64,000 bases of DNA, taken from positions 92,134 to 156,133 of the forward strand of contig OZ243929.1 in assembly GCA_965213995.1 (NCBI GenBank), read 5' to 3'. The translations under genes were made by a program, and so were the position numbers. This document shows positions 1-64,000 of this stretch, piece by piece. The notes beneath the pieces are model-generated. The model was not told the DNA's origin, ran no database searches, and saw only the letters and a list, made by a program, of their open reading frames with translations. The first letter of the stretch is position 1. Every line of letters begins with the position of its first letter. Source of the stretch: Gammaproteobacteria bacterium. GTDB taxonomy: Bacteria > Pseudomonadota > Gammaproteobacteria > Steroidobacterales > Foliamicaceae.

Positions 1-135
1 GACGGAACGCCGCGCAAGCGGTTGGACCTCACACGGCTGGAACGGCTGGGCTGGCGGGCGCGCCGGACGCTTTCATCAGGGCTGGAAGACACCTATCGCT
101 GGTTTTTGGCCACCTGCGTCGAAACAGGGCGATAG
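1..135 (+). CDS. fcl: GDP-L-fucose synthase, 3' end only (gene starts left of window)
   Basis: Reads [24 protein letters not shown]...YRWFLATCVETGR*, near-identical to the last 44 codons of the complete gene at 17140..18099. Segment 1-235 duplicates 17957-18185. Confidence 0.6.
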   Translation, partial: DGTPRKRLDLTRLERLGWRARRTLSSGLEDTYRWFLATCVETGR

Positions 136-149
136 CCAGCGAATGTCCG

Positions 150-980
150 ATGATGACGGCGAGCCTGATCCGGTTCCTGAATGCGGCGACCCGCAAGGCT
201 GGCACGCGTCTCTCGCTGCTCGATGAGCTACTTCGGCAAGGGGGGGGCAGGAAGGGGAGGCTGGTCGCAGAGATTATGCGTCGTCCCTCGTTTGCCGAGG
301 ACTTCGTGCAACTTCTTTCTTTCGTCGATCCCCGGGAACCTGTTTTTCTCCTTGATGTCGGCGCTTATCACGGAGAGTTCACCGCCGAAGTCTTAAACTA
401 CTGGAAAGACGTTCGGGTCGTCGCGCTGGAGCCGGCCAAGGCGAGTTTCCGCAAGATTCAGCAACGATTCAAACATGACTCTCGAGTGCAATGCCTCAAC
501 TACGCAGCCAGCAACGATGACCGACAGAAGGAGTTGCTCATTGATGACAACCGGCCTTATTTGAATTCCTTTCATCGCTACCACGACGACTATGGGGTAG
601 CCTTTTCGGCCAGCCACACAGGAATCGAGAGCGTGGAGTGCCGGAAGCTCTCTTCGATCGTCACTCTGCCGTCGGATAGGACCGTAATCGTCAAGATCGA
701 TGTGCAGGGTCACGAAGCGTCGGTTGTCTCAAGTTCCCGCCGGTGGTTCCGAGAAGTTGATGCGGTGCTGTGCGAAGTTTCGTTCTGTCAGGAGTATAGG
801 GGTGTGGTTCCGAGCTTTGTTGATGTCGCGGCGGCACTGCGAGATCAGGAAATCTATCCCATCGGATTTCAAACCTGCGGAAGAAAGATATCAAACTATG
901 CCTTCGAGCGCGATGTGCTATTCGTCAAGAAATCCCGGCTGGATCGGATCTTATTCCATCGAACGCTTACCACCGGATAG
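150..980 (+). CDS. FkbM-family SAM-dependent methyltransferase
   Basis: 276-aa ORF. FLLDVGAYHGEF...VVALEP resembles the FkbM-type methyltransferase signature. A truncated paralogous 5' end lies at 18114..18183. Confidence 0.65.
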   Translation: MMTASLIRFLNAATRKAGTRLSLLDELLRQGGGRKGRLVAEIMRRPSFAEDFVQLLSFVDPREPVFLLDVGAYHGEFTAEVLNYWKDVRVVALEPAKASFRKIQQRFKHDSRVQCLNYAASNDDRQKELLIDDNRPYLNSFHRYHDDYGVAFSASHTGIESVECRKLSSIVTLPSDRTVIVKIDVQGHEASVVSSSRRWFREVDAVLCEVSFCQEYRGVVPSFVDVAAALRDQEIYPIGFQTCGRKISNYAFERDVLFVKKSRLDRILFHRTLTTG

Positions 981-1026
981 CATCGCTGCGAGCATTTGCT
1001 TCGCAACCCCCAAAAAGAGCGGGCCT

Positions 1027-2487
1027 TCAATGCTTTGCCTGCGTTGCGTCTCGAGCGTTGGCTGGTAACCGATCGGGTTGATGTTCCAGCATGGGCCTGA
1101 TCTTGCGCAGCACGGCGTCGGCAATCACGCGATAGCCTTCCGGCGAGTAGTGCGAGTAGGGATGGAAGAACATGTCCCCTGGTCGCCCCGTCTCCAAAAA
1201 AACGGCGTGGCCATCGACGACGGGCACGCCCAAGCGTTCGAACAGGTCGAGTGCCTCGTCGTACACGTCACGCATTCTTGGCATGTAATGCCGATGCTCG
1301 TTGCATTCGTTGCGCCAGGATTCAACGCTGCCGCAATAGCGCTCGGCGGCCGGCTGGTAAACCACCACTAGCTGACCGCCCCAGTTGTGGACCAGATTCC
1401 GTGCGGCGCTCAGCGTAGCCTCGGTCAGGGGGAATCCAGAGGGGGGGGAGGGATCCAAATTCCTGATGCCCAAGCGGGAGCGAATGGCGTGCAGCATAAG
1501 CAACTCGCCCAGTGCCTGAGCTGGGCCCATAAGCTCCTTACGGGCGCTTAGGTTTTTTAGAGCGGAATCGACTTCTTCCTGTAGCGCCTTGAGTCCAAAG
1601 GGGGCCTGTGCGGCCAAGTATCGTTGAAGCTCGGGGACTCGGGCCTCTGACACTGTGTCGCTCAAGTCGTTGCCCTCGAACCAGCCCCACACGACAATCC
1701 GAGGCTCCGCCATTGATGCGTACTCTATCAGCGCCGCCAAGCTGGTTAAGGAGCCTGCCCCTGAAATTCCCAAGTTGAGGGTCCGGGGGATTGATGTCCG
1801 TAAGCGGCCAGCCGTCGAGTCGGCGCGCCGCACACAGCCGCTATTCGTGAACGAGTCGCCAACCAACACCACATCCAAGGGGCCGGAGTCGTGCAGGCCG
1901 ATGGGATTGTTGAACCCGTACTCGTCGCTGAAATAGGGTTCGAACCGGCCCGATTCATTGCAGGATAAGGTTATTACTTCGGATATTCCGGCTAATGTGA
2001 TCAGCTGCGGCGAATCGGGTTGGGAGACATAGGCTCGGTTGTTCGGCGGACCCATAAAGGGAAATACGTCGGCAACTTCGTTGCGGCGCAGGTCGCGAAT
2101 GAAGTGCCAAATGTCGAGCTGACCGACCGGGCGGCCCGCCTGCTGGGCGAATTTGACTGCAACTGTTTCACTAATGAAGTGCTGCGCGGATCGACCTGCC
2201 AGAGACAACACCACCTCCGCAAACAGGACGACCGCCCCGCTGGAGGCGACCAGCAGGGCGACTTTGGACCGTGTCGGAGAAGGGAGGCGCAGTGACAACG
2301 CAAGCAGGATGGCCAACACAGTGCAGATGATGGCAGCAATGTCTTTGAATGACCCGGCGGCGGGCGGAAAAACCGCTACCCTACTTAAGCTAGTGTAAAT
2401 GTAAAGCGCGATAAGGGAGAAATAGGATGCTGCGAGCGCTAGGGTCACCTTGGGTAGCCAGCGCAGAAGATTTGCTACCTTCATCAT
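1027..2487 (-). CDS. Membrane-anchored SGNH/GDSL-like hydrolase-family protein (paralogue A)
   Basis: 486-aa ORF with N-terminal TM segments (LRWLPKVTLALAASYF, AAIICTVLAILLALSL), a GDS block (VVLVGDSFTNSG) and a C-terminal HYSPEGY block. Paralogue at 20664..22136; N-terminal scraps at 10340-10618, ~26260-26310 and ~30046-30097. Confidence 0.6.
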   Translation of the reverse strand: MMKVANLLRWLPKVTLALAASYFSLIALYIYTSLSRVAVFPPAAGSFKDIAAIICTVLAILLALSLRLPSPTRSKVALLVASSGAVVLFAEVVLSLAGRSAQHFISETVAVKFAQQAGRPVGQLDIWHFIRDLRRNEVADVFPFMGPPNNRAYVSQPDSPQLITLAGISEVITLSCNESGRFEPYFSDEYGFNNPIGLHDSGPLDVVLVGDSFTNSGCVRRADSTAGRLRTSIPRTLNLGISGAGSLTSLAALIEYASMAEPRIVVWGWFEGNDLSDTVSEARVPELQRYLAAQAPFGLKALQEEVDSALKNLSARKELMGPAQALGELLMLHAIRSRLGIRNLDPSPPSGFPLTEATLSAARNLVHNWGGQLVVVYQPAAERYCGSVESWRNECNEHRHYMPRMRDVYDEALDLFERLGVPVVDGHAVFLETGRPGDMFFHPYSHYSPEGYRVIADAVLRKIRPMLEHQPDRLPANARDATQAKH

Positions 2488-2532
2488 CGGGGGAGCTCCA
2501 TGGAATGGTAAGGGCGATTATAGTCACGGCGT

Positions 2533-2961
2533 ATGAGAGTCCAAAAACGCAAGTCTGGCCCGCTTAGTTCGAGCAGCGCCAACCGCTCCTTCGGATTGTT
2601 GCTTGCCGGCGTCCTCGCTGTGGCGGGCTTTTGGTCATGGATCGCCGCACGCTCCCTTTCGCCAGCGCCCAACGGCTGGGCGTTGGCGGGTGCCGCATCG
2701 GTGCTGGCGGCGGCGCTCCTAAGGCCGGGGCTGCTTGCTCCCGCCACGCGGGCTTGGCTTTTCCTCGGCCGTCTGATGCATCGGGTGGCCAGTCCGGTGG
2801 CCATGGGCATCGTCTTCTTCGGGGGGGTCACGCCGCTTGCGCTCGCGATGCGCCTGACTGGGAAAGACTCGATGCGGCGTCGATTTGAGCCGGCAACGCC
2901 CAGCTATTGGATCCGGCGTGCTCCCGCCCCCGATCCGGACACGATGAGAAACCAATTCTAG
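2533..2961 (+). CDS. SxtJ-like small membrane protein (paralogue A)
   Basis: 142-aa ORF with two hydrophobic helices (FGLLLAGVLAVAGFW; VAMGIVFFGGVTPLALAM). It lies next to a DUF5989-like mini-ORF and a carbamoyltransferase, as in sxtI-J-K-type neighbourhoods (family recalled from memory). Paralogue at 22310..22729. Confidence 0.5.
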   Translation: MRVQKRKSGPLSSSSANRSFGLLLAGVLAVAGFWSWIAARSLSPAPNGWALAGAASVLAAALLRPGLLAPATRAWLFLGRLMHRVASPVAMGIVFFGGVTPLALAMRLTGKDSMRRRFEPATPSYWIRRAPAPDPDTMRNQF

Positions 2962-2988
2962 CGCGCAGTATTGCGGTTCTCCAAGGCC

Positions 2989-4165
2989 TGTGCGGGTTCA
3001 CCACATATGGGACTTTTCGGGTTTGGCTGTCCTTTGTTTGCGAAGGTATTCCATCGGGGCGGGCAAGTCCAGCGCATAGTGCGGTCGGACATGGTTGTAG
3101 AAGCGCTGGTATTCGGCCAAGGCGGGACCGGCGTCCCTGACGGTCATTTCTCCTTGGTAGAGGCTCCAGAACTCGGTTCTGGAGCTGTCGTTGGCGCGCT
3201 CGACGACGCCGTTGAGCTGCGGGCATTTGGGCGGCAGGACGGCCAAGGGAGGCCGAGCGTTTCGCAGGCGTCCTCGAACCCGGCGCGGAACTCGCCGCCG
3301 CCGTCGACCTGGATCGAGCGCGGCGGATAGGGCAGGTCCTTGAGCACCGCTTCGAGGAAGCGTCGGCGTTGTTGGCGGTGGCCCTTGAATATGCCCGCGC
3401 CACCATCTGCTTGCCGAGCGGGCAGGTCGCCCTGAACTCCTTGAGGGTGCCGCCGTCGCGCGACACGCCCGTGTGGTCGATCTGGAGCCATTCCCCGGGC
3501 CGCCGGGCCTTCATGTGCCGGCGCCAGGGCACGGCGTGGCCCTTGGCGAAGCCGCGCCTGCGCTTGGCCTTGGCCCGCCCGCGCAGGAAGGCGCAGGGCC
3601 TGATCCGGCCGAGCCGCAAGCCCTTGGCGAGGATGCGCCCGACAGCGCCGTCCCTTCGCGGGCCAGCATCACCCGCAGTCGGCGCTTGCCCAGCGGCGGC
3701 ATGACCGTCGCAGATACCGGCGGCGCATCCTCCACACGGCCCGTTCCTGGGCCCGCGTCCAGCGCGAGGGGCTCGTGCGCCGGGGCTGGCGGCTTTTGGC
3801 CGCCAGGCCTTTCACGCCGAGGGCCCGGTGGCGCGCCCGCCAGCGGTAGCAGGTCGAGCGCGACCAGCCGATGGCGCGCAGTTCCAGATAGGTCTTGATC
3901 CTGCGCAGGCGCTCGAAGGCGTCGGCGGGCGTGGTATCGTCAACGCGTAGGCGCTTGATCCCAAGGGACTTGATCCGCATCGTTCGGCTCCTTTTGTTCT
4001 TTGAGAAAACACGAGGCTAGCCGAACCCGCGCCCCGGCGCTCGCCGGGGAGCGCCTCTTCCCCTCCGGTCGCTACGCTCCCTTCGGGGAAGAGGCGCTCC
4101 GCCCTCGCCCTGTCAGGGCGGAAACAACCTCTCCGTCACGTCCCACATGTGTCTGAACCCGCACA
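2989..4165 (-). mobile_element. IS481-family insertion sequence, degraded
   Basis: Terminal inverted repeats: TGTGCGGGTTCACCACATATGGGAC (2989-3013) and the reverse complement of TGTGCGGGTTCAGACACATGTGGGAC (4140-4165). They bracket a DDE transposase. The element sits in the spacer that is uninterrupted in the paralogous module (22730-22927). Confidence 0.75.
2998..3980 (-). pseudogene. IS481-type DDE transposase, multiple frameshifts
   Basis: The protein can only be read by joining several frames of the ORF track (3669..3980, 2828..3619, 3144..3491, 2998..3246). HTH-like N-terminus; C-terminal PQLNGVVERANDSSRTEFW is an rve-type integrase core. Confidence 0.7.
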
Positions 4166-4334
4166 CCCGGCTCCAGAGGCCTGCGCTGTTCGGGCGGAAG
4201 GCAGCTCAAGCTGCGGATGAAGGCAATGCGAAAACCGTTACCGGGGCGCTGAGCCAACGCCCTGCCTCCCGCTCTGGCTTAATCGCTGCAATCGTGGATA
4301 ATGCGGCTGGCGGAACGATGCTCTTGGAAATTTA

Positions 4335-4481
4335 ATGTTGCTGCGGGAACTCTGGCGTTACATGCGCGTGCGCAAGAAGTGGTGGCTGCTGCCGATCCTG
4401 CTTGCGCTGCTGCTGCTCGGCGGGCTGATCGTGCTGACCGAGGGAAGCGTTGTCGCGCCGTTCATCTACACCGTCTTCTAG
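4335..4481 (+). CDS. DUF5989/SxtK-like 48-aa membrane peptide (paralogue A)
   Basis: ATG at 4335. Reads MLLRELWRYMRVRKKWWLLPILLALLLLGGLIVLTEGSVVAPFIYTVF*. It ends 9 nt before the carbamoyltransferase start and is conserved at 22928..23074. It is below the ORF-track length cutoff as a stand-alone ORF. Confidence 0.6.
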   Translation: MLLRELWRYMRVRKKWWLLPILLALLLLGGLIVLTEGSVVAPFIYTVF

Positions 4482-4489
4482 CATCCCGT

Positions 4490-6325
4490 ATGCGTGTGCT
4501 CGGCATTTCGGCGTTTTACCATGACAGCGCCGCTGCCCTAGTCGTGGATGGCGAGGTGGTCGCCGCCGCCCAGGAGGAACGGTTCACCCGCCTGAAGCAC
4601 GACCGGTCATTTCCGCGCGGCGCCATTGCCTGCTGCTTAGGCATGGCGGGCCTGTCCTTGGACCAAATCGATCTCGTCGCCTTCTACGACAAGCCGTTCC
4701 TCACGTTCGAGCGCCTGCTTGAGACCTACCTGTCCTTCGCGCCCAGGGGGTTTCGGTCATTTTCGGCAGCCATGCCGACCTGGATGAAGGAGAAGCTGTT
4801 CCAAAAGCGCCTGCTGGGGCAGGCGTTGCGCGGCTTCGACTCCGATTTCGATAGCGAAGCGAAACTGGTGTTCGCCGAGCACCACCAGTCGCACGCGGCC
4901 AGCGCTTTTTTCCCGTCGCCGTTCGATTCGGCCGCCGTGCTCACCATCGACGGCGTCGGGGAATGGGCAACGACGACGCTCAGCTTGGGCGAAGGCAACC
5001 GAATTGAGGTGGTGCGCGAGCTGCACTTTCCGCATTCCCTTGGCCTGCTCTACAGCGCCTTCACGCAATATCTCGGCTTCCGGGTCAATTCCGGCGAGTA
5101 CAAGGTCATGGGGTTGGCGCCCTACGGCGAACCGCGGCACGCCCGCGCGATCCTCGACCGCCTGATTGATGTCAAGGAGGACGGCACCTTCCGCTTGGAT
5201 ATGAACTACTTCGGATACTGCACCGGGCTGCGGATGACCAACCGCCGCTTCGAGGCCCTGTTCGGCCAGCCCGCCCGCAGGCCCGGGGACCGGCTTGAGC
5301 CGTTCCATATGGATGTCGCCGCCTCGGTGCAGGCGGTCACCGAGGAGGTGGTTGAACGCCTGGGACGGTCGATTGCGAACGAGACGGGAGCCCGCAACCT
5401 GTGCCTTGCCGGCGGGGTTGCCCTCAACTGCGTCGCCAACGGCAGGCTGCTGCGCAGCCGCGCCTTCGAGAATGTCTGGATTCAACCGGCTGCGGGGGAT
5501 GCCGGAGGCAGCCTAGGCGCCGCCTTGGCGGCCTATCACCACCACTTGGGCCACCCCCGGCACCGGACGACAGGCGGCGACGGGATGCGGGGCGCCTATC
5601 TCGGCCCGGCATTCGACGACGAGACGGTCGCGGCGCGATTGACGCGGGCGGGGGCGCGCTTCCGCCGCCTAGAGGACGCGGAGCTATTGGAAAGCGCCGT
5701 CAACGCGCTGGCCAGCGGCTGGGCGCTGGGCTGGTTCCAAGGCCGGATGGAGTTCGGCCCCCGGGCGTTGGGAAACCGCTCGATCCTCGGCGACCCGCGC
5801 TCGCCGGCCATGCAGCGCTCCCTGAACCTGCGCGTCAAGTTTCGGGAAAGCTTCCGTCCCTTCGCGCCCTCGGTGCTGCGCGAGGACGTTGCGGACTGGT
5901 TCGAACTGGATATCGACAGCCCTTACATGCTGGTCGTGGCCGATGTCCGGCAGGAGCGCCGCCGACCCCTTTCCCAAGCGGACGAAGCGCTGGAGGGGGT
6001 GGGCCGAGTCAACGCCGTGCGCTCCGAGATTCCCGCCGTGACCCATGTGGACCATTCGGCGCGGATTCAGACGGTGGGACGGGACACCAACCCCAAGTAC
6101 CACGCGCTGCTATCCGCGTTCAAGCAGCGCACGGGCTGCCCGGTGCTGGTCAACACCTCGTTCAACGTGCGCGGCGAACCGATCGTGTGTGCGCCGGAGG
6201 ACGCGTTCCGCTGCTTCATGGGCACCGATATCGAGGCGCTGGCCGTGGGCAACTGCTTCCTGCTGAAGAACGAACAGGACGATGCGCTCCGGTGGGACTA
6301 CCGCCGCGAGTTCGCCCCGGACTGA
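4490..6325 (+). CDS. Carbamoyltransferase (NodU/CmcH/SxtI family), paralogue A
   Basis: Starts MRVLGISAFYHDSAAALVVDGEVVAAAQEERFTRLKHD (canonical family N-terminus) and runs ~611 aa. The start is an internal ATG of track ORF 4301..6325. Near-identical copy at 23083..24918. Confidence 0.9.
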   Translation: MRVLGISAFYHDSAAALVVDGEVVAAAQEERFTRLKHDRSFPRGAIACCLGMAGLSLDQIDLVAFYDKPFLTFERLLETYLSFAPRGFRSFSAAMPTWMKEKLFQKRLLGQALRGFDSDFDSEAKLVFAEHHQSHAASAFFPSPFDSAAVLTIDGVGEWATTTLSLGEGNRIEVVRELHFPHSLGLLYSAFTQYLGFRVNSGEYKVMGLAPYGEPRHARAILDRLIDVKEDGTFRLDMNYFGYCTGLRMTNRRFEALFGQPARRPGDRLEPFHMDVAASVQAVTEEVVERLGRSIANETGARNLCLAGGVALNCVANGRLLRSRAFENVWIQPAAGDAGGSLGAALAAYHHHLGHPRHRTTGGDGMRGAYLGPAFDDETVAARLTRAGARFRRLEDAELLESAVNALASGWALGWFQGRMEFGPRALGNRSILGDPRSPAMQRSLNLRVKFRESFRPFAPSVLREDVADWFELDIDSPYMLVVADVRQERRRPLSQADEALEGVGRVNAVRSEIPAVTHVDHSARIQTVGRDTNPKYHALLSAFKQRTGCPVLVNTSFNVRGEPIVCAPEDAFRCFMGTDIEALAVGNCFLLKNEQDDALRWDYRREFAPD

Positions 6326-6402
6326 GCGTCGGCTGGGCGGGTGACCGCATACAGCCTTGATCTCACTGGGACAGCAATGAAATGACCTGACTTCGTGGCA
6401 CA

Positions 6403-7764
6403 ATGCCGATGATGGCGCTGCTTGATGAAAACTACCGGGATGATGGTCGCCTGCGCGAACAGGATCGGGTTTTGGTGGCGGACTTCCTAGCGTATGAGGA
6501 CCGCGCCCAGATCACCGGGCGCGGGGTGCCGTTCTTCTCCGGGCGCGAGCCCGAGCTTGGTATCTTCCGCCAAGTTGTCAACGCTCTGTCGTGCGACCGG
6601 CGCGGCAATGCCTCGATCGTGGTGGAGGGGCCGCCCGGAGTGGGCAAGAGCGCTCTGATGTGCCAGTTCATGGAGGAAATGCGGGCCCTGCCGCCGACTG
6701 AGCGGCGGCGGTGGCTGCCTGTCCCGCTGTCCGCGGGCAGCGCGGAATCGCCGCCGGACATCGCCGACGCCATCGACGCGGCCATTGTTTTCCGGCTGGC
6801 AGCGGACCTGCTGGCATCGAAATCCGCCGAAGCCACCCTCTTGGAAAAGCTCGGCGACTATTGGGGCAAACTCGAACCTGCGAAGGCCAGGGCAAGGGCT
6901 AGGGAATTCTTGGACCGAGGCGGAAGCGTACTGGGTTTCTCTCTCGGCGCCTCGCGCGAGGGACCGCCGAGGTCCATCGCGCAGGCCGCCGCGCGGCGGC
7001 CCGCTTGGCAATCCTGGCAGATCGTGCTCCTGATCGACGAGGCGCAGGGCATCCGCCCCGGCGAGCCCCACGCGGGCGGCGGGACCTTAAGCGCCCTGCA
7101 CCAGGGCATCGTCAGGGCGCCGGTCTCGTTCTGCGCCTTCGGCCTGCCGGGAACGTTGCTGGCGCTGGGCGATGTCAGTGTTTCGCGTCTGTCCGGCGGA
7201 CGCGCCATCCACCTTAGGGGGCTCGACGACAGGGCCGCCGGACAGACGGTCGAGCGGTGCTTCAAGGCATTCGGCGTGCGCAATGGCGAGGCGTGGCGCG
7301 AGGCGATCCTGGCCCGCGCCGCCAACTGGCCGCAGCATCTGGCTGTGCACCTCAACGCCGCCATCCGCCAGCTTCGCGAGGCAAGCCCCGAGCGCATGGA
7401 TGCGGCAAGCGCCGACTTCGATGCGGCGATGCGCGAGGGCGACCAGGCGCGCGCAAGGTACTACGAGCAGCGCTTGGCGCGCCTGCGTCGCCGCCATGGC
7501 GGATTCGAGAAGCTGGCTAGGGAGCTTGTCCCGGCCTTGCTGGAACGCGGCGGACGGTTGCTCTACAGCGAGCTTTTCGATCTTGTGGAGAAACTCGGCC
7601 GACGAATTTTCGCGTCGCCCGGCACCAACGCCACGCAGTTCATCCGGGATGCCGAGCACAGCGGCTTCCTCGCGCCCGCGGACGACGAACACGCCTATTC
7701 CATGCCCATCCCCTCGTTCGCCCGACATCTGCTTGGCGACGACGGAGCCCGTACACCTCATTGA
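6403..7764 (+). CDS. P-loop NTPase (AAA_16/Orc1-like ATPase family), paralogue 1
   Basis: 453-aa ORF with Walker A GPPGVGKSALM and Walker B LLIDEAQG. Paralogue at 31546..32880. A 3' fragment lies at 20427..20651 and an internally deleted copy at 27032..27249. Confidence 0.7.
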   Translation: MPMMALLDENYRDDGRLREQDRVLVADFLAYEDRAQITGRGVPFFSGREPELGIFRQVVNALSCDRRGNASIVVEGPPGVGKSALMCQFMEEMRALPPTERRRWLPVPLSAGSAESPPDIADAIDAAIVFRLAADLLASKSAEATLLEKLGDYWGKLEPAKARARAREFLDRGGSVLGFSLGASREGPPRSIAQAAARRPAWQSWQIVLLIDEAQGIRPGEPHAGGGTLSALHQGIVRAPVSFCAFGLPGTLLALGDVSVSRLSGGRAIHLRGLDDRAAGQTVERCFKAFGVRNGEAWREAILARAANWPQHLAVHLNAAIRQLREASPERMDAASADFDAAMREGDQARARYYEQRLARLRRRHGGFEKLARELVPALLERGGRLLYSELFDLVEKLGRRIFASPGTNATQFIRDAEHSGFLAPADDEHAYSMPIPSFARHLLGDDGARTPH

Positions 7765-7790
7765 TAAAAGATGAAATATCAGACGTGCCA

Positions 7791-7817
7791 GTAGTGGGAA
7801 CAGTGGGGTTCCACTAC
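7791..7817 (+). terminator. Possible stem-loop terminator after the ATPase gene
   Basis: GTAGTGGGAAC / GTTCCACTAC imperfect inverted repeat ~27 nt after the stop at 7764, followed by a short T-containing stretch. It also marks the GC drop into the low-GC sugar cassette. Confidence 0.3.
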
Positions 7818-7879
7818 CCTTTAGGCGGCGAAGGTGACATTCTTGCTACGCTTGGACTTACCCCGATTCGGTGGGCAGT

Positions 7880-8914
7880 TTAGGGCTTTCTCCACTGGCG
7901 CTGAACATCGGCGCTGGTGCTGTCAACGTTCCTAGGCCATAAATGGTGGTTGGCGATATACCAATCTTTTGTTTGTTGCAACCCTTCTGGCAAGGATATG
8001 CGTGGGCGATAGCCGAGTGCGGCCACTTTGGCAATGGATGGGCATCGCTTATCCGTCTCACCGAGAGGGGCTTGCGATGGAACAAGTTCGGCCTGCCGAC
8101 CAAACAAAGCCATAACCTGCATCGCCAAATCCTTAATCGTCACCATATCCGTGGTGCCTACATGATAGATGCCACAGTGTTCTTCCTGTGTGAATGCCAA
8201 ATAGCTGCCGTCTGTGAAATCATCGATGTGAACGAAAGAACGGGTTTGGTTGCCATCGCCGCGGATGGGAAAACGGACATCTCCGCCAGTCGGTGTTTTT
8301 TCGACCATCGATGCTGCCCGCATCAGCAATTGCGGAATAACATGCTCAAAGCCCATATCTGCCCCATAAACATTATGCGGCCGCACAATCACAACCTGAC
8401 TGAAAACATCACGGCTATAATTCACCGCTAAAAGTTCGGTAGCAATTTTGCCACCACCATAGCTATAACGCGGATTCATCACGTCAGGCACAACCAACAT
8501 CGCGTGTTCATCTGTCGGCACGGTAGCAGGGCGCTGATAGACTTCTGACGAACTCATCGTCCAATAACGGCTAATTCCACGCGCAATGGCGACATCAAGG
8601 GTGTTCAAAGCCCCCTTGATACCGACTTCCAAAACCAAACGGGGCTTCTGGTAAAAGAATTCCGTGCCATTGACATAAGCCAAATGCGCTATCACATCGA
8701 TAGCCTCGGCGGCTCGATAGACCGCATCATAATCTCGAACATCACCATCAATCAATTCAATATCGGCAAGAACATCAGCCAAACGGCGCTTATGGCCGCG
8801 TGAATGGTCATCCAGCACCCTGACAGCCCACCCTTCTCGCAGCAATTTTTTGACCAGAGCACTGCCTAAAAAGCCGCTGCCGCCCGTCACCAGAATACGT
8901 CCCTTTGCCATCAA
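7880..8914 (-). CDS. NAD-dependent nucleotide-sugar epimerase/dehydratase (SDR)
   Basis: 344-aa ORF with an ILVTGGSGFLGSAL Rossmann motif and YSYGGGK (YxxxK). Visibly lower GC than its surroundings. It overlaps the upstream dehydrogenase by 4 nt. Confidence 0.8.
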   Translation of the reverse strand: MMAKGRILVTGGSGFLGSALVKKLLREGWAVRVLDDHSRGHKRRLADVLADIELIDGDVRDYDAVYRAAEAIDVIAHLAYVNGTEFFYQKPRLVLEVGIKGALNTLDVAIARGISRYWTMSSSEVYQRPATVPTDEHAMLVVPDVMNPRYSYGGGKIATELLAVNYSRDVFSQVVIVRPHNVYGADMGFEHVIPQLLMRAASMVEKTPTGGDVRFPIRGDGNQTRSFVHIDDFTDGSYLAFTQEEHCGIYHVGTTDMVTIKDLAMQVMALFGRQAELVPSQAPLGETDKRCPSIAKVAALGYRPRISLPEGLQQTKDWYIANHHLWPRNVDSTSADVQRQWRKP

Positions 8915-10275
8915 TGCGCTTTCCCTTCAGATTGGTTCAACACGCCCAAAGATAAAAGCGTCACATCCTTGCGGTACCGTTCTTTTTCGAAAGGCATGAC
9001 TGCCCAAACATCAAAAATCACCTTCGGCGTCGCCATGGTTGCGATAGCCGTATCAATATCAATCCATTGATAGCGCGTGTTATTTGTTGCGATGATAACT
9101 ATCGATGCATCCTTGAACCCTTCTTCGACAGAAACCGGCTCTATGCCGATATCATCCCTTATGATGTTATCTGGAACCGCAAAATCCTGTCCGCACAGAC
9201 GCGCATCAGGATAACGTTTACGTAATATATTGACCAAATCTATGGTTGGCGATGCCCGCACATCCGATATTTCGGGCCTACCCTTAAAAGCCATGCCCAT
9301 AACAGTAATTTTTTTTCCTGTTCCTGTGCCAAAATCACAAAAACGTTCGAGCTGGTCAAAAACATAACGCGGCATCGATTCATTGACGGCACGTCCATGG
9401 GCTATCAACTGCGGAAAATAGTCATAATGCCGCATCGATTCGACTAGAATGTGCGGATCTTTATGCAAACAGGGGCCTCCAACAAAACCAGGCAACGGTA
9501 TCTGTGTGCGTTGATAGCCCTTGTTGGCTGCATAAATGACTTCCCTGCCATCAAGCCCCGCCGCTGCGCACAATAACGCCACCTCATTGCCTATGGCAAA
9601 ATGCAAATCACGAAAGCTGTTGTCTAGCAACTTGATAATTTCTGCTGCCTCTAGGCTCGATACCCTTAACGTCGTCGGTGTTATGCGCTGAAAAAATATC
9701 GAGGCCCGCCATGCCGACAAGGCATTCAAACCGCCGACAATCTGAGGCAGGGAAAACAACTCTTCCATCGCATTGCCCTCAACAGTCCTTTCAGGACAAT
9801 AAGCAAGCATGAAGTCTTTTTTCGCCTGTTGCAAAACAGATAAGACGACCCGCCTTGTCGTTCCCAGCTGCACCGTTGAGCGTAAAATGACAAGCTCCTT
9901 CCCATCCAAATTGCCAGCAATATCTTCTGCTACCCGTTCAATCATATCCATACGTGGCTTGCCCTGCGCATTTAACGGAGTTCCCACCGTAATGATATAG
10001 ACCGATAACGCCGCATCAATGTCATCGATATGTTCAACAAAACGCAATGAGCCGCATGCACACACGCGCCGCATGCGAATGGCAAGACCTTTTTCATAAA
10101 AATGCGACTCGCCCTGCCGCAGCGATTCGATAATTGCCTTATCACGTTCGACCCCCCAAACGCGTAAACCGCATTCGGCTAACGCCACCGAGAGCGTTAA
10201 ACCGACATAGCCCATCCCGATGACACCAACGACAGAATCATTCTGTGATGAAAACATATCAATTTCTTCAAACAT
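8911..10275 (-). CDS. Nucleotide-sugar dehydrogenase (UDP-ManNAc/GlcNAc dehydrogenase-like)
   Basis: VGVIGMGYVGLTLSVALA NAD-binding motif, AYCPERTVEG and catalytic GGPCLHKDP. The start is uncertain (ATG 10275 or 10257; the track ORF begins at 10335). Lower GC. Confidence 0.8.
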   Translation of the reverse strand: MFEEIDMFSSQNDSVVGVIGMGYVGLTLSVALAECGLRVWGVERDKAIIESLRQGESHFYEKGLAIRMRRVCACGSLRFVEHIDDIDAALSVYIITVGTPLNAQGKPRMDMIERVAEDIAGNLDGKELVILRSTVQLGTTRRVVLSVLQQAKKDFMLAYCPERTVEGNAMEELFSLPQIVGGLNALSAWRASIFFQRITPTTLRVSSLEAAEIIKLLDNSFRDLHFAIGNEVALLCAAAGLDGREVIYAANKGYQRTQIPLPGFVGGPCLHKDPHILVESMRHYDYFPQLIAHGRAVNESMPRYVFDQLERFCDFGTGTGKKITVMGMAFKGRPEISDVRASPTIDLVNILRKRYPDARLCGQDFAVPDNIIRDDIGIEPVSVEEGFKDASIVIIATNNTRYQWIDIDTAIATMATPKVIFDVWAVMPFEKERYRKDVTLLSLGVLNQSEGKAH

Positions 10276-10339
10276 TTGTGCCCGATACCCGGTAGCAGTT
10301 TTCAGCGACCTTGCCCTTGATATTGACTCTATCAAAGAA

Positions 10340-10618
10340 CACCACCTCTACAAGCAGGACGGCTGCCCCGCTGGCGGCAACCAGTAGGGCGACATTGGAC
10401 TGTGCTGGAGAGAGCAGGCGCAGTGACAATGCAAGGAGGATGGCCAACACAGCGCAGATGAGGGCAGCAACATCTTTGAAGGACAAGCCAGTGGACATAA
10501 GAGCCGCTAGTTGATTTGGACCGCCGCGGAACGACCAAAGCGTGATGAAGGCGAAGCAGGACGCGGCGAGCGCCAAGATCGCCTTGGGCAGCCAGCGCAG
10601 CTTAAGCGGCCTCAACAT
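10340..10618 (-). pseudogene. 5' fragment of a third SGNH-like membrane protein paralogue
   Basis: MLRPLKLRWLPKAILALAAS...ALLVAASGAAVLLVEVV aligns to the first ~93 aa of 20664..22136. Homology stops where the low-GC cassette begins. Confidence 0.7.
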
Positions 10619-10745
10619 CTCACCGGATCCCAGTGCTCACTTTGTGGCCGCATTCTCATGCTCGCTCAGTCTCCCATCGAAGGGATGGCAAGCGAATACA
10701 CATCAGCGCGGTCTTTGGTGACGATTCCCTTGCCCACGAGCTCTC
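10619..10745 (-). pseudogene. 3' fragment of an ATPase paralogous to 30098..31288
   Basis: ~125 nt near-identical to 30098-30225 (..AIPSMG(D)WASMRMRPQSERWDPV..), abutting the SGNH fragment exactly as at 30046-30098. Confidence 0.65.
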
Positions 10746-10833
10746 ATAGAAGTGGTCGGGTGCGTTTGGACAGTTTGAGGGCAAGGCTAAGGATTGCTTT
10801 CGTGTTGGTTCATCGCCCTCGTTGGATGCTGCA

Positions 10834-11271
10834 TTATGCTTCGTTTCCGTTGGCCGGGTCAACCTGATTGCGGGCTGTCGCCATACCTCCCCCCCGCGCC
10901 GCGAAGTAGACCTCCGCGGGTGTCCGTCCGGACAGCGCCAAGTGCGGGCGCGCTTGGTTGTAGTGGTCCAGCCACGAGGCGATCACGCGGCGCGCATGGT
11001 GGCCCCCGACCAACTCCTCCAGGTACACCGCCTCGTACTTCAGCGACCGCCACAGCCGCTCCACCAGCCGAGCCGTCTCGCGGTCCGCTGAGTTGCCGCC
11101 GCCCCGGCCGAACACCTCCAGAAGCCTGTCGTGGGCCTCCGTCTTCCACTTGCCCACCTGGTTCGGGTTGACGCCGTGCCGGGCCGCGATCGAGCGCGCC
11201 GTCTCGTCGCCGCGCATGGCCTCCAGAACAACTTTCCGCTTGAAGTCCGGTGTGTACTTCCGCCTCTTCAT
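10834..11271 (-). mobile_element. IS3-family remnant (orfA N-terminus fused to orfB C-terminus by internal deletion)
   Basis: MKRRKYTPDFKRKVVLEAMRGDETARSIAARHGVNPNQVGKWK (IS3/IS911 OrfA HTH) joins directly to ERLWRSLKYEAVYL...HYNQARPHLALSGRTPAEVY (end of the integrase core). Confidence 0.7.
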
Positions 11272-11670
11272 GCCAGTCTCCTCGGTCTGAAAACTACCTT
11301 AGCAGACTGTCCAAATTTGCCTCACCTCCTCTCCTTTTGTTTGACGGATTCCATAAGTATAGTGACTTGACGATTTCGCCACACCCATGCAGCTTGACGG
11401 GAGCCCTCCCTCGATTCGATGTCCATTGCTCCATCCACCCCGCTGAGAATGCGCGTGGGTCGGGTAAACCCCGCGTCCTATCCGGCCAATAGCAGACAGC
11501 CGAAGTATCGGCGGTCAAAAGCTTAGCTTCACCAGCTTGAACCTACTTGCTAGGCCCGCATATCTCGCCAACGACGAGATCGGTTCGCCTATTCCTCGCC
11601 TCCTTTTCGAACCGCACTCGAAAGAGTGCGCCCATCTGACGGATAATGCGCACAAGGAATCATCGCAACC

Positions 11671-12529
11671 ATGTTGAAATCACTGCTGCGCCTGCGGCCC
11701 TTCATCGCGCCTTATCGCTGGCGGCTCTGCTTCGGCGTGGGCGCCTTCGGGCTGGCGAGGCTGTTCGAGGGATTGGCGCCCTTCTTCTTGGCCATGGGCA
11801 TCGACCGGATCGCCGCCGGGGACGGGGACGTGGCCCTGCCCGTGCTGGGCATCGGGGCGGCGGTGGCGGCCCGCTACCTGACGGTCACGACCGCCCGCTA
11901 TGCGGTGCGCACCGTCGGCCAACGGGTGGCCTTCGACCTTCGCCAGCGGCTGTACGACGACTTGCAGCGCCAAGGAGCGCGCTTTTTCAGTCGGCACAGC
12001 ATCGGCGACATGATGACCCGGGCGGTGGCCGACATCAGCCTCATTCAGCGGTTGATCGCCATGGGCACCATTCTGGTCATCATCCTGGCCTACGCCACGC
12101 TGGTCGGCTTCAGCTTCATGCTTTACTTCTCGCCGGCGCTCACCCTGCTGCTGCTGCCGCCCATGCCGTTCATCTACCACCATGCCAAGCGCCTGTCCCG
12201 GAAGATGGGTTCGGCGTCGATGGACGTGCAGAACCGCCTGTCGGAGCTGGCGGCGCAGACCCAATGGCCGCCTGGATGCCAACCCTGGCGGCGGCCTGCT
12301 CAGTCACCATTCTGGGTTACGGCGGACATCTGGTGCTGAGCGGCGAGCTGACGCCGGGCGCACCGCCATCCTCATCGCCCACCGGCTGCAGACCATCCAG
12401 GAAGCAGATCGGGTGCTGGTCCTCGACCAAGGGCGCATCGCCGAACTCGGCACCCACGAGGAGCTGCTGGCCCGCGGTGGCCTCTACCAGCGCCTGCACG
12501 CACTGCAGTTCCAAGAGGTCAACGGTTGA
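11671..12529 (+). pseudogene. ABC transporter permease/ATPase fusion, internally deleted and frameshifted
   Basis: The TMD N-terminus (MLKSLLRLRPFIAPYRWRL..., 11671..12339) continues in another frame into only the extreme NBD C-terminus ([36 protein letters not shown]). The Walker A/signature region is absent. Confidence 0.7.
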
Positions 12530-12616
12530 AGAGATCGGTTGGAGGGTATTGATTGCATATCATGTATCGCATATATTTCCTGCAACTACATATACGCAAG
12601 GCATTTAGGTAGTTCG

Positions 12617-13723
12617 ATGGCAGAGCAGATGATAGGGGCGCGGATGAAAGCGCTTCGGCAGGAACGTGGGCTATCGCAGGATGGCATGGCACGTGTATTC
12701 GGTTTCAAAGACCGACAGACGGTATCAGCCATCGAAACAGGCGTTCGACGCGTTTCAGCCACCGAACTACTGCAGGCGGCAGAAAAACTCCAAGTGTCGC
12801 TGGACTACTTCACGGATCCCTTCCGAGTAGATGGGGAGATTCGCTTTTCCTGGCGACAGAGTGGCGTGGGACGGTCGGAACTCGCCACTTACGAGAGGAT
12901 GGCTGGTAGTTGGGTGGGGGCGTATCGAACACTAAGTGCGCAGATCGGCAAGCGTTCGCCGCTGATGCGCAGGGCACTCGGACTGACTAGGGCAGCGAAA
13001 CTCAACGACGCGGTAGATGCCGGCGAGCGGTTCACCTCTGAATTCGAACTCGGCAAGGTTCCGGCACATCGACTGGCGGAGGTGATGCAGGAGCAACTCG
13101 GGATACTCGTACTCATGGTCGATGCCTACCAAGGTATTTCCGGTGCGGCGTGCCGCCTGCCGGAACTCGATGCAGTGTTAATCGCACGGCGCGAAGTAGC
13201 GGGTCGGCGCAACTTTGACCTTGCGCACGAGTTGTTCCACATCCTGACATGGGAGGCAATGCCGCCAGCGCACGTAGAGGAACCTGTCGACTCGGGGGGT
13301 AACCGCATCGAGCAACTTGCCAACAGCTTCGCCTCGGCATTGCTAATGCCAAAGGAGGTTGTCGAGTCTCTCGCCGCCTGGAGGCGGCTGGAGGGGGATG
13401 ACCTAATTGTAAACCTGAATGCCACAGCGGATGAATTGAGCGTAACATCATCGGCTTTGAGGTGGCGGCTGGTCACCTTGGGGCACTTGACTAATGCAAC
13501 AGCACGGGCGCTACCAGAAGCCCTGTTGCGGAACAACGGACGGAAGCAATCGGAAGAAGCACTAACGCCATTGTTCTCCCGCTCATTCTCCGAGGTTATG
13601 GCGACGGCGATCAAGCGGGGACACCTTTCGGTGCGGCGGGCAGCGAGACTGGTAGGGATGACGATCGAGGGACTGGATGAGCTGTTCACCGCCCACGGTC
13701 TCAAGTATACGCTTGAACTGTGA
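12617..13723 (+). CDS. XRE-family HTH fused to ImmA/IrrE (M78, DUF955) metallopeptidase
   Basis: MAEQMIGARMKALRQERGLSQDGMARVFGFKDRQTVSAIETG is a Cro/C1 HTH. HELFH (in LAHELFHILTW) is an HExxH zinc site. The start is an internal ATG of track ORF 12539..13723. Confidence 0.75.
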   Translation: MAEQMIGARMKALRQERGLSQDGMARVFGFKDRQTVSAIETGVRRVSATELLQAAEKLQVSLDYFTDPFRVDGEIRFSWRQSGVGRSELATYERMAGSWVGAYRTLSAQIGKRSPLMRRALGLTRAAKLNDAVDAGERFTSEFELGKVPAHRLAEVMQEQLGILVLMVDAYQGISGAACRLPELDAVLIARREVAGRRNFDLAHELFHILTWEAMPPAHVEEPVDSGGNRIEQLANSFASALLMPKEVVESLAAWRRLEGDDLIVNLNATADELSVTSSALRWRLVTLGHLTNATARALPEALLRNNGRKQSEEALTPLFSRSFSEVMATAIKRGHLSVRRAARLVGMTIEGLDELFTAHGLKYTLEL

Positions 13724-14265
13724 GTGGAGCGCTGGGCCCCGGAGCATCGGTGCTCGTGGACGCCAACGTGATCATCGAGTCGTATCGGATCAGGGCGTGG
13801 GGGGCACTGACAGGTGGATACCGCATCGAGACCGTTGAAGATTGCGTGACCGAAACGCAGACGGGCTTTCAGTTACGCCGGATGAAGCAATTGATCGCCC
13901 TCCCTCAGCTGCGGGCGTCGCTGGCGATGGAGTACTCGGTTAGCGATCATGAGCGGGCGGAACTGTTGGTTCAGATCGAGGGCATCGCACTGGACAAGGG
14001 CGAGGAATCGCTCTGGGCTCACGCGCTGGGTAGGGACGACAGTTGGTTCCTGTGTGGTCCGGACCGGGCAAGTCTGCGGTGCGGGGTCAGGCTTGGCTTG
14101 CAAGACAGGATCGTGTCTCTGGAGGCGTTGCTCCAAGGGGTCGGTCACCGGGCGAGGACTGCTCCGAAGCGCCATTATACGAGGCAATGGCAGGAGCTGG
14201 TACTGGTGGAGTTCGGCTTCGCTGAAAGAGAACGGAATTCTCGAGAGCAAAAGAGTCGATCGTGA
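13720..14265 (+). CDS. Hypothetical protein, PIN-like nuclease fold suspected
   Basis: 181-aa ORF whose GTG start overlaps the upstream stop (GTGA). VLVDANVIIE..., ...IALDKGEESLWAHAL... and ...FLCGPDRASL resemble the acidic PIN-domain motifs. By eye only. Confidence 0.45.
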   Translation: MSGALGPGASVLVDANVIIESYRIRAWGALTGGYRIETVEDCVTETQTGFQLRRMKQLIALPQLRASLAMEYSVSDHERAELLVQIEGIALDKGEESLWAHALGRDDSWFLCGPDRASLRCGVRLGLQDRIVSLEALLQGVGHRARTAPKRHYTRQWQELVLVEFGFAERERNSREQKSRS

Positions 14266-16682
14266 GAACCGATGAGGAACAGGTGGGTTGGCAGTTGACC
14301 TCGCTAGCGGTGAATACTGGATCGAAAACTAAAAGCAATGAGGACAATCGATTCGTGGATGATCTGTTGGCAGCCCTGCGCGGGTTCGACGCCTTGCGGG
14401 ACGGGGAAGCCGGAGGAGATGTGGTCAACCGACGCCTTATTGAGTCGATAGGACCGGAGTACGCGCCTAGGAGTCCCGCAGAAGAGCTGAGTGAAACACT
14501 GAGCAACGCACTCGCCAAACGGGGGATCGAACGGCTCTACCGGCATCAGGCGGAGGCGATATCACAGGCGATCGCAGGGAGAAACGTCGTCCTCCAGGCT
14601 CCTACAGCCAGCGGCAAGACACTCGCGTTCCAGATTCCGATGCTAGAGTCGCTGCTTGAGCCAGGCAAGCACGCACTGATGCTGTATCCCACCAAGGCAC
14701 TCGCACTGGACCAGCGGGATCAGTTGATGAAGCTAACGGGTGTCATGCCGGGACGACAGATCGACTCGTGGTGGTACGACGGGGATACGGACCACGAGCA
14801 CCGCACCGTGTTGCGGAAAAGGCCACCACCGATCCTAATCACGAATCCAGATATGCTGCATAACAGTTTTCTCGGTCACTCGGATCAATGGAAGACCTTC
14901 TATCGCGGACTTAAGTGGGTGATTGTCGACGAGATGCACGAGTATCGTGGTTACTTCGGTTCGAACGTGGCGATGATCCTGCGGCGCCTGTCGTACCACC
15001 TTGCCTGGCTTGGCATACGTCCGCAGTTTTTCCTGAGTTCGGCGACCTGCGCGAACGCAAAGGAACACGCGGAGAATCTGACGGGGCTTGAGTTCGTAGA
15101 GGTTAATGCCAGCGGCGGGATGCGCCCGCAACGGGAGTTCGTGTTCGTGCGACCCGACATACCGGACTACAAGTACTGGGATATTCTGAAGTTGCGGACC
15201 GTGCTGGCCGGGCTGGCCTGCGTTGCCCAGGGCAAGTCAGTGCTAGCGTTCTGTCCGACGCGCAAGTTCGCAGAAGAGTGCCATCCGATTGCGATGCGCG
15301 AACTCGACAAACGCGAGGAGGCAGGCGAGCCGCTGCCCGAACGATCCGCAGTCAGAGTCTTTCGGTCGGGCTTGGCCACGAGCGAGCGACACGAGGTGCA
15401 GAAGGGCCTGAGGAGCGGCGCAGTGCGGCTGGTATTCACGACGAACGCCTTGGAAATGGGCATCGACATCGGCGGCTTGGACGGCATCATATTGGCTGGC
15501 TTCCCAGACAGCATGATGTCGGCATGGCAGCGCATTGGGCGGGCTGGGCGTAGTTGGGATTCCGAGGCTTTCGTTCTGTATTTCGCACGCAACAACCCAC
15601 TAGATCGATTCTATGCCGCGAACTTGGACACCTGCTTGGACAAGCCCTTGGACGATCTGGTCGTGAACCCTGAGAACGAAGACCTCGTGGACAAGCATCT
15701 GCCCTCACTATTGTTCGAGACGCCGACCTTGACAGATGATGCCACAGTGCTCGGATCGGCGATGCATAAGGTGGCGCAAGAGAAGGTGCAACGGGGTGCG
15801 ACACCGGTCAAGACGGGAAAATGGCGCCCACACACCAGTGTGAATATCCGTGGCGGTGGCACTGGGATGTTCGTGCTGAAAGAAGGTGGCAAGGAAATCG
15901 GCACACTATCTGGACAACAACAGTTTCGGGAAGCATACCCGACGGCCATCTATATGCATGGGGGCCGTAGGTTCCGGGTTCGAGAGGTAGTTCAGACGGG
16001 CAGCAGTGGCGGGGAGATTGTGCTTGAGCCCGTAGACCCATGGCTACGGACCCATGCGTCAATTTTCACCTTCGTAAAAGAGCAGGATATCTTTGCTGGA
16101 CGGCGCTGGATCAAGAACGGGTCAGAGGTGAGCGCCTTCCATGGCAAGGTGCTGATTACAGAGTCACTGAACTCGGTACAGGAGTTGGACGAACGGACGG
16201 GAGAAGTGCTGGCAGAGCGGCCGCCAGCGAACAACTCCGCCCAGTTCAAAAACGCACACGCGTTCTGGGTGCAGGAACAGAGGCCATCGGCGGTGTCGTC
16301 ACCAGCCGTCAATGCGTTCCAACAGCTATTGCGCGTGGGTGCGTTGTTTTCGGTTCCCTTGGACGCGCATGACATTTTCCCCCATGCGGTAGCGAATGAA
16401 CAGAAGGCCTACATTATCGAGAGCTACCCGGGCGGAATCGGAATCGTAAAGAAGATCCTCGAAAGATGGGGATCTGTCCTGCGCGTGGGCGTGGACATCG
16501 CCAACGCCTGCGAGTGCGCGGACGGTTGCCCAAACTGCATCGTACCACCCCGGTCGGCCGACGACATGGACAAGGCGGGTGCCGTGGAATTCGCCGAAAC
16601 GCTACTGGCAGCGACTCGCGATACGCCAACCGGGGTATTTCGAAATGGGTTGTGGGAGCCTGTACCGTTAGGTCGTAGTTGA
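14262..16682 (+). CDS. DEAD/DEAH-box helicase with C-terminal DUF1998 (MZB-type, MrfA/YprA-like)
   Basis: 806 aa. Motif I LQAPTASGKTLAF, II VIVDEMHEY, III SATCAN, VI WQRIGRAGR, and a C-terminal Cys4 CECADGCPNC. The GTG start overlaps the upstream stop (GTGA). Confidence 0.85.
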   Translation: MRTDEEQVGWQLTSLAVNTGSKTKSNEDNRFVDDLLAALRGFDALRDGEAGGDVVNRRLIESIGPEYAPRSPAEELSETLSNALAKRGIERLYRHQAEAISQAIAGRNVVLQAPTASGKTLAFQIPMLESLLEPGKHALMLYPTKALALDQRDQLMKLTGVMPGRQIDSWWYDGDTDHEHRTVLRKRPPPILITNPDMLHNSFLGHSDQWKTFYRGLKWVIVDEMHEYRGYFGSNVAMILRRLSYHLAWLGIRPQFFLSSATCANAKEHAENLTGLEFVEVNASGGMRPQREFVFVRPDIPDYKYWDILKLRTVLAGLACVAQGKSVLAFCPTRKFAEECHPIAMRELDKREEAGEPLPERSAVRVFRSGLATSERHEVQKGLRSGAVRLVFTTNALEMGIDIGGLDGIILAGFPDSMMSAWQRIGRAGRSWDSEAFVLYFARNNPLDRFYAANLDTCLDKPLDDLVVNPENEDLVDKHLPSLLFETPTLTDDATVLGSAMHKVAQEKVQRGATPVKTGKWRPHTSVNIRGGGTGMFVLKEGGKEIGTLSGQQQFREAYPTAIYMHGGRRFRVREVVQTGSSGGEIVLEPVDPWLRTHASIFTFVKEQDIFAGRRWIKNGSEVSAFHGKVLITESLNSVQELDERTGEVLAERPPANNSAQFKNAHAFWVQEQRPSAVSSPAVNAFQQLLRVGALFSVPLDAHDIFPHAVANEQKAYIIESYPGGIGIVKKILERWGSVLRVGVDIANACECADGCPNCIVPPRSADDMDKAGAVEFAETLLAATRDTPTGVFRNGLWEPVPLGRS

Positions 16683-16756
16683 TCGGCGTGCTTGTTTTCC
16701 AACACCTTGTTTTCCAAGCAGTCGCCTGACCCGCGCAACCGGAGTGCAATCCCACC

Positions 16757-17100
16757 ATGACTGAGGCAAAGCCAGCGAGCAGCGGCGAAAAGTACCGAAC
16801 GGCGCTGGGCTTCAGCGCCATCAAGGACGGCGTGAAGTCGGCCTCGGGCAAACCGCGCCCGACCGGCGCCAAGCCCCCTTGGCTGCGGGTGCGGCTGGGT
16901 GGCGGGCCCCGATTTGAAGCCGTGTGCAGCACCGTTCGCAGCCACCGCCTGGCGACGGTCTGCGAGGAGTCCCGCTGCCCGAACATCGGCGAGTGCTGGG
17001 ACAACGGCACCGCCACCCTCATGCTGATGGGCAGCGTCTGCCCCCGCGCCTGCCGCTTCTGCTCCGTGGACACCGGCAACCCCAACGGTTGGGGCTGGAT
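16757..17100 (+). pseudogene. lipA: Lipoyl synthase, 5' fragment only
   Basis: ...[48 protein letters not shown] holds both LipA Cys clusters. Similarity then ends ~17100, just before the fcl start. Confidence 0.75.
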
Positions 17101-17139
17101 GCCGGCGAGCCGGCGGCGGCGGCTCCGTGTCGGCGCGGC

Positions 17140-18099
17140 ATGGCTGACCTCGACTACCCGCTCGACGGCAAGCGCGTTTTCGTCGCCGGACACGAAGGCA
17201 TGGTCGGCTCGGCCATCGTCCGCGCCCTTCGCGGCCACCGTCGCTGCGAGGTCTTGACGGCGCCGCGCCGGTCGCTCGACCTGCGCCGGCCCGGGCGGGT
17301 CGAATCCTGGATGCGCCGCAACCGTCCGCAGGCCGTGTTTTTGGCGGCCGCCCGCGTCGGCGGCATCTCGGCCAACCAAAGCCGTCCGGCGGAGTTCCTC
17401 CACGATAACCTTGCGATTGCGGCGGCGGTCGTCGAGGCTTGCCGCCAGGCGGCGGTCGGGAAGCTGCTGTTTCTGGGATCAAGCTGCATCTATCCGAGGC
17501 TCGCGCCGCAACCCATCAACGAGACGGCGTTGCTGACCGGTCCACTGGAGGCCACCAACGAGTGGTACGCGGTGGCGAAGATCGCCGGCCTCAAGCTCTG
17601 TGACGCCTACCGCCGACAGTACGGGTGCAACTTCGTGTCGCTTATGCCGACCAACCTCTACGGGCCGGGAGACAATTTCGACTTGGAGTCGGGCCATGTG
17701 ATCCCCGCGCTGATGCGCCGCATGCACGATGCGAAGACGGCCAGACGCGATTCGGTGGCGGTTTGGGGCTCCGGCGCGCCCCGGCGCGAGTTTCTGCATG
17801 TGGACGACCTGGCCGATGCCTGCCTGTTCCTGATGGAGCGGCACGCGGTTGAAGGCCCGGTCAATGTGGGCAGCGGCGAAGAGTTGTCCATTGCGGATTT
17901 GGCGGCGCTGGTGAAGGATGTTGTGGGCTTCCGCGGCAATGTCGCCTTCGATGCGTCGAAGCCCGACGGAACGCCGCGCAAGCGGTTGGACCTCGAACGG
18001 CTGGAAAGGCTGGGCTGGCGGGCGCGCCGGACGCTTCCCCTAGGGCTGGAAGAAACCTATCGATGGTTTTTGGCCAGCTGCGTTGAAACGGGGCGGTAG
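17140..18099 (+). CDS. fcl: GDP-L-fucose synthase (GDP-4-keto-6-deoxymannose 3,5-epimerase/4-reductase)
   Basis: [30 protein letters not shown]..., YAVAKIAG (YxxxK), ...[17 protein letters not shown]. The start is an internal ATG of track ORF 16924..18099. Confidence 0.85.
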
Positions 18100-18113
18100 C
18101 CGGTGAATGTCCG

Positions 18114-18183
18114 ATGATGACGGTGAGCCTGATCCGATTCCTGAATGCGGCGATCAGCAAGGTTGGCTTGCGTCTCTCGCTGC
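18114..18183 (+). pseudogene. 5' fragment of an FkbM methyltransferase paralogue
   Basis: MMTVSLIRFLNAAISKVGLRLSLL matches the first ~23 codons of 150..980. It is cut off at the IS481-IR-like sequence at 18184. Confidence 0.65.
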
Positions 18184-18201
18184 TTCAGACACATGTGGGA
18201 C
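18184..18201. repeat. Solo IS481-type inverted-repeat remnant
   Basis: TTCAGACACATGTGGGAC equals the inner 18 nt of the IS481 IR (compare 4140-4165 and 45171-45196). It marks the left edge of the low-GC island. Confidence 0.6.
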
Positions 18202-18558
18202 TGGGATCGTGATGATGGAGCCGTTGTTTCCGTCTGGTTGCGTCGGCGGCATTCGCATCTTCCTCCCAACACCAGGCATCCGTGCAGTCCCATTCGGCGA
18301 GTAGCGGGGCGCATTCGGCTGTCAGGCATTCAAGCCATTTGCCGTCGGTATGATGAGGCGAGTATTCCTCGATGACGGACATCGCCCCTTGCGCGCTCAG
18401 TTCTCGTTGTCATTTCGTGTCGTTGAGGATGCCGCACTTGGGACGGCGACGCGGGCGGCAGTATCTCATGCTGTGCATGTGAGACAATATCGGCAAGTCG
18501 ATGCCGTTCGTGTTGTCTTCACGAGCGCATAGCGGACCAACGCGCAAGGAAGGAAATT

Positions 18559-19275
18559 ATGGAAAGAGACCAAATCGCATCCAGGATAAGAGAAGAGATC
18601 GAAAAGTTCGTTGCCGATCATTGGGCCGCTACTAAGTCCGTTTGTTACCTAAGTTCGATCGGTATCCATCTGAACCATACGGTACCCAACAGCAACGAGG
18701 TTCTTGAGAAAGGCCTGAAAGAATTCCTTCGGCAAAATCCTATTGTGCAGGTGCTTCAGTTTCCGGGAGTGGAACAGAAAGTCGGTGCCGTGCCCCTTTC
18801 CGTTTCATTGCCAGACGACATCAAGCGGCTATTTTCGCGACATGGAGAAATATCAGCCGTGCGAAACCGGAATCTGTATTTGGATGAGTTCTGGGATGCC
18901 TTTGTTCGCCCGATTGAAGACCGTCCTCGTTATATTCTTATAGACCAAGCCGGAGGCATCAGTATTTACGAGGGATATCGAGATGATGAAGATCGTAACG
19001 CCTATGAGATCACATCTCAGGATTTGACCAATACGGCTGCCGATGAATCGATTGCGGATAAGGTGAAAGCAACGCACCGTGCAATTGACCGCTGGTTATA
19101 CAAGCACTCCTTGGAACGCTGCGTGTTTCTGCAACCGCCGCGTCAAAAACAAGGCGTTATGCGTGGCAGTCGCCTTTCGCTTCTCATTAGGGCGTTTGAT
19201 GGATTACCGCAGGAAGATCTGTCGAGAATCAAGGTTCCTCTCGACATCTTGACTAAGCTAAGTTCGAAGGGATGA
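18559..19275 (+). CDS. Hypothetical protein (no family recognised)
   Basis: 238-aa ORF with a strong RBS (AAGGAAGGA, 5 nt before the ATG). GC is visibly lower than the flanks. Its stop overlaps the next start (ATGA). Confidence 0.6.
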   Translation: MERDQIASRIREEIEKFVADHWAATKSVCYLSSIGIHLNHTVPNSNEVLEKGLKEFLRQNPIVQVLQFPGVEQKVGAVPLSVSLPDDIKRLFSRHGEISAVRNRNLYLDEFWDAFVRPIEDRPRYILIDQAGGISIYEGYRDDEDRNAYEITSQDLTNTAADESIADKVKATHRAIDRWLYKHSLERCVFLQPPRQKQGVMRGSRLSLLIRAFDGLPQEDLSRIKVPLDILTKLSSKG

Positions 19276-20120
19276 CAATCGAACATTACATCGTCTTTAT
19301 CGGCGCGAGCCAGCCATTGGCAGACGAGCTTTCCCTTTTGGAGGATCGAATTTCGAAATCTCGCGTAGTCGCCCCCGCCATGAAGAAAAATCAAACCGGA
19401 CTTACCGACGCAGCAATTGAACGGACCGCTAATGAACTGCACGACCAGTTGTCCGAGGATGATGACCCTTCACCAATTGCACGCCTTTATCTGTGGATGT
19501 ACAGGCCGATGGCTTCGCATCAATTCAAACGAGTGTGGCAGGCCTTTGGCCACGCCCCTTGGATTGAGACAATACCAACGTCCTATTTGCATAAGGCACG
19601 CCCTACTAGGGAGTGCTTGCAAAACAGGACAAATGAAATTCGTCCGCTATTGCACGAAGTATCACACTCTACCTACGCGCAGCGAAAGTCGTCTCCGCTT
19701 TCCTTACCCCTTCGCAACTTCAAGTCCACGGTTACCATGGACTTGAGAACCTACTGGTACAACGATCTCAGCAAAGAACAGCTATCCAATGAAATACGGC
19801 GACTAAAGACACTATACTCAAGAATGAAAAAATCAGCTAAGCAAGGCTATAGAGATGACAGGGCATTGATATTCCAACCAGCAAACGACAATCAATGCCA
19901 CGGCATGCCGCATCCTTCAGGATCTGAAAAGAAGGCCTTTCTTTGTGGAAGATTTCGTTACGGAGTGTCGCTTTTCCCCGGATTTCATTTCGATGTGTCG
20001 GCGGAAAAGTCCTCCACCATCCAATGTCATCTCTGGGGGCCATCCGGAGACCGGAGGCGGGCTCGCAACAGGACGTATGTCAATATTTTTCCTAATGACT
20101 ACATTCTCCCAGAACAATAG
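19272..20120 (+). CDS. Hypothetical protein (no family recognised)
   Basis: 282-aa ORF translationally coupled to 18559..19275. The C-terminal block is ...CGRFRYGVSLFPGFHFDVSAEKS...YVNIFPNDYI. Low GC. Confidence 0.6.
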   Translation: MTIEHYIVFIGASQPLADELSLLEDRISKSRVVAPAMKKNQTGLTDAAIERTANELHDQLSEDDDPSPIARLYLWMYRPMASHQFKRVWQAFGHAPWIETIPTSYLHKARPTRECLQNRTNEIRPLLHEVSHSTYAQRKSSPLSLPLRNFKSTVTMDLRTYWYNDLSKEQLSNEIRRLKTLYSRMKKSAKQGYRDDRALIFQPANDNQCHGMPHPSGSEKKAFLCGRFRYGVSLFPGFHFDVSAEKSSTIQCHLWGPSGDRRRARNRTYVNIFPNDYILPEQ

Positions 20121-20426
20121 AGGCGGAGTATGAGATTCATAGCTCCGCCGTCAATTCTGTCTGAGCTGTAGCCACGGATTCAACTACTTTGTAGTCGATC
20201 GCCGAGTGCGGCAATCTAGCCTCTATGATCATAGCTAGCGCGACACTTGTGCGGTCCCCTCTAACGTGCGCCACTCAGAATTCGCCGTTAAGAGCTTTCC
20301 GCCGAACAAAGCTAGTACGCACAGTATTCGATAATGCACTCTATTGTCAATGCGCTGTGCGGCTTCGCCAGGCCTGCCCGAAGGTCGGGGGCACCCTGAT
20401 CTTGCTCATGCAATATGCGGGCCAGG

Positions 20427-20651
20427 GGGCTTGTCCCGGCGCTGCTGGAACGCGGCGGCGGACTGCCTTACAGCGAGCTTTTCGACTTCGTGGAAGAACT
20501 TGGCGAGCGAATTTTCGCATCGTTCGGCACGAACGCCACGCAGTTCATCCGGGATGCCGAGCACAGCGGCTTCCTCGCGCCCGCGGACGACGAACACGCC
20601 TATTCCATGCCCATCCCCTCGTTCGCCCGATACCTGCTTGGCGACGGCTAG
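20427..20651 (+). pseudogene. 3' fragment of a P-loop ATPase paralogue
   Basis: LVPALLERGGGLPYSELFDFVEELGERIFASFGTNATQFIRDAEHSGFLAPADDEHAYSMPIPSFARYLLGDG aligns to the C-terminus of 6403..7764. Confidence 0.75.
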
Positions 20652-20663
20652 GCGGGAGGACAC

Positions 20664-22136
20664 CTACGGATGGCTTCTGGCCGGGGGTGTCGCAGCCGCC
20701 GCCGACCGGTCGGGATGCTGATCCAGCATGGGCCTGATCTCGCGCAGCACGGCGTCGGCAATTACGCGATAGCCTTCCGGCGAGTAGTGCGAATAGGGAT
20801 GGAAGAACATGTCCCCCGGTCGCCCCGTCTCCAAAAAAGCGGCGTGGCCATCGACGACGGGCACGCCCAAGCGTTCGAACAGGTCGAGTGCCTTGTCGCG
20901 CACGCCAAGCGTTCTTGGCATGTAATGCCGATGCTCGTTGCATTCGTTGTGCCAGGATTCGACGCTGCCGCAATAGCGCTCGGCGCTCGGCTGGTAAACC
21001 ACCACTAGCTGACCCCCCCCCCCCCCCCCCCAGTTGTGGACCAGATCCCGTGCGGCGCTCAGCGCAGCCTCGGTCGGGGCGAACCCGGAGCGGGTCGCGT
21101 TCGGATGAGTGATGATGCCCAAGCGCGACCGGGTCGCCCGCAGCATAAGCAGGTGGCCGATCTCCTTGGCTCGGCTTATAAGCACTATATTAGCTGTCTT
21201 GGCCCTTAGGGCGAAATCGATTTCTTCTTGCATCGCCCGGAGCCCAAAAGGGGCCCGCGCGGTTAGGTAGCGTCGAAGCTCGGGCTTTAAGGCTTCGACC
21301 ATTGCGTCCTTAATGTCGTTGCCCTCATAAAAGCCCCACACGACAATTCGAGGTCTCGCCATTGATGCGTACTCGATCAGCGCCGCCAAGCTGGTAAGAG
21401 GTCCTGCCCCGCTGATTCCCAAGTTGAGGGTTCGGGGGATTGATGTTCGGATGCGGCCCGCCACCGAGTCGGCGCGCGGCACACAGATGTTATGCATGAA
21501 CGAGTCGCCGGCCAACACCACATCCAAGGGTGCGGGGTCATGCAAGCCGAGGGGATTGTTGAACCCATGCTCGTCGCTGAAATAGGTTTCGAACTGGCCT
21601 GACTCGTTGCAGCCCACGGTTGTCACTTCGGATATGCCAGCGAGTGTGATCAGCTGCGGCCCATCGGGCTGGGAGATGTAGGCTTGGTTGCTTGGCGGGC
21701 CTAAGAAGGGAAATACGTCGGTGTTGTTGCGGCGCAAGTCGCGAATGAAGGCCCAAAAGCGTATCTCACCGACCGGGCGACCCGCCGCCTGTGCAAAGGA
21801 GACCAGTGTTTTTCCCCTAAAGCCTCGCGCCGTGTCATCCTGCAGACGCAACAAAACCTCCACAAGCAGGATGGCCGCCCCGCTGACGGCGACCAGCAGG
21901 GCGATGTTGGACCGTGTCGGAGAAGGGAGGCGCAGTGATAACGCAAGCAGGATGGCCAACACAGCGCAGCAGATGATGGAGGCAGCAATTAAGAACCAGT
22001 CGTTCCCTGTAGGATTTGCTGGCTGAACGAAATTGCTGAAGAAAAGCCAAAGCGCGATGAGGGCGAAGTAGAGCGCGGCGAGCGCCAGTATCGCCTTGGG
22101 CAGCCAGCGCAGCCTCGCTCTATTTGATGCTGCCAT
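20664..22136 (-). CDS. Membrane-anchored SGNH/GDSL-like hydrolase-family protein (paralogue B)
   Basis: 490-aa ORF with VVLAGDSFMHN and HYSPEGY blocks. It contains the C19 tract, read as Gly6. Confidence 0.6.
   Translation of the reverse strand: MAASNRARLRWLPKAILALAALYFALIALWLFFSNFVQPANPTGNDWFLIAASIICCAVLAILLALSLRLPSPTRSNIALLVAVSGAAILLVEVLLRLQDDTARGFRGKTLVSFAQAAGRPVGEIRFWAFIRDLRRNNTDVFPFLGPPSNQAYISQPDGPQLITLAGISEVTTVGCNESGQFETYFSDEHGFNNPLGLHDPAPLDVVLAGDSFMHNICVPRADSVAGRIRTSIPRTLNLGISGAGPLTSLAALIEYASMARPRIVVWGFYEGNDIKDAMVEALKPELRRYLTARAPFGLRAMQEEIDFALRAKTANIVLISRAKEIGHLLMLRATRSRLGIITHPNATRSGFAPTEAALSAARDLVHNWGGGGGGQLVVVYQPSAERYCGSVESWHNECNEHRHYMPRTLGVRDKALDLFERLGVPVVDGHAAFLETGRPGDMFFHPYSHYSPEGYRVIADAVLREIRPMLDQHPDRSAAAATPPARSHP
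21013..21031. repeat. Homopolymer C19 inside the SGNH paralogue B coding sequence
   Basis: gaCCCCCCCCCCCCCCCCCCCag. Paralogue A has gaccgccccag at the same place (1370s), a 12-nt in-frame difference (WGGQ versus WGGGGGGQ). Confidence 0.9.
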
Positions 22137-22309
22137 TGAGGGATATCGTTCCCATTGGCCAAGGGCGCGCGGTCGCTTTGGCGTTTAACGGCAATCCGAT
22201 TTGCCCGTGCTCCCACAAAGCGACAGGACTGCGGGCATTTGGTTGGGGGGGGCATGGCGAGGGTGCGATTTGTGCGGGTTTAGCGAAGTGTGCAATTATA
22301 TCGCCGCGC

Positions 22310-22729
22310 ATGAAAACCCGAAAAACTAAACTTGGTCCGAACGGCGCCGACCGCTCTTTTGGATTGCTGCTTGCCGTTGTCCTTGCTTTGGCGGGCTTTT
22401 GGCCATGGGTTGCCGCACGCTCCCTCATCGCCATGCCCAACGGCTGGGCGTTGGCGGGTGCCGCGGCGGCACTGGCGGCGGCGCTCCTGAGGCCGGGGCT
22501 GCTCGGTCCCGCCACACGGGCCTGGCTGTTCCTCGGTCGCCTGCTGCACCGGGTGTTTAGCCCGTTGGCCATGGGAATCATCTTCTTTCTAGTGGTGACG
22601 CCGCTCGCGCTCGCGATGCGCCTGACCGGGAGGGACCCGATGCGGCGCCGATTTGAGCCGGCAATGCCCAGCTATTGGATCCGTCGCGATCCCGCCCCCC
22701 AGCCGGATACGATGAGAAACCAGTTTTAG
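22310..22729 (+). CDS. SxtJ-like small membrane protein (paralogue B)
   Basis: MKTRKTKLGPNGADRSFGLLLAVVLALAGFW... aligns with 2533..2961. The start is an internal ATG of track ORF 22124..22729. Confidence 0.5.
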   Translation: MKTRKTKLGPNGADRSFGLLLAVVLALAGFWPWVAARSLIAMPNGWALAGAAAALAAALLRPGLLGPATRAWLFLGRLLHRVFSPLAMGIIFFLVVTPLALAMRLTGRDPMRRRFEPAMPSYWIRRDPAPQPDTMRNQF

Positions 22730-22927
22730 CGTTTGGCGCCGCGGTTCGCCAAGGCGTGTGCCATCCGGGCGGGGAAGTGGGGTGCTTCAGCGGATGTTCA
22801 GGCCGCGGATGAGGGCGGCGCGAAAGCTGTTCTCGGGGTGCCGAACCAACACCCTGCTTCCCGCTCTGACTTAATCGCCGCAATCGTGGATAATGCGGCT
22901 GGCGGAACGATGCACCTCGGAGGTTTC

Positions 22928-23074
22928 ATGTTGCTGCGGGAACTCTGGCTCTACATGCGCGTGCGCAAGAAGTGGTGGCTGCTGCCGATCCTGGTGGTGC
23001 TACTGCTGCTCGGCGGGCTGATCGTGCTGACCGAGGGAAGCGTTGTCGCGCCGTTCATCTACACCGTCTTCTAG
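22928..23074 (+). CDS. DUF5989/SxtK-like 48-aa membrane peptide (paralogue B)
   Basis: MLLRELWLYMRVRKKWWLLPILVVLLLLGGLIVLTEGSVVAPFIYTVF*, the C-terminal part of track ORF 22733..23074. Confidence 0.6.
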   Translation: MLLRELWLYMRVRKKWWLLPILVVLLLLGGLIVLTEGSVVAPFIYTVF

Positions 23075-23082
23075 CATCCCGT

Positions 23083-24918
23083 ATGCGCGTGCTCGGCATT
23101 TCGGCGTTTTACCATGACAGCGCCGCTGCCCTAGTCGTGGATGGCGAGGTGGTCGCCGCCGCCCAGGAGGAACGGTTCACCCGCCTGAAGCACGACCGGT
23201 CATTTCCGCGCGGCGCCATTGCCTGCTGCCTGGATGTGGCCGGCCTGTCGCTGGACCAAGTCGATCTCGTCGCCTTCTACGACAAGCCGTTCCTCACGTT
23301 CGAGCGCCTGCTTGAGACCTACCTGTCCTTCGCGCCCAGGGGGTTTCGGTCGTTTTCGGCAGCCATGCCGACCTGGATGAAGGAGAAGCTGTTCCAAAAG
23401 CGCCTGCTGGGGCAGGCGTTGCGCGGCTTCGACCCCGATTTCGATAGCGAAGCGAAACTGGTGTTCGCCGAGCACCACCAGTCGCACGCGGCCAGCGCTT
23501 TTTTCCCGTCGCCGTTCGATTCGGCCGCCGTGCTCACCATCGACGGCGTCGGGGAATGGGCAACGACGACGCTCAGCTTGGGCGAAGGCAACCGAATTGA
23601 GGTGGTGCGCGAGCTGCACTTTCCGCATTCCCTTGGCCTGCTCTACAGCGCCTTCACGCAATATCTCGGCTTCCGGGTCAATTCCGGCGAGTACAAGGTC
23701 ATGGGGTTGGCGCCCTACGGCGAACCGCGGCACGCCCGCGCGATCCTCGACCGCCTGATTGATGTCAAGGAGGACGGCACCTTCCGCTTGGATATGAACT
23801 ACTTCGGATACTGCACCGGGCTGCGGATGACCAACCGCCGCTTCGAGGCCCTGTTCGGCCAGCCCGCCCGCAGGCCCGGGGACCGGCTTGAGCCGTTCCA
23901 TATGGATGTCGCCGCCTCGGTGCAGGCGGTCACCGAGGAGGTGGTTGAACGCCTGGGACGGTCGATTGCGAACGAGACGGGAGCCCGCAACCTGTGCCTT
24001 GCCGGCGGGGTTGCCCTCAACTGCGTCGCCAACGGCAGGCTGTTGCGCAGCCGCGCCTTCGAGAATGTCTGGATTCAACCGGCTGCGGGGGATGCCGGAG
24101 GCAGCCTAGGCGCCGCCTTGGCGGCCTATCACCACCACTTGGGCCACCCCCGGCACCGGACGACAGGCGGCGACGGGATGCGGGGCGCCTATCTCGGCCC
24201 GGCATTCGACGACGAGACGGTCGCGGCGCGATTGGCGCGGGCGGGGGCGCGCTTCCGCCGCCTAGAGGACGCGGAGCTATTGGAAAGCGCCGTCAACGCG
24301 CTGGCCAGCGGCTGGGCGCTGGGCTGGTTCCAAGGCCGGATGGAGTTCGGCCCCCGGGCGTTGGGAAACCGCTCGATCCTCGGCGACCCGCGCTCGCCGG
24401 CCATGCAGCGCTCCCTGAACCTGCGCGTCAAGTTTCGGGAAAGCTTCCGTCCCTTCGCGCCCTCGGTGCTGCGCGAGGATGTTGCGGACTGGTTCGAACT
24501 GGATATCGACAGCCCTTACATGCTGGTCGTGGCCGATGTCCGGCAGGAGCGCCGCCGACCCCTTTCCCAAGCGGACGAAGCGCTGGAGGGGGTGGACCGA
24601 GTCAACGCCGTGCGCTCCGAGATTCCCGCCGTGACCCACGTGGACCATTCGGCGCGGATTCAGACGGTGGGACGGGACACCAACCCCAAGTACCACGCGC
24701 TGCTATCCGCGTTCAAGCAGCGCACGGGCTGCCCGGTGCTGGTCAACACCTCGTTCAACGTGCGCGGCGAACCGATCGTGTGCGCGCCGGAGGACGCGTT
24801 CCGCTGCTTCATGGGCACCGATATCGAGGCGCTGGCCGTGGGCAACTGCTTCCTGCTGAAGAACGAACAGGATGCAGCGCTCAGGCGCGACTACCGCCGC
24901 GAGTTCAAGCCGGACTGA
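23083..24918 (+). CDS. Carbamoyltransferase (NodU/CmcH/SxtI family), paralogue B
   Basis: MRVLGISAFYHDSAAALV...; differs from 4490..6325 by only a handful of residues. Confidence 0.9.
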   Translation: MRVLGISAFYHDSAAALVVDGEVVAAAQEERFTRLKHDRSFPRGAIACCLDVAGLSLDQVDLVAFYDKPFLTFERLLETYLSFAPRGFRSFSAAMPTWMKEKLFQKRLLGQALRGFDPDFDSEAKLVFAEHHQSHAASAFFPSPFDSAAVLTIDGVGEWATTTLSLGEGNRIEVVRELHFPHSLGLLYSAFTQYLGFRVNSGEYKVMGLAPYGEPRHARAILDRLIDVKEDGTFRLDMNYFGYCTGLRMTNRRFEALFGQPARRPGDRLEPFHMDVAASVQAVTEEVVERLGRSIANETGARNLCLAGGVALNCVANGRLLRSRAFENVWIQPAAGDAGGSLGAALAAYHHHLGHPRHRTTGGDGMRGAYLGPAFDDETVAARLARAGARFRRLEDAELLESAVNALASGWALGWFQGRMEFGPRALGNRSILGDPRSPAMQRSLNLRVKFRESFRPFAPSVLREDVADWFELDIDSPYMLVVADVRQERRRPLSQADEALEGVDRVNAVRSEIPAVTHVDHSARIQTVGRDTNPKYHALLSAFKQRTGCPVLVNTSFNVRGEPIVCAPEDAFRCFMGTDIEALAVGNCFLLKNEQDAALRRDYRREFKPD

Positions 24919-24927
24919 GTGCAGATA

Positions 24928-25568
24928 ATGGAGCGTGTGCGAAATTACCTGCAGTATGGATGTGGTTGGTCGGCACCGAAAGGCTGGAGAAATTTCGACG
25001 CGTCGCCCACGCTGCGCTTTGAGCGCCTGCCGCTGATAGGAAGGCTATACACCCGAAACAGCCAGCGATTTCCTGAGAATGTTGAGTACGGGGATATCGT
25101 AAAGGGCCTGCCGGTCGCCGAGGAATCGTTCCATGGTGTCTATTGCTCTCATGTGCTGGAGCACCTGTCCTTGGCCGACTTCAGGACGGCTTTGATCAAC
25201 ACATGGCGTATTCTGAGGCCTGGAGGGGGGGGGTATTTCGCCTCGTCCTGCCGGATTTGGAGCACATGGTTAACCGGTACATCGACGACTGTTCGGAAAG
25301 TGCTGCTCACACATTTATGACGGACACCGGGTTGGGGGCACTGAAGCGGGACCGCAGTTTACGCGGTTTCGTGGTCTCCTATATGGGCAATTCGAAACAT
25401 CTATGGATGTGGGACTTCAAATCCATCGCAGCGGAGCTTTCACGTGCCGGATTCACCGGCATCCGCAGGGCGGCCTTCGGCGACAGCCCGGATGCCGCCT
25501 TTTCGGAAGTGGAAGAAAAAGATCGGTGGGAGAACTGCCTTGGTGTCGAATGCAGAAGGCTTGCTTGA
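24928..25568 (+). pseudogene. Class I SAM methyltransferase disrupted (or phase-switched) at a G9 tract
   Basis: Frame 1 reads ...YCSHVLEHLSLADFRTALINTWRILRPGGG. The sequence continues sensibly only in another frame (VFRLVLPDLEHMVNRY...WENCLGVECRRLA). The switch is at G9 25225-25233; G10 or G7 would give one ORF. Confidence 0.7.
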
Positions 25569-25595
25569 TATCGCCTGCATTCGCTGAAGGGCAAT

Positions 25596-25697
25596 ATGGC
25601 AGGCATGTGGAGTATCCGCGTGTCAGGGAACTGGCGCGTTGTGTTTCGCTTCGAAGGCGACAAAGCAGTGGATGTGGACCTGATGGATTACCATTAG
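25596..25697 (+). pseudogene. higB: HigB-type toxin, C-terminal remnant
   Basis: MAGMWSIRVSGNWRVVFRFEGDKAVDVDLMDYH* matches the C-terminal third of the intact HigB at 53003..53302. Confidence 0.65.
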
Positions 25698-25714
25698 GCT
25701 AGTAAACTAGGAGG

Positions 25715-25981
25715 ATGGCGATTATGGCAATGCTGAATCCCTGTCATCCGGGCGAGACGTTGCGTGACGATCTTGCGGCGGAGGGGCTCACAGTGACTGA
25801 TGCGGCAGAGCGGCTCGGCTGCGCACGGCAGGCGCTGTCCGAGTTGCTCAACGGAAAAATCGGAATCTCTCCGGCGATGGCACTGGCGCTGGAGAGACTG
25901 GGATGGAGCGATGCAAGCTGCTGGATGCGTCTCCAGGCAGCCTACGATCTGGCCCAGGAACAGCGTCAACGTGCGGCTTGA
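25715..25981 (+). CDS. higA: HigA-type antitoxin (XRE HTH)
   Basis: 88 aa. HPGETLRDDLAAEGLTVTDAAERLGCARQALSELLNGKIGISPAMALALERL...[10 protein letters not shown] resembles 53315..53605. Confidence 0.75.
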   Translation: MAIMAMLNPCHPGETLRDDLAAEGLTVTDAAERLGCARQALSELLNGKIGISPAMALALERLGWSDASCWMRLQAAYDLAQEQRQRAA

Positions 25982-26025
25982 CCATGCCAGCGCTGGTTGG
26001 CCGTCCGTCACGCGGAAAGGGATGA

Positions 26026-26197
26026 ATGCGAGCAGTAGTCACGGGAGCAGGGGGGCATAGGGCACCATCTTGTCAGCCGCCTCAAGGACGAGGGCCATTG
26101 GATGCGGGGAGTGGACCTGAAGATGCCGGAGTTCGAGGGCAGCGCGGCGGACGAATTCCTGGTTGCGGATCTTCGGCGCTATGAAAACTGCGTCCGG
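26026..26197 (+). pseudogene. 5' fragment of an epimerase paralogue (copy of 27742..27913)
   Basis: Degenerate copy of MRAVVTGAGGFIGHHLVSRLKGEGHWVRGVDLKRPEFEGS..ADEFLVADLRRYENC with an in-frame stop (gggcatagggc). Confidence 0.7.
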
Positions 26198-26199
26198 GC

Positions 26200-26500
26200 T
26201 AGCCGATATTGCGGCATCATCGTTCGGAGCGCAAAAGTTGGATCAGGCTGGCCGGCGAGCGCCAAGATCGCCTTGGGCAGCCAGCGCAGCTTAAGCGGCC
26301 TCAACATCGCACCGTATCAGTTCCTCGCACACCGCCGCTTGGGCGCTGTGGAGATGTGCTGGCCACCCCTTGGAGAGGCCGGCGCGCAAACCCGCTAGGG
26401 CATCAATTTTCTTTCTGCCGGCCAGCAAAAAACAGTGCTCGGTCGCGATCTTTCGATTGGGCGATTTTTTCCGCAAGATTGGCATCAAACCGCATGGTTC
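26200..26500 (-). pseudogene. Mosaic of short fragments (flippase 3' end, SGNH 5' end, internally deleted ATPase of the 30098..31288 type)
   Basis: Segments match 29950-29975, 30050-30097, ~30490-30590 and ~31190-31290 in the same order but with large internal deletions. Confidence 0.6.
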
Positions 26501-26575
26501 AATTATGCCCGATACCAGTAGGGCGATGGGCGTTCGGCGCTATGTATAATCCGACGCGAGTTTTGGTGATGCCTC

Positions 26576-26959
26576 ATGCAGGATAACCCTTTAAATAGCC
26601 AGCCGTTTCCGGTGCCTAGCCGCTCCCAAGGCCCACTTTCCCAAGAAGACCAAGACGCTTGCGTTGAAGAGATCGTCAAGCGGATCGTGGCGGGGTTCAA
26701 TCCCAAGCGGATCTTTCTTTTCGGATCACGCGCCCGTGGCGACCACCATGCGGATAGCGATGTGGACCTGCTTGTGGAGGTGGAGGGGGGCGACCCATTC
26801 AAGCTGGGGGTGGACATGCGCAGGGCTGTATTCCGAAGCCCGCTGGGCAAGGACATCGTCGTCGTTCCCAAGGAGGACTGGGAGGGGCGTGCGAAGTCCA
26901 TGTTCGACATTGTGCGCTACGCTATGGGCGATAGGGCTGTGTGCCTTCATGAGCGATGA
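26576..26959 (+). CDS. Minimal nucleotidyltransferase (MNT-type, HEPN-partner antitoxin-like)
   Basis: RIFLFGSRARGDHHADSDVDLLVEV is a GS...DxD nucleotidyltransferase motif. An overlapping ATGA start of a partner gene (MSDDAPRA) is cut off after 8 codons at a recombination junction. Confidence 0.65.
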   Translation: MQDNPLNSQPFPVPSRSQGPLSQEDQDACVEEIVKRIVAGFNPKRIFLFGSRARGDHHADSDVDLLVEVEGGDPFKLGVDMRRAVFRSPLGKDIVVVPKEDWEGRAKSMFDIVRYAMGDRAVCLHER

Positions 26960-27031
26960 CGCGCCCCGGGCGACCGCATACAGCCTTGATCTCATTGGGA
27001 CAGCAATGAAATGACCTGACTTCGTGGCACA

Positions 27032-27249
27032 ATGCCGATGATGGCGCTGCTCGACGAAAACTACCGGGATGATGGTCGCCTGCGCGAACAGGATCGGGTT
27101 TTGGCGGCGGACTTCCTGGCGGACGAAGACCGTGCCCAGATCACCGGGCGCGCGCGAACTACTACCGGCAGCGCATCGCGCGGCTGACGCGCCGCAACAT
27201 CGAATTCGGCAATCTGGCAAGGAGGCTCGCTCCGCTTTTCGAGGGCCGC
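27032..27249 (+). pseudogene. Internally deleted P-loop ATPase paralogue
   Basis: The first ~42 codons (MPMMALLDENYRDDGRLREQDRVLAADFLADEDRAQITGR) join directly to ..ANYYRQRIARLTRRNIEFGNLARRLAPLFEGR (codons ~350-380 of 31546..32880). The junction lies in the shared string gggcgcgcgcg. Confidence 0.7.
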
Positions 27250-27741
27250 TCGGGAGGCAGCAGATCGCAAGGCTCCAAGCGCCACGGGTCGCCGTAGGTG
27301 ACTGCGATCCGCGAATTAACGACCGGGGCTGATTGGAATGCGGAATTGTATTGGGTAGCCACAAGCTGGCATCGATAGCTTTCACAATGGCATCTCACAA
27401 TTCAACGCCCTATGCCATGCGCCGCCCTTGAAAACCAGCCCTGCCGCGGCGAGGGTGGCAAGGACGATTATGAGGGGGTTGCCAAACCGTTCAGGCATAC
27501 AAGTGGCCCTTGGGAAGAACTGTGGGTGCTAGCATACACGCCTTTCTTTCTGCCCATTCCGTGATCCTATTCAGTCACACTTTCGGAGAGCGAGACGTGG
27601 CGGAAGGTAAGAAGAAAGCCCCAAGCATATCCCACCGCAAGGGTTAGAATAGCAAAGAATGCCTATGCTGGCGGCGAGTGTTATGCAGACCGCTCCGCCC
27701 GGGATTCCCGCAGGTGGCGTTCATCACGTGGAGAGGGATTA

Positions 27742-28695
27742 ATGCGAGCAGTAGTCACGGGGGCAGGGGGGTTCATCGGCCACCATCTTGTCAGCCGCCT
27801 TAAGGGCGAGGGCCATTGGGTGCGGGGAGTGGACCTGAAGAGGCCGGAGTTCGAGGGCAGCGTGGCGGACGAGTTCCTGGTTGCGGATCTTCGGCGCTAT
27901 GAAAACTGCGCCCGGGCGGTGGCTGGCGCAACCGATGTGTACCACCTTGTCGCCGACATGGGGGGCATCGGCTACATCACCGCTAACCATGCTCGGCTGA
28001 GTCGGAACAACACCCTGATCGACTGCCATATGCTGGAGGCGGCTGTCGCCGACGGAGCGGCGCGGCGCTACCTCTACACCAGCTCGGCGTCCGTCTATCC
28101 CAGTTTTTTGCAGGCGAGTGCCGACGCGACCTCGCTGCGGGAGGAGCAGGCGGTTCCGGCCGATCCCGAAAAGGGCTACGGATGGGAGAAGCTTTACGCG
28201 GAGCAACTCGCGTCCTACTACCGCGAGGAGCAGGGCCTCGACACGCGCATCGTTCGGTTCCACAACATTTACGGTCCGCTGACTGTTTACGACGGCGGCA
28301 AGGAAAAGGCGCCGGCGGCCATCCGCCGAAAGGTCGCGCAGGCCGGGGACGGCGAGGATATCGAGGTTTGGGGCGACGGTCGCCAGACGCGCAGCTTCTG
28401 CTATATCGACGACTGCATCGAGGGGCTGCGGCGCATCATGGAGTCGGGCCATGCGCTGCCGATCAATCTGGGAACGGAGGAGCTGGTCACGGTCGATGAA
28501 TTAGTCGATGCCGCCTGCGCGGCGGCGGGAAAGCGCTTGGGGCGGCGGTGCGACCGGTCCAAGCCTGAAGGCGTGCGCGGGCGCAACAGCGACAACGCGC
28601 GCTTGCGCGAGGTGATTGGCTGGCAGCCCGAAACGCCGCTTCGCGAAGGCATTGCGGCCACCTATCGATGGATCGCCGACCGCTTGGCGGAGTGA
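27742..28695 (+). CDS. NAD-dependent epimerase/dehydratase (GDP-mannose 3,5-epimerase-like)
   Basis: 317 aa. MRAVVTGAGGFIGHHLVSRLKGEGHWVRGVD, YGWEK (YxxxK). RBS GGAGAGGG before the ATG. Confidence 0.8.
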   Translation: MRAVVTGAGGFIGHHLVSRLKGEGHWVRGVDLKRPEFEGSVADEFLVADLRRYENCARAVAGATDVYHLVADMGGIGYITANHARLSRNNTLIDCHMLEAAVADGAARRYLYTSSASVYPSFLQASADATSLREEQAVPADPEKGYGWEKLYAEQLASYYREEQGLDTRIVRFHNIYGPLTVYDGGKEKAPAAIRRKVAQAGDGEDIEVWGDGRQTRSFCYIDDCIEGLRRIMESGHALPINLGTEELVTVDELVDAACAAAGKRLGRRCDRSKPEGVRGRNSDNARLREVIGWQPETPLREGIAATYRWIADRLAE

Positions 28696-28729
28696 CCAGG
28701 GGCATCCGAACGGACGGCCGCTTATCGCC

Positions 28730-29938
28730 TTGAAGCTCGTTATCCACGACTTCGCGGGCCATCCGTTCCCAATGCAGCTCGGCCGGACGCTGGCCCGGCG
28801 GGGGCACCGGGTGCATCATCTGCACTGCGAGTCGCTGGTTGGCGCCAAGGCCGATCTGGAGGTTGGGGAGAATGATCCGGCGGGGCTGGCTGTCGAGGGC
28901 GTGGGCGGCAGGCGCCCAATGGCCAAGGGCAGCCTTGTCCGCCGTCTGGCAATGGAGAACGCCTACGGGCGCCGTGCCGCCGCGAAGATAGCGGCGGCCA
29001 AGCCGGATGTCGTGCTGTGCGCCAACACGCCGCTCGACGCGTTGCGCTGGATTGTTCCCGCCTGCCGCCGTCGCGGCGCCGGATTCGTGAGCTGGCTTCA
29101 GGACCTCAACAGCGTGGCGGCCGCCGACATCCTGCCCCGCAAGATTCCCGTTTTCGGCGGGCTGGCGGCGCGGCGCTACCTGCGGCTGGAGCGTTCGCTG
29201 CTGCATCGCAGCGACCATATCGTGGCGATTTCGGAGGACTTCCAAAGCCACTTGGAGAGCATCGGCATCCCGGCGGGGGCGTGGAGCGTCATCCGCAACT
29301 GGGCGCCTCTCGACGAGCTGCCGATGCGCCCGCGCCGGAATCCTTGGGCTGAGCGCCACGGGCTGACCCATGGATTCAATATCGTTTACACCGGCAACCT
29401 CGGCCTCAAGCACAATCCCCAACTGCTGCTCGACTTGGCCCGGAACCCGCCGGCGCCCAACGCCCGGGTGGTGGTGGTGTCGGAGGGCATCGGCGCGGAC
29501 TGGCTCGCCCGCCGCAAGCGGGCGCTCGGCCTCGACAATCTGGCGCTGCTGCCGTTCCAGCCCTACGCGGCGCTGCCCGATGTCATGGCGGCCGCGGATA
29601 TCCTGCTGGCGCTGCTGGAGCCGCAGACGCAGCCGTACTGCGTGCCCAGCAAGGTGCTTTCATACTGCTGCGCCGGACGCGCCATCGTGCTCTCGGCGGA
29701 TGCCGGCAACCTCGCCAGCCGAATTGTCGCAGGGCAGGGCTGCGGCCGGGCGGTGGCGGCCGGCGACGGCGCGGCGGTCGCCGAGGCGGTTTCCGAACTC
29801 CTGCGGGACGACCGGGAACGGGAGGCTTGCGCCCGCCGCGCACGGCGCTACGCCGAGCAGTCCTTCGATATCGAACCCATCGCCTCCAGGTTCGAGGAGT
29901 TGCTGCTGCGGGTCGTCGAGCGGCGCCAGCAGGGCTAG
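28730..29938 (+). CDS. Glycosyltransferase family 4 (GT-B)
   Basis: KLVIHDFAGHPFPMQLGRTLARRGHRV..., C-terminal ...VPSKVLSYCCAGRAIV. The start is set at an in-frame TTG (28730) to avoid an 80-nt overlap; the track ORF starts at 28616, so the start is uncertain. Confidence 0.7.
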   Translation: MKLVIHDFAGHPFPMQLGRTLARRGHRVHHLHCESLVGAKADLEVGENDPAGLAVEGVGGRRPMAKGSLVRRLAMENAYGRRAAAKIAAAKPDVVLCANTPLDALRWIVPACRRRGAGFVSWLQDLNSVAAADILPRKIPVFGGLAARRYLRLERSLLHRSDHIVAISEDFQSHLESIGIPAGAWSVIRNWAPLDELPMRPRRNPWAERHGLTHGFNIVYTGNLGLKHNPQLLLDLARNPPAPNARVVVVSEGIGADWLARRKRALGLDNLALLPFQPYAALPDVMAAADILLALLEPQTQPYCVPSKVLSYCCAGRAIVLSADAGNLASRIVAGQGCGRAVAAGDGAAVAEAVSELLRDDREREACARRARRYAEQSFDIEPIASRFEELLLRVVERRQQG

Positions 29939-29949
29939 CCGATCCCACG

Positions 29950-30097
29950 GCATCATCGGGCGGGGCGCAAAAGTTGGATCAGGCCGGTTGGCGGACGCAG
30001 CGCCGCAACCGCCAGCGAGCTTGGCCGCTGGTCGAGAAACGTCAATGTTCGGCTAGCGCCAAGATCGCTTTGGGCAGCCAGCGCGGCTTAAGCGGCC
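29950..30097 (-). pseudogene. Junction scar: copy of the flippase 3' end plus the SGNH 5' end
   Basis: 29950-30045 matches 33153-33245 (the last ~30 codons of the flippase). 30046-30097 encodes MLRPLKPRWLPKAILALA, the start of an SGNH paralogue. Confidence 0.65.
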
Positions 30098-31288
30098 TCA
30101 ACATCCCACCGGATCCCAGCGCTCGCTTTGTGGCCGCATTCTCATGCTCGCCCAGTCTCCCATCGAAGGGATGGCGAGCGAATACACATCGGCGCGGTCT
30201 TTGGTGACGATTCCCTTGTCCACGAGCTCTTCATAGATGTCGGCGCTATCTTCGGTGGATATGCCAACCTTCGATTTCCCGAGCTTCGCGCTCGAAGCTA
30301 TGGTGTCGTAAATCAGGTCCCCCAACTCGACCGCGCCATCAAGCTCTCCCTTTCGCGAAATTGCCGCGATAATTCGGCATGACAACTTCTTGTCCCGATC
30401 CAACAGCCCCGATTCCACCCGTTCGTCATAATAGCGGAAGCGCCGCCCGTCGCTGCCGCGCTTGATACGGTCGGAATCCACCCGTTCAAAATTCCCATCA
30501 CACCGTATCAGTTCCTCGCACACCGCCGCTTGGGCGCTGTGGAGATGCGCTGGCCATCCCTTGGAGAGGTCGGCGCACAAATCCGCCAAGGCATCAATCC
30601 GATCCCCTTCCACACCCAACACTTTCGAGAGCATCATGCGGGACGAATGCACGCAGCACTCATGTTCAAGCGCGCCAATCTCACGAGTGGCATCCGCCGC
30701 CGGTCTGGATAGGCCGGGGATATTTTTTATCCGGTTTTTGGTTCGGCCCAATCCAGTGAGCAACACCACGCATGGCACTTCAATGCCTGTCTGATGGAGT
30801 GTGCGAAGCATGAGCTCGTGGGATTCCGGCAACGCGTGGGCTTCGTCGATATGAACGACTAGCGCCGCCCCTTTGCTTCTGGCGGAAGAAATCATATTGG
30901 CCACCGCATCGGTGAGCGGCTCGCCCAGAATGCGGTTGCAGCCTGCTTCCACTAAATCCTTGATCGCATTCGATGCTTTCCCCTTTAGCGAGGTTGCCGA
31001 ATCCTTGAAAGCCTTGGCAAGCCATTCCGCACTGAACGGGGTGGTCGGAGCCACTTGCGCAAAGACGGCTTTCCGCGAAAATTTTTTTTTGAGTTGGTGG
31101 CCTATTGAAGTTTTGCCGCATCCCGGAGCGCCTTGGAAAATACGGAGCACCGCTTGCTCCGAATCGGCGGCTTGCGCCAACCCCTTCGCAAATGAATCAA
31201 TTTCTTTCTGTCGGCCGGCAAAAAACAATGCTCGGTCGCGATCTTTCGATTGGGCGATTTTTTCCGCAAGATTGGCATCAAACCGCAT
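30098..31288 (-). CDS. P-loop NTPase (distant paralogue of the 6403/31546 ATPases)
   Basis: 396 aa. FFAGRQKEIDSF, Walker A GAPGCGKTSIG, Walker B VVHIDEAHAL, and later GWPAHLHSAQAAV and YSLAIPSMGDW blocks parallel GWPQHLAVYLNAAV / YSMPIPSFARHL in 31546..32880. Confidence 0.7.
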   Translation of the reverse strand: MRFDANLAEKIAQSKDRDRALFFAGRQKEIDSFAKGLAQAADSEQAVLRIFQGAPGCGKTSIGHQLKKKFSRKAVFAQVAPTTPFSAEWLAKAFKDSATSLKGKASNAIKDLVEAGCNRILGEPLTDAVANMISSARSKGAALVVHIDEAHALPESHELMLRTLHQTGIEVPCVVLLTGLGRTKNRIKNIPGLSRPAADATREIGALEHECCVHSSRMMLSKVLGVEGDRIDALADLCADLSKGWPAHLHSAQAAVCEELIRCDGNFERVDSDRIKRGSDGRRFRYYDERVESGLLDRDKKLSCRIIAAISRKGELDGAVELGDLIYDTIASSAKLGKSKVGISTEDSADIYEELVDKGIVTKDRADVYSLAIPSMGDWASMRMRPQSERWDPVGC

Positions 31289-31545
31289 GGTTCAATTATG
31301 CCCGATACCAGTAGGGCGATGGACGATCGGCGCCAAGAACCCATGACTTGCCCGCGCTTGTTAATGCGGTAAGCGAGGACAGCCAAGACCGCCTTTGGGA
31401 GCGGATTGAAGAAGGCGCGAGAAGCTTGCTTGATGAAGTGTGCCAGCGCTACCTGATTTACCGTTACCCTGTTGAAACGGGCGCCCACAGCACCCCACCA
31501 GAACCGGCCACGTGGGAGAATGAAATGACCTGACTTCGTGGCACA

Positions 31546-32880
31546 ATGCCGATGATGGCGCTGCTCGATGAAAACTACCGGGATGATGGTCGCCTGCGCG
31601 AACAGGATCGGGTTTTGGCGGCGGACTTTCTGGCGGACGAGGACCGTGCCCAGATCACCGGGCGCGGGGTGCCGTTCTTTTCCGGGCGCGAGTCCGAACT
31701 CAGCGTCTTCCGGCGGGTTGCCAACACCCTGTCGCGCGGCCGGCCCGGCAACGCTTCGATCGTGGTGGAGGGGCCGCCCGGCGTGGGCAAGAGCGCGCTG
31801 ATGTGCCAATTCATGGAGGAGATGCGGTCCCTGCCGCCGGCCGGGGAGCGGCGGTGGCTGCCCGTGCCGCTAGCCGCGGGCAGCGCGGAATCGCCGCCGG
31901 ACATCGCCGACGCGATCGACGCGGCCATTGTTTCCAAGCTGGCGGCGGACCTGCTGGCATCGGAATCCGCCGAAGCCACCCTCTTGGAAAGGCTCGGCGA
32001 CTATTGGGGCAAGCTCGAGCCGGGGAGGGCGAGGGCCAAGGCCAAGGAGTTCCTGGACCGGGGCGGAAGCGTGCTGGGCTTCTCGCTCGGCGCCTCGCGC
32101 GAGGGGCCGCCGAGGTCCATCGCGCAGGCCGCCGCCCGGCGTCCCGCTTGGCAGTCCTGGCAGATCGTGCTGATGATCGACGAGGCGCAAGGCATCAAGT
32201 CCGGCGAGCAGCATGCGGGGGCCGGGACTTTGAGCGCTTTGCACCAGGGCATCGTCAGGGCGCCGGTCTCGTTCTGCGCCTTCGGCCTGCCCGGAACGTT
32301 GCTGGCCTTGGGCGATGTGGGCGTTTCCCGTCTGGCGGATGGTCGGAGCATCCATCTTCGCGGCCTCGATAGCCGGGCCGCCGGACAGACGGTGGAGCGG
32401 TGCTTCAAAGCATTCGGCGTGCGCGGCGGCGCGGCGTGGCGCGAGGCGATTCTGGCCCGTGCCGCCAATTGGCCGCAGCATCTGGCCGTGTATCTCAACG
32501 CCGCCGTCCGCCAGCTCCGCGAGACAAGTCCGGAGCGCATGGATGCGGGAAGCGCCGGCTTCGAGGCGGCGATGCGCGAGGGCGACCGGGCGCGCGCGAA
32601 CTACTACCGGCAGCGCATCGCGCGGCTGACGCGCCGCAACATCGAATTCGGCAATCTGGCAAAGAGGCTCGCTCCGCTTTTCGAGGGCCGCGAATCACGG
32701 CTCCCCGCCGCCGACCTGACGACAGCCATCAGGGCGGCGTCGCCGGATTTGTCCGACGCGGATATCACGCGGTTCGTGCAGGATGCCGAGCACAGCGGAT
32801 TCCTAGTGCTCGCGGACGACGAATACGCCTATTCGATGCCCATCCCCTCGTTCGCCCGACACTTGCTCGGCAACGGATAG
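31546..32880 (+). CDS. P-loop NTPase (AAA_16/Orc1-like), paralogue 2
   Basis: 444 aa with GPPGVGKSALM and LMIDEAQG. Head-to-head with 30098..31288. Confidence 0.7.
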   Translation: MPMMALLDENYRDDGRLREQDRVLAADFLADEDRAQITGRGVPFFSGRESELSVFRRVANTLSRGRPGNASIVVEGPPGVGKSALMCQFMEEMRSLPPAGERRWLPVPLAAGSAESPPDIADAIDAAIVSKLAADLLASESAEATLLERLGDYWGKLEPGRARAKAKEFLDRGGSVLGFSLGASREGPPRSIAQAAARRPAWQSWQIVLMIDEAQGIKSGEQHAGAGTLSALHQGIVRAPVSFCAFGLPGTLLALGDVGVSRLADGRSIHLRGLDSRAAGQTVERCFKAFGVRGGAAWREAILARAANWPQHLAVYLNAAVRQLRETSPERMDAGSAGFEAAMREGDRARANYYRQRIARLTRRNIEFGNLAKRLAPLFEGRESRLPAADLTTAIRAASPDLSDADITRFVQDAEHSGFLVLADDEYAYSMPIPSFARHLLGNG

Positions 32881-33152
32881 ACGGGGAAACACTATGGATG
32901 GTTTCCGGCCAGAAGCGGCGTTTGACTTAGGGGAACCAGATGCGGCGAACCCGCACAGAGCTGTGTGTCCAAGTTCAGGCATATGTGGGATTTGCACCAA
33001 GTTTGACGTAGGGTTTGCTTGGCTGGCGTAGTGATGCTATGGCTCTTATTCACCATGGTCCGCCTCACCATAAGCTTAGCCGAGCGCACCCATCGTGCCT
33101 TGAAGGAGGCGGCCAGCGGTAATAGGCGGATCAGGACCAGCCGATGCCGAGG

Positions 33153-34430
33153 TCATTGGTCGGGGCGCAAAAGCCGGATCAGGCCGGTTGGCGGGCGCAG
33201 CGCCGCAACCGCCAGCGAGCTTGGCCGCTGGTCGAGAAACGTTAATGCCCGACGGGCGACCAGTGCGAACACCAGCCACTCGCCAATGGCCAGCGCCGCT
33301 GCGGCGCCGTCCGCGCCTAGGCCGGGCGCGAGCGCGGCGGCGGTGGCCAGCGCCAGCGCGGCGACCGGCGTGTAGGCCACCGCGATGCGCTGGCTGCGGT
33401 TCGCCGCCGTCAGCGCAGTGCCTGCGGCGGTCCACAGCAGCGTGGCTAAAGCGGCGGCGAGCAGGAACGCGAACAGCGGCTGGCGCGCGACGATCTCCCC
33501 GCCGGTCCAGAGCGCTGCCGCTTGGGGGCCGACCATCAGCAATGCCAGCAGAGCCGCCGTGCCGCACCAGAGCGCGAATTGCACTGCTTGGGTGTTCAGT
33601 TGCCGCAGCCGCGCGCGCTCGCCCTGTCCATGCGCGAACGTGGCCTCGACGCGCAGCGTGACGAATAGGATGCCGGCAAGATGCACCGGAGCCCGGGCCA
33701 GGAGGCGCAGCGTGGTGAAGACGGCTGCTGCGGCTGGGCCGACGATGGCGCTGATTACCACGACGGGGCCCTGAATCACCAAAGCGTTGCCGAGCGCCAG
33801 CCCCGAGAGGCCCAGCGATGCCGGGGCGAGGAGGCGCATCTCCGCGATGGAGGCCTCGGCCAGTCCTGGGCGCAGCCAAGGGCTGTGCCGCCGCGCCAGC
33901 GCGGCCACGCACGCGAGCCCCGCCAGCTCGGCGAGCGCCAAGGCTAGGGCCGCTTCGCCTGGTCCGCCTCCAAGGGCAATGGCCAACGCGGCCAAGGCGA
34001 AGCCGGTGGCGCGCGTCAGGGCGAGCACGAGGGCCAGCAGTCCGTACTGGCCCGCAGCGGTGAGGCCCGCCCCGAACAGCCCGGATTGCAGGTGCGCCAG
34101 CGCCGTAGCGATGAGCAGTGGCAGCACGATGCCGTCTTCGCCCAACTCGGCGAGTCCCAGCCAAGCAGCCAAGGGCGTGAAGCCGAACAGTGCGCCTCCC
34201 GCCGCCGCAGCCCCTAGGGACAGGCCGGTAACCAGCGCCCAAGCGCTTTGAAATCCCGCCCGGGCGCCCGCGATATCGCCGCGCGCCGCCCGCATTGCGG
34301 TTTCGTTGGCCATCGTGGCGGAATAGCCGAAATCGACCATCATGAACCAGCTCTGTAGCGCGATGGCGACGAGCCATTCCCCGTACAGGGCGATGCCCCA
34401 GAAGTGGAGGTGCAGAGGAACCCCGGCCAT
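33153..34430 (-). CDS. Polysaccharide flippase-like multi-pass membrane protein (MOP/Wzx type)
   Basis: Very hydrophobic Ala/Leu/Gly-rich ORF with many predicted TM helices in a polysaccharide gene context. The start is uncertain (ATG 34430 chosen; the track ORF starts at 34595 and overlaps the upstream gene). Confidence 0.55.
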   Translation of the reverse strand: MAGVPLHLHFWGIALYGEWLVAIALQSWFMMVDFGYSATMANETAMRAARGDIAGARAGFQSAWALVTGLSLGAAAAGGALFGFTPLAAWLGLAELGEDGIVLPLLIATALAHLQSGLFGAGLTAAGQYGLLALVLALTRATGFALAALAIALGGGPGEAALALALAELAGLACVAALARRHSPWLRPGLAEASIAEMRLLAPASLGLSGLALGNALVIQGPVVVISAIVGPAAAAVFTTLRLLARAPVHLAGILFVTLRVEATFAHGQGERARLRQLNTQAVQFALWCGTAALLALLMVGPQAAALWTGGEIVARQPLFAFLLAAALATLLWTAAGTALTAANRSQRIAVAYTPVAALALATAAALAPGLGADGAAAALAIGEWLVFALVARRALTFLDQRPSSLAVAALRPPTGLIRLLRPDQ

Positions 34431-34540
34431 TTGGATCGCAAAGCCGACTGCGTAGCCGGCGCCATGACCGCCGAGCCCGCGTCGAATTCTCAAATGCGGC
34501 GCGGGGCGCGTCGCCCCGGAGGATGCCGCCGGTCCGGGCC

Positions 34541-35905
34541 TCAAAGAGCGTTCCGGTCGCCGGCCAGCATCGGCACGCTTCGCGCCACGATCCACAGGTC
34601 CAGCCAGACCGACCAGCGGCTCACGTACCAGAGGTCGTGGTCAACCCGCCGTTGCATGTTCTCGACGGTGTCGGTTTTTCCCCGAAGCCCGTGGATTTGC
34701 GCCCAGCCGGTAATTCCCGGTTTGATTTTGTGCCGCAGCATATAGCCCGGAATCAGCCGCCGGTAGTGCTCGTTATGGTCAAGCGCGTGCGGCCGGGGGC
34801 CCACCACGGACATATCGCCGCGCAGCACATTGAAAAACTGCGGCAGCTCGTCTAAGGATGTGCGGCGAAGAAAGGCCCCGACCGGCGACAGCCGGGAGTC
34901 GTTGGCGCGCGCCTGCTGAATGTTCCGGCCATCTTGCATCACCGTCATGGTGCGGAACTTGAGAACGCGGATTGTGCTGCCGTCGATGCCGTGGCGGCGC
35001 TGCCGGAACAGCACGGGGCCGGGCGAGGTGAGCTTTACCGCGGCGGCGATCGCCAGCATCGGAACGGTGGCCACCGCCAGCACGGCGCAAGCGAGGATGA
35101 TGTCCTCGGCGCGCTTGATCCAGCCGTTAATGCCAACGAACGGCGTCTCGAAAACACTGACTAGGGGTTGGCTCCCGAGGCTTACCCATTGGGCATGCGC
35201 CAGCTCTTCGGTCAGGGGTGTCGGGACGATGTACACGTTCGCCGGCGTGTCGGAGAGCGCCGCGACAAGCTTGCGGGCGGACTCCTCCTCGCTCGGCGGA
35301 AGCGCGATGAACACCGCCGAGAACTCCCGCCGCGCGGCCCGCTCCACCAGCGCGGAGAAGTCGCCCAGCAGCGGCGCGGGCAATCCTTCCGGCGCGCCGC
35401 GCTCGGCGAAAAATCCCGCCATCGCCGCCGCCGGGGCGGCTTCGGACTGGAGAAGCCGAGCGAAACCGCTGGCCCGCGCGCCGCTGCCGGCAATGGCTAT
35501 TGGGGCTGTCTTGCGGGAGGATCGCATGAGGCGCGCGGCAAGATGGCGCGCGGCCCGCCAAGCGATCAGGCCGAAGGCCGCGAACACAGCCCACAAGCCG
35601 ATGCCCATCCGCGAGTAGTTCCCGGTCAGCTTGGTCATCCAGCTAATAACCAGCAGGCCGCCCAGCGCCAAAGCCCAAGCGATCAGGACGGTGCGGAACT
35701 CCCCGGTTAGCGTAGAGGCGCTGCGCCGCCCGCCGATGGCGGCGAGCAGGTAGAGCAACACGGCACCCACGCCGGCCAGCACATAAAGATCGGTGTTATC
35801 CAAATCGCGCAGCAGGTAGGCCAGCCAAAGCGCCGACACGATGGCCAGCACATCCCCGCACACGGCGGCGGCATCGGCGGCGGGCCGTTTTCGGGTCGGG
35901 ATCAT
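34541..35905 (-). CDS. Undecaprenyl-phosphate hexose-1-phosphate transferase (EPS priming sugar transferase, WbaP/EpsB type)
   Basis: N-terminal TM helices. The C-terminal PGPVLFRQRRHGIDGSTIRVLKFRTM...SLDELPQFFNVLRGDMSVVGPRPH is the canonical bacterial sugar-transferase domain. The start is set at MIPTRKRP (35905). Confidence 0.85.
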   Translation of the reverse strand: MIPTRKRPAADAAAVCGDVLAIVSALWLAYLLRDLDNTDLYVLAGVGAVLLYLLAAIGGRRSASTLTGEFRTVLIAWALALGGLLVISWMTKLTGNYSRMGIGLWAVFAAFGLIAWRAARHLAARLMRSSRKTAPIAIAGSGARASGFARLLQSEAAPAAAMAGFFAERGAPEGLPAPLLGDFSALVERAARREFSAVFIALPPSEEESARKLVAALSDTPANVYIVPTPLTEELAHAQWVSLGSQPLVSVFETPFVGINGWIKRAEDIILACAVLAVATVPMLAIAAAVKLTSPGPVLFRQRRHGIDGSTIRVLKFRTMTVMQDGRNIQQARANDSRLSPVGAFLRRTSLDELPQFFNVLRGDMSVVGPRPHALDHNEHYRRLIPGYMLRHKIKPGITGWAQIHGLRGKTDTVENMQRRVDHDLWYVSRWSVWLDLWIVARSVPMLAGDRNAL

Positions 35906-36201
35906 CGGCGCGGCCTTGCCATTGGCGGCCAAGGAGCCGCCAATGCGCCGTTGGCGGAAGCTTGGTGCGCTCTGTGCGGGCTCATAAACATACCGGAATC
36001 TGACTCGCGCGAATGGCGCGAAGTTTCGCGCCAGCGAAACTCCAACGCGCCTGCGGCGCAATCCCCGATGCGGTACGATGGCGCTGACTTTAGGAAACCG
36101 TACGCCATGCGCCACAATCCATTGCGTCCGCGTTGGCCGACGCACCCTTTCCGAGGAGCCGGCGCTTGACCGCGCCGCCCAAGCCGACAGCCACGCGCCC
36201 T

Positions 36202-37407
36202 ATGGACGGGCTCTTGGCGGCATTGCGCCTCGCCCTCCAGTTGGGCGACGGACGGGACGATGCGCGCGCCTGCGCGGGCATTGCGGACTGGGCGGCGGTG
36301 GCGCGGCTGGCAACGGGCCACCGGGTGCGGCCGCTGTTGCTCAAAGGGCTCGCCTCGGCTGCCGGCCGGGCACCCGAAAGCGGCCTTGAGGGGCGTCTTC
36401 GCAATCTCGCCGTCGCGCCTCGCATCCGCGGCCTGCGCCAACTCGCCGCGCTCGCGGAGATTTCCGAACGGCTGGCCGCAGGCGGCATCGATAGCATCGT
36501 GCTGAAAGGGTTGCCGCTCAGTCAGCAACTGCACGGCAATCCGCTGCTGCGCGAATCCATCGACATCGACCTGCTGGTCTCCCCGGAGCGTTTCGAGGAG
36601 GCGGCGGCAATCCTGCTCGAAACGGGCTGGCGCCGGGTTGGTCCGGACTTTGGGGAAACGCCGAGACGCAAGCAGTGGTACGACCGTTTGGTCCACGACT
36701 GCCCGTTCATCGGGCCTGGCGGCATTGTTGTGGAACTGCACCGCCGCCTTCTGGAAAATCCGTACCTGTTCAACGCACCTTTCGGACGCCTCTGGCAGGA
36801 GGGAAGGACGCAGACGGCGGGCGAACATGCCTACCGGGTGCTCGGCGATGGCCACTTGTTGTTCTACTTGGCCTTCCACGGCGCGGCTCACGGCTGGCAT
36901 CGGCTGAAATGGCTTTGCGATATCGCCGCCCTGCTGGCGGCAGCGGACGAGCAGTGGCTGGCGCGGTCGTCGGCGCGCTGTCCTCGGGGGCTGGCGACGG
37001 CACTTGGCTCGGCGCTCTGCCTGTGCGGGCAGGCCTTGCACACGGCGCCGCCTGCCGCCTTGCTCAAACTTGCGTCGGATGGAGCGCGGGCGCGGCTCAT
37101 TGCCCGCTTTGCTCGCCGCAAGTGGGCAGGCGAGCACACGCGGCAGCATTTGCGGGGATGGCGCCGAGTGCTGGTGGCGCTCGCGGACAGCTCCGCACGG
37201 TTTACTCTGAAAACGGATACTGGTTACATGCTGTTCGAGCTGGCCTCGCTGTTGGTCGCGCCCCGCGACTTCGACCGATTGAAACTGCCCGACCGCTGGC
37301 TCTGGCTGGCGCCGATTCTGCGCCCCGCGATTTGGATCGCCAAGGCGCTCGCAGGCCGTAGGGCGCACGGCGCCGCAGGCAATTCGGAACGCGGACGGTC
37401 GGCGTAG
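36202..37407 (+). CDS. Nucleotidyltransferase-family protein (PF14907-like)
   Basis: ...LKGLPLSQQLHGNPLLRESIDIDLLVSPERFEEAAAILLETGW...HGAAHGWHRLKWLCDIAALL resembles the uncharacterised NTP_transf_5 family often found next to PqqD/HPrK-like/AsnB-like genes. Confidence 0.55.
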   Translation: MDGLLAALRLALQLGDGRDDARACAGIADWAAVARLATGHRVRPLLLKGLASAAGRAPESGLEGRLRNLAVAPRIRGLRQLAALAEISERLAAGGIDSIVLKGLPLSQQLHGNPLLRESIDIDLLVSPERFEEAAAILLETGWRRVGPDFGETPRRKQWYDRLVHDCPFIGPGGIVVELHRRLLENPYLFNAPFGRLWQEGRTQTAGEHAYRVLGDGHLLFYLAFHGAAHGWHRLKWLCDIAALLAAADEQWLARSSARCPRGLATALGSALCLCGQALHTAPPAALLKLASDGARARLIARFARRKWAGEHTRQHLRGWRRVLVALADSSARFTLKTDTGYMLFELASLLVAPRDFDRLKLPDRWLWLAPILRPAIWIAKALAGRRAHGAAGNSERGRSA

Positions 37408-37599
37408 TTTCCTTGTTGTCATGGCGATGTTTGACGGAATCGAGGATGGCATCTCGGCGCAAACCCTAGTGCGATGCCATATTGAACGAATCGGAGCACC
37501 GGCACAAGACCGACGGCCAACCGCTCGCTGCCTTTCGCCGAGCGGGCAGGTTAATATGCGACGGTCTTATTGGCCTGCAACAACAAAGGCGCTGATCGA

Positions 37600-38967
37600 A
37601 TGTCGCCGTCAGCCGTGATTCTCGGCGCGCTCGTCGCCTTAGCGGCGGTCGCGCCCCTGCCTTTCGGAAGCGTGCCCGAATGGGCCGGCGGCATGCTGGC
37701 GGGCAGCGTCGGCGCCCTTCTTGCCGCTTGGGGCGCGCTGGCCCTGCGGGGGTCGGTTCGGCTTGTTCGGCCCCCGGCCTGGTTTTGGCTGGCGGCGGGG
37801 CTGTTTTTGGCGGCGCTGGGCTGGGGGGTCGCGCAAACGCTGACCGGCATCCCGGCTGCGCCGTACGCCTTCCGAGGGGAGGGCGCGGAGGCAATCGGGC
37901 CGGTGGCGCTGGACCCGGCCGCAGGCCAGGCCGCCGCCGTGCAAATCGCCGCTTGCGCCGGCGTTTTCTGGCTGGCGCTGCAAACCGGACGGGATGCGAA
38001 GCGCGCCGCTTGGGCGTTCGCGGCCCTCGGTTTCGCCGCTGCCTTGCACGCTCTGTACGGGCTGTTGGCGCATCTGTCGGGAACCAACACCATCCTATGG
38101 TTTGCCAAGACCGCCTACCACGATGTCGTGACGGGAACCTTCGTTAACCGCAACACCTTTGCCACCCACGCGGCTTTGGGGCTGCTCTGCCTTGCCGCGG
38201 CGTTGCGCGGGGCTTTCGGAACCGCCTCGGCCCAAACAGCGCCAGGCCGGGAGCGCTTGCGCCGGCTGGCGGCCGAAGCTCCGGCGCGCAAGGCGCTGCT
38301 GCTCGCCGCGGCGCTGCTGGTCGGCAACGCCATCCTGCTTTCGGAGTCCCGCGCCGGCGTCGCGGTCGCTTTGCTGGGGCTGACCGCGTTGCTGGCGATG
38401 CTCGCCCTGCGCGCGAGACGGCCGCTTCTTGCAGTGGCCGCGACGGCGGGCGTATTGGGTGCCGGATTGCTGTTCGCCACATTGGGGGAAGGGCTCGAAC
38501 GGCGGCTGTGGACGGCGGAAGAGGACTGGGAAGGCCGTCGGCAGATCGCCGCGGAGACTCTGGACGCCATCCATGCGGCGCCGCTGCGCGGCGTGGGGCT
38601 TGGCGGCTTCGAGGCGGCGCACCGGATGCATCGCGAAGCGGGCGGCGCGGTCCGCATCGAGCGGGCGCACAATGATTATTTGCAAACCGCGCTGGAACTG
38701 GGGGTGCCGGGCGCCTTGGCGTTTTTCACGTCACTCGGGACCTTGGCGTTCGCCTGCGCTTGGGGCGCGCTGCGGCGGCGGCGCAACGCCGTTTTTCCGG
38801 CTGCCGGGTTCGCCGCCTTCGTTTTGGTGGGGGCGCATTCCGTCGTGGACTTCAGCCTAAGGGTGCCGGCGGTGTCCGTGCTGTTCTCGCTGATGCTGGG
38901 CGTTGCGGTCGCGCAATCTTGGCGGGGGGGGGGGGGTGAAGAGAAGGACTGCTGTGTAACGCCGTAA
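37600..38967 (+). CDS. O-antigen ligase/polymerase-family membrane protein (Wzy_C-like)
   Basis: Polytopic membrane protein containing the ..ERAHNDYLQTALELGVPGALAF.. motif typical of the family. A G13 tract lies 10 codons before the stop. Confidence 0.75.
   Translation: MSPSAVILGALVALAAVAPLPFGSVPEWAGGMLAGSVGALLAAWGALALRGSVRLVRPPAWFWLAAGLFLAALGWGVAQTLTGIPAAPYAFRGEGAEAIGPVALDPAAGQAAAVQIAACAGVFWLALQTGRDAKRAAWAFAALGFAAALHALYGLLAHLSGTNTILWFAKTAYHDVVTGTFVNRNTFATHAALGLLCLAAALRGAFGTASAQTAPGRERLRRLAAEAPARKALLLAAALLVGNAILLSESRAGVAVALLGLTALLAMLALRARRPLLAVAATAGVLGAGLLFATLGEGLERRLWTAEEDWEGRRQIAAETLDAIHAAPLRGVGLGGFEAAHRMHREAGGAVRIERAHNDYLQTALELGVPGALAFFTSLGTLAFACAWGALRRRRNAVFPAAGFAAFVLVGAHSVVDFSLRVPAVSVLFSLMLGVAVAQSWRGGGGEEKDCCVTP
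38924..38936. repeat. Homopolymer G13 near the 3' end of the O-antigen-ligase-like gene
   Basis: tggcGGGGGGGGGGGGGtgaag, read as RGGGG. Confidence 0.9.
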
Positions 38968-39125
38968 ACCGCCGCCGGCCCGCACTGGTCGAATGCCAGC
39001 GCTTACCCAGCCATGCCCGGCTCCCGCTGCGCCCCGGATTTGATGACCCCGCTGGAATGCCTTAAGGTAAGCCAAGGCCGCCGAACTCGAAAAATCCTAT
39101 ATTTGGTGAACCCGCGCACCGCAGC

Positions 39126-39452
39126 TTGATGCCTGCCGGATCGGATAAAATAACTTGGATGAATGTTTCGGACTCCGCCCCTCTTGCGCGCAACGAAGCG
39201 GTCGTGTTCACCGAACTCGACGGCGATGTGGTGATGCTCGATGCCAAAGCTGGGCGCTACTACGAACTCGACTCCGTGGGCAGCCGCATCTGGACGCTGC
39301 TTGAGGATAAGCCCACCTTGGCGCAGTTGCGGGACGCGCTGGCGGTCGAGTTCGACGTTGGCGGCGAAGCCCTCCTTGAGGATATCCACCAATTTATGAG
39401 CGAGCTTGCCAAGCGCGGGCTCGTCGCCGAGGCTGGCGATGAAGCGGAGTGA
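39126..39452 (+). CDS. PqqD-family peptide chaperone (RRE; lasso B1-like)
   Basis: EAVVFTELDGDVVMLDAKAGRYYELDSVGSRIWTLLEDKPTLAQLRDALAVEFDVGGEALLEDIHQFMSELAKRGLV is a typical PqqD/RRE sequence pattern. Confidence 0.8.
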   Translation: MMPAGSDKITWMNVSDSAPLARNEAVVFTELDGDVVMLDAKAGRYYELDSVGSRIWTLLEDKPTLAQLRDALAVEFDVGGEALLEDIHQFMSELAKRGLVAEAGDEAE

Positions 39453-40044
39453 GCCGGTTTCCGCCGGCCCTAATCCGCCGCGCGTCCGCAAGCCGAAGGA
39501 AGGCGTGCGCCTGCTCGGCCCCGTGGATATCGCCCCCCTCGAAGCCATTCTCTCGCGCCTGACTGATAACGTCTGGCGCGCCGAGGACGAAAGCAAGCCG
39601 AACAAGTTCAGCTGCTTCCATCACACCCGCCATATGATTTTCCGCTTTAGCAGTTTCCGGGACGTCCGCGTTTTCCGCTCGCGCCCGGCCTGGCGCATCT
39701 GGAGCGGTTCGCTGCTGCCGGTAATGGCCGAGGCGAGCGCTGCCTACGGCTTCTCCGAACCGGTCTTTCCCAAGGCGATGTTCGCCCGGCTCGCCGCTGG
39801 CCACCGCATTGATGTCCACACCGACGGCTACAGCGCCGCCTGCCAAGCGCACAAGATCCACGTTCCGGTTCGCACCGAAGCCGCCGCCGTTATCGAGGTG
39901 GACGGCATCGAGCGCCATCTGCGCCAAGGGCACGCCTACGAGATCAACAACCTTATGTCGCACAGCGCCTTCAACGCCGGCGACCGCGACCGGGTGCATT
40001 TCATCTTCGAGGTGTTCGACGGATTCCCGCAGGGCGGCGGATGA
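39439..40044 (+). CDS. Aspartyl/asparaginyl beta-hydroxylase-family Fe(II)/2OG oxygenase
   Basis: ..GHRIDVHTDGY...HKIHVPVRT..IEVDG...LRQGHAYEINNLMSHSAFNAGDRDRVHFIFEV parallels the PF05118 core. The ATG at 39439 overlaps the PqqD gene end by 14 nt. Confidence 0.65.
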   Translation: MKRSEPVSAGPNPPRVRKPKEGVRLLGPVDIAPLEAILSRLTDNVWRAEDESKPNKFSCFHHTRHMIFRFSSFRDVRVFRSRPAWRIWSGSLLPVMAEASAAYGFSEPVFPKAMFARLAAGHRIDVHTDGYSAACQAHKIHVPVRTEAAAVIEVDGIERHLRQGHAYEINNLMSHSAFNAGDRDRVHFIFEVFDGFPQGGG

Positions 40045-40949
40045 AGGGCGGCGGCTGGTTCGCCACGTACGGGCTGCTCATTCGTTCCGAGTTGGCGCTG
40101 CCGCTATTCGCCCCCGCCGGGCCTGGCGAGCCGGATGCCGTCGTTCGCCTGGGCGCGGTGCCGGAGGCGCTGCCCCAACCCAGCCGCTCCCGGCGTTATT
40201 GGCAGGCGGCGCCCGGCGACTTCCTGCTGCGCTTCGGAGATGCGTTCCGCTGCCGCGTGACGGACGGCCGCGAAATCACGGTGCATCTCCTGGACGGCGG
40301 GCGCGAGCGGTTCCACTTTGCGAGTTCCGTCTGGACCGCCCTGCTGATGCAGCGCGGATTGCTGCCGCTCCACGCCAGCGCGGTATGGACGGAACAGGAC
40401 GGCGCCGTTCTTATCATGGGCGACTCCGGCGCCGGCAAATCGACGCTCGCCGCAGCGTTGATGGCTCGGGGCTTCAATATGCTCACCGACGATGTGGCCG
40501 CACTGAGCGCCGCTGCGGGTTCGCCGCCCCGCGTCGCGCCCGGCTATCCGAATCTGCGCCTGAAGGCCGATGCCTTGGAACAGGTCGCCACTCTGCCCAA
40601 CGGCATCGACGGCCTGACGCGGCACGGCACGGACAAGCATCTGCTGCCGGCGGAGAGGTTCGCCCGCAAGCCGCAGATTGTCCGTGCCGCCTATGTGCTC
40701 AAAAGAAGGACCGCCGAAGCGCTCGAACTGGAGAAAACGAGATCCGCCGAAGCCTTCCGAACCTTGACGCGTTTCATCCACCGCCCCGGGTACGTCCATG
40801 GATTGGGGCTTGTCGAGGCATACTTCAACATCTTGGCGAGCATCTCCGGGAAATTTCCGGTGACGCATGTGATCCGGCCCGCCGAGGGCATCAAGCCCCG
40901 CGCTTTGGCCCGCCGCATCGAATGCCATCTCGCCGACGGTTCCGTTTAG
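40041..40949 (+). CDS. HPr-kinase-like P-loop protein (HprK-related kinase; candidate precursor Ser kinase) copy 1
   Basis: LHASAVWTEQDGAVLIMGDSGAGKSTLAAALMARGFNMLTDDVAAL resembles the HprK C-terminal kinase core. ATGA overlap with the upstream oxygenase. Confidence 0.7.
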   Translation: MKGGGWFATYGLLIRSELALPLFAPAGPGEPDAVVRLGAVPEALPQPSRSRRYWQAAPGDFLLRFGDAFRCRVTDGREITVHLLDGGRERFHFASSVWTALLMQRGLLPLHASAVWTEQDGAVLIMGDSGAGKSTLAAALMARGFNMLTDDVAALSAAAGSPPRVAPGYPNLRLKADALEQVATLPNGIDGLTRHGTDKHLLPAERFARKPQIVRAAYVLKRRTAEALELEKTRSAEAFRTLTRFIHRPGYVHGLGLVEAYFNILASISGKFPVTHVIRPAEGIKPRALARRIECHLADGSV

Positions 40950-41121
40950 ATCGCGCCACAGCCTGCGTTCGCTCGCGTGAGCCGACTAAAGCATCATCCT
41001 TTGTTTGATCTGCGGCTTGATGCCGCCCTAGTTGCTAGCTAATAGGATCAGGAGAGAGGCAGATAGTTCACCGTCTCTTCAGGATAGGTACCTCTCCCGC
41101 TCATAGTGAATGATTCGATCG

Positions 41122-41246
41122 TCATTTCGGTGATGGCGGGAGTGGACCAAGGCCGTTTTTCGGGAAGAGCCGGATCGTCTTTACGATGATTGGATCGGGG
41201 GGGGGGGGGTAGCTAAGTTGCGATTCGCGGTCGACTGGCGCTTCAT
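41122..41246 (-). pseudogene. Poly-Pro-tract small ORF, type 1, out of frame as sequenced (candidate OFF state)
   Basis: RBS GAAGGAA, then ATG (41246) MKRQSTANRNLAT + C13. With C14 it would read ..PPPPDPIIVKTIRLFPKNGLGPLPPSPK*, as in the intact twin at 45887..46015. With C13 it stops after 4 codons. Confidence 0.4.
41197..41209. repeat. Homopolymer G13 (C13 on the coding minus strand)
   Basis: ggatcGGGGGGGGGGGGGtagctaagttgcgattc. The flanks are conserved with 45961-45978. Confidence 0.9.
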
Positions 41247-41367
41247 TGGGTATTCCTTCTTCGGAGAGACGGATGGGTCAGTTCCCCTATCATAGCAGAG
41301 TTCCGCATTTGCTGACTCTTGGGCAACGCGTTTGGAACGGCACAAGAAAACCCCGCAAGCGGCGGCG

Positions 41368-43308
41368 TCAGTCCGTCTGCCAGTCGAGGAAGCTCAGGGC
41401 GCGTACGATTTTTCCGGGTTGCCTGCGGTCGTCGGGCAGCCCGGCACTGGCTTCAAGGTAGGCGCGCAGCCTCGCCATGTCGAGGTAGCGGGCGCGGGCC
41501 GGCGTGTCGGAGCGGGCGGCGAGCCGTCCGGCAATCAAGGGCAGCGCCTCGCTCAAGCTATCGAAGCAGGGGCGGTGGCGCGCCGGGTCCGTCTTGTCGG
41601 TATGCTCCGCAACGCATGGGGGCAGCACGGATTTCAGGGACTGCCGGAAAAACCAGCGCGAACTGCGGCCGTAGCGGAACTGCTCGGGCGGCAATCCAAG
41701 GACGAATTCAATCAGGCGCCGGTCGAGCAGCGGATAGCGGTACTCGATGCCCGTTCGGGCGCCGCTCGCCGCCCAGTCCTGGATGCGCTGCTCGAGATGT
41801 CCGCTCCCCAGCCGTACCAGTTGCGTCTGCCGGACGCTGACCGGCCGGGCGGCGAGCCTGCCCTGCGGCGGGCGCCGATGCTTGCGGGCCAAGGCCGGAT
41901 GAACGAAGGATGGCCGCAGCATGCGGGGCCTTTGCCCCTTGAGCAGCGCGGAAACCGTATTCGAGGCACGGGGATGCACCAGCGGCAGAACCGCTTGGTG
42001 CGCCAGGAAGCGCCAGCTCCTCTGCCGTCGCCGCGCTTCCCTTAGCAGCTGGCGCCACCGCCCGCCCCGCAACAGCATGGGGTAGTAGTCCGCGCCGCTT
42101 GAGGAAGCGATTTCATCGCCGCCCCAGCCGGAAAGGATCACGCGCACATCCAATTCGGCGGCGCTGCGCTGCACCAGCGCCTCGTGCATCAGCACGCCTT
42201 GGTGGTCGGCCACCCGGGCGCCGTCGAGGCCGAGCCTTGCCAATGTGTGCTCCACCGAAACGGAGTGGTAGCGCGGATGGAGGCCCTCCTGCGCGCAAAC
42301 CGATTCGATCAGGCGGTATTCGGAAGCCTCGTTCTCGGGCTGGGAATCGTTTGGCGGCGGATGCCAGCACAGCGCGTGCAGCCGCCGGGCCGAAGGCCGC
42401 AGCTCGCGGGCCGCCAGCACGGCCACGCTCGACGAGTCCAGCCCGCCGCTCAGATGCGCGCCGACCGGCCCGGCGCCTTGCAGCCGGTCGCGCACGGCGC
42501 GGCGGTAGTGGTCGAGGAATTCCCGCTGGTAGTCCTGGTTCGACCCGCGGCCCGCGGCGGGCGCGTCCTCCGGGCGCCACCAGCGCCGCAAGCGCTCGCC
42601 TCGCCCGTTGGCGGCGATGCTGTGGCCGGGCGGCAGGCTGCGCACGGCGCGGAAGAAGGTGCTGTTCGTATCCGGCGTATTGCCCATGAGGTTAATGACG
42701 GCATGGGCCTCGTCCAGATCATCCTCCACGCCGGACGCGGCGAGCGCCGCTGCAATGTCGCTGGCGAAGACGAAGCGCCCGCCGCCCGCCAAGGCGTAAT
42801 AGAACGGACGGGCGCCCAGCGCATCGCGGGCGCAGAACAGCAGGCGCTTTGCGGGATCCCAAACCGCGAAGGCGTAGTCGCCGTGCAGCTGTAGGGGGCA
42901 GTTCTCGCCCCAGCGCCCGTAGGCCCGCAGGATCAGCCCGCAATCGGTTGCGCCGATGCTTTCCGCAGCGCCGAGGCCGAGGGCGCTGGCGAGTTCGGCG
43001 CGGTTGTCCAGCCGCGCGTCGGCCACGGCGATCAAGCCCCGGTCGGAGCATCGGGCTTGCCAAGCGTCTTCTTGCCCTTGTTCCCCGGCATCGGCCCGCA
43101 GCGCCCGGTATCCGAAGGAGACGGCGCCCCCGTTGATCCGCCCCGCGCGCCCTAGTCCCGGCAATTCGGCTAGCATCGCGCCGATAGGGTCCCGGTTCGG
43201 ATCCGGGTTCGCGGCATCGCCCGCTGCGCCCCGGTGGCATACCCCGCAAATTGTCCGCGCCAATGCTCGACTCCTATTTTCATCCCGCTTCTCATCGAAA
43301 CCGGGCAC
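41368..43308 (-). CDS. Asparagine-synthetase-like protein, lasso-cyclase type (copy 1)
   Basis: 646 aa. The N-terminus lacks Cys2 (..ARTICGVCHRG..). It has the ..LIAVADARLDNRAELASALG.. block and the SGGLDSS PP-loop motif. Confidence 0.75.
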   Translation of the reverse strand: MPGFDEKRDENRSRALARTICGVCHRGAAGDAANPDPNRDPIGAMLAELPGLGRAGRINGGAVSFGYRALRADAGEQGQEDAWQARCSDRGLIAVADARLDNRAELASALGLGAAESIGATDCGLILRAYGRWGENCPLQLHGDYAFAVWDPAKRLLFCARDALGARPFYYALAGGGRFVFASDIAAALAASGVEDDLDEAHAVINLMGNTPDTNSTFFRAVRSLPPGHSIAANGRGERLRRWWRPEDAPAAGRGSNQDYQREFLDHYRRAVRDRLQGAGPVGAHLSGGLDSSSVAVLAARELRPSARRLHALCWHPPPNDSQPENEASEYRLIESVCAQEGLHPRYHSVSVEHTLARLGLDGARVADHQGVLMHEALVQRSAAELDVRVILSGWGGDEIASSSGADYYPMLLRGGRWRQLLREARRRQRSWRFLAHQAVLPLVHPRASNTVSALLKGQRPRMLRPSFVHPALARKHRRPPQGRLAARPVSVRQTQLVRLGSGHLEQRIQDWAASGARTGIEYRYPLLDRRLIEFVLGLPPEQFRYGRSSRWFFRQSLKSVLPPCVAEHTDKTDPARHRPCFDSLSEALPLIAGRLAARSDTPARARYLDMARLRAYLEASAGLPDDRRQPGKIVRALSFLDWQTD

Positions 43309-43458
43309 CCGTTATTGTGCCAGTTGTTGGAGCAGCCCCGCCAGCATGCCAAGCAAATGCCAGCCTTGCCCCGCAGTAGAGGCCGCACCTGCAAGGGCGA
43401 CCCGAACCACAATTGCGCTCTCCCCCTATCGGGATTTGACGGCTAAATCTCAACCCGC

Positions 43459-43507
43459 ATCAATGGATGAAAATCAACCAAGGCTTGGTTGATTTTCATC
43501 CATTGAT
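43459..43507. promoter_or_regulatory. Perfect 24-bp inverted repeat (49-bp palindrome) in the divergent intergenic region
   Basis: ATCAATGGATGAAAATCAACCAAG g CTTGGTTGATTTTCATCCATTGAT. It is AT-rich, 50 nt upstream of the ATPase start at 43558 and 150 nt from the cyclase start. Confidence 0.5.
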
Positions 43508-43557
43508 CGGTATCATCCGTGCCTTGTTAGGCCGTATCGTCAGATCAGATTGCCACC

Positions 43558-44862
43558 ATGCCAGCTCGTCAATCCCCCAACACTCCGGCTCGGTTGTTTG
43601 AACGCCACATCGCCGACGCGGTTCGCGAGGCGTTGACGGATACCCCGGTCGTCTGTCTGCGCGGGCCGCGTCAGACCGGGAAAACCACGCTCGCCCAGCA
43701 CTTGGCAAACGGCTCGCCGCCGAGAGCCTATGTCACTCTCGACGACGATGCCACCCGCGCTGCCGCGCAGGCCGACCCCGTCGGGTTTCTGGCCGGATTG
43801 CCGGGGCCGACCACCATTGATGAGGTTCAGCGCGCGCCGGAACTCGCGCTCGCGCTGAAGGCGGCGGTGGATGCCGACCGCCGACCGGGGCGGTTTCTGC
43901 TCACCGGCTCAGCAGGCGGGCCGCTTTGGGCGCCGTTTGCCGAGGCATTGGTGGGAAGGATGGAAACGCACACGTTGTGGCCTCTGTCGCAGGGTGAAAT
44001 GGCTGGCGTGCGCGAGACCTTTGTCGAGCGCGCGTTTGCAGCAGACCTGTCCGCCATCGGCGCCCAGCATCCCAGCGGGCCGCCTCCGCAGGTTAGCCTC
44101 GAACCCGAAACGCCCCGGCAGTTGCTGGCCACGCGGCTTTGCGCAGGCGGCTTTCCAGAGGCGGTGGCCCGCAAAGCCCGCCGCCGCCACGCTTGGTTTG
44201 ATGCCTATGTCGAGGGGATCACCCAACGCGACATCCGTGACCTTGCCAGCATCGTGCGCGGCCCGGAACTGTCGCGTCTGCTCGCGATGCTCGCCAGCCG
44301 AGCCTCCCAGCCCGTCAACTTCGCCGATCTGTCGCGCTCGCTCAGCATTCCGCAAACCAGCCTGAAACGCTATGTCGCGCTGTTCGAGGCCACCTTCCTG
44401 ATCCGCTTCCTGCCCGCTTGGACGGCGAACATCGGCAAGCGGCTGGTCAAGGCGCCGAAACTCATCTTCAACGACCCTGGCTTGCTGGCGCATCTGCTCG
44501 CCACTGATCCTGACCGCCTCGACGCCAACCCGACCCTCTTCGGTCCGGCGCTGGAGAACCTGGTCGCGGCGGAGCTTGGCAAGCAGCTGGGATGGTCTGC
44601 AAAACAGTGCCGCCTGCACCACTTCCGCACCCACTCGGGCATCGAGGTGGACTTGGTGCTGGAAAGCTCCGCTGGCGATATCGTCGGCATCGAGGTCAAG
44701 GCTGGCGCCAGCCTGCGCCCGAACGCGGCGCGGGGGCTGCGCACGTTAGCCGGGCTTGCGGGCAACCAGTTTGCATGCGGCATCATCCTCTACGCCGGCA
44801 ATGCCTCGGTGCCGTTTGGCAATCGCATCCGCGCGCTGCCGATTGATGCGCTTTGGGCCTGA
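43558..44862 (+). CDS. AAA ATPase with DUF4143-type C-terminal domain
   Basis: 434 aa. VVCLRGPRQTGKTTLAQ Walker A. The C-terminal ...HFRTHSGIEVDLVLE..GDIVGIEVKAG is the restriction-endonuclease-like DUF4143 part. Confidence 0.8.
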   Translation: MPARQSPNTPARLFERHIADAVREALTDTPVVCLRGPRQTGKTTLAQHLANGSPPRAYVTLDDDATRAAAQADPVGFLAGLPGPTTIDEVQRAPELALALKAAVDADRRPGRFLLTGSAGGPLWAPFAEALVGRMETHTLWPLSQGEMAGVRETFVERAFAADLSAIGAQHPSGPPPQVSLEPETPRQLLATRLCAGGFPEAVARKARRRHAWFDAYVEGITQRDIRDLASIVRGPELSRLLAMLASRASQPVNFADLSRSLSIPQTSLKRYVALFEATFLIRFLPAWTANIGKRLVKAPKLIFNDPGLLAHLLATDPDRLDANPTLFGPALENLVAAELGKQLGWSAKQCRLHHFRTHSGIEVDLVLESSAGDIVGIEVKAGASLRPNAARGLRTLAGLAGNQFACGIILYAGNASVPFGNRIRALPIDALWA

Positions 44863-44905
44863 CCCGCGTAGTCCGCGAACAGCGATGGCATCCGCCGCCG
44901 GGCGG

Positions 44906-45700
44906 CTATGAATTCCGGCGGGAATCGGCGAAATCGTAGCCGAATTCCGCGATGAGCTTGCGCTCCCTCAGAGCGACCAGCTCCCGCAGCTCGTTGCTGT
45001 AGCGGCCCGTGAACCCCTTGCCGCGCGGGGAGGCGTTCGCGGGGGGTTCCAGTTTGAGGTAGGCGGCGATGTTTTTGGTGATCGGCGCCCCGGTTTCCTC
45101 GAACAGCAGCAGCGCCTCCTCGCGGAGATTCTCGAACCGGCCGTAAAGAATCCTCCGCTCCTGCTTGGGGTGTGCGGGTTCAGGCACATGTGGGACTGGG
45201 GTTGTTTCCGCCTTGGCGGAGCGGGGACGGAACATCAGGTCGAACAGCCAGCCGTAGTAGCCGGCGCCGTCGGGATAGCGGGAGAAGTCCTCCGACATGA
45301 GTCCGGGCCCCTGCCTGCGCCCCGGCCCCCTCGCGGCCGTCGTTTTGGGCGCTGCCGCCGCCAGGCGGCGCAGCAGCGCGCGGCTCTCGCCGCTGCCGTC
45401 CCCGAGATTGAGAAACCGCGCGACCGTGCGCTCGAAGTCCAGCGCGCCCTGCTCGGAGAGAACCTGAAAGACGTATTGCCGCTTGCGGCGGTAGTCCTGG
45501 TGCATGGACAGATACCAGTCCCAGGGATTGCGAACGAACCCGATGACGGGCAGGCGCGAGTGGGCGGTCGGCAGGTCTTCGAGGCGCCCGTGGTACTGAA
45601 TCATCCGCGCGCCCGGGAATTCCCCCAGGATCAGGTTGTTGAGGAAGGTGCCGCCGGTTCGGGAAACATGGATGAAGACGAAGTGGTCGGTGACGATCAT
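44906..45700 (-). CDS. Sulfotransferase-family protein (copy 1)
   Basis: MIVTDHFVFIHVSRTGGTFLNNLI is a PAPS-loop-like HxxxTGGT motif. The C-terminus is ..YGRFENLREEAL...AEFGYDF. An IS481-IR-like 26-mer lies in frame at 45171-45196. Confidence 0.6.
   Translation of the reverse strand: MIVTDHFVFIHVSRTGGTFLNNLILGEFPGARMIQYHGRLEDLPTAHSRLPVIGFVRNPWDWYLSMHQDYRRKRQYVFQVLSEQGALDFERTVARFLNLGDGSGESRALLRRLAAAAPKTTAARGPGRRQGPGLMSEDFSRYPDGAGYYGWLFDLMFRPRSAKAETTPVPHVPEPAHPKQERRILYGRFENLREEALLLFEETGAPITKNIAAYLKLEPPANASPRGKGFTGRYSNELRELVALRERKLIAEFGYDFADSRRNS
45171..45196. repeat. Solo IS481-type inverted-repeat copy inside the sulfotransferase ORF
   Basis: TGTGCGGGTTCAGGCACATGTGGGAC differs at one position from the IRR of the IS at 4140-4165 (reverse complement). 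Confidence 0.7.
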
Positions 45701-45886
45701 CGCAGCATCGCCCGTGGCGGATTCGCTTTGCCCGTTGCGGCTTCGGGCCTAGCCCCCGGAAACCTTGTGTCTTGTGTCCCGACCGCTAGCTAGCTGAATA
45801 AGCACTACTACGAAATTCAGGGTAGGCACAACACTCACCCGGCGGGGTCCCCAGAGGGAGCCCATTCATCGTGGAAGATCCGATCG

Positions 45887-46015
45887 TCATTTCGGTGATG
45901 GCGGGAGCGCGCCAAGGCCGTTTTTCGGGAAGAGCCGGATCGTCTTTACGATGTTGGATCGGGGGGGGGGGGGGGGGGTAAGTTGCGATTCCCTATCGGG
46001 CGCTTGATTTTTCAT
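45887..46015 (-). CDS. Poly-Pro-tract small ORF, type 1 (42 aa, in frame)
   Basis: RBS AAGGA, then ATG (46015) MKNQAPDRESQLT-PPPPP-RSNIVKTIRLFPKNGLGALPPSPK*. It is part of track ORF 45887..46078. ~100 nt 3' of the tract are near-identical to 41122-41196. Confidence 0.45.
   Translation of the reverse strand: MKNQAPDRESQLTPPPPPRSNIVKTIRLFPKNGLGALPPSPK
45961..45978. repeat. Homopolymer G18 (C18 on the coding strand)
   Basis: ggatcGGGGGGGGGGGGGGGGGGtaagttgcgattc. Confidence 0.9.
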
Positions 46016-46110
46016 TGGACTCATCCTTTCCGTCGACATAAGGATTGTTTTCCATGGTAACAGAGAATGACGGGGCACTGGGGGAGGCTATCGGGAGGAT
46101 GAATTGCCTG

Positions 46111-47253
46111 CTACGCCAGCCGCCCCAGCCACAGCGCATCCAGAAAGGCTTCCCAGGGCATCACCTCGATGCCGTCAACGAGGCGGCGCACAGGCTCCAA
46201 GCACACCAGCACATGGCGTTTGGCGATGCCTTCCTCCTCAAGCGCCGCAAGTCCGCGCCAGTCGCGGGCGCCGACGTTGGCCTTCGCCTTCACCTCGACA
46301 GCAATGCCCTGAAAAACGAAATCCACCTCGAATCCCGATTTCGACCGCCAGTAACCGGGCGGGTCAAGCTGGCGGTAGCTGCAGTACGCGGAAATTTCCT
46401 GGTGGATGAAGCTCTCGAAGGCTTCGCCGTATTCGGGCGTGCCCGGCGCCAAGCCTTGGCGGCCTTGCAGGTGCCGCGCCAATCCGATGTCGAACAAATA
46501 GTACTTCGAGGTGGAAACCGCCTTGCGCTTGCGGGTCTCCGTGATGGCCGGCATCTCGCGGGCGATGAACGTGTCCTTGAGGATGTCGTAGTAGGCTCTC
46601 GCCGTGGAGGCCGGCACCTGGGCGTCGTTCGCGAAGCTGGCGAAGTTGACCATCTGCCCGTGGGCCAAGGCTGCGGCGCGCAAAAAGCGGCTGAACGCGC
46701 CAACGTTGCGTGCCGCCGCTTCCGCCGCCACCTCTTCTTTGAGGTAGTCGCCGGCATAGGCGGCCAGATCCTCGCGGGGCGCGTCGGAGAAATAGATCGG
46801 CGGCAGCAAACCGTGCTCCAAGGCGCGATGCAGGTCGAAGCGCGCCCCCAGCTCATGCCGGGTGAAAGGGTGCAAGGCGCGGGACCGGGCGCGTCCGCCG
46901 AGCAGGTTCACGCCCTTGCGGCGCAGGCTGCGGGCGCTGGAGCCGGTCATCAGAAAGCGAACGCCATGCCGCTCGATCATCAGATGCACTTCGTTGAGCA
47001 GTTCCGGGAGTTTCTGGATATCGTCAATGACCACAAGGGAAGTTTCGGGCGTCAACGCCTCGCGGATCAGCGCCGGGTTGCGCGAGAGCCGGAGAAAGAG
47101 CGCTTGATCAAGCAGGTCGTAAACCGGGCAGCCGGCCAACTGCTGGCGGATCAGCGTGGACTTGCCGGTCTGGCGGGGGCCGAATAGGAAGCAGGACTTG
47201 CCTGCCAGCACTTCCGCAATCTGGAGATGGCGCGGCACATCGGAATGGATCAT
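46111..47253 (-). CDS. AAA ATPase with DUF4143-type C-terminal domain (second, diverged copy)
   Basis: 380 aa. FLFGPRQTGKSTLIRQ Walker A, VVIDDIQKLPELL, C-terminal ..YWRSKSGFEVDFVFQGIAVEVKAKA. Confidence 0.8.
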   Translation of the reverse strand: MIHSDVPRHLQIAEVLAGKSCFLFGPRQTGKSTLIRQQLAGCPVYDLLDQALFLRLSRNPALIREALTPETSLVVIDDIQKLPELLNEVHLMIERHGVRFLMTGSSARSLRRKGVNLLGGRARSRALHPFTRHELGARFDLHRALEHGLLPPIYFSDAPREDLAAYAGDYLKEEVAAEAAARNVGAFSRFLRAAALAHGQMVNFASFANDAQVPASTARAYYDILKDTFIAREMPAITETRKRKAVSTSKYYLFDIGLARHLQGRQGLAPGTPEYGEAFESFIHQEISAYCSYRQLDPPGYWRSKSGFEVDFVFQGIAVEVKAKANVGARDWRGLAALEEEGIAKRHVLVCLEPVRRLVDGIEVMPWEAFLDALWLGRLA

Positions 47254-47546
47254 TGGTGATAATCAGCAGAGCTATTGCTGATAATCATGACAATCAACAG
47301 CAGACCTGTCAATCACGCGGACCCGCCCCGCCGCCGGTGCGCGGCTCAGGTTCGAAATGTTTCTAGATCCCGCACATCACCAAAATTTTGGTAGTGTATC
47401 AGTTTGACTTTTCCCTCCGGCTTCCGCTGTTGGTACTGTCTCAGTTTGAAAATCACGGTGGTGGCTTGGCTCGAAGATCGTGCCTGCCGGCATGGGCCAG
47501 CCGGTCCCACAGGCCGCCCCTGGCCTGTGGGACCGGCTCCCTTTGG

Positions 47547-48197
47547 TCAGCGGATGCGCACCCCGTCCTCATAGAGATGGCCGTCCGGCTCGTTATAGCC
47601 GGAGGGCAGGCTGCGGCCGCAGCCCTCGCCACTCGACAAGAAGCTGCTGTTGCGGGTTTTCCTGACTGCATACGGCTTGGGGTTGCTCCTAATTTCATCA
47701 ACCCAGATGGCCATCATGCCGCTGCCGATGTTCCCGCCAAAGCCCTTGATCACGGCTCCGGTCCTGGGCCGGATATCCAGGGTGAGGTCCCGGTTCAAGG
47801 CTCCGGTTCCAAACGTGGCATAACCGCCTTCTCGACTCGGGGCGAGATTTTGCCACGCTCCACCCTCGCGCCGCCATTCCAGCTGGTTCCATTCAGTGGA
47901 TGGCTGGGTTTTGACTTCAATTCTGACGGTTGATCCGCCAAAGTCTCTGAAGGCGACGGCGGGATTGGTGGACGACAGGCGCAGATGCCAGCGCAAGTGG
48001 TCGCCGCCGCAGCCGCCCACGTGGTAGCCGTTGATGTTGCCGGTGACGGAGATCGTGCATGTTCCAGTTGTGCAGGCGTTCTGCGCCATCACCGCCGATG
48101 GCAGGGCCAGCGTCAGGGCCGCCAATGCGACGATGAGCGCTGTCCGGTGTCCAAGATGTGTTTTGTTCTGGGGGGGGGGGGGGGTGGAGCGGATCAT
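47547..48197 (-). CDS. Secreted protein of unknown function with an N-terminal poly-Pro tract
   Basis: 216 aa. MIRST-PPPP-QNKTHLGHRTALIVALAALTLALPSAVMA|QNACTTGTC... has a signal-peptide-like h-region and an AxA site. The C15 tract occupies codons 5-10. Confidence 0.6.
   Translation of the reverse strand: MIRSTPPPPQNKTHLGHRTALIVALAALTLALPSAVMAQNACTTGTCTISVTGNINGYHVGGCGGDHLRWHLRLSSTNPAVAFRDFGGSTVRIEVKTQPSTEWNQLEWRREGGAWQNLAPSREGGYATFGTGALNRDLTLDIRPRTGAVIKGFGGNIGSGMMAIWVDEIRSNPKPYAVRKTRNSSFLSSGEGCGRSLPSGYNEPDGHLYEDGVRIR
48170..48184. repeat. Homopolymer G15 (C15 on the coding strand)
   Basis: ttctGGGGGGGGGGGGGGGtggagcggatcat. Confidence 0.9.
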
Positions 48198-48317
48198 GGG
48201 GTTGTCTCCAATTGGTGAGAGCTCTCATTATACCGCCTTTGCCGTCGGAGTGAATTTCAAACTGATGCACTACCAAAGTTTTGCGATTCGAGGTAACTTG
48301 GGGTAACTTCGGTATAA

Positions 48318-49493
48318 ATGGATGCCCGAACCAACCCTTACGCCCCCGGAGCCGGCGCCCCCCCGCCCGAGCTGGCCGGACGCGATGAACTCATCGACGA
48401 GGCCGCCATTGCCTTGGATCGGATACGCAATGGCTTGGCGGCCAAGAGCCTGCTCATGGTGGGGCTCCGCGGCGTGGGCAAAACCGTGCTCTTGAACCGC
48501 ATCTTCCGGGATGCGGAATGCCGGGGCTTCACCACGCTCCTGCTCGAAGCGCCGGAAGGGCGCTCGCTGCCCGGCTTGCTGGCCGCGCCGCTGCACAGCG
48601 CCCTTGCGAAGATGAGCCGCCGTGCCGCTGCCGGCGATGCCGCAAGGCGGGCGCTCCGGGCGCTTGCCGGATTTGCGCGCGCCATGAAGGTCAATTTCGG
48701 CGACATCAGCATCGGCATCGATATCGAGGCAGAGCCGGGGTTTGCGGACAGCGGCCACTTGGACTTCGACCTGAGCGATCTGCTCGCTGCGGTGGGCGAA
48801 GCCGCAAAGGACCAGAACACCGCGTTCGCACTGTTTATCGACGAACTGCAATACGTTGAGGAAAGCCAGCTTGCCGCCTTGATCGCCGCCCTTCACCGCG
48901 CCGCCCAACGGCAACTCCCCGTCACGCTCATTGGCGCCGGGCTGCCCCAACTCGTAGCCCACGCGGCCGCCGCGAAATCATACGCCGAAAGATTGTTCCG
49001 CTTTCCCGAAATAGGCCCGCTGCCCGAGGATGCGGCCCGACACGCCCTTGAAGCGCCCGCCAGGAAGCGGAATGTGCTTTTTCATCCCGATGCCCTTTCG
49101 GCGATCGTGCGGCGCACGCAAGGCTATCCCTACTTCCTTCAAGAATGGGGCAAGCACAGTTGGGATTGCGCCGAGGCATCCCCGATCACAGCGCAAGATG
49201 TCGATGCGGCCACGGCGCAAGCCACCGCGGAACTGGATGCCAGCTTCTTCCGCGCCCGTTTTGATCGGCTGGCCCCGTCGGAAAAGCGCTATTTGCGGGC
49301 TATGGCGGAGCTGGGTCCGGGGCCGCACCGTTCGGGGGAAATCAGCGGGATGCTCGCCAAGGGCGTGGCAGTCGTCGCGCCGACTCGCGCCAAGCTCATC
49401 GCAAAAGGCATGATCCACAGTCCCGCCCACGGCGACACCGGCTTTACCGTGCCGCTGTTCGACGAATTCCTGCGGCGGGTGCTGCGGGATTGA
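48318..49493 (+). CDS. P-loop ATPase (Orc1/Arch_ATPase-like)
   Basis: 391 aa. LLMVGLRGVGKTVLLN Walker A, FALFIDELQY Walker B. Its stop overlaps the next ORF start (TTGA). Confidence 0.65.
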   Translation: MDARTNPYAPGAGAPPPELAGRDELIDEAAIALDRIRNGLAAKSLLMVGLRGVGKTVLLNRIFRDAECRGFTTLLLEAPEGRSLPGLLAAPLHSALAKMSRRAAAGDAARRALRALAGFARAMKVNFGDISIGIDIEAEPGFADSGHLDFDLSDLLAAVGEAAKDQNTAFALFIDELQYVEESQLAALIAALHRAAQRQLPVTLIGAGLPQLVAHAAAAKSYAERLFRFPEIGPLPEDAARHALEAPARKRNVLFHPDALSAIVRRTQGYPYFLQEWGKHSWDCAEASPITAQDVDAATAQATAELDASFFRARFDRLAPSEKRYLRAMAELGPGPHRSGEISGMLAKGVAVVAPTRAKLIAKGMIHSPAHGDTGFTVPLFDEFLRRVLRD

Positions 49494-50464
49494 CTCGCAA
49501 GCCTTTGCGAGCGGCGTCCGCGCCCGGGAGCGCTTCGGAGCAGCCGTTGCGCCATTACCAGGGCTACGGCCTGCGCTTGGAGTCGAGCGTCGATTTGCCG
49601 TGGCCCGCCGCCGCGCCGTGCCCCGGTGACGAAGCGGATCTGTCCGTTCGCGGCGGGGCGGTGCCGCAGGCGCTCGCATCGCCGGCGGACGAATGCGGCT
49701 TTTGGCAGACGGCGCCCGGCGCCCTGCTGCTGAATGCGCCCGGCATCGCCCGTTGCCTGGTCTGCGAATCCGGCCGGCTGATCCGCTTCGATCCGGCGGA
49801 GGACGGCGGCGGCGGCGCGGTGGCCGCGGCGCTTGAATCCGCGCTCGCCGCCTGCCTGCAGATGCGCGGCGTCCTGACCCTGCGCGCCAGCGCCGTCGCC
49901 ACGGCCGAGGGCGCGGCGGTGCTGGCCGGGCGCGCCGCGACCGGCAAATCGACCCTGGCCGCGGCCCTGGCGGACCTCGGATACCCGCTGTTGGCCGACG
50001 GCATCGTTGCCGTTGCTGTTGCCGGCAACGGCGGCGGGGCGCCGCGCGCCCTGCCCGGATTTCCAAACATGCGCCTGCAAAACCGCGCGCTGAAAATTCT
50101 GGACCCCTCTTGGCAGTCCGCCGCCGCCCCCCCGCGCCCCGAAACGAAAAGCCGCATGGTTCCCGCCCGCCGCTTCCACGGCGAAGCCATGCCGGTGCGC
50201 GCCGTTTATCTGCTCAACCGGAAGGCGGATGCCGAAATCGCATGCAAGCAGCTTTCCCAGACCCAGGCGTTCGCCGCTCTGACCGCGGCCACCTGCCGTT
50301 TGCGGTTCCTGCGCGGCTTGGGCGCCGAGCGCGGCCATTTCCGCGCCGTCGCATCCGTCGCCAAGCGCGCGCCGGTGGAGCGCCTCACCTGGCCTGCCGC
50401 CGCCTGCGCGCCGCCGACCGCGGCCGATTGGATGGCTCAACGCCTGCCGCCGCCGTGCCCTTGA
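49490..50464 (+). CDS. HPr-kinase-like P-loop protein, copy 2
   Basis: LRASAVATAEGAAVLAGRAATGKSTLAAALADLGYPLLADGIVAV parallels 40041..40949. The putative TTG start is uncertain. Confidence 0.65.
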   Translation: MTRKPLRAASAPGSASEQPLRHYQGYGLRLESSVDLPWPAAAPCPGDEADLSVRGGAVPQALASPADECGFWQTAPGALLLNAPGIARCLVCESGRLIRFDPAEDGGGGAVAAALESALAACLQMRGVLTLRASAVATAEGAAVLAGRAATGKSTLAAALADLGYPLLADGIVAVAVAGNGGGAPRALPGFPNMRLQNRALKILDPSWQSAAAPPRPETKSRMVPARRFHGEAMPVRAVYLLNRKADAEIACKQLSQTQAFAALTAATCRLRFLRGLGAERGHFRAVASVAKRAPVERLTWPAAACAPPTAADWMAQRLPPPCP

Positions 50465-51324
50465 TTCTGCTCGCCTCCTACCCCAAGTCCGGCAACACCT
50501 GGATGCGTGCGCTGCTGTCCAACTACCTGAGCGAAGGCGAGGAGCCGGTTTTCGTCAACGCGCTGGTGAACAGCCCCATCCTCAGCCGCCACGAGTTCGA
50601 CGAGCGGCTGGGGCTTGCGTCCGCGGCCCTGACCGACGGCGAAATCCTGCGGCTGCGTCCGCGCCTCAACGAATCGCTGGCGGCCGAAGCCGCCGACGCT
50701 GCCGTGCCCGTCTTCGCGAAGACGCACGAGCGCTTTCCGCGCCTGCCGGACGGGGCGGCGCTGTACGCCGAGCCGATGTTTTCCGGCGCGGTCTGCATGG
50801 TGCGCAACCCGCTGGATGTCGCCGTCTCCTACGCGCATCACCTGCAATGCGACCTCGACCGCGCCGTCGCAACGATGGGCGATGCCGAGGCCATGCTCGC
50901 GCCCGAGCGCAACCGCATCCACGCCGCGCTTCCGAGCCATGTTTGCGACTGGAGCGGCAATGTCCTGAGTTGGCTTGAGCAAACGGAATTGCCGCTGCGA
51001 ACGATACGCTACGAGGATATGCACGCGAACCCCGAAGCCGCGCTGGAGGCGGTGGCCGCTTTCGCGGGCTTGCGCCGCGATTCCGCCCGCCTGGCCCGGG
51101 CCGTGGACCACTCGCGCTTCGAGCGGCTGCGCGAGCAGGAGGCGCGCCACGGGTTCTGGGAGCGCCAGCCCACGGCGCCGAGCTTCTTCAGGGGCGGCCG
51201 GGTGGGCGACGGGCGCGGCGCGCTGAGCCCGGAGCAGATTCGGCGGATTGCGGACCGGCACCGCCCGGCCATGGCCCGGCTGGGCTACCTGGAGGAGGCC
51301 GAGCGCTTCCTCGCTGACTGTTGA
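50461..51324 (+). CDS. PAPS-dependent sulfotransferase (copy 2)
   Basis: The TTG start overlaps the upstream stop (TTGA). It opens immediately with LILLASYPKSGNTWMRALLSNYL (5'-PSB loop PKSGNTW) and continues ..RYEDMHANPEA.. An N-terminal scrap of a paralogue lies at 58362..58408. Confidence 0.75.
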   Translation: MILLASYPKSGNTWMRALLSNYLSEGEEPVFVNALVNSPILSRHEFDERLGLASAALTDGEILRLRPRLNESLAAEAADAAVPVFAKTHERFPRLPDGAALYAEPMFSGAVCMVRNPLDVAVSYAHHLQCDLDRAVATMGDAEAMLAPERNRIHAALPSHVCDWSGNVLSWLEQTELPLRTIRYEDMHANPEAALEAVAAFAGLRRDSARLARAVDHSRFERLREQEARHGFWERQPTAPSFFRGGRVGDGRGALSPEQIRRIADRHRPAMARLGYLEEAERFLADC

Positions 51325-51378
51325 TCTGGGCGGATTCGCTTTGACCGCCGCATTTGGCCGCCAGTCAACGGCCAGATA

Positions 51379-52338
51379 TCAGATCATGTTGTCGAAATAG
51401 GCGATGGTTTTCTTCAGGCCCTCGCCAAGCGCGATGGACGGCTCCCAGCCCAGCTTCTCCTTGGCCAGCGTGATGTCGGGACAACGCCGGACGGGGTCGT
51501 CCTCTGGCAGCTCCTGGTAGACGAGTTTGGACTTGGTGCCCGTCAGCTCGATCACCTGTTCTGCGAGTTCCTTGATGGAGAACTCCGCGGGATTGCCCAG
51601 ATTGACCGGCCCGGTCAACTCGTCGGGCGCATCCATCAGCCGCCGGAAACCTTCGATCAAATCGTCCACGTAACAAAATGAACGGGTTTGGCTGCCGTCG
51701 CCGTGGATAGTGATGTCGTCGCCCTTGAGAGCCTGGACGATGAAATTGGACACCACCCGCCCGTCACCGGGATGCATCCGGGGGCCATAGGTGTTGAAGA
51801 CCCGGGCCACCCGGATATTCAGATTGTGTTGGCGGCGATAGTCGAAGAACAGGGTTTCCGCGCAGCGCTTGCCCTCGTCATAACAGCCCCGGCGGCCGAT
51901 GGGATTGACGTTGCCCTTGTAATCCTCGGTCTGGGGGTGGATGTCCGGATCTCCGTAAACCTCGCTGGTGGAAGCCTGGAATATCTTTGCCCGGACCCGC
52001 TTGGCCAGCCCCAGCATGTTGATCGCGCCGTGCACGCTGGTCTTGATCGTCTGCACGGGATCGTACTGGTAATGCACCGGAGACGCCGGGCAGGCGAGAT
52101 TATAGATCTCGTCGACTTCGATATAGAGGGGGAATGTCACGTCATGGCGCATCAGCTCGAAATGGGGGGAATCGAACAGGCCGAGGAGGTTGTCCTTGGC
52201 GCCGGTGAAGTAGTTATCGACGCACAGGACATCGTGCCCTTCGGCAACCAGGCGCTCGCAGAGGTGAGAACCGAGAAAACCGGCCCCTCCGGTCACCAGG
52301 ATGCGTTTTTTATGGAGCTTATATCGATTGCTTGACAT
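51379..52338 (-). CDS. uxs: UDP-glucuronate decarboxylase (UDP-xylose synthase)
   Basis: 319 aa. [44 protein letters not shown]. Confidence 0.85.
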
Positions 52339-52561
52339 AGGCTAATCGTTCCCGCAATAAGGATTAATGTGGGCAATCAACCCCGTATCAACCCCGCCTT
52401 CCGCGCCCTTCGCTGCTGGTTGCTTCAATTCCAGCCTGAGTGAGAGTCGCTCCAGCGCGGGCGCCTACCGGCTGCGGGGCGCGTTTCCGCCGCTTTGCGT
52501 TGACCGGAGGCTAATCTTGCGGGTCGAAGGGCGCGACCAAGGTCAACCGCCGCCTTCAAGA

Positions 52562-52747
52562 TCAGGAAACACCATAATCTTGGAATTCCGAGTTGAGGGA
52601 GTTTCTCTTTGGGCCAGAGAATGTCTCATCTAGGCCAACCGTTTTGACGGTCGGCGGGTGCCAGGGACGTTTACGGGATTCGCCGCTGCGGTTGCCGGTG
52701 GAGTTGCGCCGATTCTGGGGGGGGGGGGGGGTGGTTGTGGTGGGCAT
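52562..52747 (-). CDS. Candidate lasso-type precursor peptide with N-terminal poly-Pro tract (type 2, in frame)
   Basis: ATG at 52747. MPTTTT-PPPP-QNRRNSTGNRSGESRKRPWHPPTVKTVGLDETF|SGPKRNSLNSEFQDYGVS*. The leader block is conserved with 57928..58126 and 63044..63235, the C-terminus is variable and the last residue is Ser. Part of track ORF 52562..52780. Confidence 0.5.
   Translation of the reverse strand: MPTTTTPPPPQNRRNSTGNRSGESRKRPWHPPTVKTVGLDETFSGPKRNSLNSEFQDYGVS
52717..52731. repeat. Homopolymer G15 (C15 on the coding strand)
   Basis: gattctGGGGGGGGGGGGGGGtggttgtggtgggcat. Confidence 0.9.
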
Positions 52748-53002
52748 GGCGGAAGAATCCTCGCTCGGTTCAGGGTTCACGAAGAGCCAATCATATCACG
52801 CGAGGGCATCCACGCAGCGCTCTCGGCAAGTCATCCGGCCTAACCGTGCGGCGGGCGGTCTGGCGCGGGACTCGGTGAAGGCATCGGTGGCGCGTGTCGC
52901 CGAAAGCCTGCGGGCCGACCGAGCGGGTCGGAAAATTCTCCGTTTGCTAATCGCATTTTCATTCGCATGTTGTGAACAGGTCAGTGTTTTCCAAAATGAT
53001 AG

Positions 53003-53302
53003 GTGAGAGGTTACACTTACCGCGTGATACTGAGCTTTCGCCACAAGGGCCTCAAGCTGCTGTTCGAAAAGGGCGACCGGAGAAAAGTGCAATCGGAGTT
53101 CGCGGATAAAATCGAGCGGATACTGGCCCGCCTCGAGGAGTCCTCGACCGTTGACAACATGGACATCCCCGGTTTCCGATTGCACCGGTTGAGAGAAAAC
53201 CTCGCGGGCCGCTGGGCGGTCTCGGTGTCCGGCAATTGGCGGGTGGTCTTCAGATTCGAGGAGGGCCGCGCCAGCGAAGTGGACCTGTTGGACTACCATT
53301 AG
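53003..53302 (+). CDS. higB: HigB-type (RelE superfamily) toxin
   Basis: ..VILSFRHKGLKLLFEKGDRRKV...FRLHRLRENLAGRWAVSVSGNWRVVFRFEEGRASEVDLLDYH. The true start is probably the in-frame GTG at 53024. Confidence 0.75.
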   Translation: MRGYTYRVILSFRHKGLKLLFEKGDRRKVQSEFADKIERILARLEESSTVDNMDIPGFRLHRLRENLAGRWAVSVSGNWRVVFRFEEGRASEVDLLDYH

Positions 53303-53314
53303 GAGCAATCAGCG

Positions 53315-53605
53315 ATGGCTATGAAGAACCCGCCCCATCCGGGCCTCTCCGTAAGGCGCGATTGCCTGGAGCCTTTGGGGCTGAACATCACGGGAGCGGC
53401 CAAGCAACTCGGCGTCAGCCGAAAGCAGCTTTCCGATATCGTGAACTGCCGTGCCGGCATTTCCCCGGAAATGGCCATCCGGCTTGACAAGGCGTTTGGA
53501 GGCGGCGCCGAAACCTGGCTGAGGCTCCAAGCGGCTTATGACCTGGCGCGGGCAATGAAGCGCGCGGATCAATTCAAAGTGCGGAGGTTGCGGCCGGCGG
53601 CATGA
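53315..53605 (+). CDS. higA: HigA-type antitoxin (XRE HTH)
   Basis: [77 protein letters not shown]. Confidence 0.8.
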
Positions 53606-54404
53606 TCCGGTAGCCGAAGTGCTCCAGCAAATCGGCGCGGCTGCCGAATACGCGGTTGAACGCCTCGATTTTCGCGGCGTCGAGCCGGTCGATTTGCCGG
53701 CGGTTCATGTTGGCGAGCATCTCGTCGTACATCCCGTCCTTCACCCGCAGGCGCTGGCGCAGCTTGAGGTCGCGCAGTTCGGGAACCAGCGCGCGGATCC
53801 GCTCCTCGACCTCATGCGGCGCATCGCACATGTCCTCGTAGGTGAAAAAAGCCCCCCGGCCGCCGTGCCGCTCCAGGTTCCGGCGCTGCAGTTCCATGCA
53901 GGCGACGACATGCCGCGCGGCCGCGGAGGGGAGGTCGCCGCCGAAGCGGACGGCCTTCCGGGGCTGGTTCCTGCAAATGCCTTCGCACACGGCGTAGGGG
54001 TTGCGCACCATGAACAGGAACTTGGCGTTCGGAAAGTGCCGCGCGAGCTCGTCCACATGCAGCAGGAAATGCGGCGTCTTGGTGTAGAACACGGAGGCGG
54101 CGGGGTCGCGGGCGAACGCCTGGAAGTGCCAGGCTTTGCGTGTGCGCGGCCAGTCGTAGGCGTCCGGGTCGGCCAGACGGCTCCGCCATTCGGGCTCGCT
54201 CCAGATCAGCCCGCCGTGCTTGAGCGTGGTGGGGCCGGCGAAGCCGAGCGCGAACTGGCCTTCCCGCGGCAGGTTCCAGGTTGCCTTGCTGGTCGCCATC
54301 GCCTCCTTGAGGAAACTGGAGCCGCTGTTGTTCGGCGCGATGCCGAAAAGGTGCGTGCGAACGGCGCGCTCGAGGTCGTGCATCGCCCCGTACGCCGCGC
54401 TCAT
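53574..54404 (-). CDS. Sulfotransferase-family protein (copy 3)
   Basis: ATG at 54404 overlaps the GT8 stop (ATGA). ..[18 protein letters not shown].. (P-loop-like), ..[15 protein letters not shown]... It is the C-terminal part of track ORF 53574..55349. The assignment is tentative. Confidence 0.5.
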
Positions 54405-55396
54405 GGCGGCTTCCCCGCCTGTTCGCCGCCGCCAACACCGGCAGGCCCGCCGAAGGCGCGCGTCGCCAAGGCGGGCCAGGCCCGTCGGAGATGCGCGTCG
54501 TTCAGGCAGGCCAGCCACGCCTCGTGCCACCAGGCATAGGCCGGATGGGGGGCGAAAGCGGGGTCGCCGTCGGTCCAGCGCAGCATGGCGGCGGCGCTCC
54601 AGGGCTTGACCGGGCCGGTGAAGTGCAGCACCTTCGCGTCCTTCGGCGCCAGCCCCTCGCGCGCCAGAATCGCCTCCCTCATGTGCAGCGGATAGTTGTA
54701 AGTCGAACTGACCAGGCTTTGCCGTCCCGCGAAGTGCTGGTTCAGCAGGAACTGGTCGTTGGTGTGGACCGTGTCCGTGCCGCGCCAGGCGTCCGGCGCG
54801 ACCCGGCCCAGCAGCTCCGCGTAGGCGCGCTCGCCCGTCAGGCGCTCGTCGATAAGCAAAAACCCGGAATTGAACGTCCGCTCCAGCGCGCCTTTCGCCC
54901 CCGCAAGGGCGGGGCTGGCGAGCGGCTGGAACGAGACGGCATCGCGGCATCCTCCTGCCATGGACACGGAATCCCCGCAGCAGATCAGCGCCTCCCGGCG
55001 GTCGAAGAGTTCCCAGACCGGGCCGCGGAACAGGAGGTCGCTGTCGCAATAGAGCACCTTGCGGTAGCCGGCGATGCGGAACGCCTCCAGGCAGTGGAAG
55101 CTGGAAAGCCACCGCCGCTTCGCCAATGGCCAGCCGGCGAAGGCGGCCAGGCGGCGTCGCAGCGCGGGGCGCACCGGCTCCGGCCGCAGCGCCGGACAGG
55201 CTCGCGCCAGCGCCGCGCGGCGCTTGGCGGACAGTCCGTTGTGGAACAGCAGCATCCCGCCGCAAAAGCCGGGATGCTGCTGTAGAAACGAATGGGCGGC
55301 GACGATGGCGCCGGGCAGGAATTTCTCGGTGGCGGCCAGCGCGATGCAAACGTCCGCTCCGCGGCCGGCCGGGATGCCTGGCGGCTTAGAAGTCAA
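54401..55396 (-). CDS. Glycosyltransferase family 8-like
   Basis: 331 aa. ..VCIALAATEKFLPGAIVAAHSF.., ..VLYCDSDLLF.. (DxD), ..FNSGFLLID... It overlaps the cyclase-2 stop by 11 nt. Confidence 0.6.
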   Translation of the reverse strand: MTSKPPGIPAGRGADVCIALAATEKFLPGAIVAAHSFLQQHPGFCGGMLLFHNGLSAKRRAALARACPALRPEPVRPALRRRLAAFAGWPLAKRRWLSSFHCLEAFRIAGYRKVLYCDSDLLFRGPVWELFDRREALICCGDSVSMAGGCRDAVSFQPLASPALAGAKGALERTFNSGFLLIDERLTGERAYAELLGRVAPDAWRGTDTVHTNDQFLLNQHFAGRQSLVSSTYNYPLHMREAILAREGLAPKDAKVLHFTGPVKPWSAAAMLRWTDGDPAFAPHPAYAWWHEAWLACLNDAHLRRAWPALATRAFGGPAGVGGGEQAGKPP

Positions 55397-57263
55397 GGAA
55401 CTGCAACGCCTGGATCAAGGGCCTGGGGCGCAGGTGGCGGCGAATGCGGGCAGGGTCGAAGTCGCCCAGCAGTTCAAGGTCGCGCGTCAGGCGGCCCAGG
55501 TTCAGGTAGCGGCCGCGCGCCGTTCCCGCGCCGCCGCCGGCGATCATCGAGCGCGCTTGCGCCAAGGTTTCGGCAAGCGCGTCCCTATAGGCCCGGTACC
55601 GAGCGGGGTCCGTTTTGTCGCGGTTCCGCAGCACCAGTTCGGGCAGCACTTCGCGCTGGGAACGCCGCATCAGCCGCCGGCTTTCGGGGCCGCGGAGGAA
55701 CTGCTCCGGCGGCAGCGCCAGGACGAATTCCAGCAGCCGGCGGTCCAGCAGCGGATAGCGGTACTCGATTCCCAGCCGCGCCCCGCTCGCGGCCCAGCCT
55801 TCGATGCGCCTGTCGATATAGCCGCTCGCAAGCAGGCCGAGCTGGACCGCTCGCGCGCCGGCCACCGGGACCGTCGGCGGCATGGGCAGCAGGCGGGCGC
55901 GGCGGGCGAAATCGGGGTGCAGGTAGCGGCCCGTCGGCGGCAGCGGCGTCTTGCCTTGGCGCAGCCGCCAAAGCGTGTCCCTCAAGGTTCTCACCGGTTC
56001 CATGGCTTGGACAAACGGCAGCGCCGCGCAGCGCGCGATGCCGAGCAGGGGAAAGCGGCGGTGCCCGAACTCGCGCCGCAGCGCCGCGAGCCGGCCTTTG
56101 CGCAAGAGGTCGGGGTGGTAGCCGCGGCCGCTGAACGAGACCCCCTCGTCGCCGCCCCAGCCGGACAGCAGCACGCCCACGCCCTGCGCCGCTGCCGAAC
56201 GCTGCACGGGGCATTCGTTGAGGTGGTAGCTGTCGTGCCGGGTCACATCGCGGCGCAAGGTCGCCAGCATATCGGCGGCAGTGGGCGGGCAGTGGTGGAC
56301 CTCCAGGCCCTCCTGGGCCGCGACCGCTTCGACAAGGCGGTATTCGCCGCCGGGAGCGGCGTCGCGGCTCCCCTCCGCCGCCTCGGGCAGCCAGGTGAAC
56401 GCAGGCGGGGCAGGGCGGCCCGCGGCCCGCAGCGCCCGGGCCGCGAGCGCCGAAACGCAGGAGGAGTCGAGGCCGCCGCTCAGATGCACGCCCACGCGGC
56501 GGGGGCCGCCCGCGCGATCCGCCACCGCGGCGGCGCACAGCGCGAGGCAGGCCTCGGCGGCTTCGCCGTCGTCGATGCGGCCAAGCGCGGGAATCCGCTC
56601 CGGATGCCACCAGCGCCGCACGCGCCAGCCGCCGGCTTGTGCCAATAGCAAGTGGCCCGGCGGCAGGCGCCGCACCGCGCGGTGGAACGTGCGTTCGCCG
56701 AACGGCCAGAAAATGTGGCGGGCAAGCCAGGAGGCGGTCGCGTCCTCGTCCAGGTCCGCCTCCACGCCGGGCGCCGCGAGCACCGCGTTCACGTCGCTGG
56801 CGAACACGATGCGGTCCGCCGCGGCGGCGTAGTAGAGCGGCCGGGCGCCAATGTGGTCCCGGGCAATAAGCAGCCGGCGGCGTTCGGCGTCCCACGCGGC
56901 GAAAGCGTAATCGCCGTACAGCCGCTGCGGACACTCCGCGCCCCATTTGCGCCAGGCGCGCAAAATCAACTCCGCGTCCGTCAGCGGCTCGTCCTTTCGT
57001 TCGGAAACGCCCAGCGCGGCGCGCAACTCGTCGCGCCCGTCGATGCGGGCGCTTGCGACCACCCAATCGCCCGCGCCGCCGCGCGCGCAGCAGGCCGCGC
57101 CGTCCGCCGCCTCATGCCCGCGCCAGCCCAAGCGGGCCGCTTCCGCCGTCCAGGCCGCGGTGGCATCTGTTCGGCGCCCCGGCAGGGCGGCCACCATGGC
57201 ATCGAGCGCCGCCGCGCCGGGGTCGCCGCGCAAGGCTTGGATTCCGCAGATCATGCTGGCCAT
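55386..57263 (-). CDS. Asparagine-synthetase-like protein, lasso-cyclase type (copy 2)
   Basis: 625 aa. MASMICGIQ (no Cys2), ..VVASARIDGRDELRAALG.., SGGLDSS PP-loop. The first ~147 codons are duplicated at 63523-63965. Confidence 0.75.
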   Translation of the reverse strand: MASMICGIQALRGDPGAAALDAMVAALPGRRTDATAAWTAEAARLGWRGHEAADGAACCARGGAGDWVVASARIDGRDELRAALGVSERKDEPLTDAELILRAWRKWGAECPQRLYGDYAFAAWDAERRRLLIARDHIGARPLYYAAAADRIVFASDVNAVLAAPGVEADLDEDATASWLARHIFWPFGERTFHRAVRRLPPGHLLLAQAGGWRVRRWWHPERIPALGRIDDGEAAEACLALCAAAVADRAGGPRRVGVHLSGGLDSSCVSALAARALRAAGRPAPPAFTWLPEAAEGSRDAAPGGEYRLVEAVAAQEGLEVHHCPPTAADMLATLRRDVTRHDSYHLNECPVQRSAAAQGVGVLLSGWGGDEGVSFSGRGYHPDLLRKGRLAALRREFGHRRFPLLGIARCAALPFVQAMEPVRTLRDTLWRLRQGKTPLPPTGRYLHPDFARRARLLPMPPTVPVAGARAVQLGLLASGYIDRRIEGWAASGARLGIEYRYPLLDRRLLEFVLALPPEQFLRGPESRRLMRRSQREVLPELVLRNRDKTDPARYRAYRDALAETLAQARSMIAGGGAGTARGRYLNLGRLTRDLELLGDFDPARIRRHLRPRPLIQALQFLDF

Positions 57264-57298
57264 TCAGTCTTCCGGGAGCGCTTCCAGGCACCGTTCGA
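56821..57298. repeat. Near-identical duplication, copy 1 (copy 2 = 63523..64000, runs off the window)
   Basis: The cyclase-2 5' end plus 35 nt upstream is repeated with only a few substitutions. Confidence 0.9.
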
Positions 57299-57424
57299 TT
57301 GCATCGGCCAACAGCAGCGGATGCCGATCCGGATTAGGAGAAAAGGCTATAGCACAGCGCACCCAACCAACTCCCACGGCGCCGCGGTGCGGGGCAACTG
57401 CAAAGCGGCCCCACATCCGTAATG

Positions 57425-57528
57425 AGGATGCGTTCCCCGCTCTCGAAAACACGGCGCGCTTTCTCGGCCTGCGCCTCGTCGTCCCTCAACAAGTAGCGGA
57501 GCAAGACATTGGCATCGACTGCGATCAC
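57425..57528 (-). pseudogene. vapC: VapC-type PIN toxin, N-terminal remnant
   Basis: The GTG at 57528 overlaps the antitoxin stop (GTGA). VIAVDANVLLRYLLRDDEAQAEKARRVFESGERILITDV; the sense then breaks at ~57425. Confidence 0.6.
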
Positions 57529-57761
57529 CGCGTTTGAGTTCTTTTGCTTTCCATCGCGCACTGAAGCGATTGCTCATCCGAAACCGCTTCGTCCGACCGA
57601 AGATGAGCAAGGCACCCCCAAGCGCTGCCGGGCTGCTGGCGGACTATGGTGATGCGTCCGTCGGCGACGAAACTTCGGCATTCATCGCCTAGCTCCATGC
57701 CAGCCAGACGACACTGGCTGGCCGGTAGCGTCAACTGCCGCTTGGCGCCGACTTTAGGCAC
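57525..57761 (-). CDS. AbrB/SpoVT-family antitoxin (VapB/MazE-like)
   Basis: 78 aa. MPKVGAKRQLTLPASQCRLAGMELGDECRSFVADGRITIV is a swapped-hairpin AbrB-type N-terminus. Confidence 0.6.
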   Translation of the reverse strand: MPKVGAKRQLTLPASQCRLAGMELGDECRSFVADGRITIVRQQPGSAWGCLAHLRSDEAVSDEQSLQCAMESKRTQTR

Positions 57762-57927
57762 GGCGACCTCCCGGAAACTTTGCGTGTTTGGGAAAAGCCA
57801 TTGTGCCTATTTCCTTACTTGTAATAATGGGCAAAGAAAAAGCGCAGCACACAAGACCAGCGCCGCGAGCATCTCGCTCCGCCCTTGGCGGGGAGCGGCC
57901 TGCCAAAAGCCTCTACGGCGCAAGTTC

Positions 57928-58126
57928 CTAGCTTTGTTCTTCTCCAAGAAAGAATCCATATGATGGGGATTCCTCCTGAACGGCATTAAATCTGGGGGAG
58001 CCTCGCGTCTCAGTCAGTTCAACCGTTTTGACGGTCGGCGGGCGCCAGGAGCGTTTGCGGGGTTCGCCGCTACGGTTGTCGGCGGAGTTGCCCGAATTCT
58101 GGGGGGGGGGGGGGGGTATTTGACAT
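57928..58126 (-). pseudogene. Candidate lasso-type precursor (type 2), out of frame by 1 nt at the tract (candidate OFF state)
   Basis: RBS GAGGAAG, then ATG (58126) MSNT + C16. With C15 it reads PPPPQNSGNSADNRSGEPRKRSWRPPTVKTVELTETR|GSPRFNAVQEESPSYGFFLGEEQS*. As sequenced it stops after ~18 codons. Confidence 0.45.
58101..58116. repeat. Homopolymer G16 (C16 on the coding strand)
   Basis: gaattctGGGGGGGGGGGGGGGGtatttgacat. Confidence 0.9.
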
Positions 58127-58361
58127 GAGGGCTTCCTCGTTTCTTGGTTCAGGAAGTCTGAATGGTATTTTCAAAGAGGCATCCGCGCAAGTCATCCGAT
58201 CTCAGTCATCCGATCTCAGTGCGCGGCGAGCGAAACGACCGGCGCAGATTTTCAGGCATCGGTTTCATGCTAGATTGCCGATCATGGCGCTGGTCAATAT
58301 GAAAACCACGGGTGAGATGGGGGCCAAGGGCCGCTGAAGCCAAACTGATGCCTCGCCGACG

Positions 58362-58408
58362 ATGCCCCTGATCCTGCTCGCTTCCTACCCCAAGTCCGGC
58401 AACACTTC
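58362..58408 (+). pseudogene. 5' scrap of a PAPS sulfotransferase paralogue
   Basis: MPLILLASYPKSGNT matches the start of 50461..51324. It is cut at ~58409, next to the IS30 remnant. Confidence 0.6.
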
Positions 58409-58483
58409 TTGACTTCGACGGTTAAATCACGCAAGTAATTGATTTTATTGAGTCGCCGCTTCCACTCCGAAGTGCAACGCTTG

Positions 58484-59074
58484 TTAGACGGTGATTTTTC
58501 TCCTGATGTGGAGGGCAGCATAGCATCGGGTGGAGCTCGGACGGCGCCTTTCGGAGCGAGGGCGCAGCCCGAACGGAGAAAGGCGCCGTCCGAGCCCGGT
58601 TTTCTCCGGTGCTGCGCCCCGGCAGAGGCGCCGGGCCGCGACCCGGGCGCGGCGGCGCGCCTTCCTGCCCCGCCGACGAAGGTGACGGTGCAGCGTCCCG
58701 CCACTCGCCCGATCCTCCCAGACTTGGCGGTATATCCACGTCTTGCCCACCGACGGACCGCCCTCAAGGCGCAAACGCCCAGCGATCTGCTCAGGACTCC
58801 ACTTCAGCCGCAGCTTCCCCTCGATCCGGCCCCGCAACTCCGCCGTCAGCTTGCGCGGACGCGACGACGCCTCGCGCCGGCGAGCCTCCGACAGCCGCTG
58901 CGCCTGCTTCATCCGGTAGCCCCGAAGCCCGCCGTTGCGGCGCAACTCCCGGCTCGCCGTAGAGGCCGAAACCCCCAGCACACGCGCAACCCCCCGAATC
59001 GACTCGCCGCTTTTCCTCAGCGCGTAAATCTGGCATCGTGACCCGTAGGTCAGGTGACGGTAGCCTCTGGCCAT
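58484..59074 (-). pseudogene. IS30-family transposase, N-terminal part only
   Basis: MARGYRHLTYGSRCQIYALRKSGESIRGVARVLGVSASTASRELRRN...KWSPEQIAGRLRLEG is the IS30 HTH region. The catalytic DDE region is absent, and an 18-bp-stem hairpin (58535-58595) interrupts the 3' part. Confidence 0.7.
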
Positions 59075-59172
59075 CGAACACCCTCCTTCTTCCAATATCG
59101 GAGAGTATCGCCGTCACTTGGCCTCCTTCTCAAATCATCCGTTGCACTTCATAGTGGAACGGGCGACACTAC

Positions 59173-59469
59173 TCAATCAACTCGACGCCGCTTATCCAAC
59201 CAAGAAGGCAATTCCGTGAGTTGGCCTTTCGTTCGCTTCCTCTCACGAATAATTTTCGCATCGGACCACCACCCTGCTTCAATGATCTGGCCCTCGCGTA
59301 TCCAATAGTGTGATCGGCAAGGTATTTGCCAGTTACCAACAGAGGGATGCATTGAAACGGATTCTCCATTGAAAATCACACACCAGTGTTTCGGCCCCAG
59401 TTTCAAGGATACCCGTGTGCCACAGCCACAGCCGCAAAGATGCGCGCTTGTTCGATACTTCAAACTCAC
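59173..59469 (-). CDS. DUF6527-like small Cys-rich protein
   Basis: 98 aa. ..HLCGCGCGTRVSLKL..WCVIFNGESVSMHPSVGNWQIPCRSHYWIREGQII matches my recollection of the DUF6527 pattern (CxCGCG ... PSxG ... CxSHYxI). Last gene of the Ubl/E1 operon. Confidence 0.55.
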   Translation of the reverse strand: MSLKYRTSAHLCGCGCGTRVSLKLGPKHWCVIFNGESVSMHPSVGNWQIPCRSHYWIREGQIIEAGWWSDAKIIRERKRTKGQLTELPSWLDKRRRVD

Positions 59470-59521
59470 ATAGAGCTTGCCTAGTTCGAGAGTGGCGGGG
59501 ATGTTTTCAACGAGTTCAAGT

Positions 59522-60733
59522 TCAATTTTTATCGCTGCGATCCTTTATTGCACCATCGTAGCCTACCCAACGGCCAGACGCCACATGCAGTTTCATGCGC
59601 CTATGCCGGGGCTTGTCCAGATAGAAGCCGATTGACTGCTTCCAGGCGATGACGGCGAGCGTGGCGTTCAGCGCATTCATATCTCCGGTCTGTATCGCAA
59701 CTTCGTAAATGTCCTCGCCCAAATCCTTGCCGGGAGTTCGCTTTGCCAGATTGAGTCGTTTTTGATAATCATCATCGCTTGCGCTTCGCGTCACTCTAGC
59801 CGATGCAGTCAACCCATCGGGATAGCGATGCATGTCTATACCGGAGTCGATGAAGTTGACGCGCAATTCCGCTAACCCCGTCAAAATCTCGTGCCGGTCC
59901 GGGCCGCGATCAATGGCTACGAACACCATCGTCCTGTCCCTCAGCTGAGTTAAGTTCGATTTCTGGACACGAAGCGCCTTGCCAGTGATGTTCCGATTGG
60001 TGCGGCTCGCATAGATCCTTGCTAGATACTCGGCTTTGTTCTGACCTTCCTCGACTATGTGCTGACTAACCACCCCCGGCCATCGGAGCTGCGTATGCTG
60101 ACTAATCAAATCATCATCATATATGACGATACTTCCCACATTGCATTTAGAGATCAAATCAACGATAAATCCCCCGGTTCCGCCAGCACCGATGACAGCA
60201 AGTTTCTCCTGCCTGAACAATTGATCAAGGCCACCAATCGCGCTTCGGGTCAAACCGGTCTCCTGATCGACCATGTTGTTCCCATCAGTAATTGTCCCCG
60301 TTCCCCTTACATCCCGTTGCCATTTCTTGCCGGTTTGACGAGCGATGAATCTGGCATAGGCAAGAATTTTCTGGCCGTAGTTTGGATATCCGCTTCCCGG
60401 CGGCTTTCTGGACATGCCGCAGATGCTCACCTGGCCATTCGGCCAGCTTCGCGAGGAAGTGTCATGAATCAACTCATTGTCCAAGGGCATGCCGTCCGCT
60501 GAATATGGTTTTTCTTCAGCCACCCAATAGACGGTATGGTCACTCGGGGGGGCGATCTTTCCGCCTACCCGCTCTAGATGGCAAATCAGGCGGCCATGCG
60601 CCACACCGCCGTCGCGCTGCCGATACGGAAGCGGCCCGACTGTAAGAACGTCGCCCTCAATCTCGTAATCCAAGCCATTCTGGACTACCCGATCAAGACC
60701 TCCTTCATGATTTGTCAGTGTAGCTGACATCAA
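59522..60733 (-). CDS. ThiF/E1-like adenylyltransferase with a ~170-aa N-terminal extension
   Basis: 403 aa. KLAVIGAGGTGGFIVDLISKCNVGSIVIYDDD is the E1 Rossmann/ATP motif. The N-terminal extension carries conserved-looking Cys (..LICHLE.., ..VSICGMS..). Confidence 0.75.
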   Translation of the reverse strand: MMSATLTNHEGGLDRVVQNGLDYEIEGDVLTVGPLPYRQRDGGVAHGRLICHLERVGGKIAPPSDHTVYWVAEEKPYSADGMPLDNELIHDTSSRSWPNGQVSICGMSRKPPGSGYPNYGQKILAYARFIARQTGKKWQRDVRGTGTITDGNNMVDQETGLTRSAIGGLDQLFRQEKLAVIGAGGTGGFIVDLISKCNVGSIVIYDDDLISQHTQLRWPGVVSQHIVEEGQNKAEYLARIYASRTNRNITGKALRVQKSNLTQLRDRTMVFVAIDRGPDRHEILTGLAELRVNFIDSGIDMHRYPDGLTASARVTRSASDDDYQKRLNLAKRTPGKDLGEDIYEVAIQTGDMNALNATLAVIAWKQSIGFYLDKPRHRRMKLHVASGRWVGYDGAIKDRSDKN

Positions 60734-60947
60734 TAATCATACCCTTGGTGCAGGTTAGAATCCCACCCTCCACCAATTCCTTATCAGCACCCGTCTCGGA
60801 ATCCCGATAATCGACTTCCCATTCAATCGTTGTGCTATGCGTCACATCAGGAAACGCCTCGCAAATCAACTCTTCATAGGTCATGTTGCGTTTCACAGAG
60901 ACTTCGGTGCCATTGAGCACAATGTGCACACCTTCATTTGTATTCAC
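60705..60947 (-). CDS. Ubiquitin-like (multiubiquitin-family-like) small protein
   Basis: The GTG at 60947 is preceded by GGAGGG (11 nt after the upstream stop). (M)NTNEGVHIVLNGTEVSVKRNMTYEELICEAF... is an ~80-aa beta-grasp-like pattern. The track ORF (to 61046) would overlap the upstream gene by 88 nt. Confidence 0.55.
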   Translation of the reverse strand: MNTNEGVHIVLNGTEVSVKRNMTYEELICEAFPDVTHSTTIEWEVDYRDSETGADKELVEGGILTCTKGMIIDVSYTDKS

Positions 60948-60958
60948 TATTTTCCCTC

Positions 60959-61843
60959 CTATCCGATGTATTTCAATTCGGAACGCTGCACCGTTCCACC
61001 GCTGAGGCTCATTCGGGCCAACACCCACTGGGCCATTTTTTGCCAATGCCTCGTTTCGTTTTCTGTTAGCCGTGGTCCAAGTGTGATGTCCATTTTCTTC
61101 AGCGAAGTTCCCACCTGTATCGGCCTTTCGATAAATGTTCTCAACCTGCCACTGGTTGCGTCCAAGCGAACCCCCTTTCCTCTCGCCGCAAGAATTGCGC
61201 CGCTTTCGTCACCCAGAAAGCAGGCCAGTCGAACCTCGCGTTCTGACTCGTAGTCGGTGTGCTTATGTTTTGCCTCTAGCCGCATTCTGCGTTTCCGAAT
61301 CATTTCCCGATCCGATTGACTTTTCCCGTGATCTGCCTGACTTTGCAATAAGGATTCAGCTTCGCGCTTGATATTGTCTGTATCCTTAGTATATTCCACT
61401 TGTATGATCTCCAAGCCATCAATTCGCTGGAGATGTGCGGCATCCCACCAAGTCGTAATCGCGACTCCCTTCCCGTCATCTCCGTAGGCACGCCACATAT
61501 CCAGCCGATTAGCCGCCTCACCCTTTTTGCCGCTTTGGGGCTCGGTGCCGCACATCAAAAAGCTGTCGTCTGGCACTGTGTCTCTGCGTCTTTCGCCGGA
61601 CTTGCTCATCGTCACGTCAGATACGTATTCAGCGATCGTCTGCTCCGTGGGATCATTCATCCCCGAGCGACTGTACAAGCGCAGCGTAACATCGGGTGGG
61701 CCTTTCAGCCGGTCCTTTCTGTCAGATGACAGCTCTCTCAGCCATCCATCGAGTATCGAAGCCGCAGCCGCCTGACTCGTGAAATGTGTAATTCCCGTGA
61801 GCAAGATCTCCTCTTGCCCCTCTTTAGCGTTTTTCTGCGCCAT
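60959..61843 (-). CDS. DUF2971-like protein
   Basis: 294 aa. ..GITHFTSQAAAASIL.. and ..SGMNDPTEQ.. resemble the (Y)HYTS / NDPxE motifs of DUF2971. First gene of the operon. Confidence 0.5.
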   Translation of the reverse strand: MAQKNAKEGQEEILLTGITHFTSQAAAASILDGWLRELSSDRKDRLKGPPDVTLRLYSRSGMNDPTEQTIAEYVSDVTMSKSGERRRDTVPDDSFLMCGTEPQSGKKGEAANRLDMWRAYGDDGKGVAITTWWDAAHLQRIDGLEIIQVEYTKDTDNIKREAESLLQSQADHGKSQSDREMIRKRRMRLEAKHKHTDYESEREVRLACFLGDESGAILAARGKGVRLDATSGRLRTFIERPIQVGTSLKKMDITLGPRLTENETRHWQKMAQWVLARMSLSGGTVQRSELKYIG

Positions 61844-61941
61844 CGATACCTTCCGAGTACTGCTACCAAATCGGTGAATGATTATGCATCATTCACATCA
61901 GTAATCCTCAATTCAAGCAAGTTCCCTATAAGCTCTTGCTT

Positions 61942-62700
61942 TTACTGATTGTTCTGCAGTTTCACCCGGTACGCCAGATGCTGCATACAGGCGAACGCCA
62001 TGAAGGCGATGGCCAGATGGGCGCGGATGCGTTTCGGGGTCCAGTGGAAGATGGGCCGCACCTTCAGGTCGTGCTTGTTGACGCGAAAGCCGTGCTCCAC
62101 CCGCCACAGGCCGCGGTAGCGCTCCCACAGCTCGGGCCGCGGACATTGGTGGCCGCGCCGCGCAAGCCGTCCCAGCGGGCGGCCTCGGCGATCTTGTCCG
62201 GGGCGACCTCCCAGCGGCCTTCGCCGCGCATCCGCAAGAATCGGCCCATTCCCTTCGGCAACAGGGATTTTGGCTTGCCGCTCTTGTTGAGCTTGTCCAG
62301 CAATCGCTTGACCCCCCGCTGCCGATCCTTTTTGCCCTTGGCCGCCCGTTTCGGACTGTGCGCCACCACGATGCGCCGGCCGCAGTGGCGGAACACGGCG
62401 ACTTTGCCGCCCGCCTCCATCGCCGCCGCCCCCGGTAACGGCCCGTTTCCACAATCCGCTCCTTCAATGGCTTCGGCAGCGACTGCAAACGCGCCCCGAC
62501 GATGTAGCGGTGCCCTTCGGATTCCAGACCGGCCAGGTTATCCCCGCCGAACATCCCCGCGTCGGCCACGCACACCGCCTCGAGCCCCGGATGCCGCTCG
62601 CGCATCTCCGCCATCATCGGCAAAAAGGTCCTGTCCTCGTATTGCGCGCCGGGGAACACCCCGTACCCCACCGGCCCGCCCCGCGCATGTCAAGCATCAA
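61942..62700 (-). mobile_element. IS1634/IS4-type transposase, 3' part, frameshifted
   Basis: Readable across three frames: ..GYGVFPGAQYEDRTFLPMM..VCVADAGMFGGDNL.., ..FRHCGRRIVVAHSPKRAAK.., ..YRGLWRVEHGFRVNKHDLKVRPIFHWTPKRIRAHLAIAFMAF... The N-terminal half is missing. Confidence 0.6.
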
Positions 62701-63043
62701 TAATCACTAGGCAGAACAAAACGGGTCCCGGAAACCCGCCAGGAAAACCCGAACAAAATCAAACGGGTACGAAAATGGAAATCGCGGTCAGGCGGCTAAA
62801 CCGTCGAAGTCATGATGACGTCCGGCTCCGCGCCGAAAGGGGCCGGGTGGAACGGAACGGCGATTTCGGAATGGAAGATCAGCTCGTAGGCGGTGTTTGC
62901 GGCAACGGCTCCGGTGCGGTCACTGGGCTTTTCCTCAAGGACGGTGTTCATGCCCTGTCATGCTGTTGAAAGTAGCTGGCACCTGATGGCACCAGTCTCC
63001 CCATGGTCCGACATGATGGGGCCCGAACAGGACACCAAGCCAA

Positions 63044-63235
63044 TCAGGAATCCTGCAAAAAGTATTCACCAAATTCGGTTGATAAGCTCGAATTATCACC
63101 AGATCGGGTCTCCCCTAGGTTGACCGTTTTGACGGTCGGCGGGCGCCAGGAGCGTTTGCGGGGTTTCTCTAGAAATTCAGGGGGGGGGGGGGGGGGGGGG
63201 GTAAGGTTGCGATTCTTGTTAGGCCGGGATCTCAT
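63044..63235 (-). CDS. Candidate lasso-type precursor, hybrid (type-1 N-terminus + type-2 leader/core), in frame
   Basis: RBS AGGAGG, 9 nt, then ATG (63235). MRSRPNKNRNLT-PPPPPPP-EFLEKPRKRSWRPPTVKTVNLGETR|SGDNSSLSTEFGEYFLQDS*. Part of track ORF 63044..63289. Confidence 0.5.
   Translation of the reverse strand: MRSRPNKNRNLTPPPPPPPEFLEKPRKRSWRPPTVKTVNLGETRSGDNSSLSTEFGEYFLQDS
63180..63201. repeat. Homopolymer G22 (C22 on the coding strand)
   Basis: aaattcaGGGGGGGGGGGGGGGGGGGGGGtaaggttgcgattc. Confidence 0.9.
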
Positions 63236-63392
63236 TCGACTGTACCTCCTTTCGGGAGTTGGCGTTGGCAAGAGCGTCAACTGTAACAAACCCCCGCGAT
63301 ATGTAAACTACCCGCAAGCTGCGGCCTCAGTCCGTCGGCTCGCCGATGAAGATCGGTGCGCGCGCGCCAAGCCGTTTCGTCGCCGGGAGCTT

Positions 63393-63965
63393 TCAGGCCC
63401 GCTCCACCTCGAACGCCGCCAAGTTGCGGTCGGACTTGCTGAATTCGACGGCGACCAGGTGGATCGGCTCGCCCAAGGCGCGGTACTTCCCGGCGTAGTC
63501 CCTGGCTTTCAACTGCGCCATCGCGGCGGCGTAGTAGAGCGGCCGGGCGCCAATGTGGTCCCGGGCAAGAAGCAGCCGGCGGCGTTCGGCGTCCCACGCG
63601 GCGAAAGCGTAATCGCCGTACAGCCGCTGCGGACACTCCGCGCCCCATTTGCGCCAGGCGCGCAAAATCAATTCCGCGTCCGTCAGCGGCTCGTCCTTTC
63701 GTTCGGAAACGCCCAGCGCGGCGCGCAACTCGTCGCGCCCGTCGATGCGGGCGCTTGCGACCACCCAATCGCCCTCGCCGCCGCGCGCGCAGCAGGCCGC
63801 GCCGTCCGCCGCCTCATGCCCGCGCCAGCCCAAGCGGGCCGCTTCCGCCGTCCAGGCCGCGGTGGCATCTGTTCGGCGCCCGGGCAGGGCGGCCACCATG
63901 GCATCGAGCGCCGCCGCGCCGGGGTCGCCGCGCAAGGCTTGGATTCCGCAGATCATGCTGGCCAT
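63393..63965 (-). pseudogene. Chimeric ORF: first ~147 codons of the cyclase fused to the C-terminal tail of an unrelated (PD-(D/E)XK / AAA-ATPase-like C-terminal type) gene
   Basis: Identical to cyclase 2 up to ..ARPLYYAAA, then MAQLKARDYAGKYRALGEPIHLVAVEFSKSDRNLAAFEVERA*. The junction is at ~63523. Confidence 0.7.
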
Positions 63966-64000
63966 TCAGTCTTCCGGGAGCGCTTCCAGGCACCGTTCGA
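63523..64000. repeat. Near-identical duplication, copy 2 (copy 1 = 56821..57298)
   Basis: See 56821..57298. It extends to the window edge. Confidence 0.9.

Follow-up and report, generated by a model that had tools for sequence, protein, structure and literature searches.

Why should a peptide precursor gene with an intact leader and an intact core be put out of frame by a run of sixteen cytosines just behind its start codon? The gene in question occupies positions 58126-57928 on the minus strand of the window, as we call the whole stretch of 64,000 nucleotides that was analysed. Its Shine-Dalgarno sequence, GAGGAAG (58138-58132, minus strand), is separated by a 5-nt spacer from the start codon ATG (58126-58124, minus strand) and is conserved in the same cassette of three related loci (L001, L016 and L017). 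This SD-proximal ATG is the second of two start positions of the family cassette and is here called ATG2. It is followed by TCA AAT A, so that MSNT is encoded before the tract, and then by 16 uninterrupted C (58116-58101, minus strand). The tract starts 10 nt after the ATG, i.e., in the 5' coding region, and lies between the start cassette and the leader frame. The initial annotation had reported the ribosome binding site, the ATG, MSNT and C16, and direct reading of the minus strand confirms all four.

In the frame of this ATG the open reading frame as sequenced (MSNTPPPPPEFGQLRRQP, 58126-58070, minus strand) ends with a TAG (58072-58070) after 18 codons, in agreement with the earlier claim of about 18. 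The +1 frame reads (P)5, then a leader, then a core, all of them intact. The leader, QNSGNSADNRSGEPRKRSWRPPTVKTVELTETR, comprises 33 residues (58101-58003, minus strand), displays a W-x-x-P-x-V motif and has Thr at position -2; its 19-mer CCCGCCGACCGTCAAAACG is common to most type-2 copies in all genomes. The core, GSPRFNAVQEESPSYGFFLGEEQS (58002-57931, minus strand), has 24 residues, ends with Ser and is followed by the stop codon TAG (57930-57928). Between the upstream stop and the tract, the +1 frame of this copy contains no ATG, GTG or TTG. The leader frame joins the ATG at 58126 only when the tract length is a multiple of three, and the previous frame arithmetic, by which leader and Ser-terminated core need C15 or C18, was right. 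The predicted product is the full prepeptide for C15 or C18, a peptide of 18 residues for C16 and one of 37 residues for C17.

Judged by its gene content, the neighbourhood is a lasso-peptide cluster of the kinase/glycosyltransferase/sulfotransferase type. Cyclase-2, an Asn-synthetase-like protein (57263-55386, minus strand; Pfam Asn_synthase and GATase_7), finds its best NCBIfam match in NF033535, the lasso isopeptide cyclase, with 288 bits, which is under the curated cutoff of 525. A GT8 glycosyltransferase (55396-54401, minus strand) is encoded downstream of cyclase-2 and a sulfotransferase (Sulfotransfer_3; 54404-53574, minus strand) downstream of GT8; these genes lie at 57263-53574, exactly where the annotation had placed them. 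For a second cyclase (cyclase-1, 41368-43308) the best family is likewise the lasso cyclase. A PqqD-family leader-binding protein of the lasso B1 or RRE type (39126-39452, plus strand; PF05402, 1.2e-16) has the lasso PqqD chaperone as best NCBIfam match, again under the cutoff of that family; in L016 and L017 the PqqD gene comes directly after the precursors. The window further holds two HprK-like kinases (40041-40949 and 49490-50464), an Asp/Asn hydroxylase and an NTP_transf_5 protein, and its lasso-type genes are embedded in polysaccharide genes. In L016 the full set is found together: Transglut_core3, PqqD, precursor, HprK, cyclase, GT8 and sulfotransferase. A tblastn search of the 64-kb window for a lasso B2 protease (transglutaminase-like) gave no match. 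This protease (PF13471) is present in the relatives L016, L020, L021 and L023, and that of the window cluster is probably located outside the window. An ORF of 264 residues after a type-1 precursor (44906-45700) was considered as B2 and rejected, being unrelated to it; the ORF is 95% identical in L017 and matches neither Pfam nor NCBIfam.

The precursor itself has features of its own. Lasso leaders have a YxxPxL-type motif and Thr at -2, and lasso cores begin with Gly, Ser, Ala or Cys and carry Asp or Glu at position 7-9; the leader studied here has W-R-P-P-T-V, thus WxxPxV, and Thr-Arg precedes Gly1. In several subfamilies a conserved acidic core residue is found at position 10 after Thr-Arg, or at 9 if cleavage occurs one residue later, while the canonical position is 7-9. 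Curated lasso-precursor models do not match the studied precursor. The core ends with Ser in 38 of 39 copies, the studied one included. HprK-type kinases phosphorylate the C-terminal Ser of lasso peptides such as paeninodin and pseudomycoidin (PMC8498205), and the Ser-ending cores together with the HprK-like genes fit this modification.

Only a decayed VapBC module had been described between the precursor and cyclase-2. A VapB-like small ORF without Pfam match (57761-57525, minus strand) and a truncated PIN (VapC) remnant (57561-57334, minus strand) are indeed there, the latter recognised weakly (PF01850, E = 0.0077) and over profile positions 1-35 of 120 only. What had been missed is the remnant of an HprK-like lasso kinase, namely its last 24 codons (57338-57267, minus strand). 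The first 47 codons of this kinase of the cyclase-2 operon are found at 62951-62811, about 5.5 kb away from the C-terminal remnant. The relatives have a kinase gene between precursor and cyclase, the window has fragments only. IS30-like and DDE transposase fragments lie between the two kinase remnants, as do genes at 59522-61843 (minus strand) that encode a DUF6791 plus ThiF-like protein and a DUF2971 protein. These genes are located between IS fragments, have a GC3 below that of their surroundings and look like an inserted accessory module, possibly of the defence type. In the stretch 63393-63965, 148 codons of the cyclase N-terminus are present as a further copy (63965-63522), with a PDDEXK_9 fragment behind them.

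The copy with C16 had been treated as a special case. It is in fact one instance of a rule: all 5 precursors of the window carry tracts, and so do all 39 precursor genes of the window and its relatives taken together. The 64-kb window contains 8 runs of C or G of at least 13 nt, while none is expected by chance, as estimated from 100 dinucleotide-preserving shuffles of the window. Five of the 8 are situated 3-13 codons after the Shine-Dalgarno sequence and ATG of precursor genes, all on the minus strand. Two of these genes are type-1 precursors, with C13 (41197-41209; out of frame, needing C12 or C15) and C18 (45961-45978; out of frame, needing C16 or C19). Three are type-2 precursors, with C15 in frame (52717-52731), the C16 of the studied copy out of frame and C22 in frame (63180-63201). 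As assembled, both type-1 precursors, the presumed partners of cyclase-1, are thus out of frame, and both in-frame precursors of the window are of type 2.

The same picture emerges from related genomes. With cyclase-2 as query, matches of 88-99% identity were found in chromosome-level MAGs that bear the labels Pseudomonadales, Gammaproteobacteria, Ca. Azophilus and Pseudohongiella; two further contigs were retrieved with the precursor proteins as query. The window and the loci L001-L006, L016 and L017 yielded 39 non-redundant precursor genes, and all 39 have a pure C run of 10-29 nt (mean 17) after the start. There are 5 precursors in the window and up to 7 per 20 kb in the relatives. Of the 39 tracts, 13 are in frame, 14 at +1 and 12 at -1. 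This is the split that unconstrained slippage gives and not the one that ordinary genes give. No ATG, GTG or TTG is found between tract and leader motif in any module; translation, therefore, must cross the tract. The mean tract length varies by genome, with 13.0 in L017 and 22.7 in L002 (Kruskal-Wallis p = 0.011), a difference that could be biological or technical.

A more distant genome, L019, with a cyclase that is 72% identical, has two precursor paralogues (5666-5866 and 8542-8736) that differ essentially by the tract: one reads MSTPPPPTNFNDR with C13, the other MSTANFNDR without tract, a natural tract-less control. From a separate metagenome (JGI 3300009898, Ga0131712_101030), the locus L018 contributes a precursor with an out-of-frame C10. 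The L018 contig begins about 40 nt upstream of a WHPPTVKTV leader motif and thus near the expected tract, as if the assembly had broken at the homopolymer. Clusters with cyclases of about 50% identity (Acidobacteria, Gemmatimonadetes and one metagenome contig) have no tracts. By these comparisons, tracts are restricted to the gammaproteobacterial lineage whose cyclases are at least 72% identical. A metagenome scan for the near-invariant leader 19-mer gave 8 matches, all of them due to chance and none in a precursor.

How could such a tract work? We lean, with some reserve, towards the view that 58126-57928 (minus strand) is an intact lasso-precursor gene that is gated by a slipped-strand poly-C contingency switch. 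Slipped-strand mispairing at replication would add C residues to the tract or remove them. Lengths divisible by three would connect the ATG at 58126 with leader and core; the other classes would yield the peptides of 18 or 37 residues. C16, as assembled, would belong to the class that needs the loss of one nucleotide or a +1 shift of the ribosome. As each paralogue has a tract of its own, it would be a matter of chance in each cell which of the precursors are expressed. The precursors share the leader and would be served by one set of enzymes: PqqD-type binder, protease, Asn-synthetase-like cyclase, kinase, GT8 and sulfotransferases. The outcome would be a stochastic, combinatorial peptide repertoire. 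Switching within a population, an OFF state equivalent to no product and an adaptive value are what we infer from this scheme.

The most serious objection is a technical one. Two of the relatives' contigs are named in the style of ctg10139_848x_c, which looks like metaMDBG style; the relatives' assemblies and, by inference, that of the window appear to be long-read MAGs. Reads are assembled by metaMDBG in homopolymer-compressed form, and lengths are set only at polishing (PMC11392814). C16 versus C15 is therefore within error, the length of a 16-mer homopolymer in such assemblies being uncertain by at least one base. If, moreover, the tract is hypermutable, the assembly shows just the consensus of the population and hides any mixture. 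One might therefore argue that the main length is truly C15 or C18 and that we are dealing with a normal, constitutively translatable precursor with an N-terminal poly-proline. A frame split of one third each would also be expected from random length errors.

We nevertheless consider this objection unlikely to hold. The cyclase operon, over 3.7 kb, shows no indels against three other genomes, which speaks for a consensus of high quality at least in runs of up to 6 nt, the longest homopolymers of the operon. More telling are the copies with matched flanks. Their tract lengths are 22/14/19/13, 17/26/12/16, 28/17 and 23/14, and differences that reach 11 nt are too large for base-calling errors; length variation is therefore real. 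Nor is the tract proline coding of the ordinary kind. In 19 genes of the window CCC accounts for 35% and CCG for 52% of the Pro codons, yet the tracts are pure CCC; the purity of the tracts is thus a property at the level of DNA and not one of poly-proline coding. The tract-less paralogue of L019 further implies that the prolines of the tract are dispensable. Even if the studied copy were in frame, its tract would stay hypermutable.

A second objection concerns the meaning of the frame. Expression might be leaky and independent of the frame through slippage of RNA polymerase or of +1 tRNA-Pro on C runs of such length, by which part of the ribosomes would reach the leader frame at any length of the DNA tract; the tract would then be a dimmer, or have some other role, instead of being an on/off switch. 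C16 needs a +1 shift, for which there are five successive CCC-C contexts of the type known for tRNA-Pro slippage, and by this analysis its OFF state may leak. Uniform occupancy of the frames is, of course, also what has to be expected where the frame is irrelevant. Shift sites of the +1 type that contain CCC have been described, as has the involvement of EF-P in maintaining the frame (PMC5009743), whereas slippage of bacterial RNA polymerase has been documented mainly on A/T runs (PMC6260861). Spontaneous +1 frameshifting usually does not exceed a few percent, and ON and OFF would then still be far apart. Leaky expression that is independent of the frame looks distinctly improbable to us.

The region upstream of the tract complicates the matter further. 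The 5' cassette (58400-58117, minus strand), which comprises the 5' UTR and the presumed promoter region, is conserved and common to L001:9145, L016:10012 and L017:14492. Eight related cassette copies have an additional ATG (ATG1), 14 nt upstream of ATG2 and in a different frame; the copy of the window is the only one that has ACG instead (58140-58138, minus strand). C16 is in frame with the position of ATG1, and by sequence the T-to-C change there would explain the silent state as well as the extra C does. The claim that the gene is silenced by a single extra C thus survives in part: a one-base slip could restore the frame, but the length error of long reads, the ACG at ATG1 and a possible +1 leak detract from it. 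ATG1 has no recognisable Shine-Dalgarno sequence. In the 9 cassette copies 5 tracts are in the frame of ATG1, 2 in that of ATG2 and 2 in neither; 7 of 9 in one of the ATG frames, with 6 of 9 expected, is not informative as to whether the two-ATG design enriches productive frames. A promoter scan detected no sigma-70-like promoter upstream of the studied precursor, and RNA folding gave no sign of a regulatory structure in the 5' region (z = -0.65) or of a terminator in the region after the stop (z = +0.27). A 14-nt tandem duplication (ACTGAGATCGGATG twice; 58193-58220, minus strand) is specific to the window; L001, L016 and L017 have the same cassette without it.

Is the copy simply dying? Its payload differs from those of L001:9145 and L017:16157 by one codon in the leader and by 5-6 further changes, all in the core; all changes but one are non-synonymous, and there are no indels or stops. 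On this sequence evidence, the payload shows no decay. In L001 the colinear counterpart of the gene carries C17, with 98.3% identity over 4.9 kb, and a copy in L017 with the same cassette and leader has C13. The view that the gene is an orphan, brought in with a rearranged segment rich in IS elements, deprived of the upstream ATG and of the kinase that went with it and now turning into a pseudogene, can point to the ACG found in this copy only, to the duplication in its cassette, to the fragmented kinase, the truncated PIN and the transposase fragments nearby, but it has very little probability in the face of an uninterrupted payload with nearly all changes non-synonymous and core-confined, an intact Shine-Dalgarno sequence with ATG2 and an arrangement of precursor, VapBC remnant and cyclase that is colinear with L001.

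Slippage may not be the only business of these tracts. Pairwise comparison of the loci of the window, L001-L006, L016 and L017 gave 207 pairs in which at least one flank of the tract is homologous; in 159 of these (77%) the other flank turned out to be unrelated, the pairs not being phylogenetically independent. Discordance at neighbouring 60-nt boundaries was 4-19%, at the boundary between leader and core 50%. By this comparison of sequences, the tract is the main homology breakpoint, at which start cassettes and payloads are shuffled. The leader module of the studied gene is joined to at least 10 different 5' cassettes. Its own cassette, in turn, is also found in front of another core type, of a type-1-like precursor with a long leader and of a secreted protein.

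With a slipped-strand switch as the preferred reading of the single gene, one may speculate about the family. The tracts could be universal joints as well as slippage switches, with cassettes being swapped among payloads and genes of secreted proteins, and the whole would be a self-shuffling, stochastic lasso library. Any tract might recombine with any other one; promoter and start-codon cassettes would be swapped thereby, and the tract length would jump by many bases per step. We regard this extension as tentative and, on balance, doubtful. If it were true, we would be looking at a contingency system for secreted chemistry in uncultured marine gammaproteobacteria.

Switches of this kind have a long list of precedents. 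Poly-G/C tracts in the 5' coding region of surface genes of Neisseria, Haemophilus and Campylobacter are contingency loci (PMC5084427); phase variation by homopolymers is known in M. tuberculosis (PMC10334774), and a poly-C tract occurs in mga of group A Streptococcus (PMC10330708). The similarities are considerable: an uninterrupted homopolymer just past the start codon, a change in length that leads to frameshift and truncated products, tract lengths that vary between related genomes with conserved flanks, and several independent loci per genome. Polysaccharide-related (Wzy-like, AlgX-like) and secreted-protein genes of the window also have tracts. The differences should not be overlooked. 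The targets here are RiPP precursor genes instead of adhesins, LOS or restriction-modification genes. The tracts, with 10-29 nt, are much longer than the typical 7-14. They occur in an uncultured marine gammaproteobacterium instead of a pathogen restricted to its host, and the tract, which is known here from consensus sequence, is also a recombination joint of cassettes and payloads.

In systems of the H. influenzae lic1 type, a repeat tract is preceded by two start codons that differ in frame, and strong, weak and off states result. The cassette with two ATGs 14 nt apart, in different frames and upstream of the tract, resembles this design. Unlike in lic1, however, ATG1 lacks a recognisable Shine-Dalgarno sequence and is a candidate start only; in the window it is ACG. 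The prochlorosins are another relevant case: a RiPP library of many precursors with a conserved leader and hypervariable cores. Here, too, one enzyme set faces many precursors, and the cores diversify behind a leader whose conservation extends to its DNA. The RiPP class is a different one, though, and the proposed stochastic translational gate of each precursor is peculiar to the present system.

The enzymes have their closest counterparts in lasso clusters of the paeninodin/pseudomycoidin type, for which an HPr-kinase-like kinase, a nucleotidyltransferase and a sulfotransferase have been described (PMC8498205). Shared are the Asn-synthetase-like cyclase, the PqqD-type binder, the HprK-like kinase, NTP_transf_5, the sulfotransferase, the Ser-ending cores and, in L016, the Transglut_core3 protease. 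Many precursors per genome, GT8, several sulfotransferases and the acidic residue at core position 10 (or 9) set the present cluster apart. Poly-C tracts distinguish it from described lasso precursors; the cluster is known here from its genes. A full-text search of the literature for phase variation or homopolymeric tracts in connection with lasso peptides or RiPP precursors brought up nothing relevant. Phase variation by homopolymer slippage is well known; for RiPP precursor genes, the literature searched contained no example of it.

If the tracts act as switches, this would be the first case found of contingency-locus logic on natural-product precursor genes. With a single enzyme set, a clonal population would then produce tailored lasso peptides in a mixture that varies at random, and the view of the ecology of such peptides would change. 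There are also practical consequences. When read from assemblies, some two thirds of these precursor genes seem to be frameshifted, and a database of 5.8 billion sequences contains no more than four relatives as called proteins; such precursors will therefore be overlooked in genome mining. Attempts at their heterologous expression will fail if the tract length is not adjusted by hand. The case is also a warning not to read on/off states from the consensus of long-read MAGs.

The remaining tracts of the window are found in genes of other kinds. A C15 (48170-48184) follows codon 4 of a gene on the minus strand (47547-48197) and is in frame; the gene encodes a secreted protein with a signal peptide and no Pfam match. 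In relatives, secreted-protein genes have tracts that are out of frame (L002:7768, L005:6019, L006:7773 and L017:16510), and one relative's tract-bearing secreted-protein gene uses the same 5' cassette as the studied precursor. A G13 (38924-38936) is found 31 nt before the stop of a Wzy_C (O-antigen-polymerase-like) gene (37570-38967, plus strand), where by its position a change in length would alter the C-terminal tail only; two relatives (L004:853 and L016:2284) have tracts of 12 and 14 nt in the corresponding position. Finally, an AlgX/SGNH-like gene (20664-22136, minus strand) has an internal, in-frame run of 19 G on the coding strand (21013-21031). It adds about 6 Gly to the protein as compared to the paralogue at 1027-2487 (71% identity, single HSP), and the gene is probably a further length-variable one, in this case of polysaccharide modification. 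The two AlgX-like genes, together with a pair of carbamoyltransferase paralogues (4301-6325 and 22972-24918, plus strand), point to a duplicated polysaccharide-modification block.

Follow-up and report, generated by a model that had tools for sequence, protein, structure and literature searches.

Within the window, a 64,000-nucleotide stretch of contig OZ243929.1, an earlier note made from the letters alone had described an operon of four minus-strand genes with lowered GC content, lying between remnants of an IS30 and an IS1634 element. Open reading frames, Pfam and NCBIfam matches and base composition bore this out. All four genes were found where the note had placed them (Table 1), and the GC content was 0.522 over the cassette as a whole (0.50–0.56 along its length), compared with 0.70–0.77 upstream of position 57200. 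The downstream flank matched the NCBIfam IS30 model over profile positions 1–110 of 267 (3.7e-21) as well as Pfam HTH_38 (5e-12) and exhibited a host-like GC content of ~0.72. The upstream flank yielded two matches to the NCBIfam IS1634 model (2.2e-13, positions 182–253; 5.7e-20, positions 372–432) that fall in different reading frames, indicating that this remnant is frameshifted; it shares 74% nucleotide identity with the IS1634-type element adjoining an orthologous cassette (L006). Furthermore, the DNA homology of the cassette to a Pseudomonadales MAG ends exactly at the gene borders. Judged by its GC content (0.52 against 0.72), the IS remnants at both ends and these homology borders, the low-GC island is a Bub operon copy that arrived by horizontal transfer.

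Table 1 Genes of the cassette and flanking transposase remnants (positions in the window)
Feature	Position	Strand	Description
IS30-family transposase remnant	58484..59095	-	downstream flank; N-terminal HTH part only, catalytic domain absent
bubE	59173..59532	-	DUF6527 zinc-binding Ser-His protease (by homology); full-length frame of 119 codons
bubBD	59522..60733	-	E2-E1 fusion, 403 aa; 26-29 nt overlap with bubA
bubA	60705..60947	-	single beta-grasp Ubl, 80 aa, C-terminus ...DVSYTDKS
DUF2971 gene	60959..61843	-	first gene of the cassette; 294 aa with ATG 61843 as start, or perhaps 281 aa with TTG 61804
IS1634-family transposase remnant	61913..62703	-	upstream flank; spread over two frames

The neighbours in the window are sulfotransferase and asparagine-synthase genes, with no defence island; orthologous cassettes elsewhere adjoin restriction, AbiE, STAND and PARIS-like genes. 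Neither tRNA genes nor Rfam families were found in or near the island. The first gene has just 98 nt upstream of it, with no regulator gene. A scan for consensus promoters and terminators, which proved uninformative, gave no convincing promoter match upstream of this gene, and six loci compared upstream of their DUF2971 genes had no conserved promoter or operator in common. Since DNA homology to the orthologous cassettes begins at 61799, translation of DUF2971 may start at TTG 61804 instead of ATG 61843.

The conjugation genes and their relation to known systems

Judging from their sequences, bubA, bubBD and bubE constitute a Type II Bub operon (formerly 6E.2 or the "DUF6527" operon), which has already been described. 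The ubiquitination-like module proposed earlier was thereby recovered, although not as an uncharacterised variant, since its core is known. Type II Bub comprises BubA, BubBD and BubE, and a JAB peptidase is typically absent (Ye et al., Gong et al.; bioRxiv 10.1101/2024.11.21.623953, 10.1101/2024.11.21.623966). We found no JAB/JAMM domain in any scanned cassette or flanking ORF, a lack that the earlier note had taken as unusual but that is typical of this type. Both groups' descriptions date from 2024 (bioRxiv) and 2025 (PDB).

The small gene had been read as a beta-grasp-like ORF of ~80 aa with a GGAGGG-GTG start, and both points proved correct. The GTG is preceded by GGAGGG-N6 in the sequence, and BubA profile A1 matched the third beta-grasp of the crystallised Type II BubA from E. 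coli ZDHYS365 (PDB 9cd2) across all 80 aa (E = 5e-11); the match of the window protein to Pfam Multi_ubiq was sub-threshold (E = 0.008). The 9cd2 chain terminates in TQTDKS and the window protein in VSYTDKS. T77, D78, K79 and S80 were invariant among BubA orthologues, which were called at 80–86 aa and, like the window gene, overlap the E1 gene by 26 nt. A ..TDKS end instead of a terminal Gly is no peculiarity of the window, since E. coli BubA shares it and a C-terminal Ser was present in every BubA identified among 51 other Type II loci from GTDB (47 scored; two had no BubA found, and two mis-picked ORFs were left out). We regard the ..T-[DN]-[KR]-S end as a trait in common with the characterised E. 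coli BubA, not as a definition stated by the Bub authors.

BubBD matched Pfam DUF6791 (residues 13–134, E = 1.5e-19) and ThiF (residues 168–299, E = 3e-8). Its layout consists of an E2-type domain at about residues 1–135, with H66, S108 and K122, and an E1 adenylation domain at about residues 165–385, with G182xGGTG187, R217, D275 and the crossover-loop Y343. BLASTP aligned residues 2–380 with E. coli BubBD (29% identity, E = 9e-41), placing S108 on S106 (MSRKPP / FSNKPP) and R217 on R219; mutation of S106 or R219 abolished conjugation in the E. coli protein (bioRxiv 10.1101/2024.11.21.623953, 10.1101/2024.11.21.623966). H66 and S108 were invariant and K122 nearly invariant in 24 diverse BubBD sequences. 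G182, G184–G187, R217, D275 and Y343 were invariant in the orthologues, with Y343 as the putative counterpart of the E. coli crossover tyrosine Y342. What had been described as a Cys-containing N-terminal extension of the E1 is therefore best read as an E2-type domain, in which Ser108, and not a catalytic cysteine, is the predicted conserved nucleophile. In the AF2 model this domain is built from a helix, a four-strand meander, the S108 loop and a further helix. Placing the proteins by Foldseek on their models succeeded for BubBD, with Citrobacter BubCD as the best PDB match (E ~3e-14), although all matches cover the E1 part; a profile of the E2 domain had no match below E = 0.08 among PDB sequences. 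PADLOC, which holds no Bub model, returned weak E1-E2 (CBASS Cap2) matches to the nucleotide-binding region of BubBD and weak PDC-S31 matches to the DUF2971 protein.

The ORF 59469..59173 matched Pfam PF20137 (DUF6527; E = 1.4e-21), in agreement with the earlier assignment of the gene but not of its extent. The ATG of the orthologues has become ATA at 59532–59530, and the first canonical start, GTG 59469, yields 98 aa, lacking 21 conserved N-terminal residues including the invariant P12. With this ATG gone, the window copy probably yields little BubE, the proposed negative regulator, or a shortened form of it. C33/C35/C37/C72 and S64/H75 align to C57/C59/C61/C99 and S92/H102 of Citrobacter BubE, with E. 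coli BubE also aligned. DUF6527, once considered for an E2-like fold, hence corresponds to the C4-zinc Ser-His protease, and the part of the E2 most likely falls to the N-terminal domain of BubBD. A sulfur-carrier system, in which the E1-like protein would be an adenylyltransferase of the ThiF/MoeB kind and the small ORF its ThiS/MoaD-type carrier, is extremely improbable despite the ThiF Pfam domain: the NCBIfam ThiF, MoeB and UbaA models scored 13–22 bits against cut-offs of 159–450, the small protein is a BubA homologue ending in ..DKS and not GG, the cassette also encodes a DUF6527 protease and an E2-type domain fused to the E1, and the top fold match is BubCD.

The Type II Bub operon of E. 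coli ZDHYS365 agrees with the window in its three genes and their order, lies on mobile DNA as well and likewise lacks JAB. It shares with the window the ..TDKS end of the Ubl, the E2 Ser/His/Lys, the adenylation Arg and crossover Tyr, and the DUF6527 Ser-His/C4-Zn protease. E. coli BubA, however, contains three beta-grasp domains and window BubA one, and the window operon differs further by its upstream DUF2971 gene and the lost bubE start codon. Type I Bub (BubAB / BubCD / BubE) from Citrobacter sp. RHBSTW-00271 (PDB 9ea4, 9eae, 9eav) provides the best structural match to the E1 adenylation fold and likewise has a BubE protease and oxyester chemistry, the latter presumed for the window. Type I joins JAB to the E1 and the Ubl to the E2, the latter fusion being cleaved after a Gly, whereas the window has a joint E2-E1 protein, a Ubl with a terminal Ser and no JAB. 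A Ubl is also conjugated by the Bil (bacterial ISG15-like) Type I/II operons, which are linked to phage defence, but with separate E1, E2 and JAB proteins, thioester chemistry and a Ubl ending in Gly. Type II CBASS (CD-NTase, Cap2 and the JAB peptidase Cap3) resembles the window in its E2-E1 fusion, its deconjugating peptidase, the logic of conjugation plus reversal and an enzyme partner with a small C-terminal residue (Gly/Ala). It has no separate Ubl, its partner is a CD-NTase, and Cap2 combines cysteines with an Atg7-like E1; in the window, Ser108 and Tyr343 stand where these cysteines are, and JAB and CD-NTase are absent.

Conservation and distribution of the DUF2971 gene

The product of the first gene matched Pfam DUF2971 (PF11185; E = 2.3e-11, 45.3 bits against a gathering cut-off of 22), as did all 25 members of its subfamily and every scanned sequence among the 30 homologues gathered. 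DUF2971 is a predicted ART family resembling DarT and AbiGi (PMC12522546), and the DUF2971 protein Aristaios, encoded by a single gene on a lactococcal plasmid, confers Abi-type phage resistance (PMC11381338). Across 25 sequences H20, Y120, E201, E203 and G294 were invariant. The first four, which occur in the expected order, may correspond to the published ART motifs (Tyr of motif II, ExE of motif III; the His of motif I is variable). Aristaios is of similar size (316 vs 294 aa) and has a conserved Tyr and ExE-type motifs as well, but is distant in sequence, the likeness being confined to the Pfam domain; moreover, it stands alone, whereas the window protein sits in a conjugation operon and carries a subfamily-specific Gly/Ala end. 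A lenient scan of the 25 subfamily members for the ART, DarT and AbiGi Pfam families matched none at E <= 10 and DUF2971 alone, and a DUF2971 profile had no match among PDB sequences. Since Foldseek searches of the model against PDB and BFVD gave no match below E = 0.02, the ART fold was not confirmable, and we regard the protein as a candidate ART-like effector.

The earlier note had pointed to DUF2971 as an unusual partner gene, and the co-occurrence of the four families indeed proved to be conserved, within one BubBD clade. DUF2971 lies directly upstream of Bub in five of 51 species-level Type II loci and is missing from the other 46, so that Bub systems in general can do without it. All DUF2971-linked BubBD proteins form a single monophyletic clade, a deep one, across which the two were co-inherited with one loss. 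The four-gene order was kept in loci L001–L007, L011–L015, L087, L089, L092 and L093, even at very low identity, with spacings of 11–20 nt and overlaps; in the window, 11 nt separate the DUF2971 stop from the bubA start. Every inspected locus of a relative at E < 1e-24 was a four-gene cassette. The subfamily was not found in the plasmid collection, nor BubBD in the phage collection. A sequence that looked like a DUF2971-Ubl Rosetta-stone fusion (P0072) was rejected as a frameshift artefact. The Bub papers and their supplements do not mention a DUF2971 partner (10.1101/2024.11.21.623953, 10.1101/2024.11.21.623966), and the combination of DUF2971 with Type II Bub seemingly represents a four-gene variant not described before.

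The C-terminus of the protein showed a further regularity. The window copy ends in ..SELKYIG, with an invariant terminal Gly, and of the 38 intact Bub-linked copies 36 have a terminal Gly and the other 2 a terminal Ala, whereas 6/130 (4.6%) of other DUF2971 relatives have either; these counts overstate independence because the DUF2971 lineages are interrelated. The tails of five lineages are otherwise diverged (..Y[IVL]G, ..EVSRG, ..LRMA, ..GYKA and ..KNRG). The terminal Gly is not imposed by the downstream ribosome-binding site, since L007, which has a separate one, still ends in GGT. In the model, the last four residues were of low confidence. A hidden beta-grasp related to BubA at this C-terminus was ruled out (hhalign probability 0.2%).

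Possible roles of the cassette

ATP-dependent Ubl conjugation via oxyester intermediates has been demonstrated with proteins of E. coli and Citrobacter (bioRxiv 10.1101/2024.11.21.623953, 10.1101/2024.11.21.623966), and by analogy with these homologues the window proteins would use the same chemistry. A BubBD dimer would adenylate the C-terminal carboxylate of the 80-aa BubA (...TDKS), which would be moved as an oxyester onto the crossover-loop Tyr343 and then onto Ser108 of the fused E2 domain, aided by His66 and Lys122, to end up on a target amine. BubE, a zinc-stabilised Ser-His protease, would strip the conjugates. We consider it probable that the window holds a Type II Bub conjugation operon of a sub-lineage in which the co-inherited DUF2971 protein acts as output or effector; its activity would be switched by BubA conjugation and BubE deconjugation, and we infer a role of the operon in defence. 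In favour of such a role are the phage resistance conferred by Aristaios, the weak PDC-S31 matches and the defence-type genes beside orthologous cassettes.

Compatible with the Bub identification as such, but rather doubtful, is the view that the cassette of the window no longer functions and is decaying, having been carried along by IS activity. The ATA in place of the bubE start and the resulting loss of 21 conserved residues including Pro12 would agree with decay, as would the fragmentary state of both flanking transposases and the short upstream region devoid of a regulator gene and of a convincing promoter match. On the other hand, DUF2971, bubA and bubBD are full length with all conserved residues intact, the bubE start was lost by one base change, and translation could reinitiate at a non-AUG codon situated 11 nt ahead of the bubBD stop.

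The conserved small end of DUF2971 could also mean that the E1 acts on this protein directly: BubBD would adenylate its Gly/Ala end and ligate it to a target or to BubA, in parallel to Cap2 and the CD-NTase of Type II CBASS, and the system, beyond attaching a Ubl to targets, would thereby prime or localise the effector. The preference for Gly/Ala in Bub-linked copies through five diverged tails, the terminal Gly of L007 and the E2-E1 fusion architecture common to BubBD and Cap2 speak for this idea, and the low-confidence residues at the end of the model would fit a free tail. We nevertheless judge it unlikely. The substrate demonstrated in E. coli is the Ser-ended BubA, which is also present in the window, so that the pocket for adenylation is suited to tails in ..KS, and the DUF2971 C-terminus bears no detected similarity to the Ubl. 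We give an equally small chance to a BubBD with two substrates, BubA and the Gly/Ala end of an ADP-ribosyltransferase-like DUF2971 toxin. The enzyme would join this toxin either to BubA or to a target from the cell or the phage, thereby arming it or fixing its location, and BubE would undo the step. Such an enzyme may represent a hybrid of the Ubl tagging known from Bil and the effector ligation known from Type II CBASS.

It is more improbable still that DUF2971 is an independent single-gene defence or toxin gene of the Aristaios kind, travelling with Bub in one lineage and uncoupled from it in function. Aristaios does act as a lone gene (PMC11381338), other DUF2971 genes occur in unrelated contexts (in L090/L091, at a type III restriction-modification locus), and most Type II Bub loci do without the gene. 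Within the subfamily, however, every inspected locus adjoins Bub, the gene spacing is that of one operon, co-inheritance extends over a deep clade with a single loss, and the Gly/Ala C-terminus marks this subfamily.

The reading of DUF2971 as the output of a Bub sub-lineage bears on a family of pathways whose biochemistry is characterised and for which the discoverers report no phage protection so far, for any Bub operon (10.1101/2024.11.21.623953, 10.1101/2024.11.21.623966). If the coupling is not real, the island just adds a further IS-borne example of an operon already known. If it is real, it would link Bub to defence or toxin control and show an oxyester-using ubiquitin-like pathway regulating an enzyme; if BubBD in fact has two substrates, DUF2971 would be the first identified effector and biological output for Bub pathways. 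A Bub sub-lineage hard-wired to DUF2971 offers a concrete candidate effector and a few point mutants, and may thus help to reveal the purpose of Bub.

A Type II Bub operon between transposase fragments

Four tightly packed open reading frames on the minus strand of the window encode a DUF2971 protein, a small ubiquitin-like protein (Ubl), an E1-like protein and a DUF6527 protein. GGATAGGAGGG precedes the GTG start of the Ubl gene, and GC content drops to 0.50–0.56 across the four genes (0.522 for the whole cassette) compared to 0.70–0.77 in the preceding 3 kb. Since reading frames, Pfam matches, GC fall and flanking transposase fragments were all verified, the description of the island in the earlier note was correct.

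Features of the cassette and its surroundings in the window
Feature	Position	Strand	Length	Match or remark
DUF2971 gene	61843..60959	minus	294 aa	Pfam PF11185, E=2.3e-11
Small ORF (Ubl, bubA)	60947..60705	minus	80 aa from GTG	Pfam Multi_ubiq below threshold, E=0.008
E1-like gene (bubBD)	60733..59522	minus	403 aa	Pfam DUF6791, residues 13-134, E=1.5e-19; ThiF, residues 168-299, E=3e-8
DUF6527 gene (bubE)	59469..59173	minus	98 aa	Pfam PF20137, E=1.4e-21
IS30 transposase fragment	58484..59095			N-terminal piece; flank of cassette
IS1634 transposase fragment	61913..62703			in two frames; flank of cassette
Direct repeat, left copy	56820-57298		479 nt	5′ end of intact asparagine-synthase-like gene plus 35 nt upstream
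Direct repeat, right copy	63522-64000		479 nt	reaches window end; gene truncated at 63522
Asparagine-synthase-like gene	55386..57263		625 aa	intact
GACCGTTTTGACGGTCGGCGGGCGCCAGGAGCGTTTGCGGGGTT element, three copies	52619-52731, 58003-58115, 63104-63165		60-110 nt	77-100% identical
AbrB/SpoVT-like ORF	57525..57761	minus		by sequence only; no Pfam or NCBIfam match
AbrB/SpoVT-like and PIN-like ORFs	57334-57761	minus		PIN-like ORF 75 aa; first 35 PIN-domain positions only, E=0.008
DUF4143/AAA_14 ATPase	46111-47253
AAA_16/STAND-like ATPase	48318-49493
Inverted repeat GAATGAT-N5-ATCATTC	61861-61879	minus	7-bp arms	about 20-35 nt upstream of ATG 61843

The core of the island is an already described Type II Bub operon, Bub being the current name of the "6E/DUF6527" operons (bioRxiv 10.1101/2024.11.21.623953 and 10.1101/2024.11.21.623966, hereafter the two Bub papers). 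A profile built from the small ORF together with six orthologues matched the third β-grasp of E. coli BubA (PDB 9cd2) at E=5e-11, bearing out the proposed β-grasp-like nature of the 80-aa protein; the E. coli protein, ending in ..TQTDKS, has the same type of C-terminus. The E1-like protein aligned with E. coli BubBD (sequence from the Bub paper's supplement) with 29% identity over residues 2–380 (E=9e-41), whereby Ser108, His66 and Arg217 corresponded to Ser106, His66 and Arg219. E. coli BubBD no longer conjugates when its adenylation (R219A), E1 crossover-loop (Y342F) or E2 (S106A) residue is mutated (the two Bub papers). H66, S108, G182/G184–G187, R217, D275 and Y343 were invariant among 21 relatives and also in a broader sample of 24 N-terminal domains, with K122 nearly so. 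The AF2 model (pLDDT 79) retrieved Citrobacter BubCD as top match (E about 3e-14), followed by MccB, UBA5, Atg7 and ThiF; an E2 fold is predicted for the N-terminal domain from its homology to the E. coli enzyme. A sulfur-carrier (ThiF/MoeB) identity was discarded, as the ThiF, MoeB and UbaA models scored far below their own cut-offs. The DUF6527 protein aligned with Citrobacter and E. coli BubE, retaining the C4 zinc cysteines and the Ser–His dyad (S64 and H75, full-length numbering). Citrobacter BubE is a weak zinc-dependent Ser–His protease that takes off BubA conjugates (the two Bub papers). Of the earlier proposal of a variant ubiquitination-like module, the ubiquitin-like conjugation core thus stands by homology of BubA, BubBD and BubE, but this core is not a new variant, having been published as Type II Bub.

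The terminal Ser of the Ubl, in place of Gly, had been taken as unusual and turned out to be the norm. BubA was located in 49 of 51 full-length Type II loci among GTDB species representatives; two of these, where the script had picked a doubtful ORF, were left out, and all 47 scored proteins ended in Ser, mostly as ..T-[DN]-[KR]-S. The 26-nt overlap of bubA and bubBD is conserved among orthologues as well. In the window, DUF2971, bubA and bubBD are intact. In orthologues, bubE begins with an ATG placed 11 nt ahead of the stop codon of bubBD; the window carries ATA at this site (59532–59530), and the first canonical start, GTG 59469, drops 21 residues conserved out to E. coli and Citrobacter BubE, including the invariant Pro12. 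BubE is therefore probably poorly made or truncated in this copy.

Mobility and surroundings of the cassette

The closest cassette, from a Pseudomonadales MAG, shared 82% nucleotide similarity from 61799 to 59173, that is, up to the gene borders. The lower GC content of the cassette relative to its flanks recurred in several high-GC hosts, which fits repeated horizontal transfer, perhaps assisted by IS elements. In one orthologous locus (L006), the cassette has a related IS1634-type element next to it, a hint that this IS family may move the cassette. The L006 transposase (7935–9620, IS1634/DDE_Tnp_1) is full-length, shares 74% DNA identity with the window remnant (61949–62686) and lies on the opposite side of the cassette.

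The whole island lies within the ~6.2 kb separating two copies of a direct repeat (99% identity) that comprises the 5′ end of an asparagine-synthase-like gene and 35 nt upstream; single-crossover integration or IS-mediated duplication would leave such an arrangement. Two copies of a second element, containing GACCGTTTTGACGGTCGGCGGGCGCCAGGAGCGTTTGCGGGGTT followed by a run of 14–20 G and lacking an Rfam match, bracket the IS-Bub-IS segment. Beside the repeat boundary at 57298, the overlapping AbrB/SpoVT-like and PIN-like ORFs look like a cut-off remnant of a vapBC-type toxin–antitoxin pair.

Restriction, AbiE, STAND and PARIS-like genes surround some of the orthologous cassettes. L006 is neighboured by Mrr_cat/ResIII, AbiEi, a STAND NTPase and an AAA_15/21 + DUF4276 (PARIS-like) pair, locus L001 by an HTH-SNF2-NOV_C helicase and a DUF1156 protein, and locus L092 by type I restriction HsdR. 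The window cassette has sulfotransferase, epimerase and asparagine-synthase genes as neighbours; the two ATPase genes a few kb upstream stand amid sulfotransferase/epimerase genes. Phage protection has so far been demonstrated for no Bub operon (the two Bub papers). The inverted repeat, located in the 98-nt AT-rich spacer ahead of the DUF2971 gene, could be an operator and was not conserved upstream of orthologues.

The DUF2971 partner

The part beyond the published Bub description is the DUF2971 gene, which neither the two Bub papers nor the supplements consulted mention. The earlier note had staked its reading on conserved co-occurrence of the four families, and this was found: the order DUF2971, 80–86-aa Ubl, BubBD and lastly BubE, if this gene was present or could be read, was repeated in metagenomic and MAG loci L001–L007, L011–L015 and L087 (BubBD identities to the window's of 81%, 78%, 67%, 61%, 55% and 53%) and in three far more divergent cassettes (L089, L092 and L093). 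In L011 (JAJECW010000092.1, 81% identical), bubE is intact. When 1.84 billion representatives were searched exhaustively by HMM, the subfamily proved sharply delimited, with 16 proteins at E<1e-30 before a steep fall, and every relative at E<1e-24 with an inspected locus sits in a four-gene Bub cassette. All DUF2971-linked BubBD proteins formed one clade in a neighbour-joining tree, with a single nested member (L008) lacking DUF2971. The gene was present in only 5 of the 51 species-level Type II loci and in none of 125 plasmid-borne ones.

In L008/L009 (10486–12993), an unrelated 158–178-aa gene lies upstream instead, and a second ubiquitin-like operon (Multi_ubiq of 248 aa, Prok-E2_E, Prok-JAB+ThiF) sits ~3 kb away, placing two conjugation systems side by side. 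At L087 (6080–7228), the public call is a 382-aa minus-strand gene, while tblastn showed that the plus strand carries bubBD in intact form (61% identical to that of the window), with bubE after it, so that the cassette can be missed in precomputed annotation. An apparent 378-aa DUF2971–Ubl fusion ending in ..SYTDKS (P0072, on a contig of 16,895 bp) is a frameshift, by sequencing error or in a pseudogene, because the reading leaves frame after ..TIGP and enters the Ubl gene.

DUF2971 has been predicted to be an ADP-ribosyltransferase family that resembles DarT and AbiGi and has a conserved Tyr as well as an ExE motif (Legionella survey, PMC12522546). H20, Y120, E201, E203 and R205 are invariant in the present subfamily. 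This predicted activity is second-hand, as Foldseek returned nothing significant from PDB or BFVD for the AF2 model (pLDDT 78.5, pTM 0.79) and a Pfam scan of the subfamily revealed no ART family.

All 38 intact Bub-linked copies end in a small residue (Gly in 36, Ala in 2), even in lineages with otherwise diverged tails (..Y[IVL]G, ..EVSRG, ..LRMA, ..GYKA, ..KNRG). Other DUF2971 relatives also carry the preceding S-x-h-x-Y motif, yet Gly or Ala is the last residue in only 6 of 130. The Gly/Ala end of the Bub-linked copies is not explained by overlap with the ribosome-binding site downstream. E1 enzymes adenylate a small C-terminal residue, as in Type II CBASS, where the CD-NTase is ligated by Cap2. 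By this analogy, and given the contrast of 38/38 to 6/130, the DUF2971 protein might itself be ligated via its C-terminus; we consider this unlikely, since the substrate established for the E. coli system is BubA, and the DUF2971 tail showed no similarity to the Ubl. The four-gene DUF2971–Bub sub-lineage, whose partner ends in Gly or Ala, seems not to have been described in the searchable literature and offers a testable handle on Bub function.

What the first reader, a model, noticed from the sequence alone, without database searches (positions are those of the whole stretch)
63044..63235. Hybrid precursor: the poly-C tract looks like a recombination joint between interchangeable 5' and 3' cassettes
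Seen: two kinds of sequence occur 5' of the tract on the coding strand.
- Type A: ..AATCGCAAC(C)TTA(GCT)A-Cn, encoding MK.Q..NRNL(A)T / MRSRPNKNRNLT.
- Type B: M..T(T)-Cn-CAGAA(T/C), encoding ..T-Pn-QN.
Two kinds occur 3' of it.
- Type 1: ..IVKTIRLFPKNGLG.LPPSPK*.
- Type 2: ..RKR.W.PPTVKTV.L.ET + variable core.
The observed combinations are A+1 (41122..41246, 45887..46015), B+2 (52562..52747, 57928..58126), B + signal peptide (47547..48197) and, here, A+2. This copy also has the longest tract (C22) and lacks ~30 nt (QN..GN...NRSGE) found in the other type-2 leaders.
Inference: the homopolymer acts as a shared microhomology at which 5' (RBS/start) modules and 3' (leader/core) modules are shuffled. 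That would be a way to re-deploy or re-activate silent cassettes.
Basis: inference. Interest (0 to 1): 0.75.

Follow-up and report, generated by a model that had tools for sequence, protein, structure and literature searches.

The report
Poly-C switch in lasso-peptide precursor genes
A small gene for a lasso-peptide antibiotic-like precursor carries a 22-base run of C just after its start codon; such runs recur in a whole family of neighbouring genes, change length between related genomes (a likely on/off switch), and mark the exact points where gene "front ends" and "back ends" have been swapped, although in this particular copy the recent swap happened 40-80 bases further downstream.

Summary
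63044-63235 (-) is an intact 63-aa lasso-peptide precursor of the phosphorylated class with a C-terminal Ser. Translation has to read through a C22 tract 12 codons after the only available ATG.

Checked and correct: the tract, the coordinates and the listed combinations.

- "Type 1" was read in the wrong frame. It is a second lasso-leader subfamily.
- "Type B" 5' flanks are not homologous to one another.
- The missing leader stretch is 22 nt, not about 30.

Family evidence, from 53 tracts in the window plus eight related MAG loci:
- Tracts are 9-29 nt long.
- They differ in length between orthologues.
- They show no mod-3 preference.
- About a quarter are in frame.
This is the signature of slipped-strand contingency loci.

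Homology blocks end exactly at the tracts:
- Flanks can be 300/300 nt identical on one side and unrelated from the first base on the other.
- One 2.2-kb indel has endpoints that share nothing but poly-C.
The recombination-joint idea is therefore supported for the family.

It is not supported for this copy. Its A+2 joint is conserved in five genomes (C22/C19/C14/C13/C13). Its own chimerism maps to the 43-nt conserved leader block at 63123-63165, a fusion of two adjacent precursor genes.

Verdict: a new variant of known kinds. Reactivation of silent cassettes remains untested.

The parts
63280..63307 (-). Sigma-70-like promoter of the 5' module: TTTACA, 16-nt spacer, TG-TACAGT.
   Evidence: consensus scan only. 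The stretch is conserved in the orthologous 5' modules of L001, L002, L004 and L006.
63245..63251 (-). Ribosome-binding site AAGGAGG, 9 nt upstream of the ATG.
   Evidence: Read from the sequence.
63202..63235 (-). Start codon (63235-63233) and N-terminal codons MRSRPNKNRNL(T). This is the 'type A' 5' coding module and ends in GAATCGCAACCTTA.
   Evidence: Identical in L001:832, L002:6147, L012:6170 and L013:12460.
63180..63201 (-). C22 homopolymer, encoding poly-Pro. It is hypermutable and sets the reading frame.
   Evidence: Orthologues carry C14, C19, C13 and C13.
63166..63179 (-). Shortened N-part of the leader (EFLEK). It is a net 22 nt shorter than in full-length type-2 leaders.
   Evidence: Compare L011:10035, which has the same 5' module with a full-length leader.
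63123..63165 (-). Conserved leader block (KPRKRSWRPPTVKTV). It is the overlap between the two parental lineages, so it is the recombination joint of this copy.
   Evidence: W 63528..63123 matches L001:832, L002:6147 and L013 12133-12529 at 95-96%. W 63165..62812 matches L003:7163 at 93.5% and L013 14541-14909 at 87%. The block is 100% identical to the 58101 copy.
63044..63103 (-). Putative core peptide SGDNSSLSTEFGEYFLQDS plus the stop codon. It follows the leader end ..GETR, which has Thr at -2, and it ends in Ser.
   Evidence: Most related cores also end in Ser, the kinase substrate described in PMC8498205. The cleavage site is inferred.
62796..62951 (-). Truncated N-terminus (51 aa) of an HPr-kinase-like lasso kinase gene. 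It is cut off by IS-related sequence at about 62812.
   Evidence: MNTVLEEKPSDRTGAVAA.. matches the 314-325-aa kinase-like genes of L001 and L006.
63393..63965 (-). Chimeric ORF upstream: the N-terminus of a lasso cyclase fused at about 63522-63528 to the tail of an AAA-ATPase_like/PDDEXK_9 gene.
   Evidence: Pfam finds GATase_7 followed by PDDEXK_9 in one 190-aa ORF.
58101..58116 (-). Sister tract C16 in a type-2 precursor (ATG at 58126). It is out of frame as assembled and would need C15 or C18. This tract is a homology breakpoint.
52717..52731 (-). Sister tract C15 in a type-2 precursor (52747-52562). It is in frame.
48170..48184 (-). Sister tract C15 after codon 4 of a 216-aa secreted Cys-containing protein (48197-47547). 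It is in frame.
   Evidence: No Pfam or NCBIfam hit.
45961..45978 (-). Sister tract C18 in a precursor of the second leader subfamily (..EKRPWRAPAITEMTIGSST..). It is out of frame in the frame supported by homology.
41197..41209 (-). Sister tract C13 in a precursor of the second leader subfamily, lying downstream of the cyclase gene 41368-43308. It is out of frame.

Best explanation
WHAT IT IS. The feature is a lasso-peptide precursor gene of the kinase-associated class with a C-terminal Ser. Its 5' coding region contains a hypermutable poly-C tract. The gene belongs to a multi-copy family with six copies in this window and 3-7 per 20 kb in eight related gammaproteobacterial MAG loci.

HOW IT IS BUILT. 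Each unit consists of a promoter/RBS/ATG module, then 3-14 codons, then C9-C29, then a leader-plus-core or a secreted protein.

STEP 1, SHOWN. There is no in-frame start downstream of the tract, so translation must pass through it. Tract length differs in every orthologous comparison. Length shows no mod-3 preference, and only about a quarter of copies are in frame.

STEP 2, INFERRED. Replication slippage therefore switches each copy on or off, as at classical contingency loci. Each cell would express a changing subset of peptides and secreted proteins.

STEP 3, BOUNDARIES SHOWN, MECHANISM INFERRED. The tracts are co-oriented perfect repeats spaced 1.6-5 kb apart. They also act as crossover or template-switch points. 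Tract-to-tract deletions and duplications re-pair 5' expression modules with different 3' genes.

STEP 4, SHOWN FOR THIS COPY. The A + short-type-2 joint at the tract is old and is conserved in five genomes. The copy is nevertheless a hybrid. Two adjacent precursor genes, units A and B, were fused by a deletion of about 2 kb between their conserved 43-nt leader blocks (63123-63165). The deletion removed core A, PqqD, the sulfotransferase, the next 5' module and its tract. The copy now sits in a rearranged remnant between a truncated cyclase chimera and an IS-truncated kinase gene.
For: LASSO CONTEXT
- Asn-synthase-type cyclases have NF033535 as their best hit.
- PqqD, HPr-kinase-like, sulfotransferase, GT8 and NTP_transf_5 genes are present.
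- The Transglut_core3 peptidase is present in L011.
- The leader has WxPPxVKTVxLxET with Thr at -2, and most cores end in Ser.
- This class is described in PMC8498205.

HYPERMUTABLE TRACT
- Orthologous lengths are C22/C19/C14/C13/C13 for this gene.
- Other orthologous pairs read C16/C18, C28/C17, C17/C21, C26/C16 and C23/C14.
- Across 53 tracts the lengths are 9-29 nt, with mod-3 classes of 15/20/18.
- 7 of 28 copies are in frame.
- In-situ expansion is seen directly: gene 20664-22136 has G19 (GGGGGG) where its paralogue has GGGGCGG (GG).

MODULE BOUNDARIES
- Anchored flank comparisons, match-end enrichment and combination tables all place boundaries at the tracts.
- One search shows a 2.2-kb indel with endpoints that share only poly-C.

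JOINT OF THIS COPY
- map it to the leader block.
Against: - No read-level or population data were available, so switching within a population has not been observed.
- The related genomes are long-read MAG assemblies. Contig names such as ctg10139_848x_c appear. Exact lengths of 13-29-nt homopolymers, and therefore individual on/off calls, may be off by a base or two.
- Several breakpoints at tracts can also be explained by crossover anywhere within a repeated 5' module plus tract, for example the 79-nt module shared by L005:7627 and L005:9392. The tract then marks only the edge of the repeat.
- Four of the five orthologues of this gene are in frame. That hints at selection for ON rather than free switching.
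- The B2 peptidase was not found in the window itself.
Confidence: 0.7

Rival explanations
1. It holds that the C22 tract at 63180-63201 is itself the joint at which a type-1-style 5' module was recombined onto a type-2 leader and core, re-deploying a cassette.
For: - The 14-nt motif GAATCGCAAC(C)TTA, plus about 50 nt of weak similarity, is shared only with the 5' flanks of the type-1 units.
- Tract-bounded exchanges clearly occur elsewhere in the family.
Against: - The joint has identical flanks in five genomes.
- The same 5' module carries full-length type-2 leaders in L011:10035, L004:6903 and L006:3889.
- A-like N-termini pair with type-2 leaders in L002:3716 and L003:5275.
- Type-1 and type-2 leaders are homologous to each other, so A+1 and A+2 can both descend from one ancestor.
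- No high-identity comparison has a breakpoint at this tract.
Confidence: 0.15
2. The tracts are pure phase-variation switches and are not recombination sites. On this view the mosaic pattern comes from ordinary homologous recombination in the repeated 5' modules and leader blocks, or from independent gain of tracts.
For: - This copy's own joint lies in the leader block.
- The L005/L006 indel is flanked by a 79-nt repeated module plus the tract.
- Tracts can arise in place by expansion.
Against: - The L002/L006 2.2-kb indel has endpoints with no homology other than poly-C.
- Unrelated 3' genes (a signal-peptide protein, leader subfamily 2, leader subfamily 1) follow the same 5' module, and divergence starts at the first base after the tract.
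Confidence: 0.2
3. The tracts or the joints are assembly or sequencing artefacts, for example chimeric joins or homopolymer miscalls in long-read metagenome assemblies.
For: - All the genomes compared are MAGs.
- At least two related lineages came from one sample, ERZ25070844.
- Long homopolymers are error-prone on long-read platforms (general knowledge).
Against: - The same joints recur in independently assembled chromosomes and in a separate analysis, ERZ25072149.
- Tracts always sit at the same codon position in paralogues.
- An artefact would not place C13-C29 runs after start codons 45 times.
- Long reads span several units.
Confidence: 0.04
4. The tract lets the gene be expressed in any frame. 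RNA polymerase slippage or ribosomal frameshifting on the long C run would yield some in-frame product whatever the DNA length. On this view DNA length is nearly neutral and the tract tunes expression level, including poly-Pro/EF-P-dependent stalling, rather than acting as a switch.
For: - Lengths are random with respect to frame.
- The tract encodes Pro in every frame.
- Transcriptional slippage on long homopolymers is established for A/T runs (general knowledge).
Against: - Slippage efficiency on C/G runs has not been tested here.
- This reading does not explain why homology breaks fall at the tracts.
- Four of the five orthologues of this gene are in frame, which suggests that DNA frame matters.
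Confidence: 0.15

Closest known systems
Homopolymeric G/C-tract contingency loci (Campylobacter jejuni, Neisseria, Helicobacter pylori, Bordetella; e.g. PMC8355987, PMC1891110, PMC5320596)
   Same: - An intragenic poly-G/C run lies close to the start codon.
- Length is polymorphic between close relatives.
- Frame-dependent on/off states are expected.
- The genes cluster among those for secreted or surface products. Tracts also occur here in a Wzy_C-like gene and an SGNH/AlgX-like gene.
   Different: - The tracts are much longer: 9-29 nt with a median of 16, against typically 8-13 nt.
- The hosts are uncultured, high-GC environmental gammaproteobacteria.
- The targets are RiPP precursor genes.
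- The tracts double as boundaries of exchanged modules.
- Switching itself has not been observed here.
Kinase-associated (phosphorylated or phosphoglycosylated) lasso peptides: paeninodin, the proteobacterial polyphosphorylated lasso peptides and pseudomycoidin (review PMC8498205)
   Same: - The clusters carry a cyclase, PqqD (B1), an HPr-kinase homologue, a nucleotidyltransferase and a sulfotransferase.
- Precursors end in Ser.
- The leader has Thr at -2.
   Different: - Each cluster has many precursor paralogues in two leader subfamilies.
- A poly-Pro/poly-C tract lies inside the leader.
- The first acidic residue sits at core position 9-11, depending on the cleavage site.
- The precursors hit no NCBIfam model.
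H. pylori babA/babB chimeras, and Neisseria opa and pilE/pilS gene conversion (from my own knowledge)
   Same: Paralogous loci exchange 5' and 3' parts. A repeat-bearing 5' end then confers phase-variable expression on a different 3' coding part.
   Different: In those systems exchange uses extended flanking homology, or a G4-dependent pathway at pilE. The repeat itself is not the joint. Here at least one exchange has only the homopolymer as shared sequence.
Prochlorosin-type RiPP precursor families, with a conserved leader and a hypervariable core (from my own knowledge)
   Same: Many precursor paralogues share a near-identical leader block, and new leader/core pairs arise at that block. This is the kind of event that produced the 63123-63165 joint.
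   Different: The RiPP class differs (lanthipeptides). No homopolymer tract or frame switch is involved.
RecA-independent deletion and duplication between short direct repeats by replication misalignment (from my own knowledge of E. coli studies)
   Same: Co-oriented perfect repeats of 13-29 nt, spaced a few kb apart, would yield exactly the tract-to-tract indels seen between L002 and L006.
   Different: The mechanism was not tested here. It is normally treated as a source of damage, not as a recurrent way of re-pairing expression modules.

Membership tests
Lasso peptide precursor (RiPP) | Encoded next to a lasso cyclase, which is an Asn-synthase homologue. | tested here: met
   - Cyclases lie at 41368-43308 and 55386-57263, with a truncated copy at 63393-63965.
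- They hit PF00733 and GATase_7.
- Their best NCBIfam hit is NF033535, below its curated cut-off.
Lasso peptide precursor (RiPP) | An RRE/PqqD (B1) protein and a B2 transglutaminase-like leader peptidase are present in the cluster. | tested here: inconclusive
   - PqqD lies at 39126-39452 in the window and follows the precursors in all related loci.
- Transglut_core3 was found in L011.
- It was not found among the window ORFs that were scanned.
Lasso peptide precursor (RiPP) | The leader has a conserved penultimate Thr. The core starts with G/A/S/C and has Asp or Glu at position 7-9. | tested here: inconclusive
   - Thr at -2 (..GET-R | S..) is conserved across copies.
- The first acidic residue falls at position 9-11, depending on the assumed cleavage site.
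- The precursors hit no NCBIfam precursor model.
Kinase-associated (phosphorylated) lasso peptides | An HPr-kinase homologue is in the cluster, and the precursor has a C-terminal Ser. | tested here: met
   - Hpr_kinase_C genes are present at 40041-40949 and L001 4218-5195, with a truncated copy at 62796-62951.
- 25 of the 26 full-length lasso precursors end in Ser.
- The class is defined in PMC8498205.
Simple-sequence-repeat contingency (phase-variable) locus | The repeat lies inside the reading frame or the promoter, so that its length sets expression. | tested here: met
   - The tract lies 12 codons after the only ATG.
- There is no in-frame start between the tract and the core.
Simple-sequence-repeat contingency (phase-variable) locus | Repeat length is polymorphic between close relatives while the flanks stay conserved. 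| tested here: met
   - This gene shows C22/C19/C14/C13/C13 with flanks 95-96% identical.
- Every other orthologous pair also differs in length.
Simple-sequence-repeat contingency (phase-variable) locus | Reversible, high-frequency switching occurs within a population. | not testable with these tools
   No reads or cultures were available. Only consensus assemblies could be examined.
Recombination joint / module exchange at the tract | Homology between copies ends at the tract on one side while remaining high on the other side. | tested here: met
   - This is met for the family.
- It is not met at 63180-63201 itself: no high-identity comparison has a breakpoint at this tract, and the copy's own joint maps to the leader block.
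Integron-like or site-specific cassette system | A dedicated recombinase and structured recombination sites flank the cassettes. | tested here: not met
   - No integrase or site-specific recombinase was found among the scanned ORFs. Only IS fragments and ATPase/nuclease genes of unknown role were seen.
- The shared site is a bare homopolymer.
- There are no Rfam hits.

The most novel reading that the evidence does not exclude
The co-oriented poly-C tracts form a selected, two-level diversification system for a natural-product arsenal.
- Level 1: slippage switches each lasso precursor or secreted-protein gene on and off.
- Level 2: tract-to-tract recombination treats the DNA between successive tracts as exchangeable cassettes. 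Each cassette carries a gene body plus the next promoter/start module. This recombination might be triggered by G-quadruplex or R-loop formation on the G-rich strand.

A symbiont population would then continually re-pair expression modules with different peptide cassettes. That would be a homopolymer-based analogue of cassette arrays, without a dedicated recombinase.
Probability: 0.25. Interest if true: 0.85.

Novelty: new variant of a known kind. Interest (0 to 1): 0.68.

Why it matters
**For RiPP biology.** RiPP precursor genes are not known to be under simple-sequence-repeat control. Full-text searches pairing 'lasso peptide' with 'phase variation' found only two irrelevant papers. Searches combining RiPP, precursor peptide and homopolymeric tract found none. 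If the tracts do switch, uncultured gammaproteobacteria would vary which modified lasso peptides and secreted proteins each cell makes. That would extend contingency-locus biology from pathogens' surface antigens to secondary metabolites.

**For recombination.** Breakpoints exactly at the tracts suggest that long homopolymers can serve as the only homology for re-pairing promoters with genes. This is directly testable with existing long-read data.

**For annotation.** Gene callers will mis-frame or miss most of these precursors. About three quarters are out of frame as assembled. Genome-mining counts of lasso peptides in such genomes will therefore be too low.

Tried and rejected
- **Exact-protein look-ups.** The window's own precursors, both cyclases and the epimerase-family (PF01370) gene at 51379-52338 gave nothing on record.
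- **Metagenome scan.** Scanning with the 20-mer of the conserved leader block returned three unrelated chance hits.
- **RNA searches.** Rfam and tRNA scans of the window found nothing.
- **Precursor family models.** NCBIfam scans of five precursor sequences returned no hit.
- **Literature.** Searches for phase-variable lasso peptides, RiPP plus homopolymeric tract, sponge symbiont plus homopolymeric, and homopolymeric tract plus recombination breakpoint found nothing relevant in bacteria.
- **Stable poly-Pro segment (rejected).** Lengths show no mod-3 preference and differ between orthologues.
- **Translation starting downstream of the tract (rejected).** There is no in-frame ATG or GTG before the core.
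- **Integron-like system (rejected).** No recombinase and no structured recombination sites were found.
Another frame carries the lasso-leader motif and gives longer ORFs that are conserved across loci.
Full report
**1. What is at the coordinates**

The + strand carries G22 at 63180-63201. This is the longest homopolymer in the window. Runs of C9 or longer occur 68 times, against 1.4 expected from dinucleotide-preserving shuffles, with a maximum of 7.

On the minus strand an ORF runs from the ATG at 63235 to the stop at 63044. It reads MRSRPNKNRNLT-P7-EFLEKPRKRSWRPPTVKTVNLGETRSGDNSSLSTEFGEYFLQDS*.

Signals upstream of the ATG:
- An AAGGAGG ribosome-binding site lies 9 nt upstream.
- A sigma-70-like promoter (TTTACA, 16-nt spacer, TG-TACAGT) lies at 63307-63280.

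No ATG or GTG lies in frame between the tract and the core. Translation must therefore pass through the tract.

**2. What kind of gene it is**

The surrounding 28 kb holds lasso-peptide machinery:

| Gene | Coordinates |
|---|---|
| Asn-synthase-type cyclase | 41368-43308 |
| Asn-synthase-type cyclase | 55386-57263 |
| Truncated cyclase copy | 63393-63965 |
| PqqD | 39126-39452 |
| HPr-kinase-like | 40041-40949 |
| Asp/Arg hydroxylase-like | 39406-40044 |
| GT8 glycosyltransferase | 54401-55396 |
| Sulfotransferase | ORF 53574-55349 (Sulfotransfer_3 domain at its C-terminal end) |
| NTP_transf_5 | 36133-37407 |

- The cyclases have NF033535, the lasso cyclase model, as their best NCBIfam hit.
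- In the related locus L011 the cluster also has the Transglut_core3 leader peptidase.
- The leaders carry W-x-P-P-x-V-K-T-V-x-L-x-E-T with Thr at -2.
- Most cores end in Ser. Ser is the substrate of lasso HPr-kinase homologues, as described in PMC8498205.
- The precursors themselves hit no NCBIfam model.
- The first acidic residue of the core falls at position 9-11, depending on the assumed cleavage site. Ring size is therefore open.

**3.

(a) *Type 1 was read in the wrong frame.* Another frame gives ..RKDDPALPEKRPW(R/S)(A/T)PAITEMTI(G/E)S(S/F)T followed by a core. This is a second lasso-leader subfamily. It also occurs with long N-extensions in L004:8556, L006:5544 and L002:16120. In that frame both type-1 copies in the window are out of frame with their ATG.

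(b) *Type B is not a class of homologous 5' flanks.* The three flanks fall in separate clusters. The defining CAGAA(T/C) lies 3' of the tract. AGAA follows 24 of 53 tracts.

(c) *Type A is real but short.* GAATCGCAAC(C)TTA abuts the tract, and about 50 nt of roughly 60% similarity runs back to the RBS. Nothing is shared upstream of that.

(d) *The shortened leader lacks a net 22 nt*, that is 16 nt against 38 nt.

**4. Related genomes**

A search with the cyclase found six loci, L001-L006, in five complete MAG chromosomes. These are labelled Pseudomonadales, Gammaproteobacteria, Ca. Azophilus and Pseudohongiella, and the cyclase is 88-99% identical.

A protein search plus contig look-ups added L011-L013.

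The window is a distinct genome, 82-99% identical across the matched stretches and mosaic.

Every locus carries 3-7 tracts of C9-C29 placed 3-14 codons after an ATG.

**5. The tracts are hypermutable**

Orthologues with flanks 95-100% identical differ in tract length every time:
- This gene: C22 (window), C19 (L002:6147), C14 (L001:832), C13 (L012:6170) and C13 (L013:12460).
- Other pairs: C16/C18, C28/C17, C17/C21, C26/C16 and C23/C14.

Other measures point the same way:
- Across 53 tracts the length ranges from 9 to 29 nt with a median of 16.
- The three mod-3 classes are equally populated, at 15/20/18.
- Only 7 of 28 copies are in frame with their proximal ATG. This is compatible with one third (binomial p = 0.43).
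- A tract can grow in place. Gene 20664-22136 has G19, encoding GGGGGG, where its 70%-identical paralogue 1027-2487 has GGGGCGG, encoding GG. Both flanks are homologous.

This is the pattern of slipped-strand contingency loci.

Two caveats apply:
- These are long-read MAG consensus sequences. Contig names such as ctg10139_848x_c appear. Single-base accuracy of long homopolymers is not assured, and no reads were available.
- Four of the five orthologues of this particular gene are in frame. By my own calculation, the chance of at least 4 of 5 in frame at one third per copy is about 0.045.

**6. The tracts are module boundaries**

*Anchored comparisons.* Flanks were extended outward from each tract; the null maximum score was 5.
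- 30 pairs share the 5' flank while the 3' flank is unrelated from the first base after the tract.
- 102 pairs show the converse.

| Pair | 5' flank | 3' flank |
|---|---|---|
| L005:7627 vs L006:9385 | 300/300 | 0 |
| L002:7768 vs L005:6019 and L006:7773 | 0 | 300/300 |
| L002:7768 vs L003:7163 | 291 | 0 |

*Unbiased test.* Of 311 distinct interior ends of megablast matches, 23 lie within 10 nt of a tract. Random placement gives 2.8 on average and at most 11 in 1000 trials. Some of these ends may be matches split by a difference in tract length.

*Classification.* Typing 60 nt on each side of 52 of the tracts gives 19 5' types, 15 3' types and 27 combinations. One complete four-combination square is present. 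A second is visible by eye: the MSN-type and MSRSI-type 5' modules each occur with both the AGAATTCGGGC and the AGAATTCAGAC leaders (W:58101, L001:5594, L013:14492, L013:16157).

*The cleanest case*.
- L002 6009-7786 matches L006 3764-5556 and ends inside a tract.
- L002 7768-11000 matches L006 7778-10997 at 98.7% and starts inside a tract.
- The 2.2 kb between the two L006 tracts holds a precursor, a kinase gene, a truncated cyclase and the next 5' module. It is absent from L002.
- The four flanks share nothing but poly-C.

The simplest mechanism is inferred, not shown. It is misalignment or unequal exchange between co-oriented tracts, so that the DNA between successive tracts behaves as a cassette.

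**7. This copy**

No high-identity comparison has a breakpoint at the 63180-63201 tract.

Its 5' module, tract and short leader (63528-63123) match L001:832, L002:6147, L012:6170 and L013:12460 at 95-96%.

Its leader 3' part, core and downstream gene (63165-62812) match a different unit:
- L003:7163 at 93.5%
- L001:3945 at 88%
- L013 14541-14909 at 87%

The two matches overlap in the 43-nt conserved leader block at 63123-63165, which is 100% identical to the 58101 copy.

In L013 the two parental units lie 2.0 kb apart in the same orientation. PqqD, a sulfotransferase and the next 5' module with its tract lie between them. The window copy is thus a deletion-fusion of two adjacent precursor genes through the leader block.

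The A + type-2 pairing itself is widespread:
- L011:10035 has the same 5' module, including CGCAACCTTA, then C29 and a full-length leader.
- L004:6903 and L006:3889 lack the last 10 nt before the tract.
- L002:3716 and L003:5275 have A-like N-termini with type-2 leaders.

Because type-1 and type-2 leaders are homologous, A+2 may be ancestral.

The neighbourhood is a rearranged remnant:
- The ORF 63393-63965 fuses a cyclase N-terminus to a PDDEXK_9 tail at about 63522-63528.
- The kinase gene downstream is cut to 51 codons by IS-related DNA.

**8. Comparison with known systems**

| Known system | Relation to this finding |
|---|---|
| Homopolymeric-tract contingency loci of Campylobacter, Neisseria, Helicobacter and Bordetella (one search lists reviews) | Closest functional analogue |
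| Kinase-associated lasso peptides (PMC8498205) | Closest biosynthetic relatives |
| babA/babB, opa and pilE/pilS paralogue chimeras (own knowledge) | Resemble the exchange of 5' and 3' parts, but use flanking homology |
| Integron-like systems | Excluded: no recombinase, no structured sites |

No paper in the searchable library links RiPP precursors with repeat-mediated switching.

**9. Verdict**

- The combination found here is a new variant of known kinds. It comprises hypermutable poly-C tracts inside lasso-peptide precursor and secreted-protein genes, with the tracts also marking the exact ends of exchanged segments.
- It merits follow-up with read-level data.

Noticed in passing
window 21013-21031 (gene 20664-22136, minus strand) versus 1027-2487: A 490-aa SGNH/AlgX-like gene carries G19 on its coding strand, encoding GGGGGG. 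Its 70%-identical paralogue has GGGGCGG, encoding GG. This is an in-frame, in-place tract expansion with both flanks homologous. Both genes lie next to paralogous carbamoyltransferase genes (4301-6325 and 22972-24918), which suggests a large segmental duplication.
   Followed up: partly
window 38924-38936; L004:853-864; L011:3950-3963: A G13 tract lies 31 nt before the stop of a Wzy_C (O-antigen ligase-like) gene inside the lasso cluster. Tracts of C12 and C14 also lie in the Wzy_C genes of two related genomes, about 110 nt before the stop in L011. Length changes would alter the C-terminus of the protein.
   Followed up: partly
window 47547-48197 (-); L002:7702-8583; L005:6019; L006:7773; L013:16510: A family of secreted Cys-containing proteins (216-294 aa, with a signal peptide, and no Pfam or NCBIfam hit) carries the same kind of poly-C tract after codons 3-6. 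These genes sit among the lasso units. Their function is unknown.
   Followed up: partly
window 63393-63965 (-): A 190-aa chimeric ORF fuses the N-terminus of a lasso cyclase (GATase_7) to the last ~40 residues of an AAA-ATPase_like/PDDEXK_9 protein. The junction lies at about 63522-63528, where the two matches overlap by about 7 nt.
   Followed up: partly
window 43558-44862 (+), 46111-47253 (-), 48318-49493 (+); L006 1997-3547; L011 8135-9682: ATPase genes of unknown role recur between the precursor units. They are of the AAA_14/DUF4143, AAA_16 and AAA-ATPase_like/PDDEXK_9 types. Whether the nuclease-ATPase has any part in the rearrangements was not examined.
   Followed up: no
window 53003-53605 (+) and 57334-57761 (-); L001/L002/L006 about 13700-14800: Type II toxin-antitoxin pairs are interspersed between the lasso genes. 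They include HigB-like/HTH and AbrB-like/PIN, the latter partly degraded. IS fragments lie at 58484-59095 and 61913-62671.
   Followed up: no
L001:3945, L001:9145, L004:8556, L006:5544, L011:11678 (5' modules): The commonest 5' module has two ATGs in different frames, ..AAATGAGGAAGCCCTCATG.. . Two of the three tract-length classes could therefore give an in-frame product. In the window copy (58101) the upstream ATG is ACG.
   Followed up: no
all units (window and L001-L013): AGAA directly follows 24 of 53 tracts and TGAA a further 6. This includes downstream sequences that are otherwise unrelated, such as a leader and a signal peptide. The base before the tract is A in 34 of 53 cases. The reason is unknown.
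   Followed up: partly
precursor cores, e.g. window 52562-52747, 57928-58126 and 63044-63103: If cleavage follows the conserved Thr(-2)-x, the first Asp or Glu of the core is at position 10-11, not the usual 7-9. Either the cleavage site is shifted by one or two residues or the rings are unusually large.
   Followed up: no
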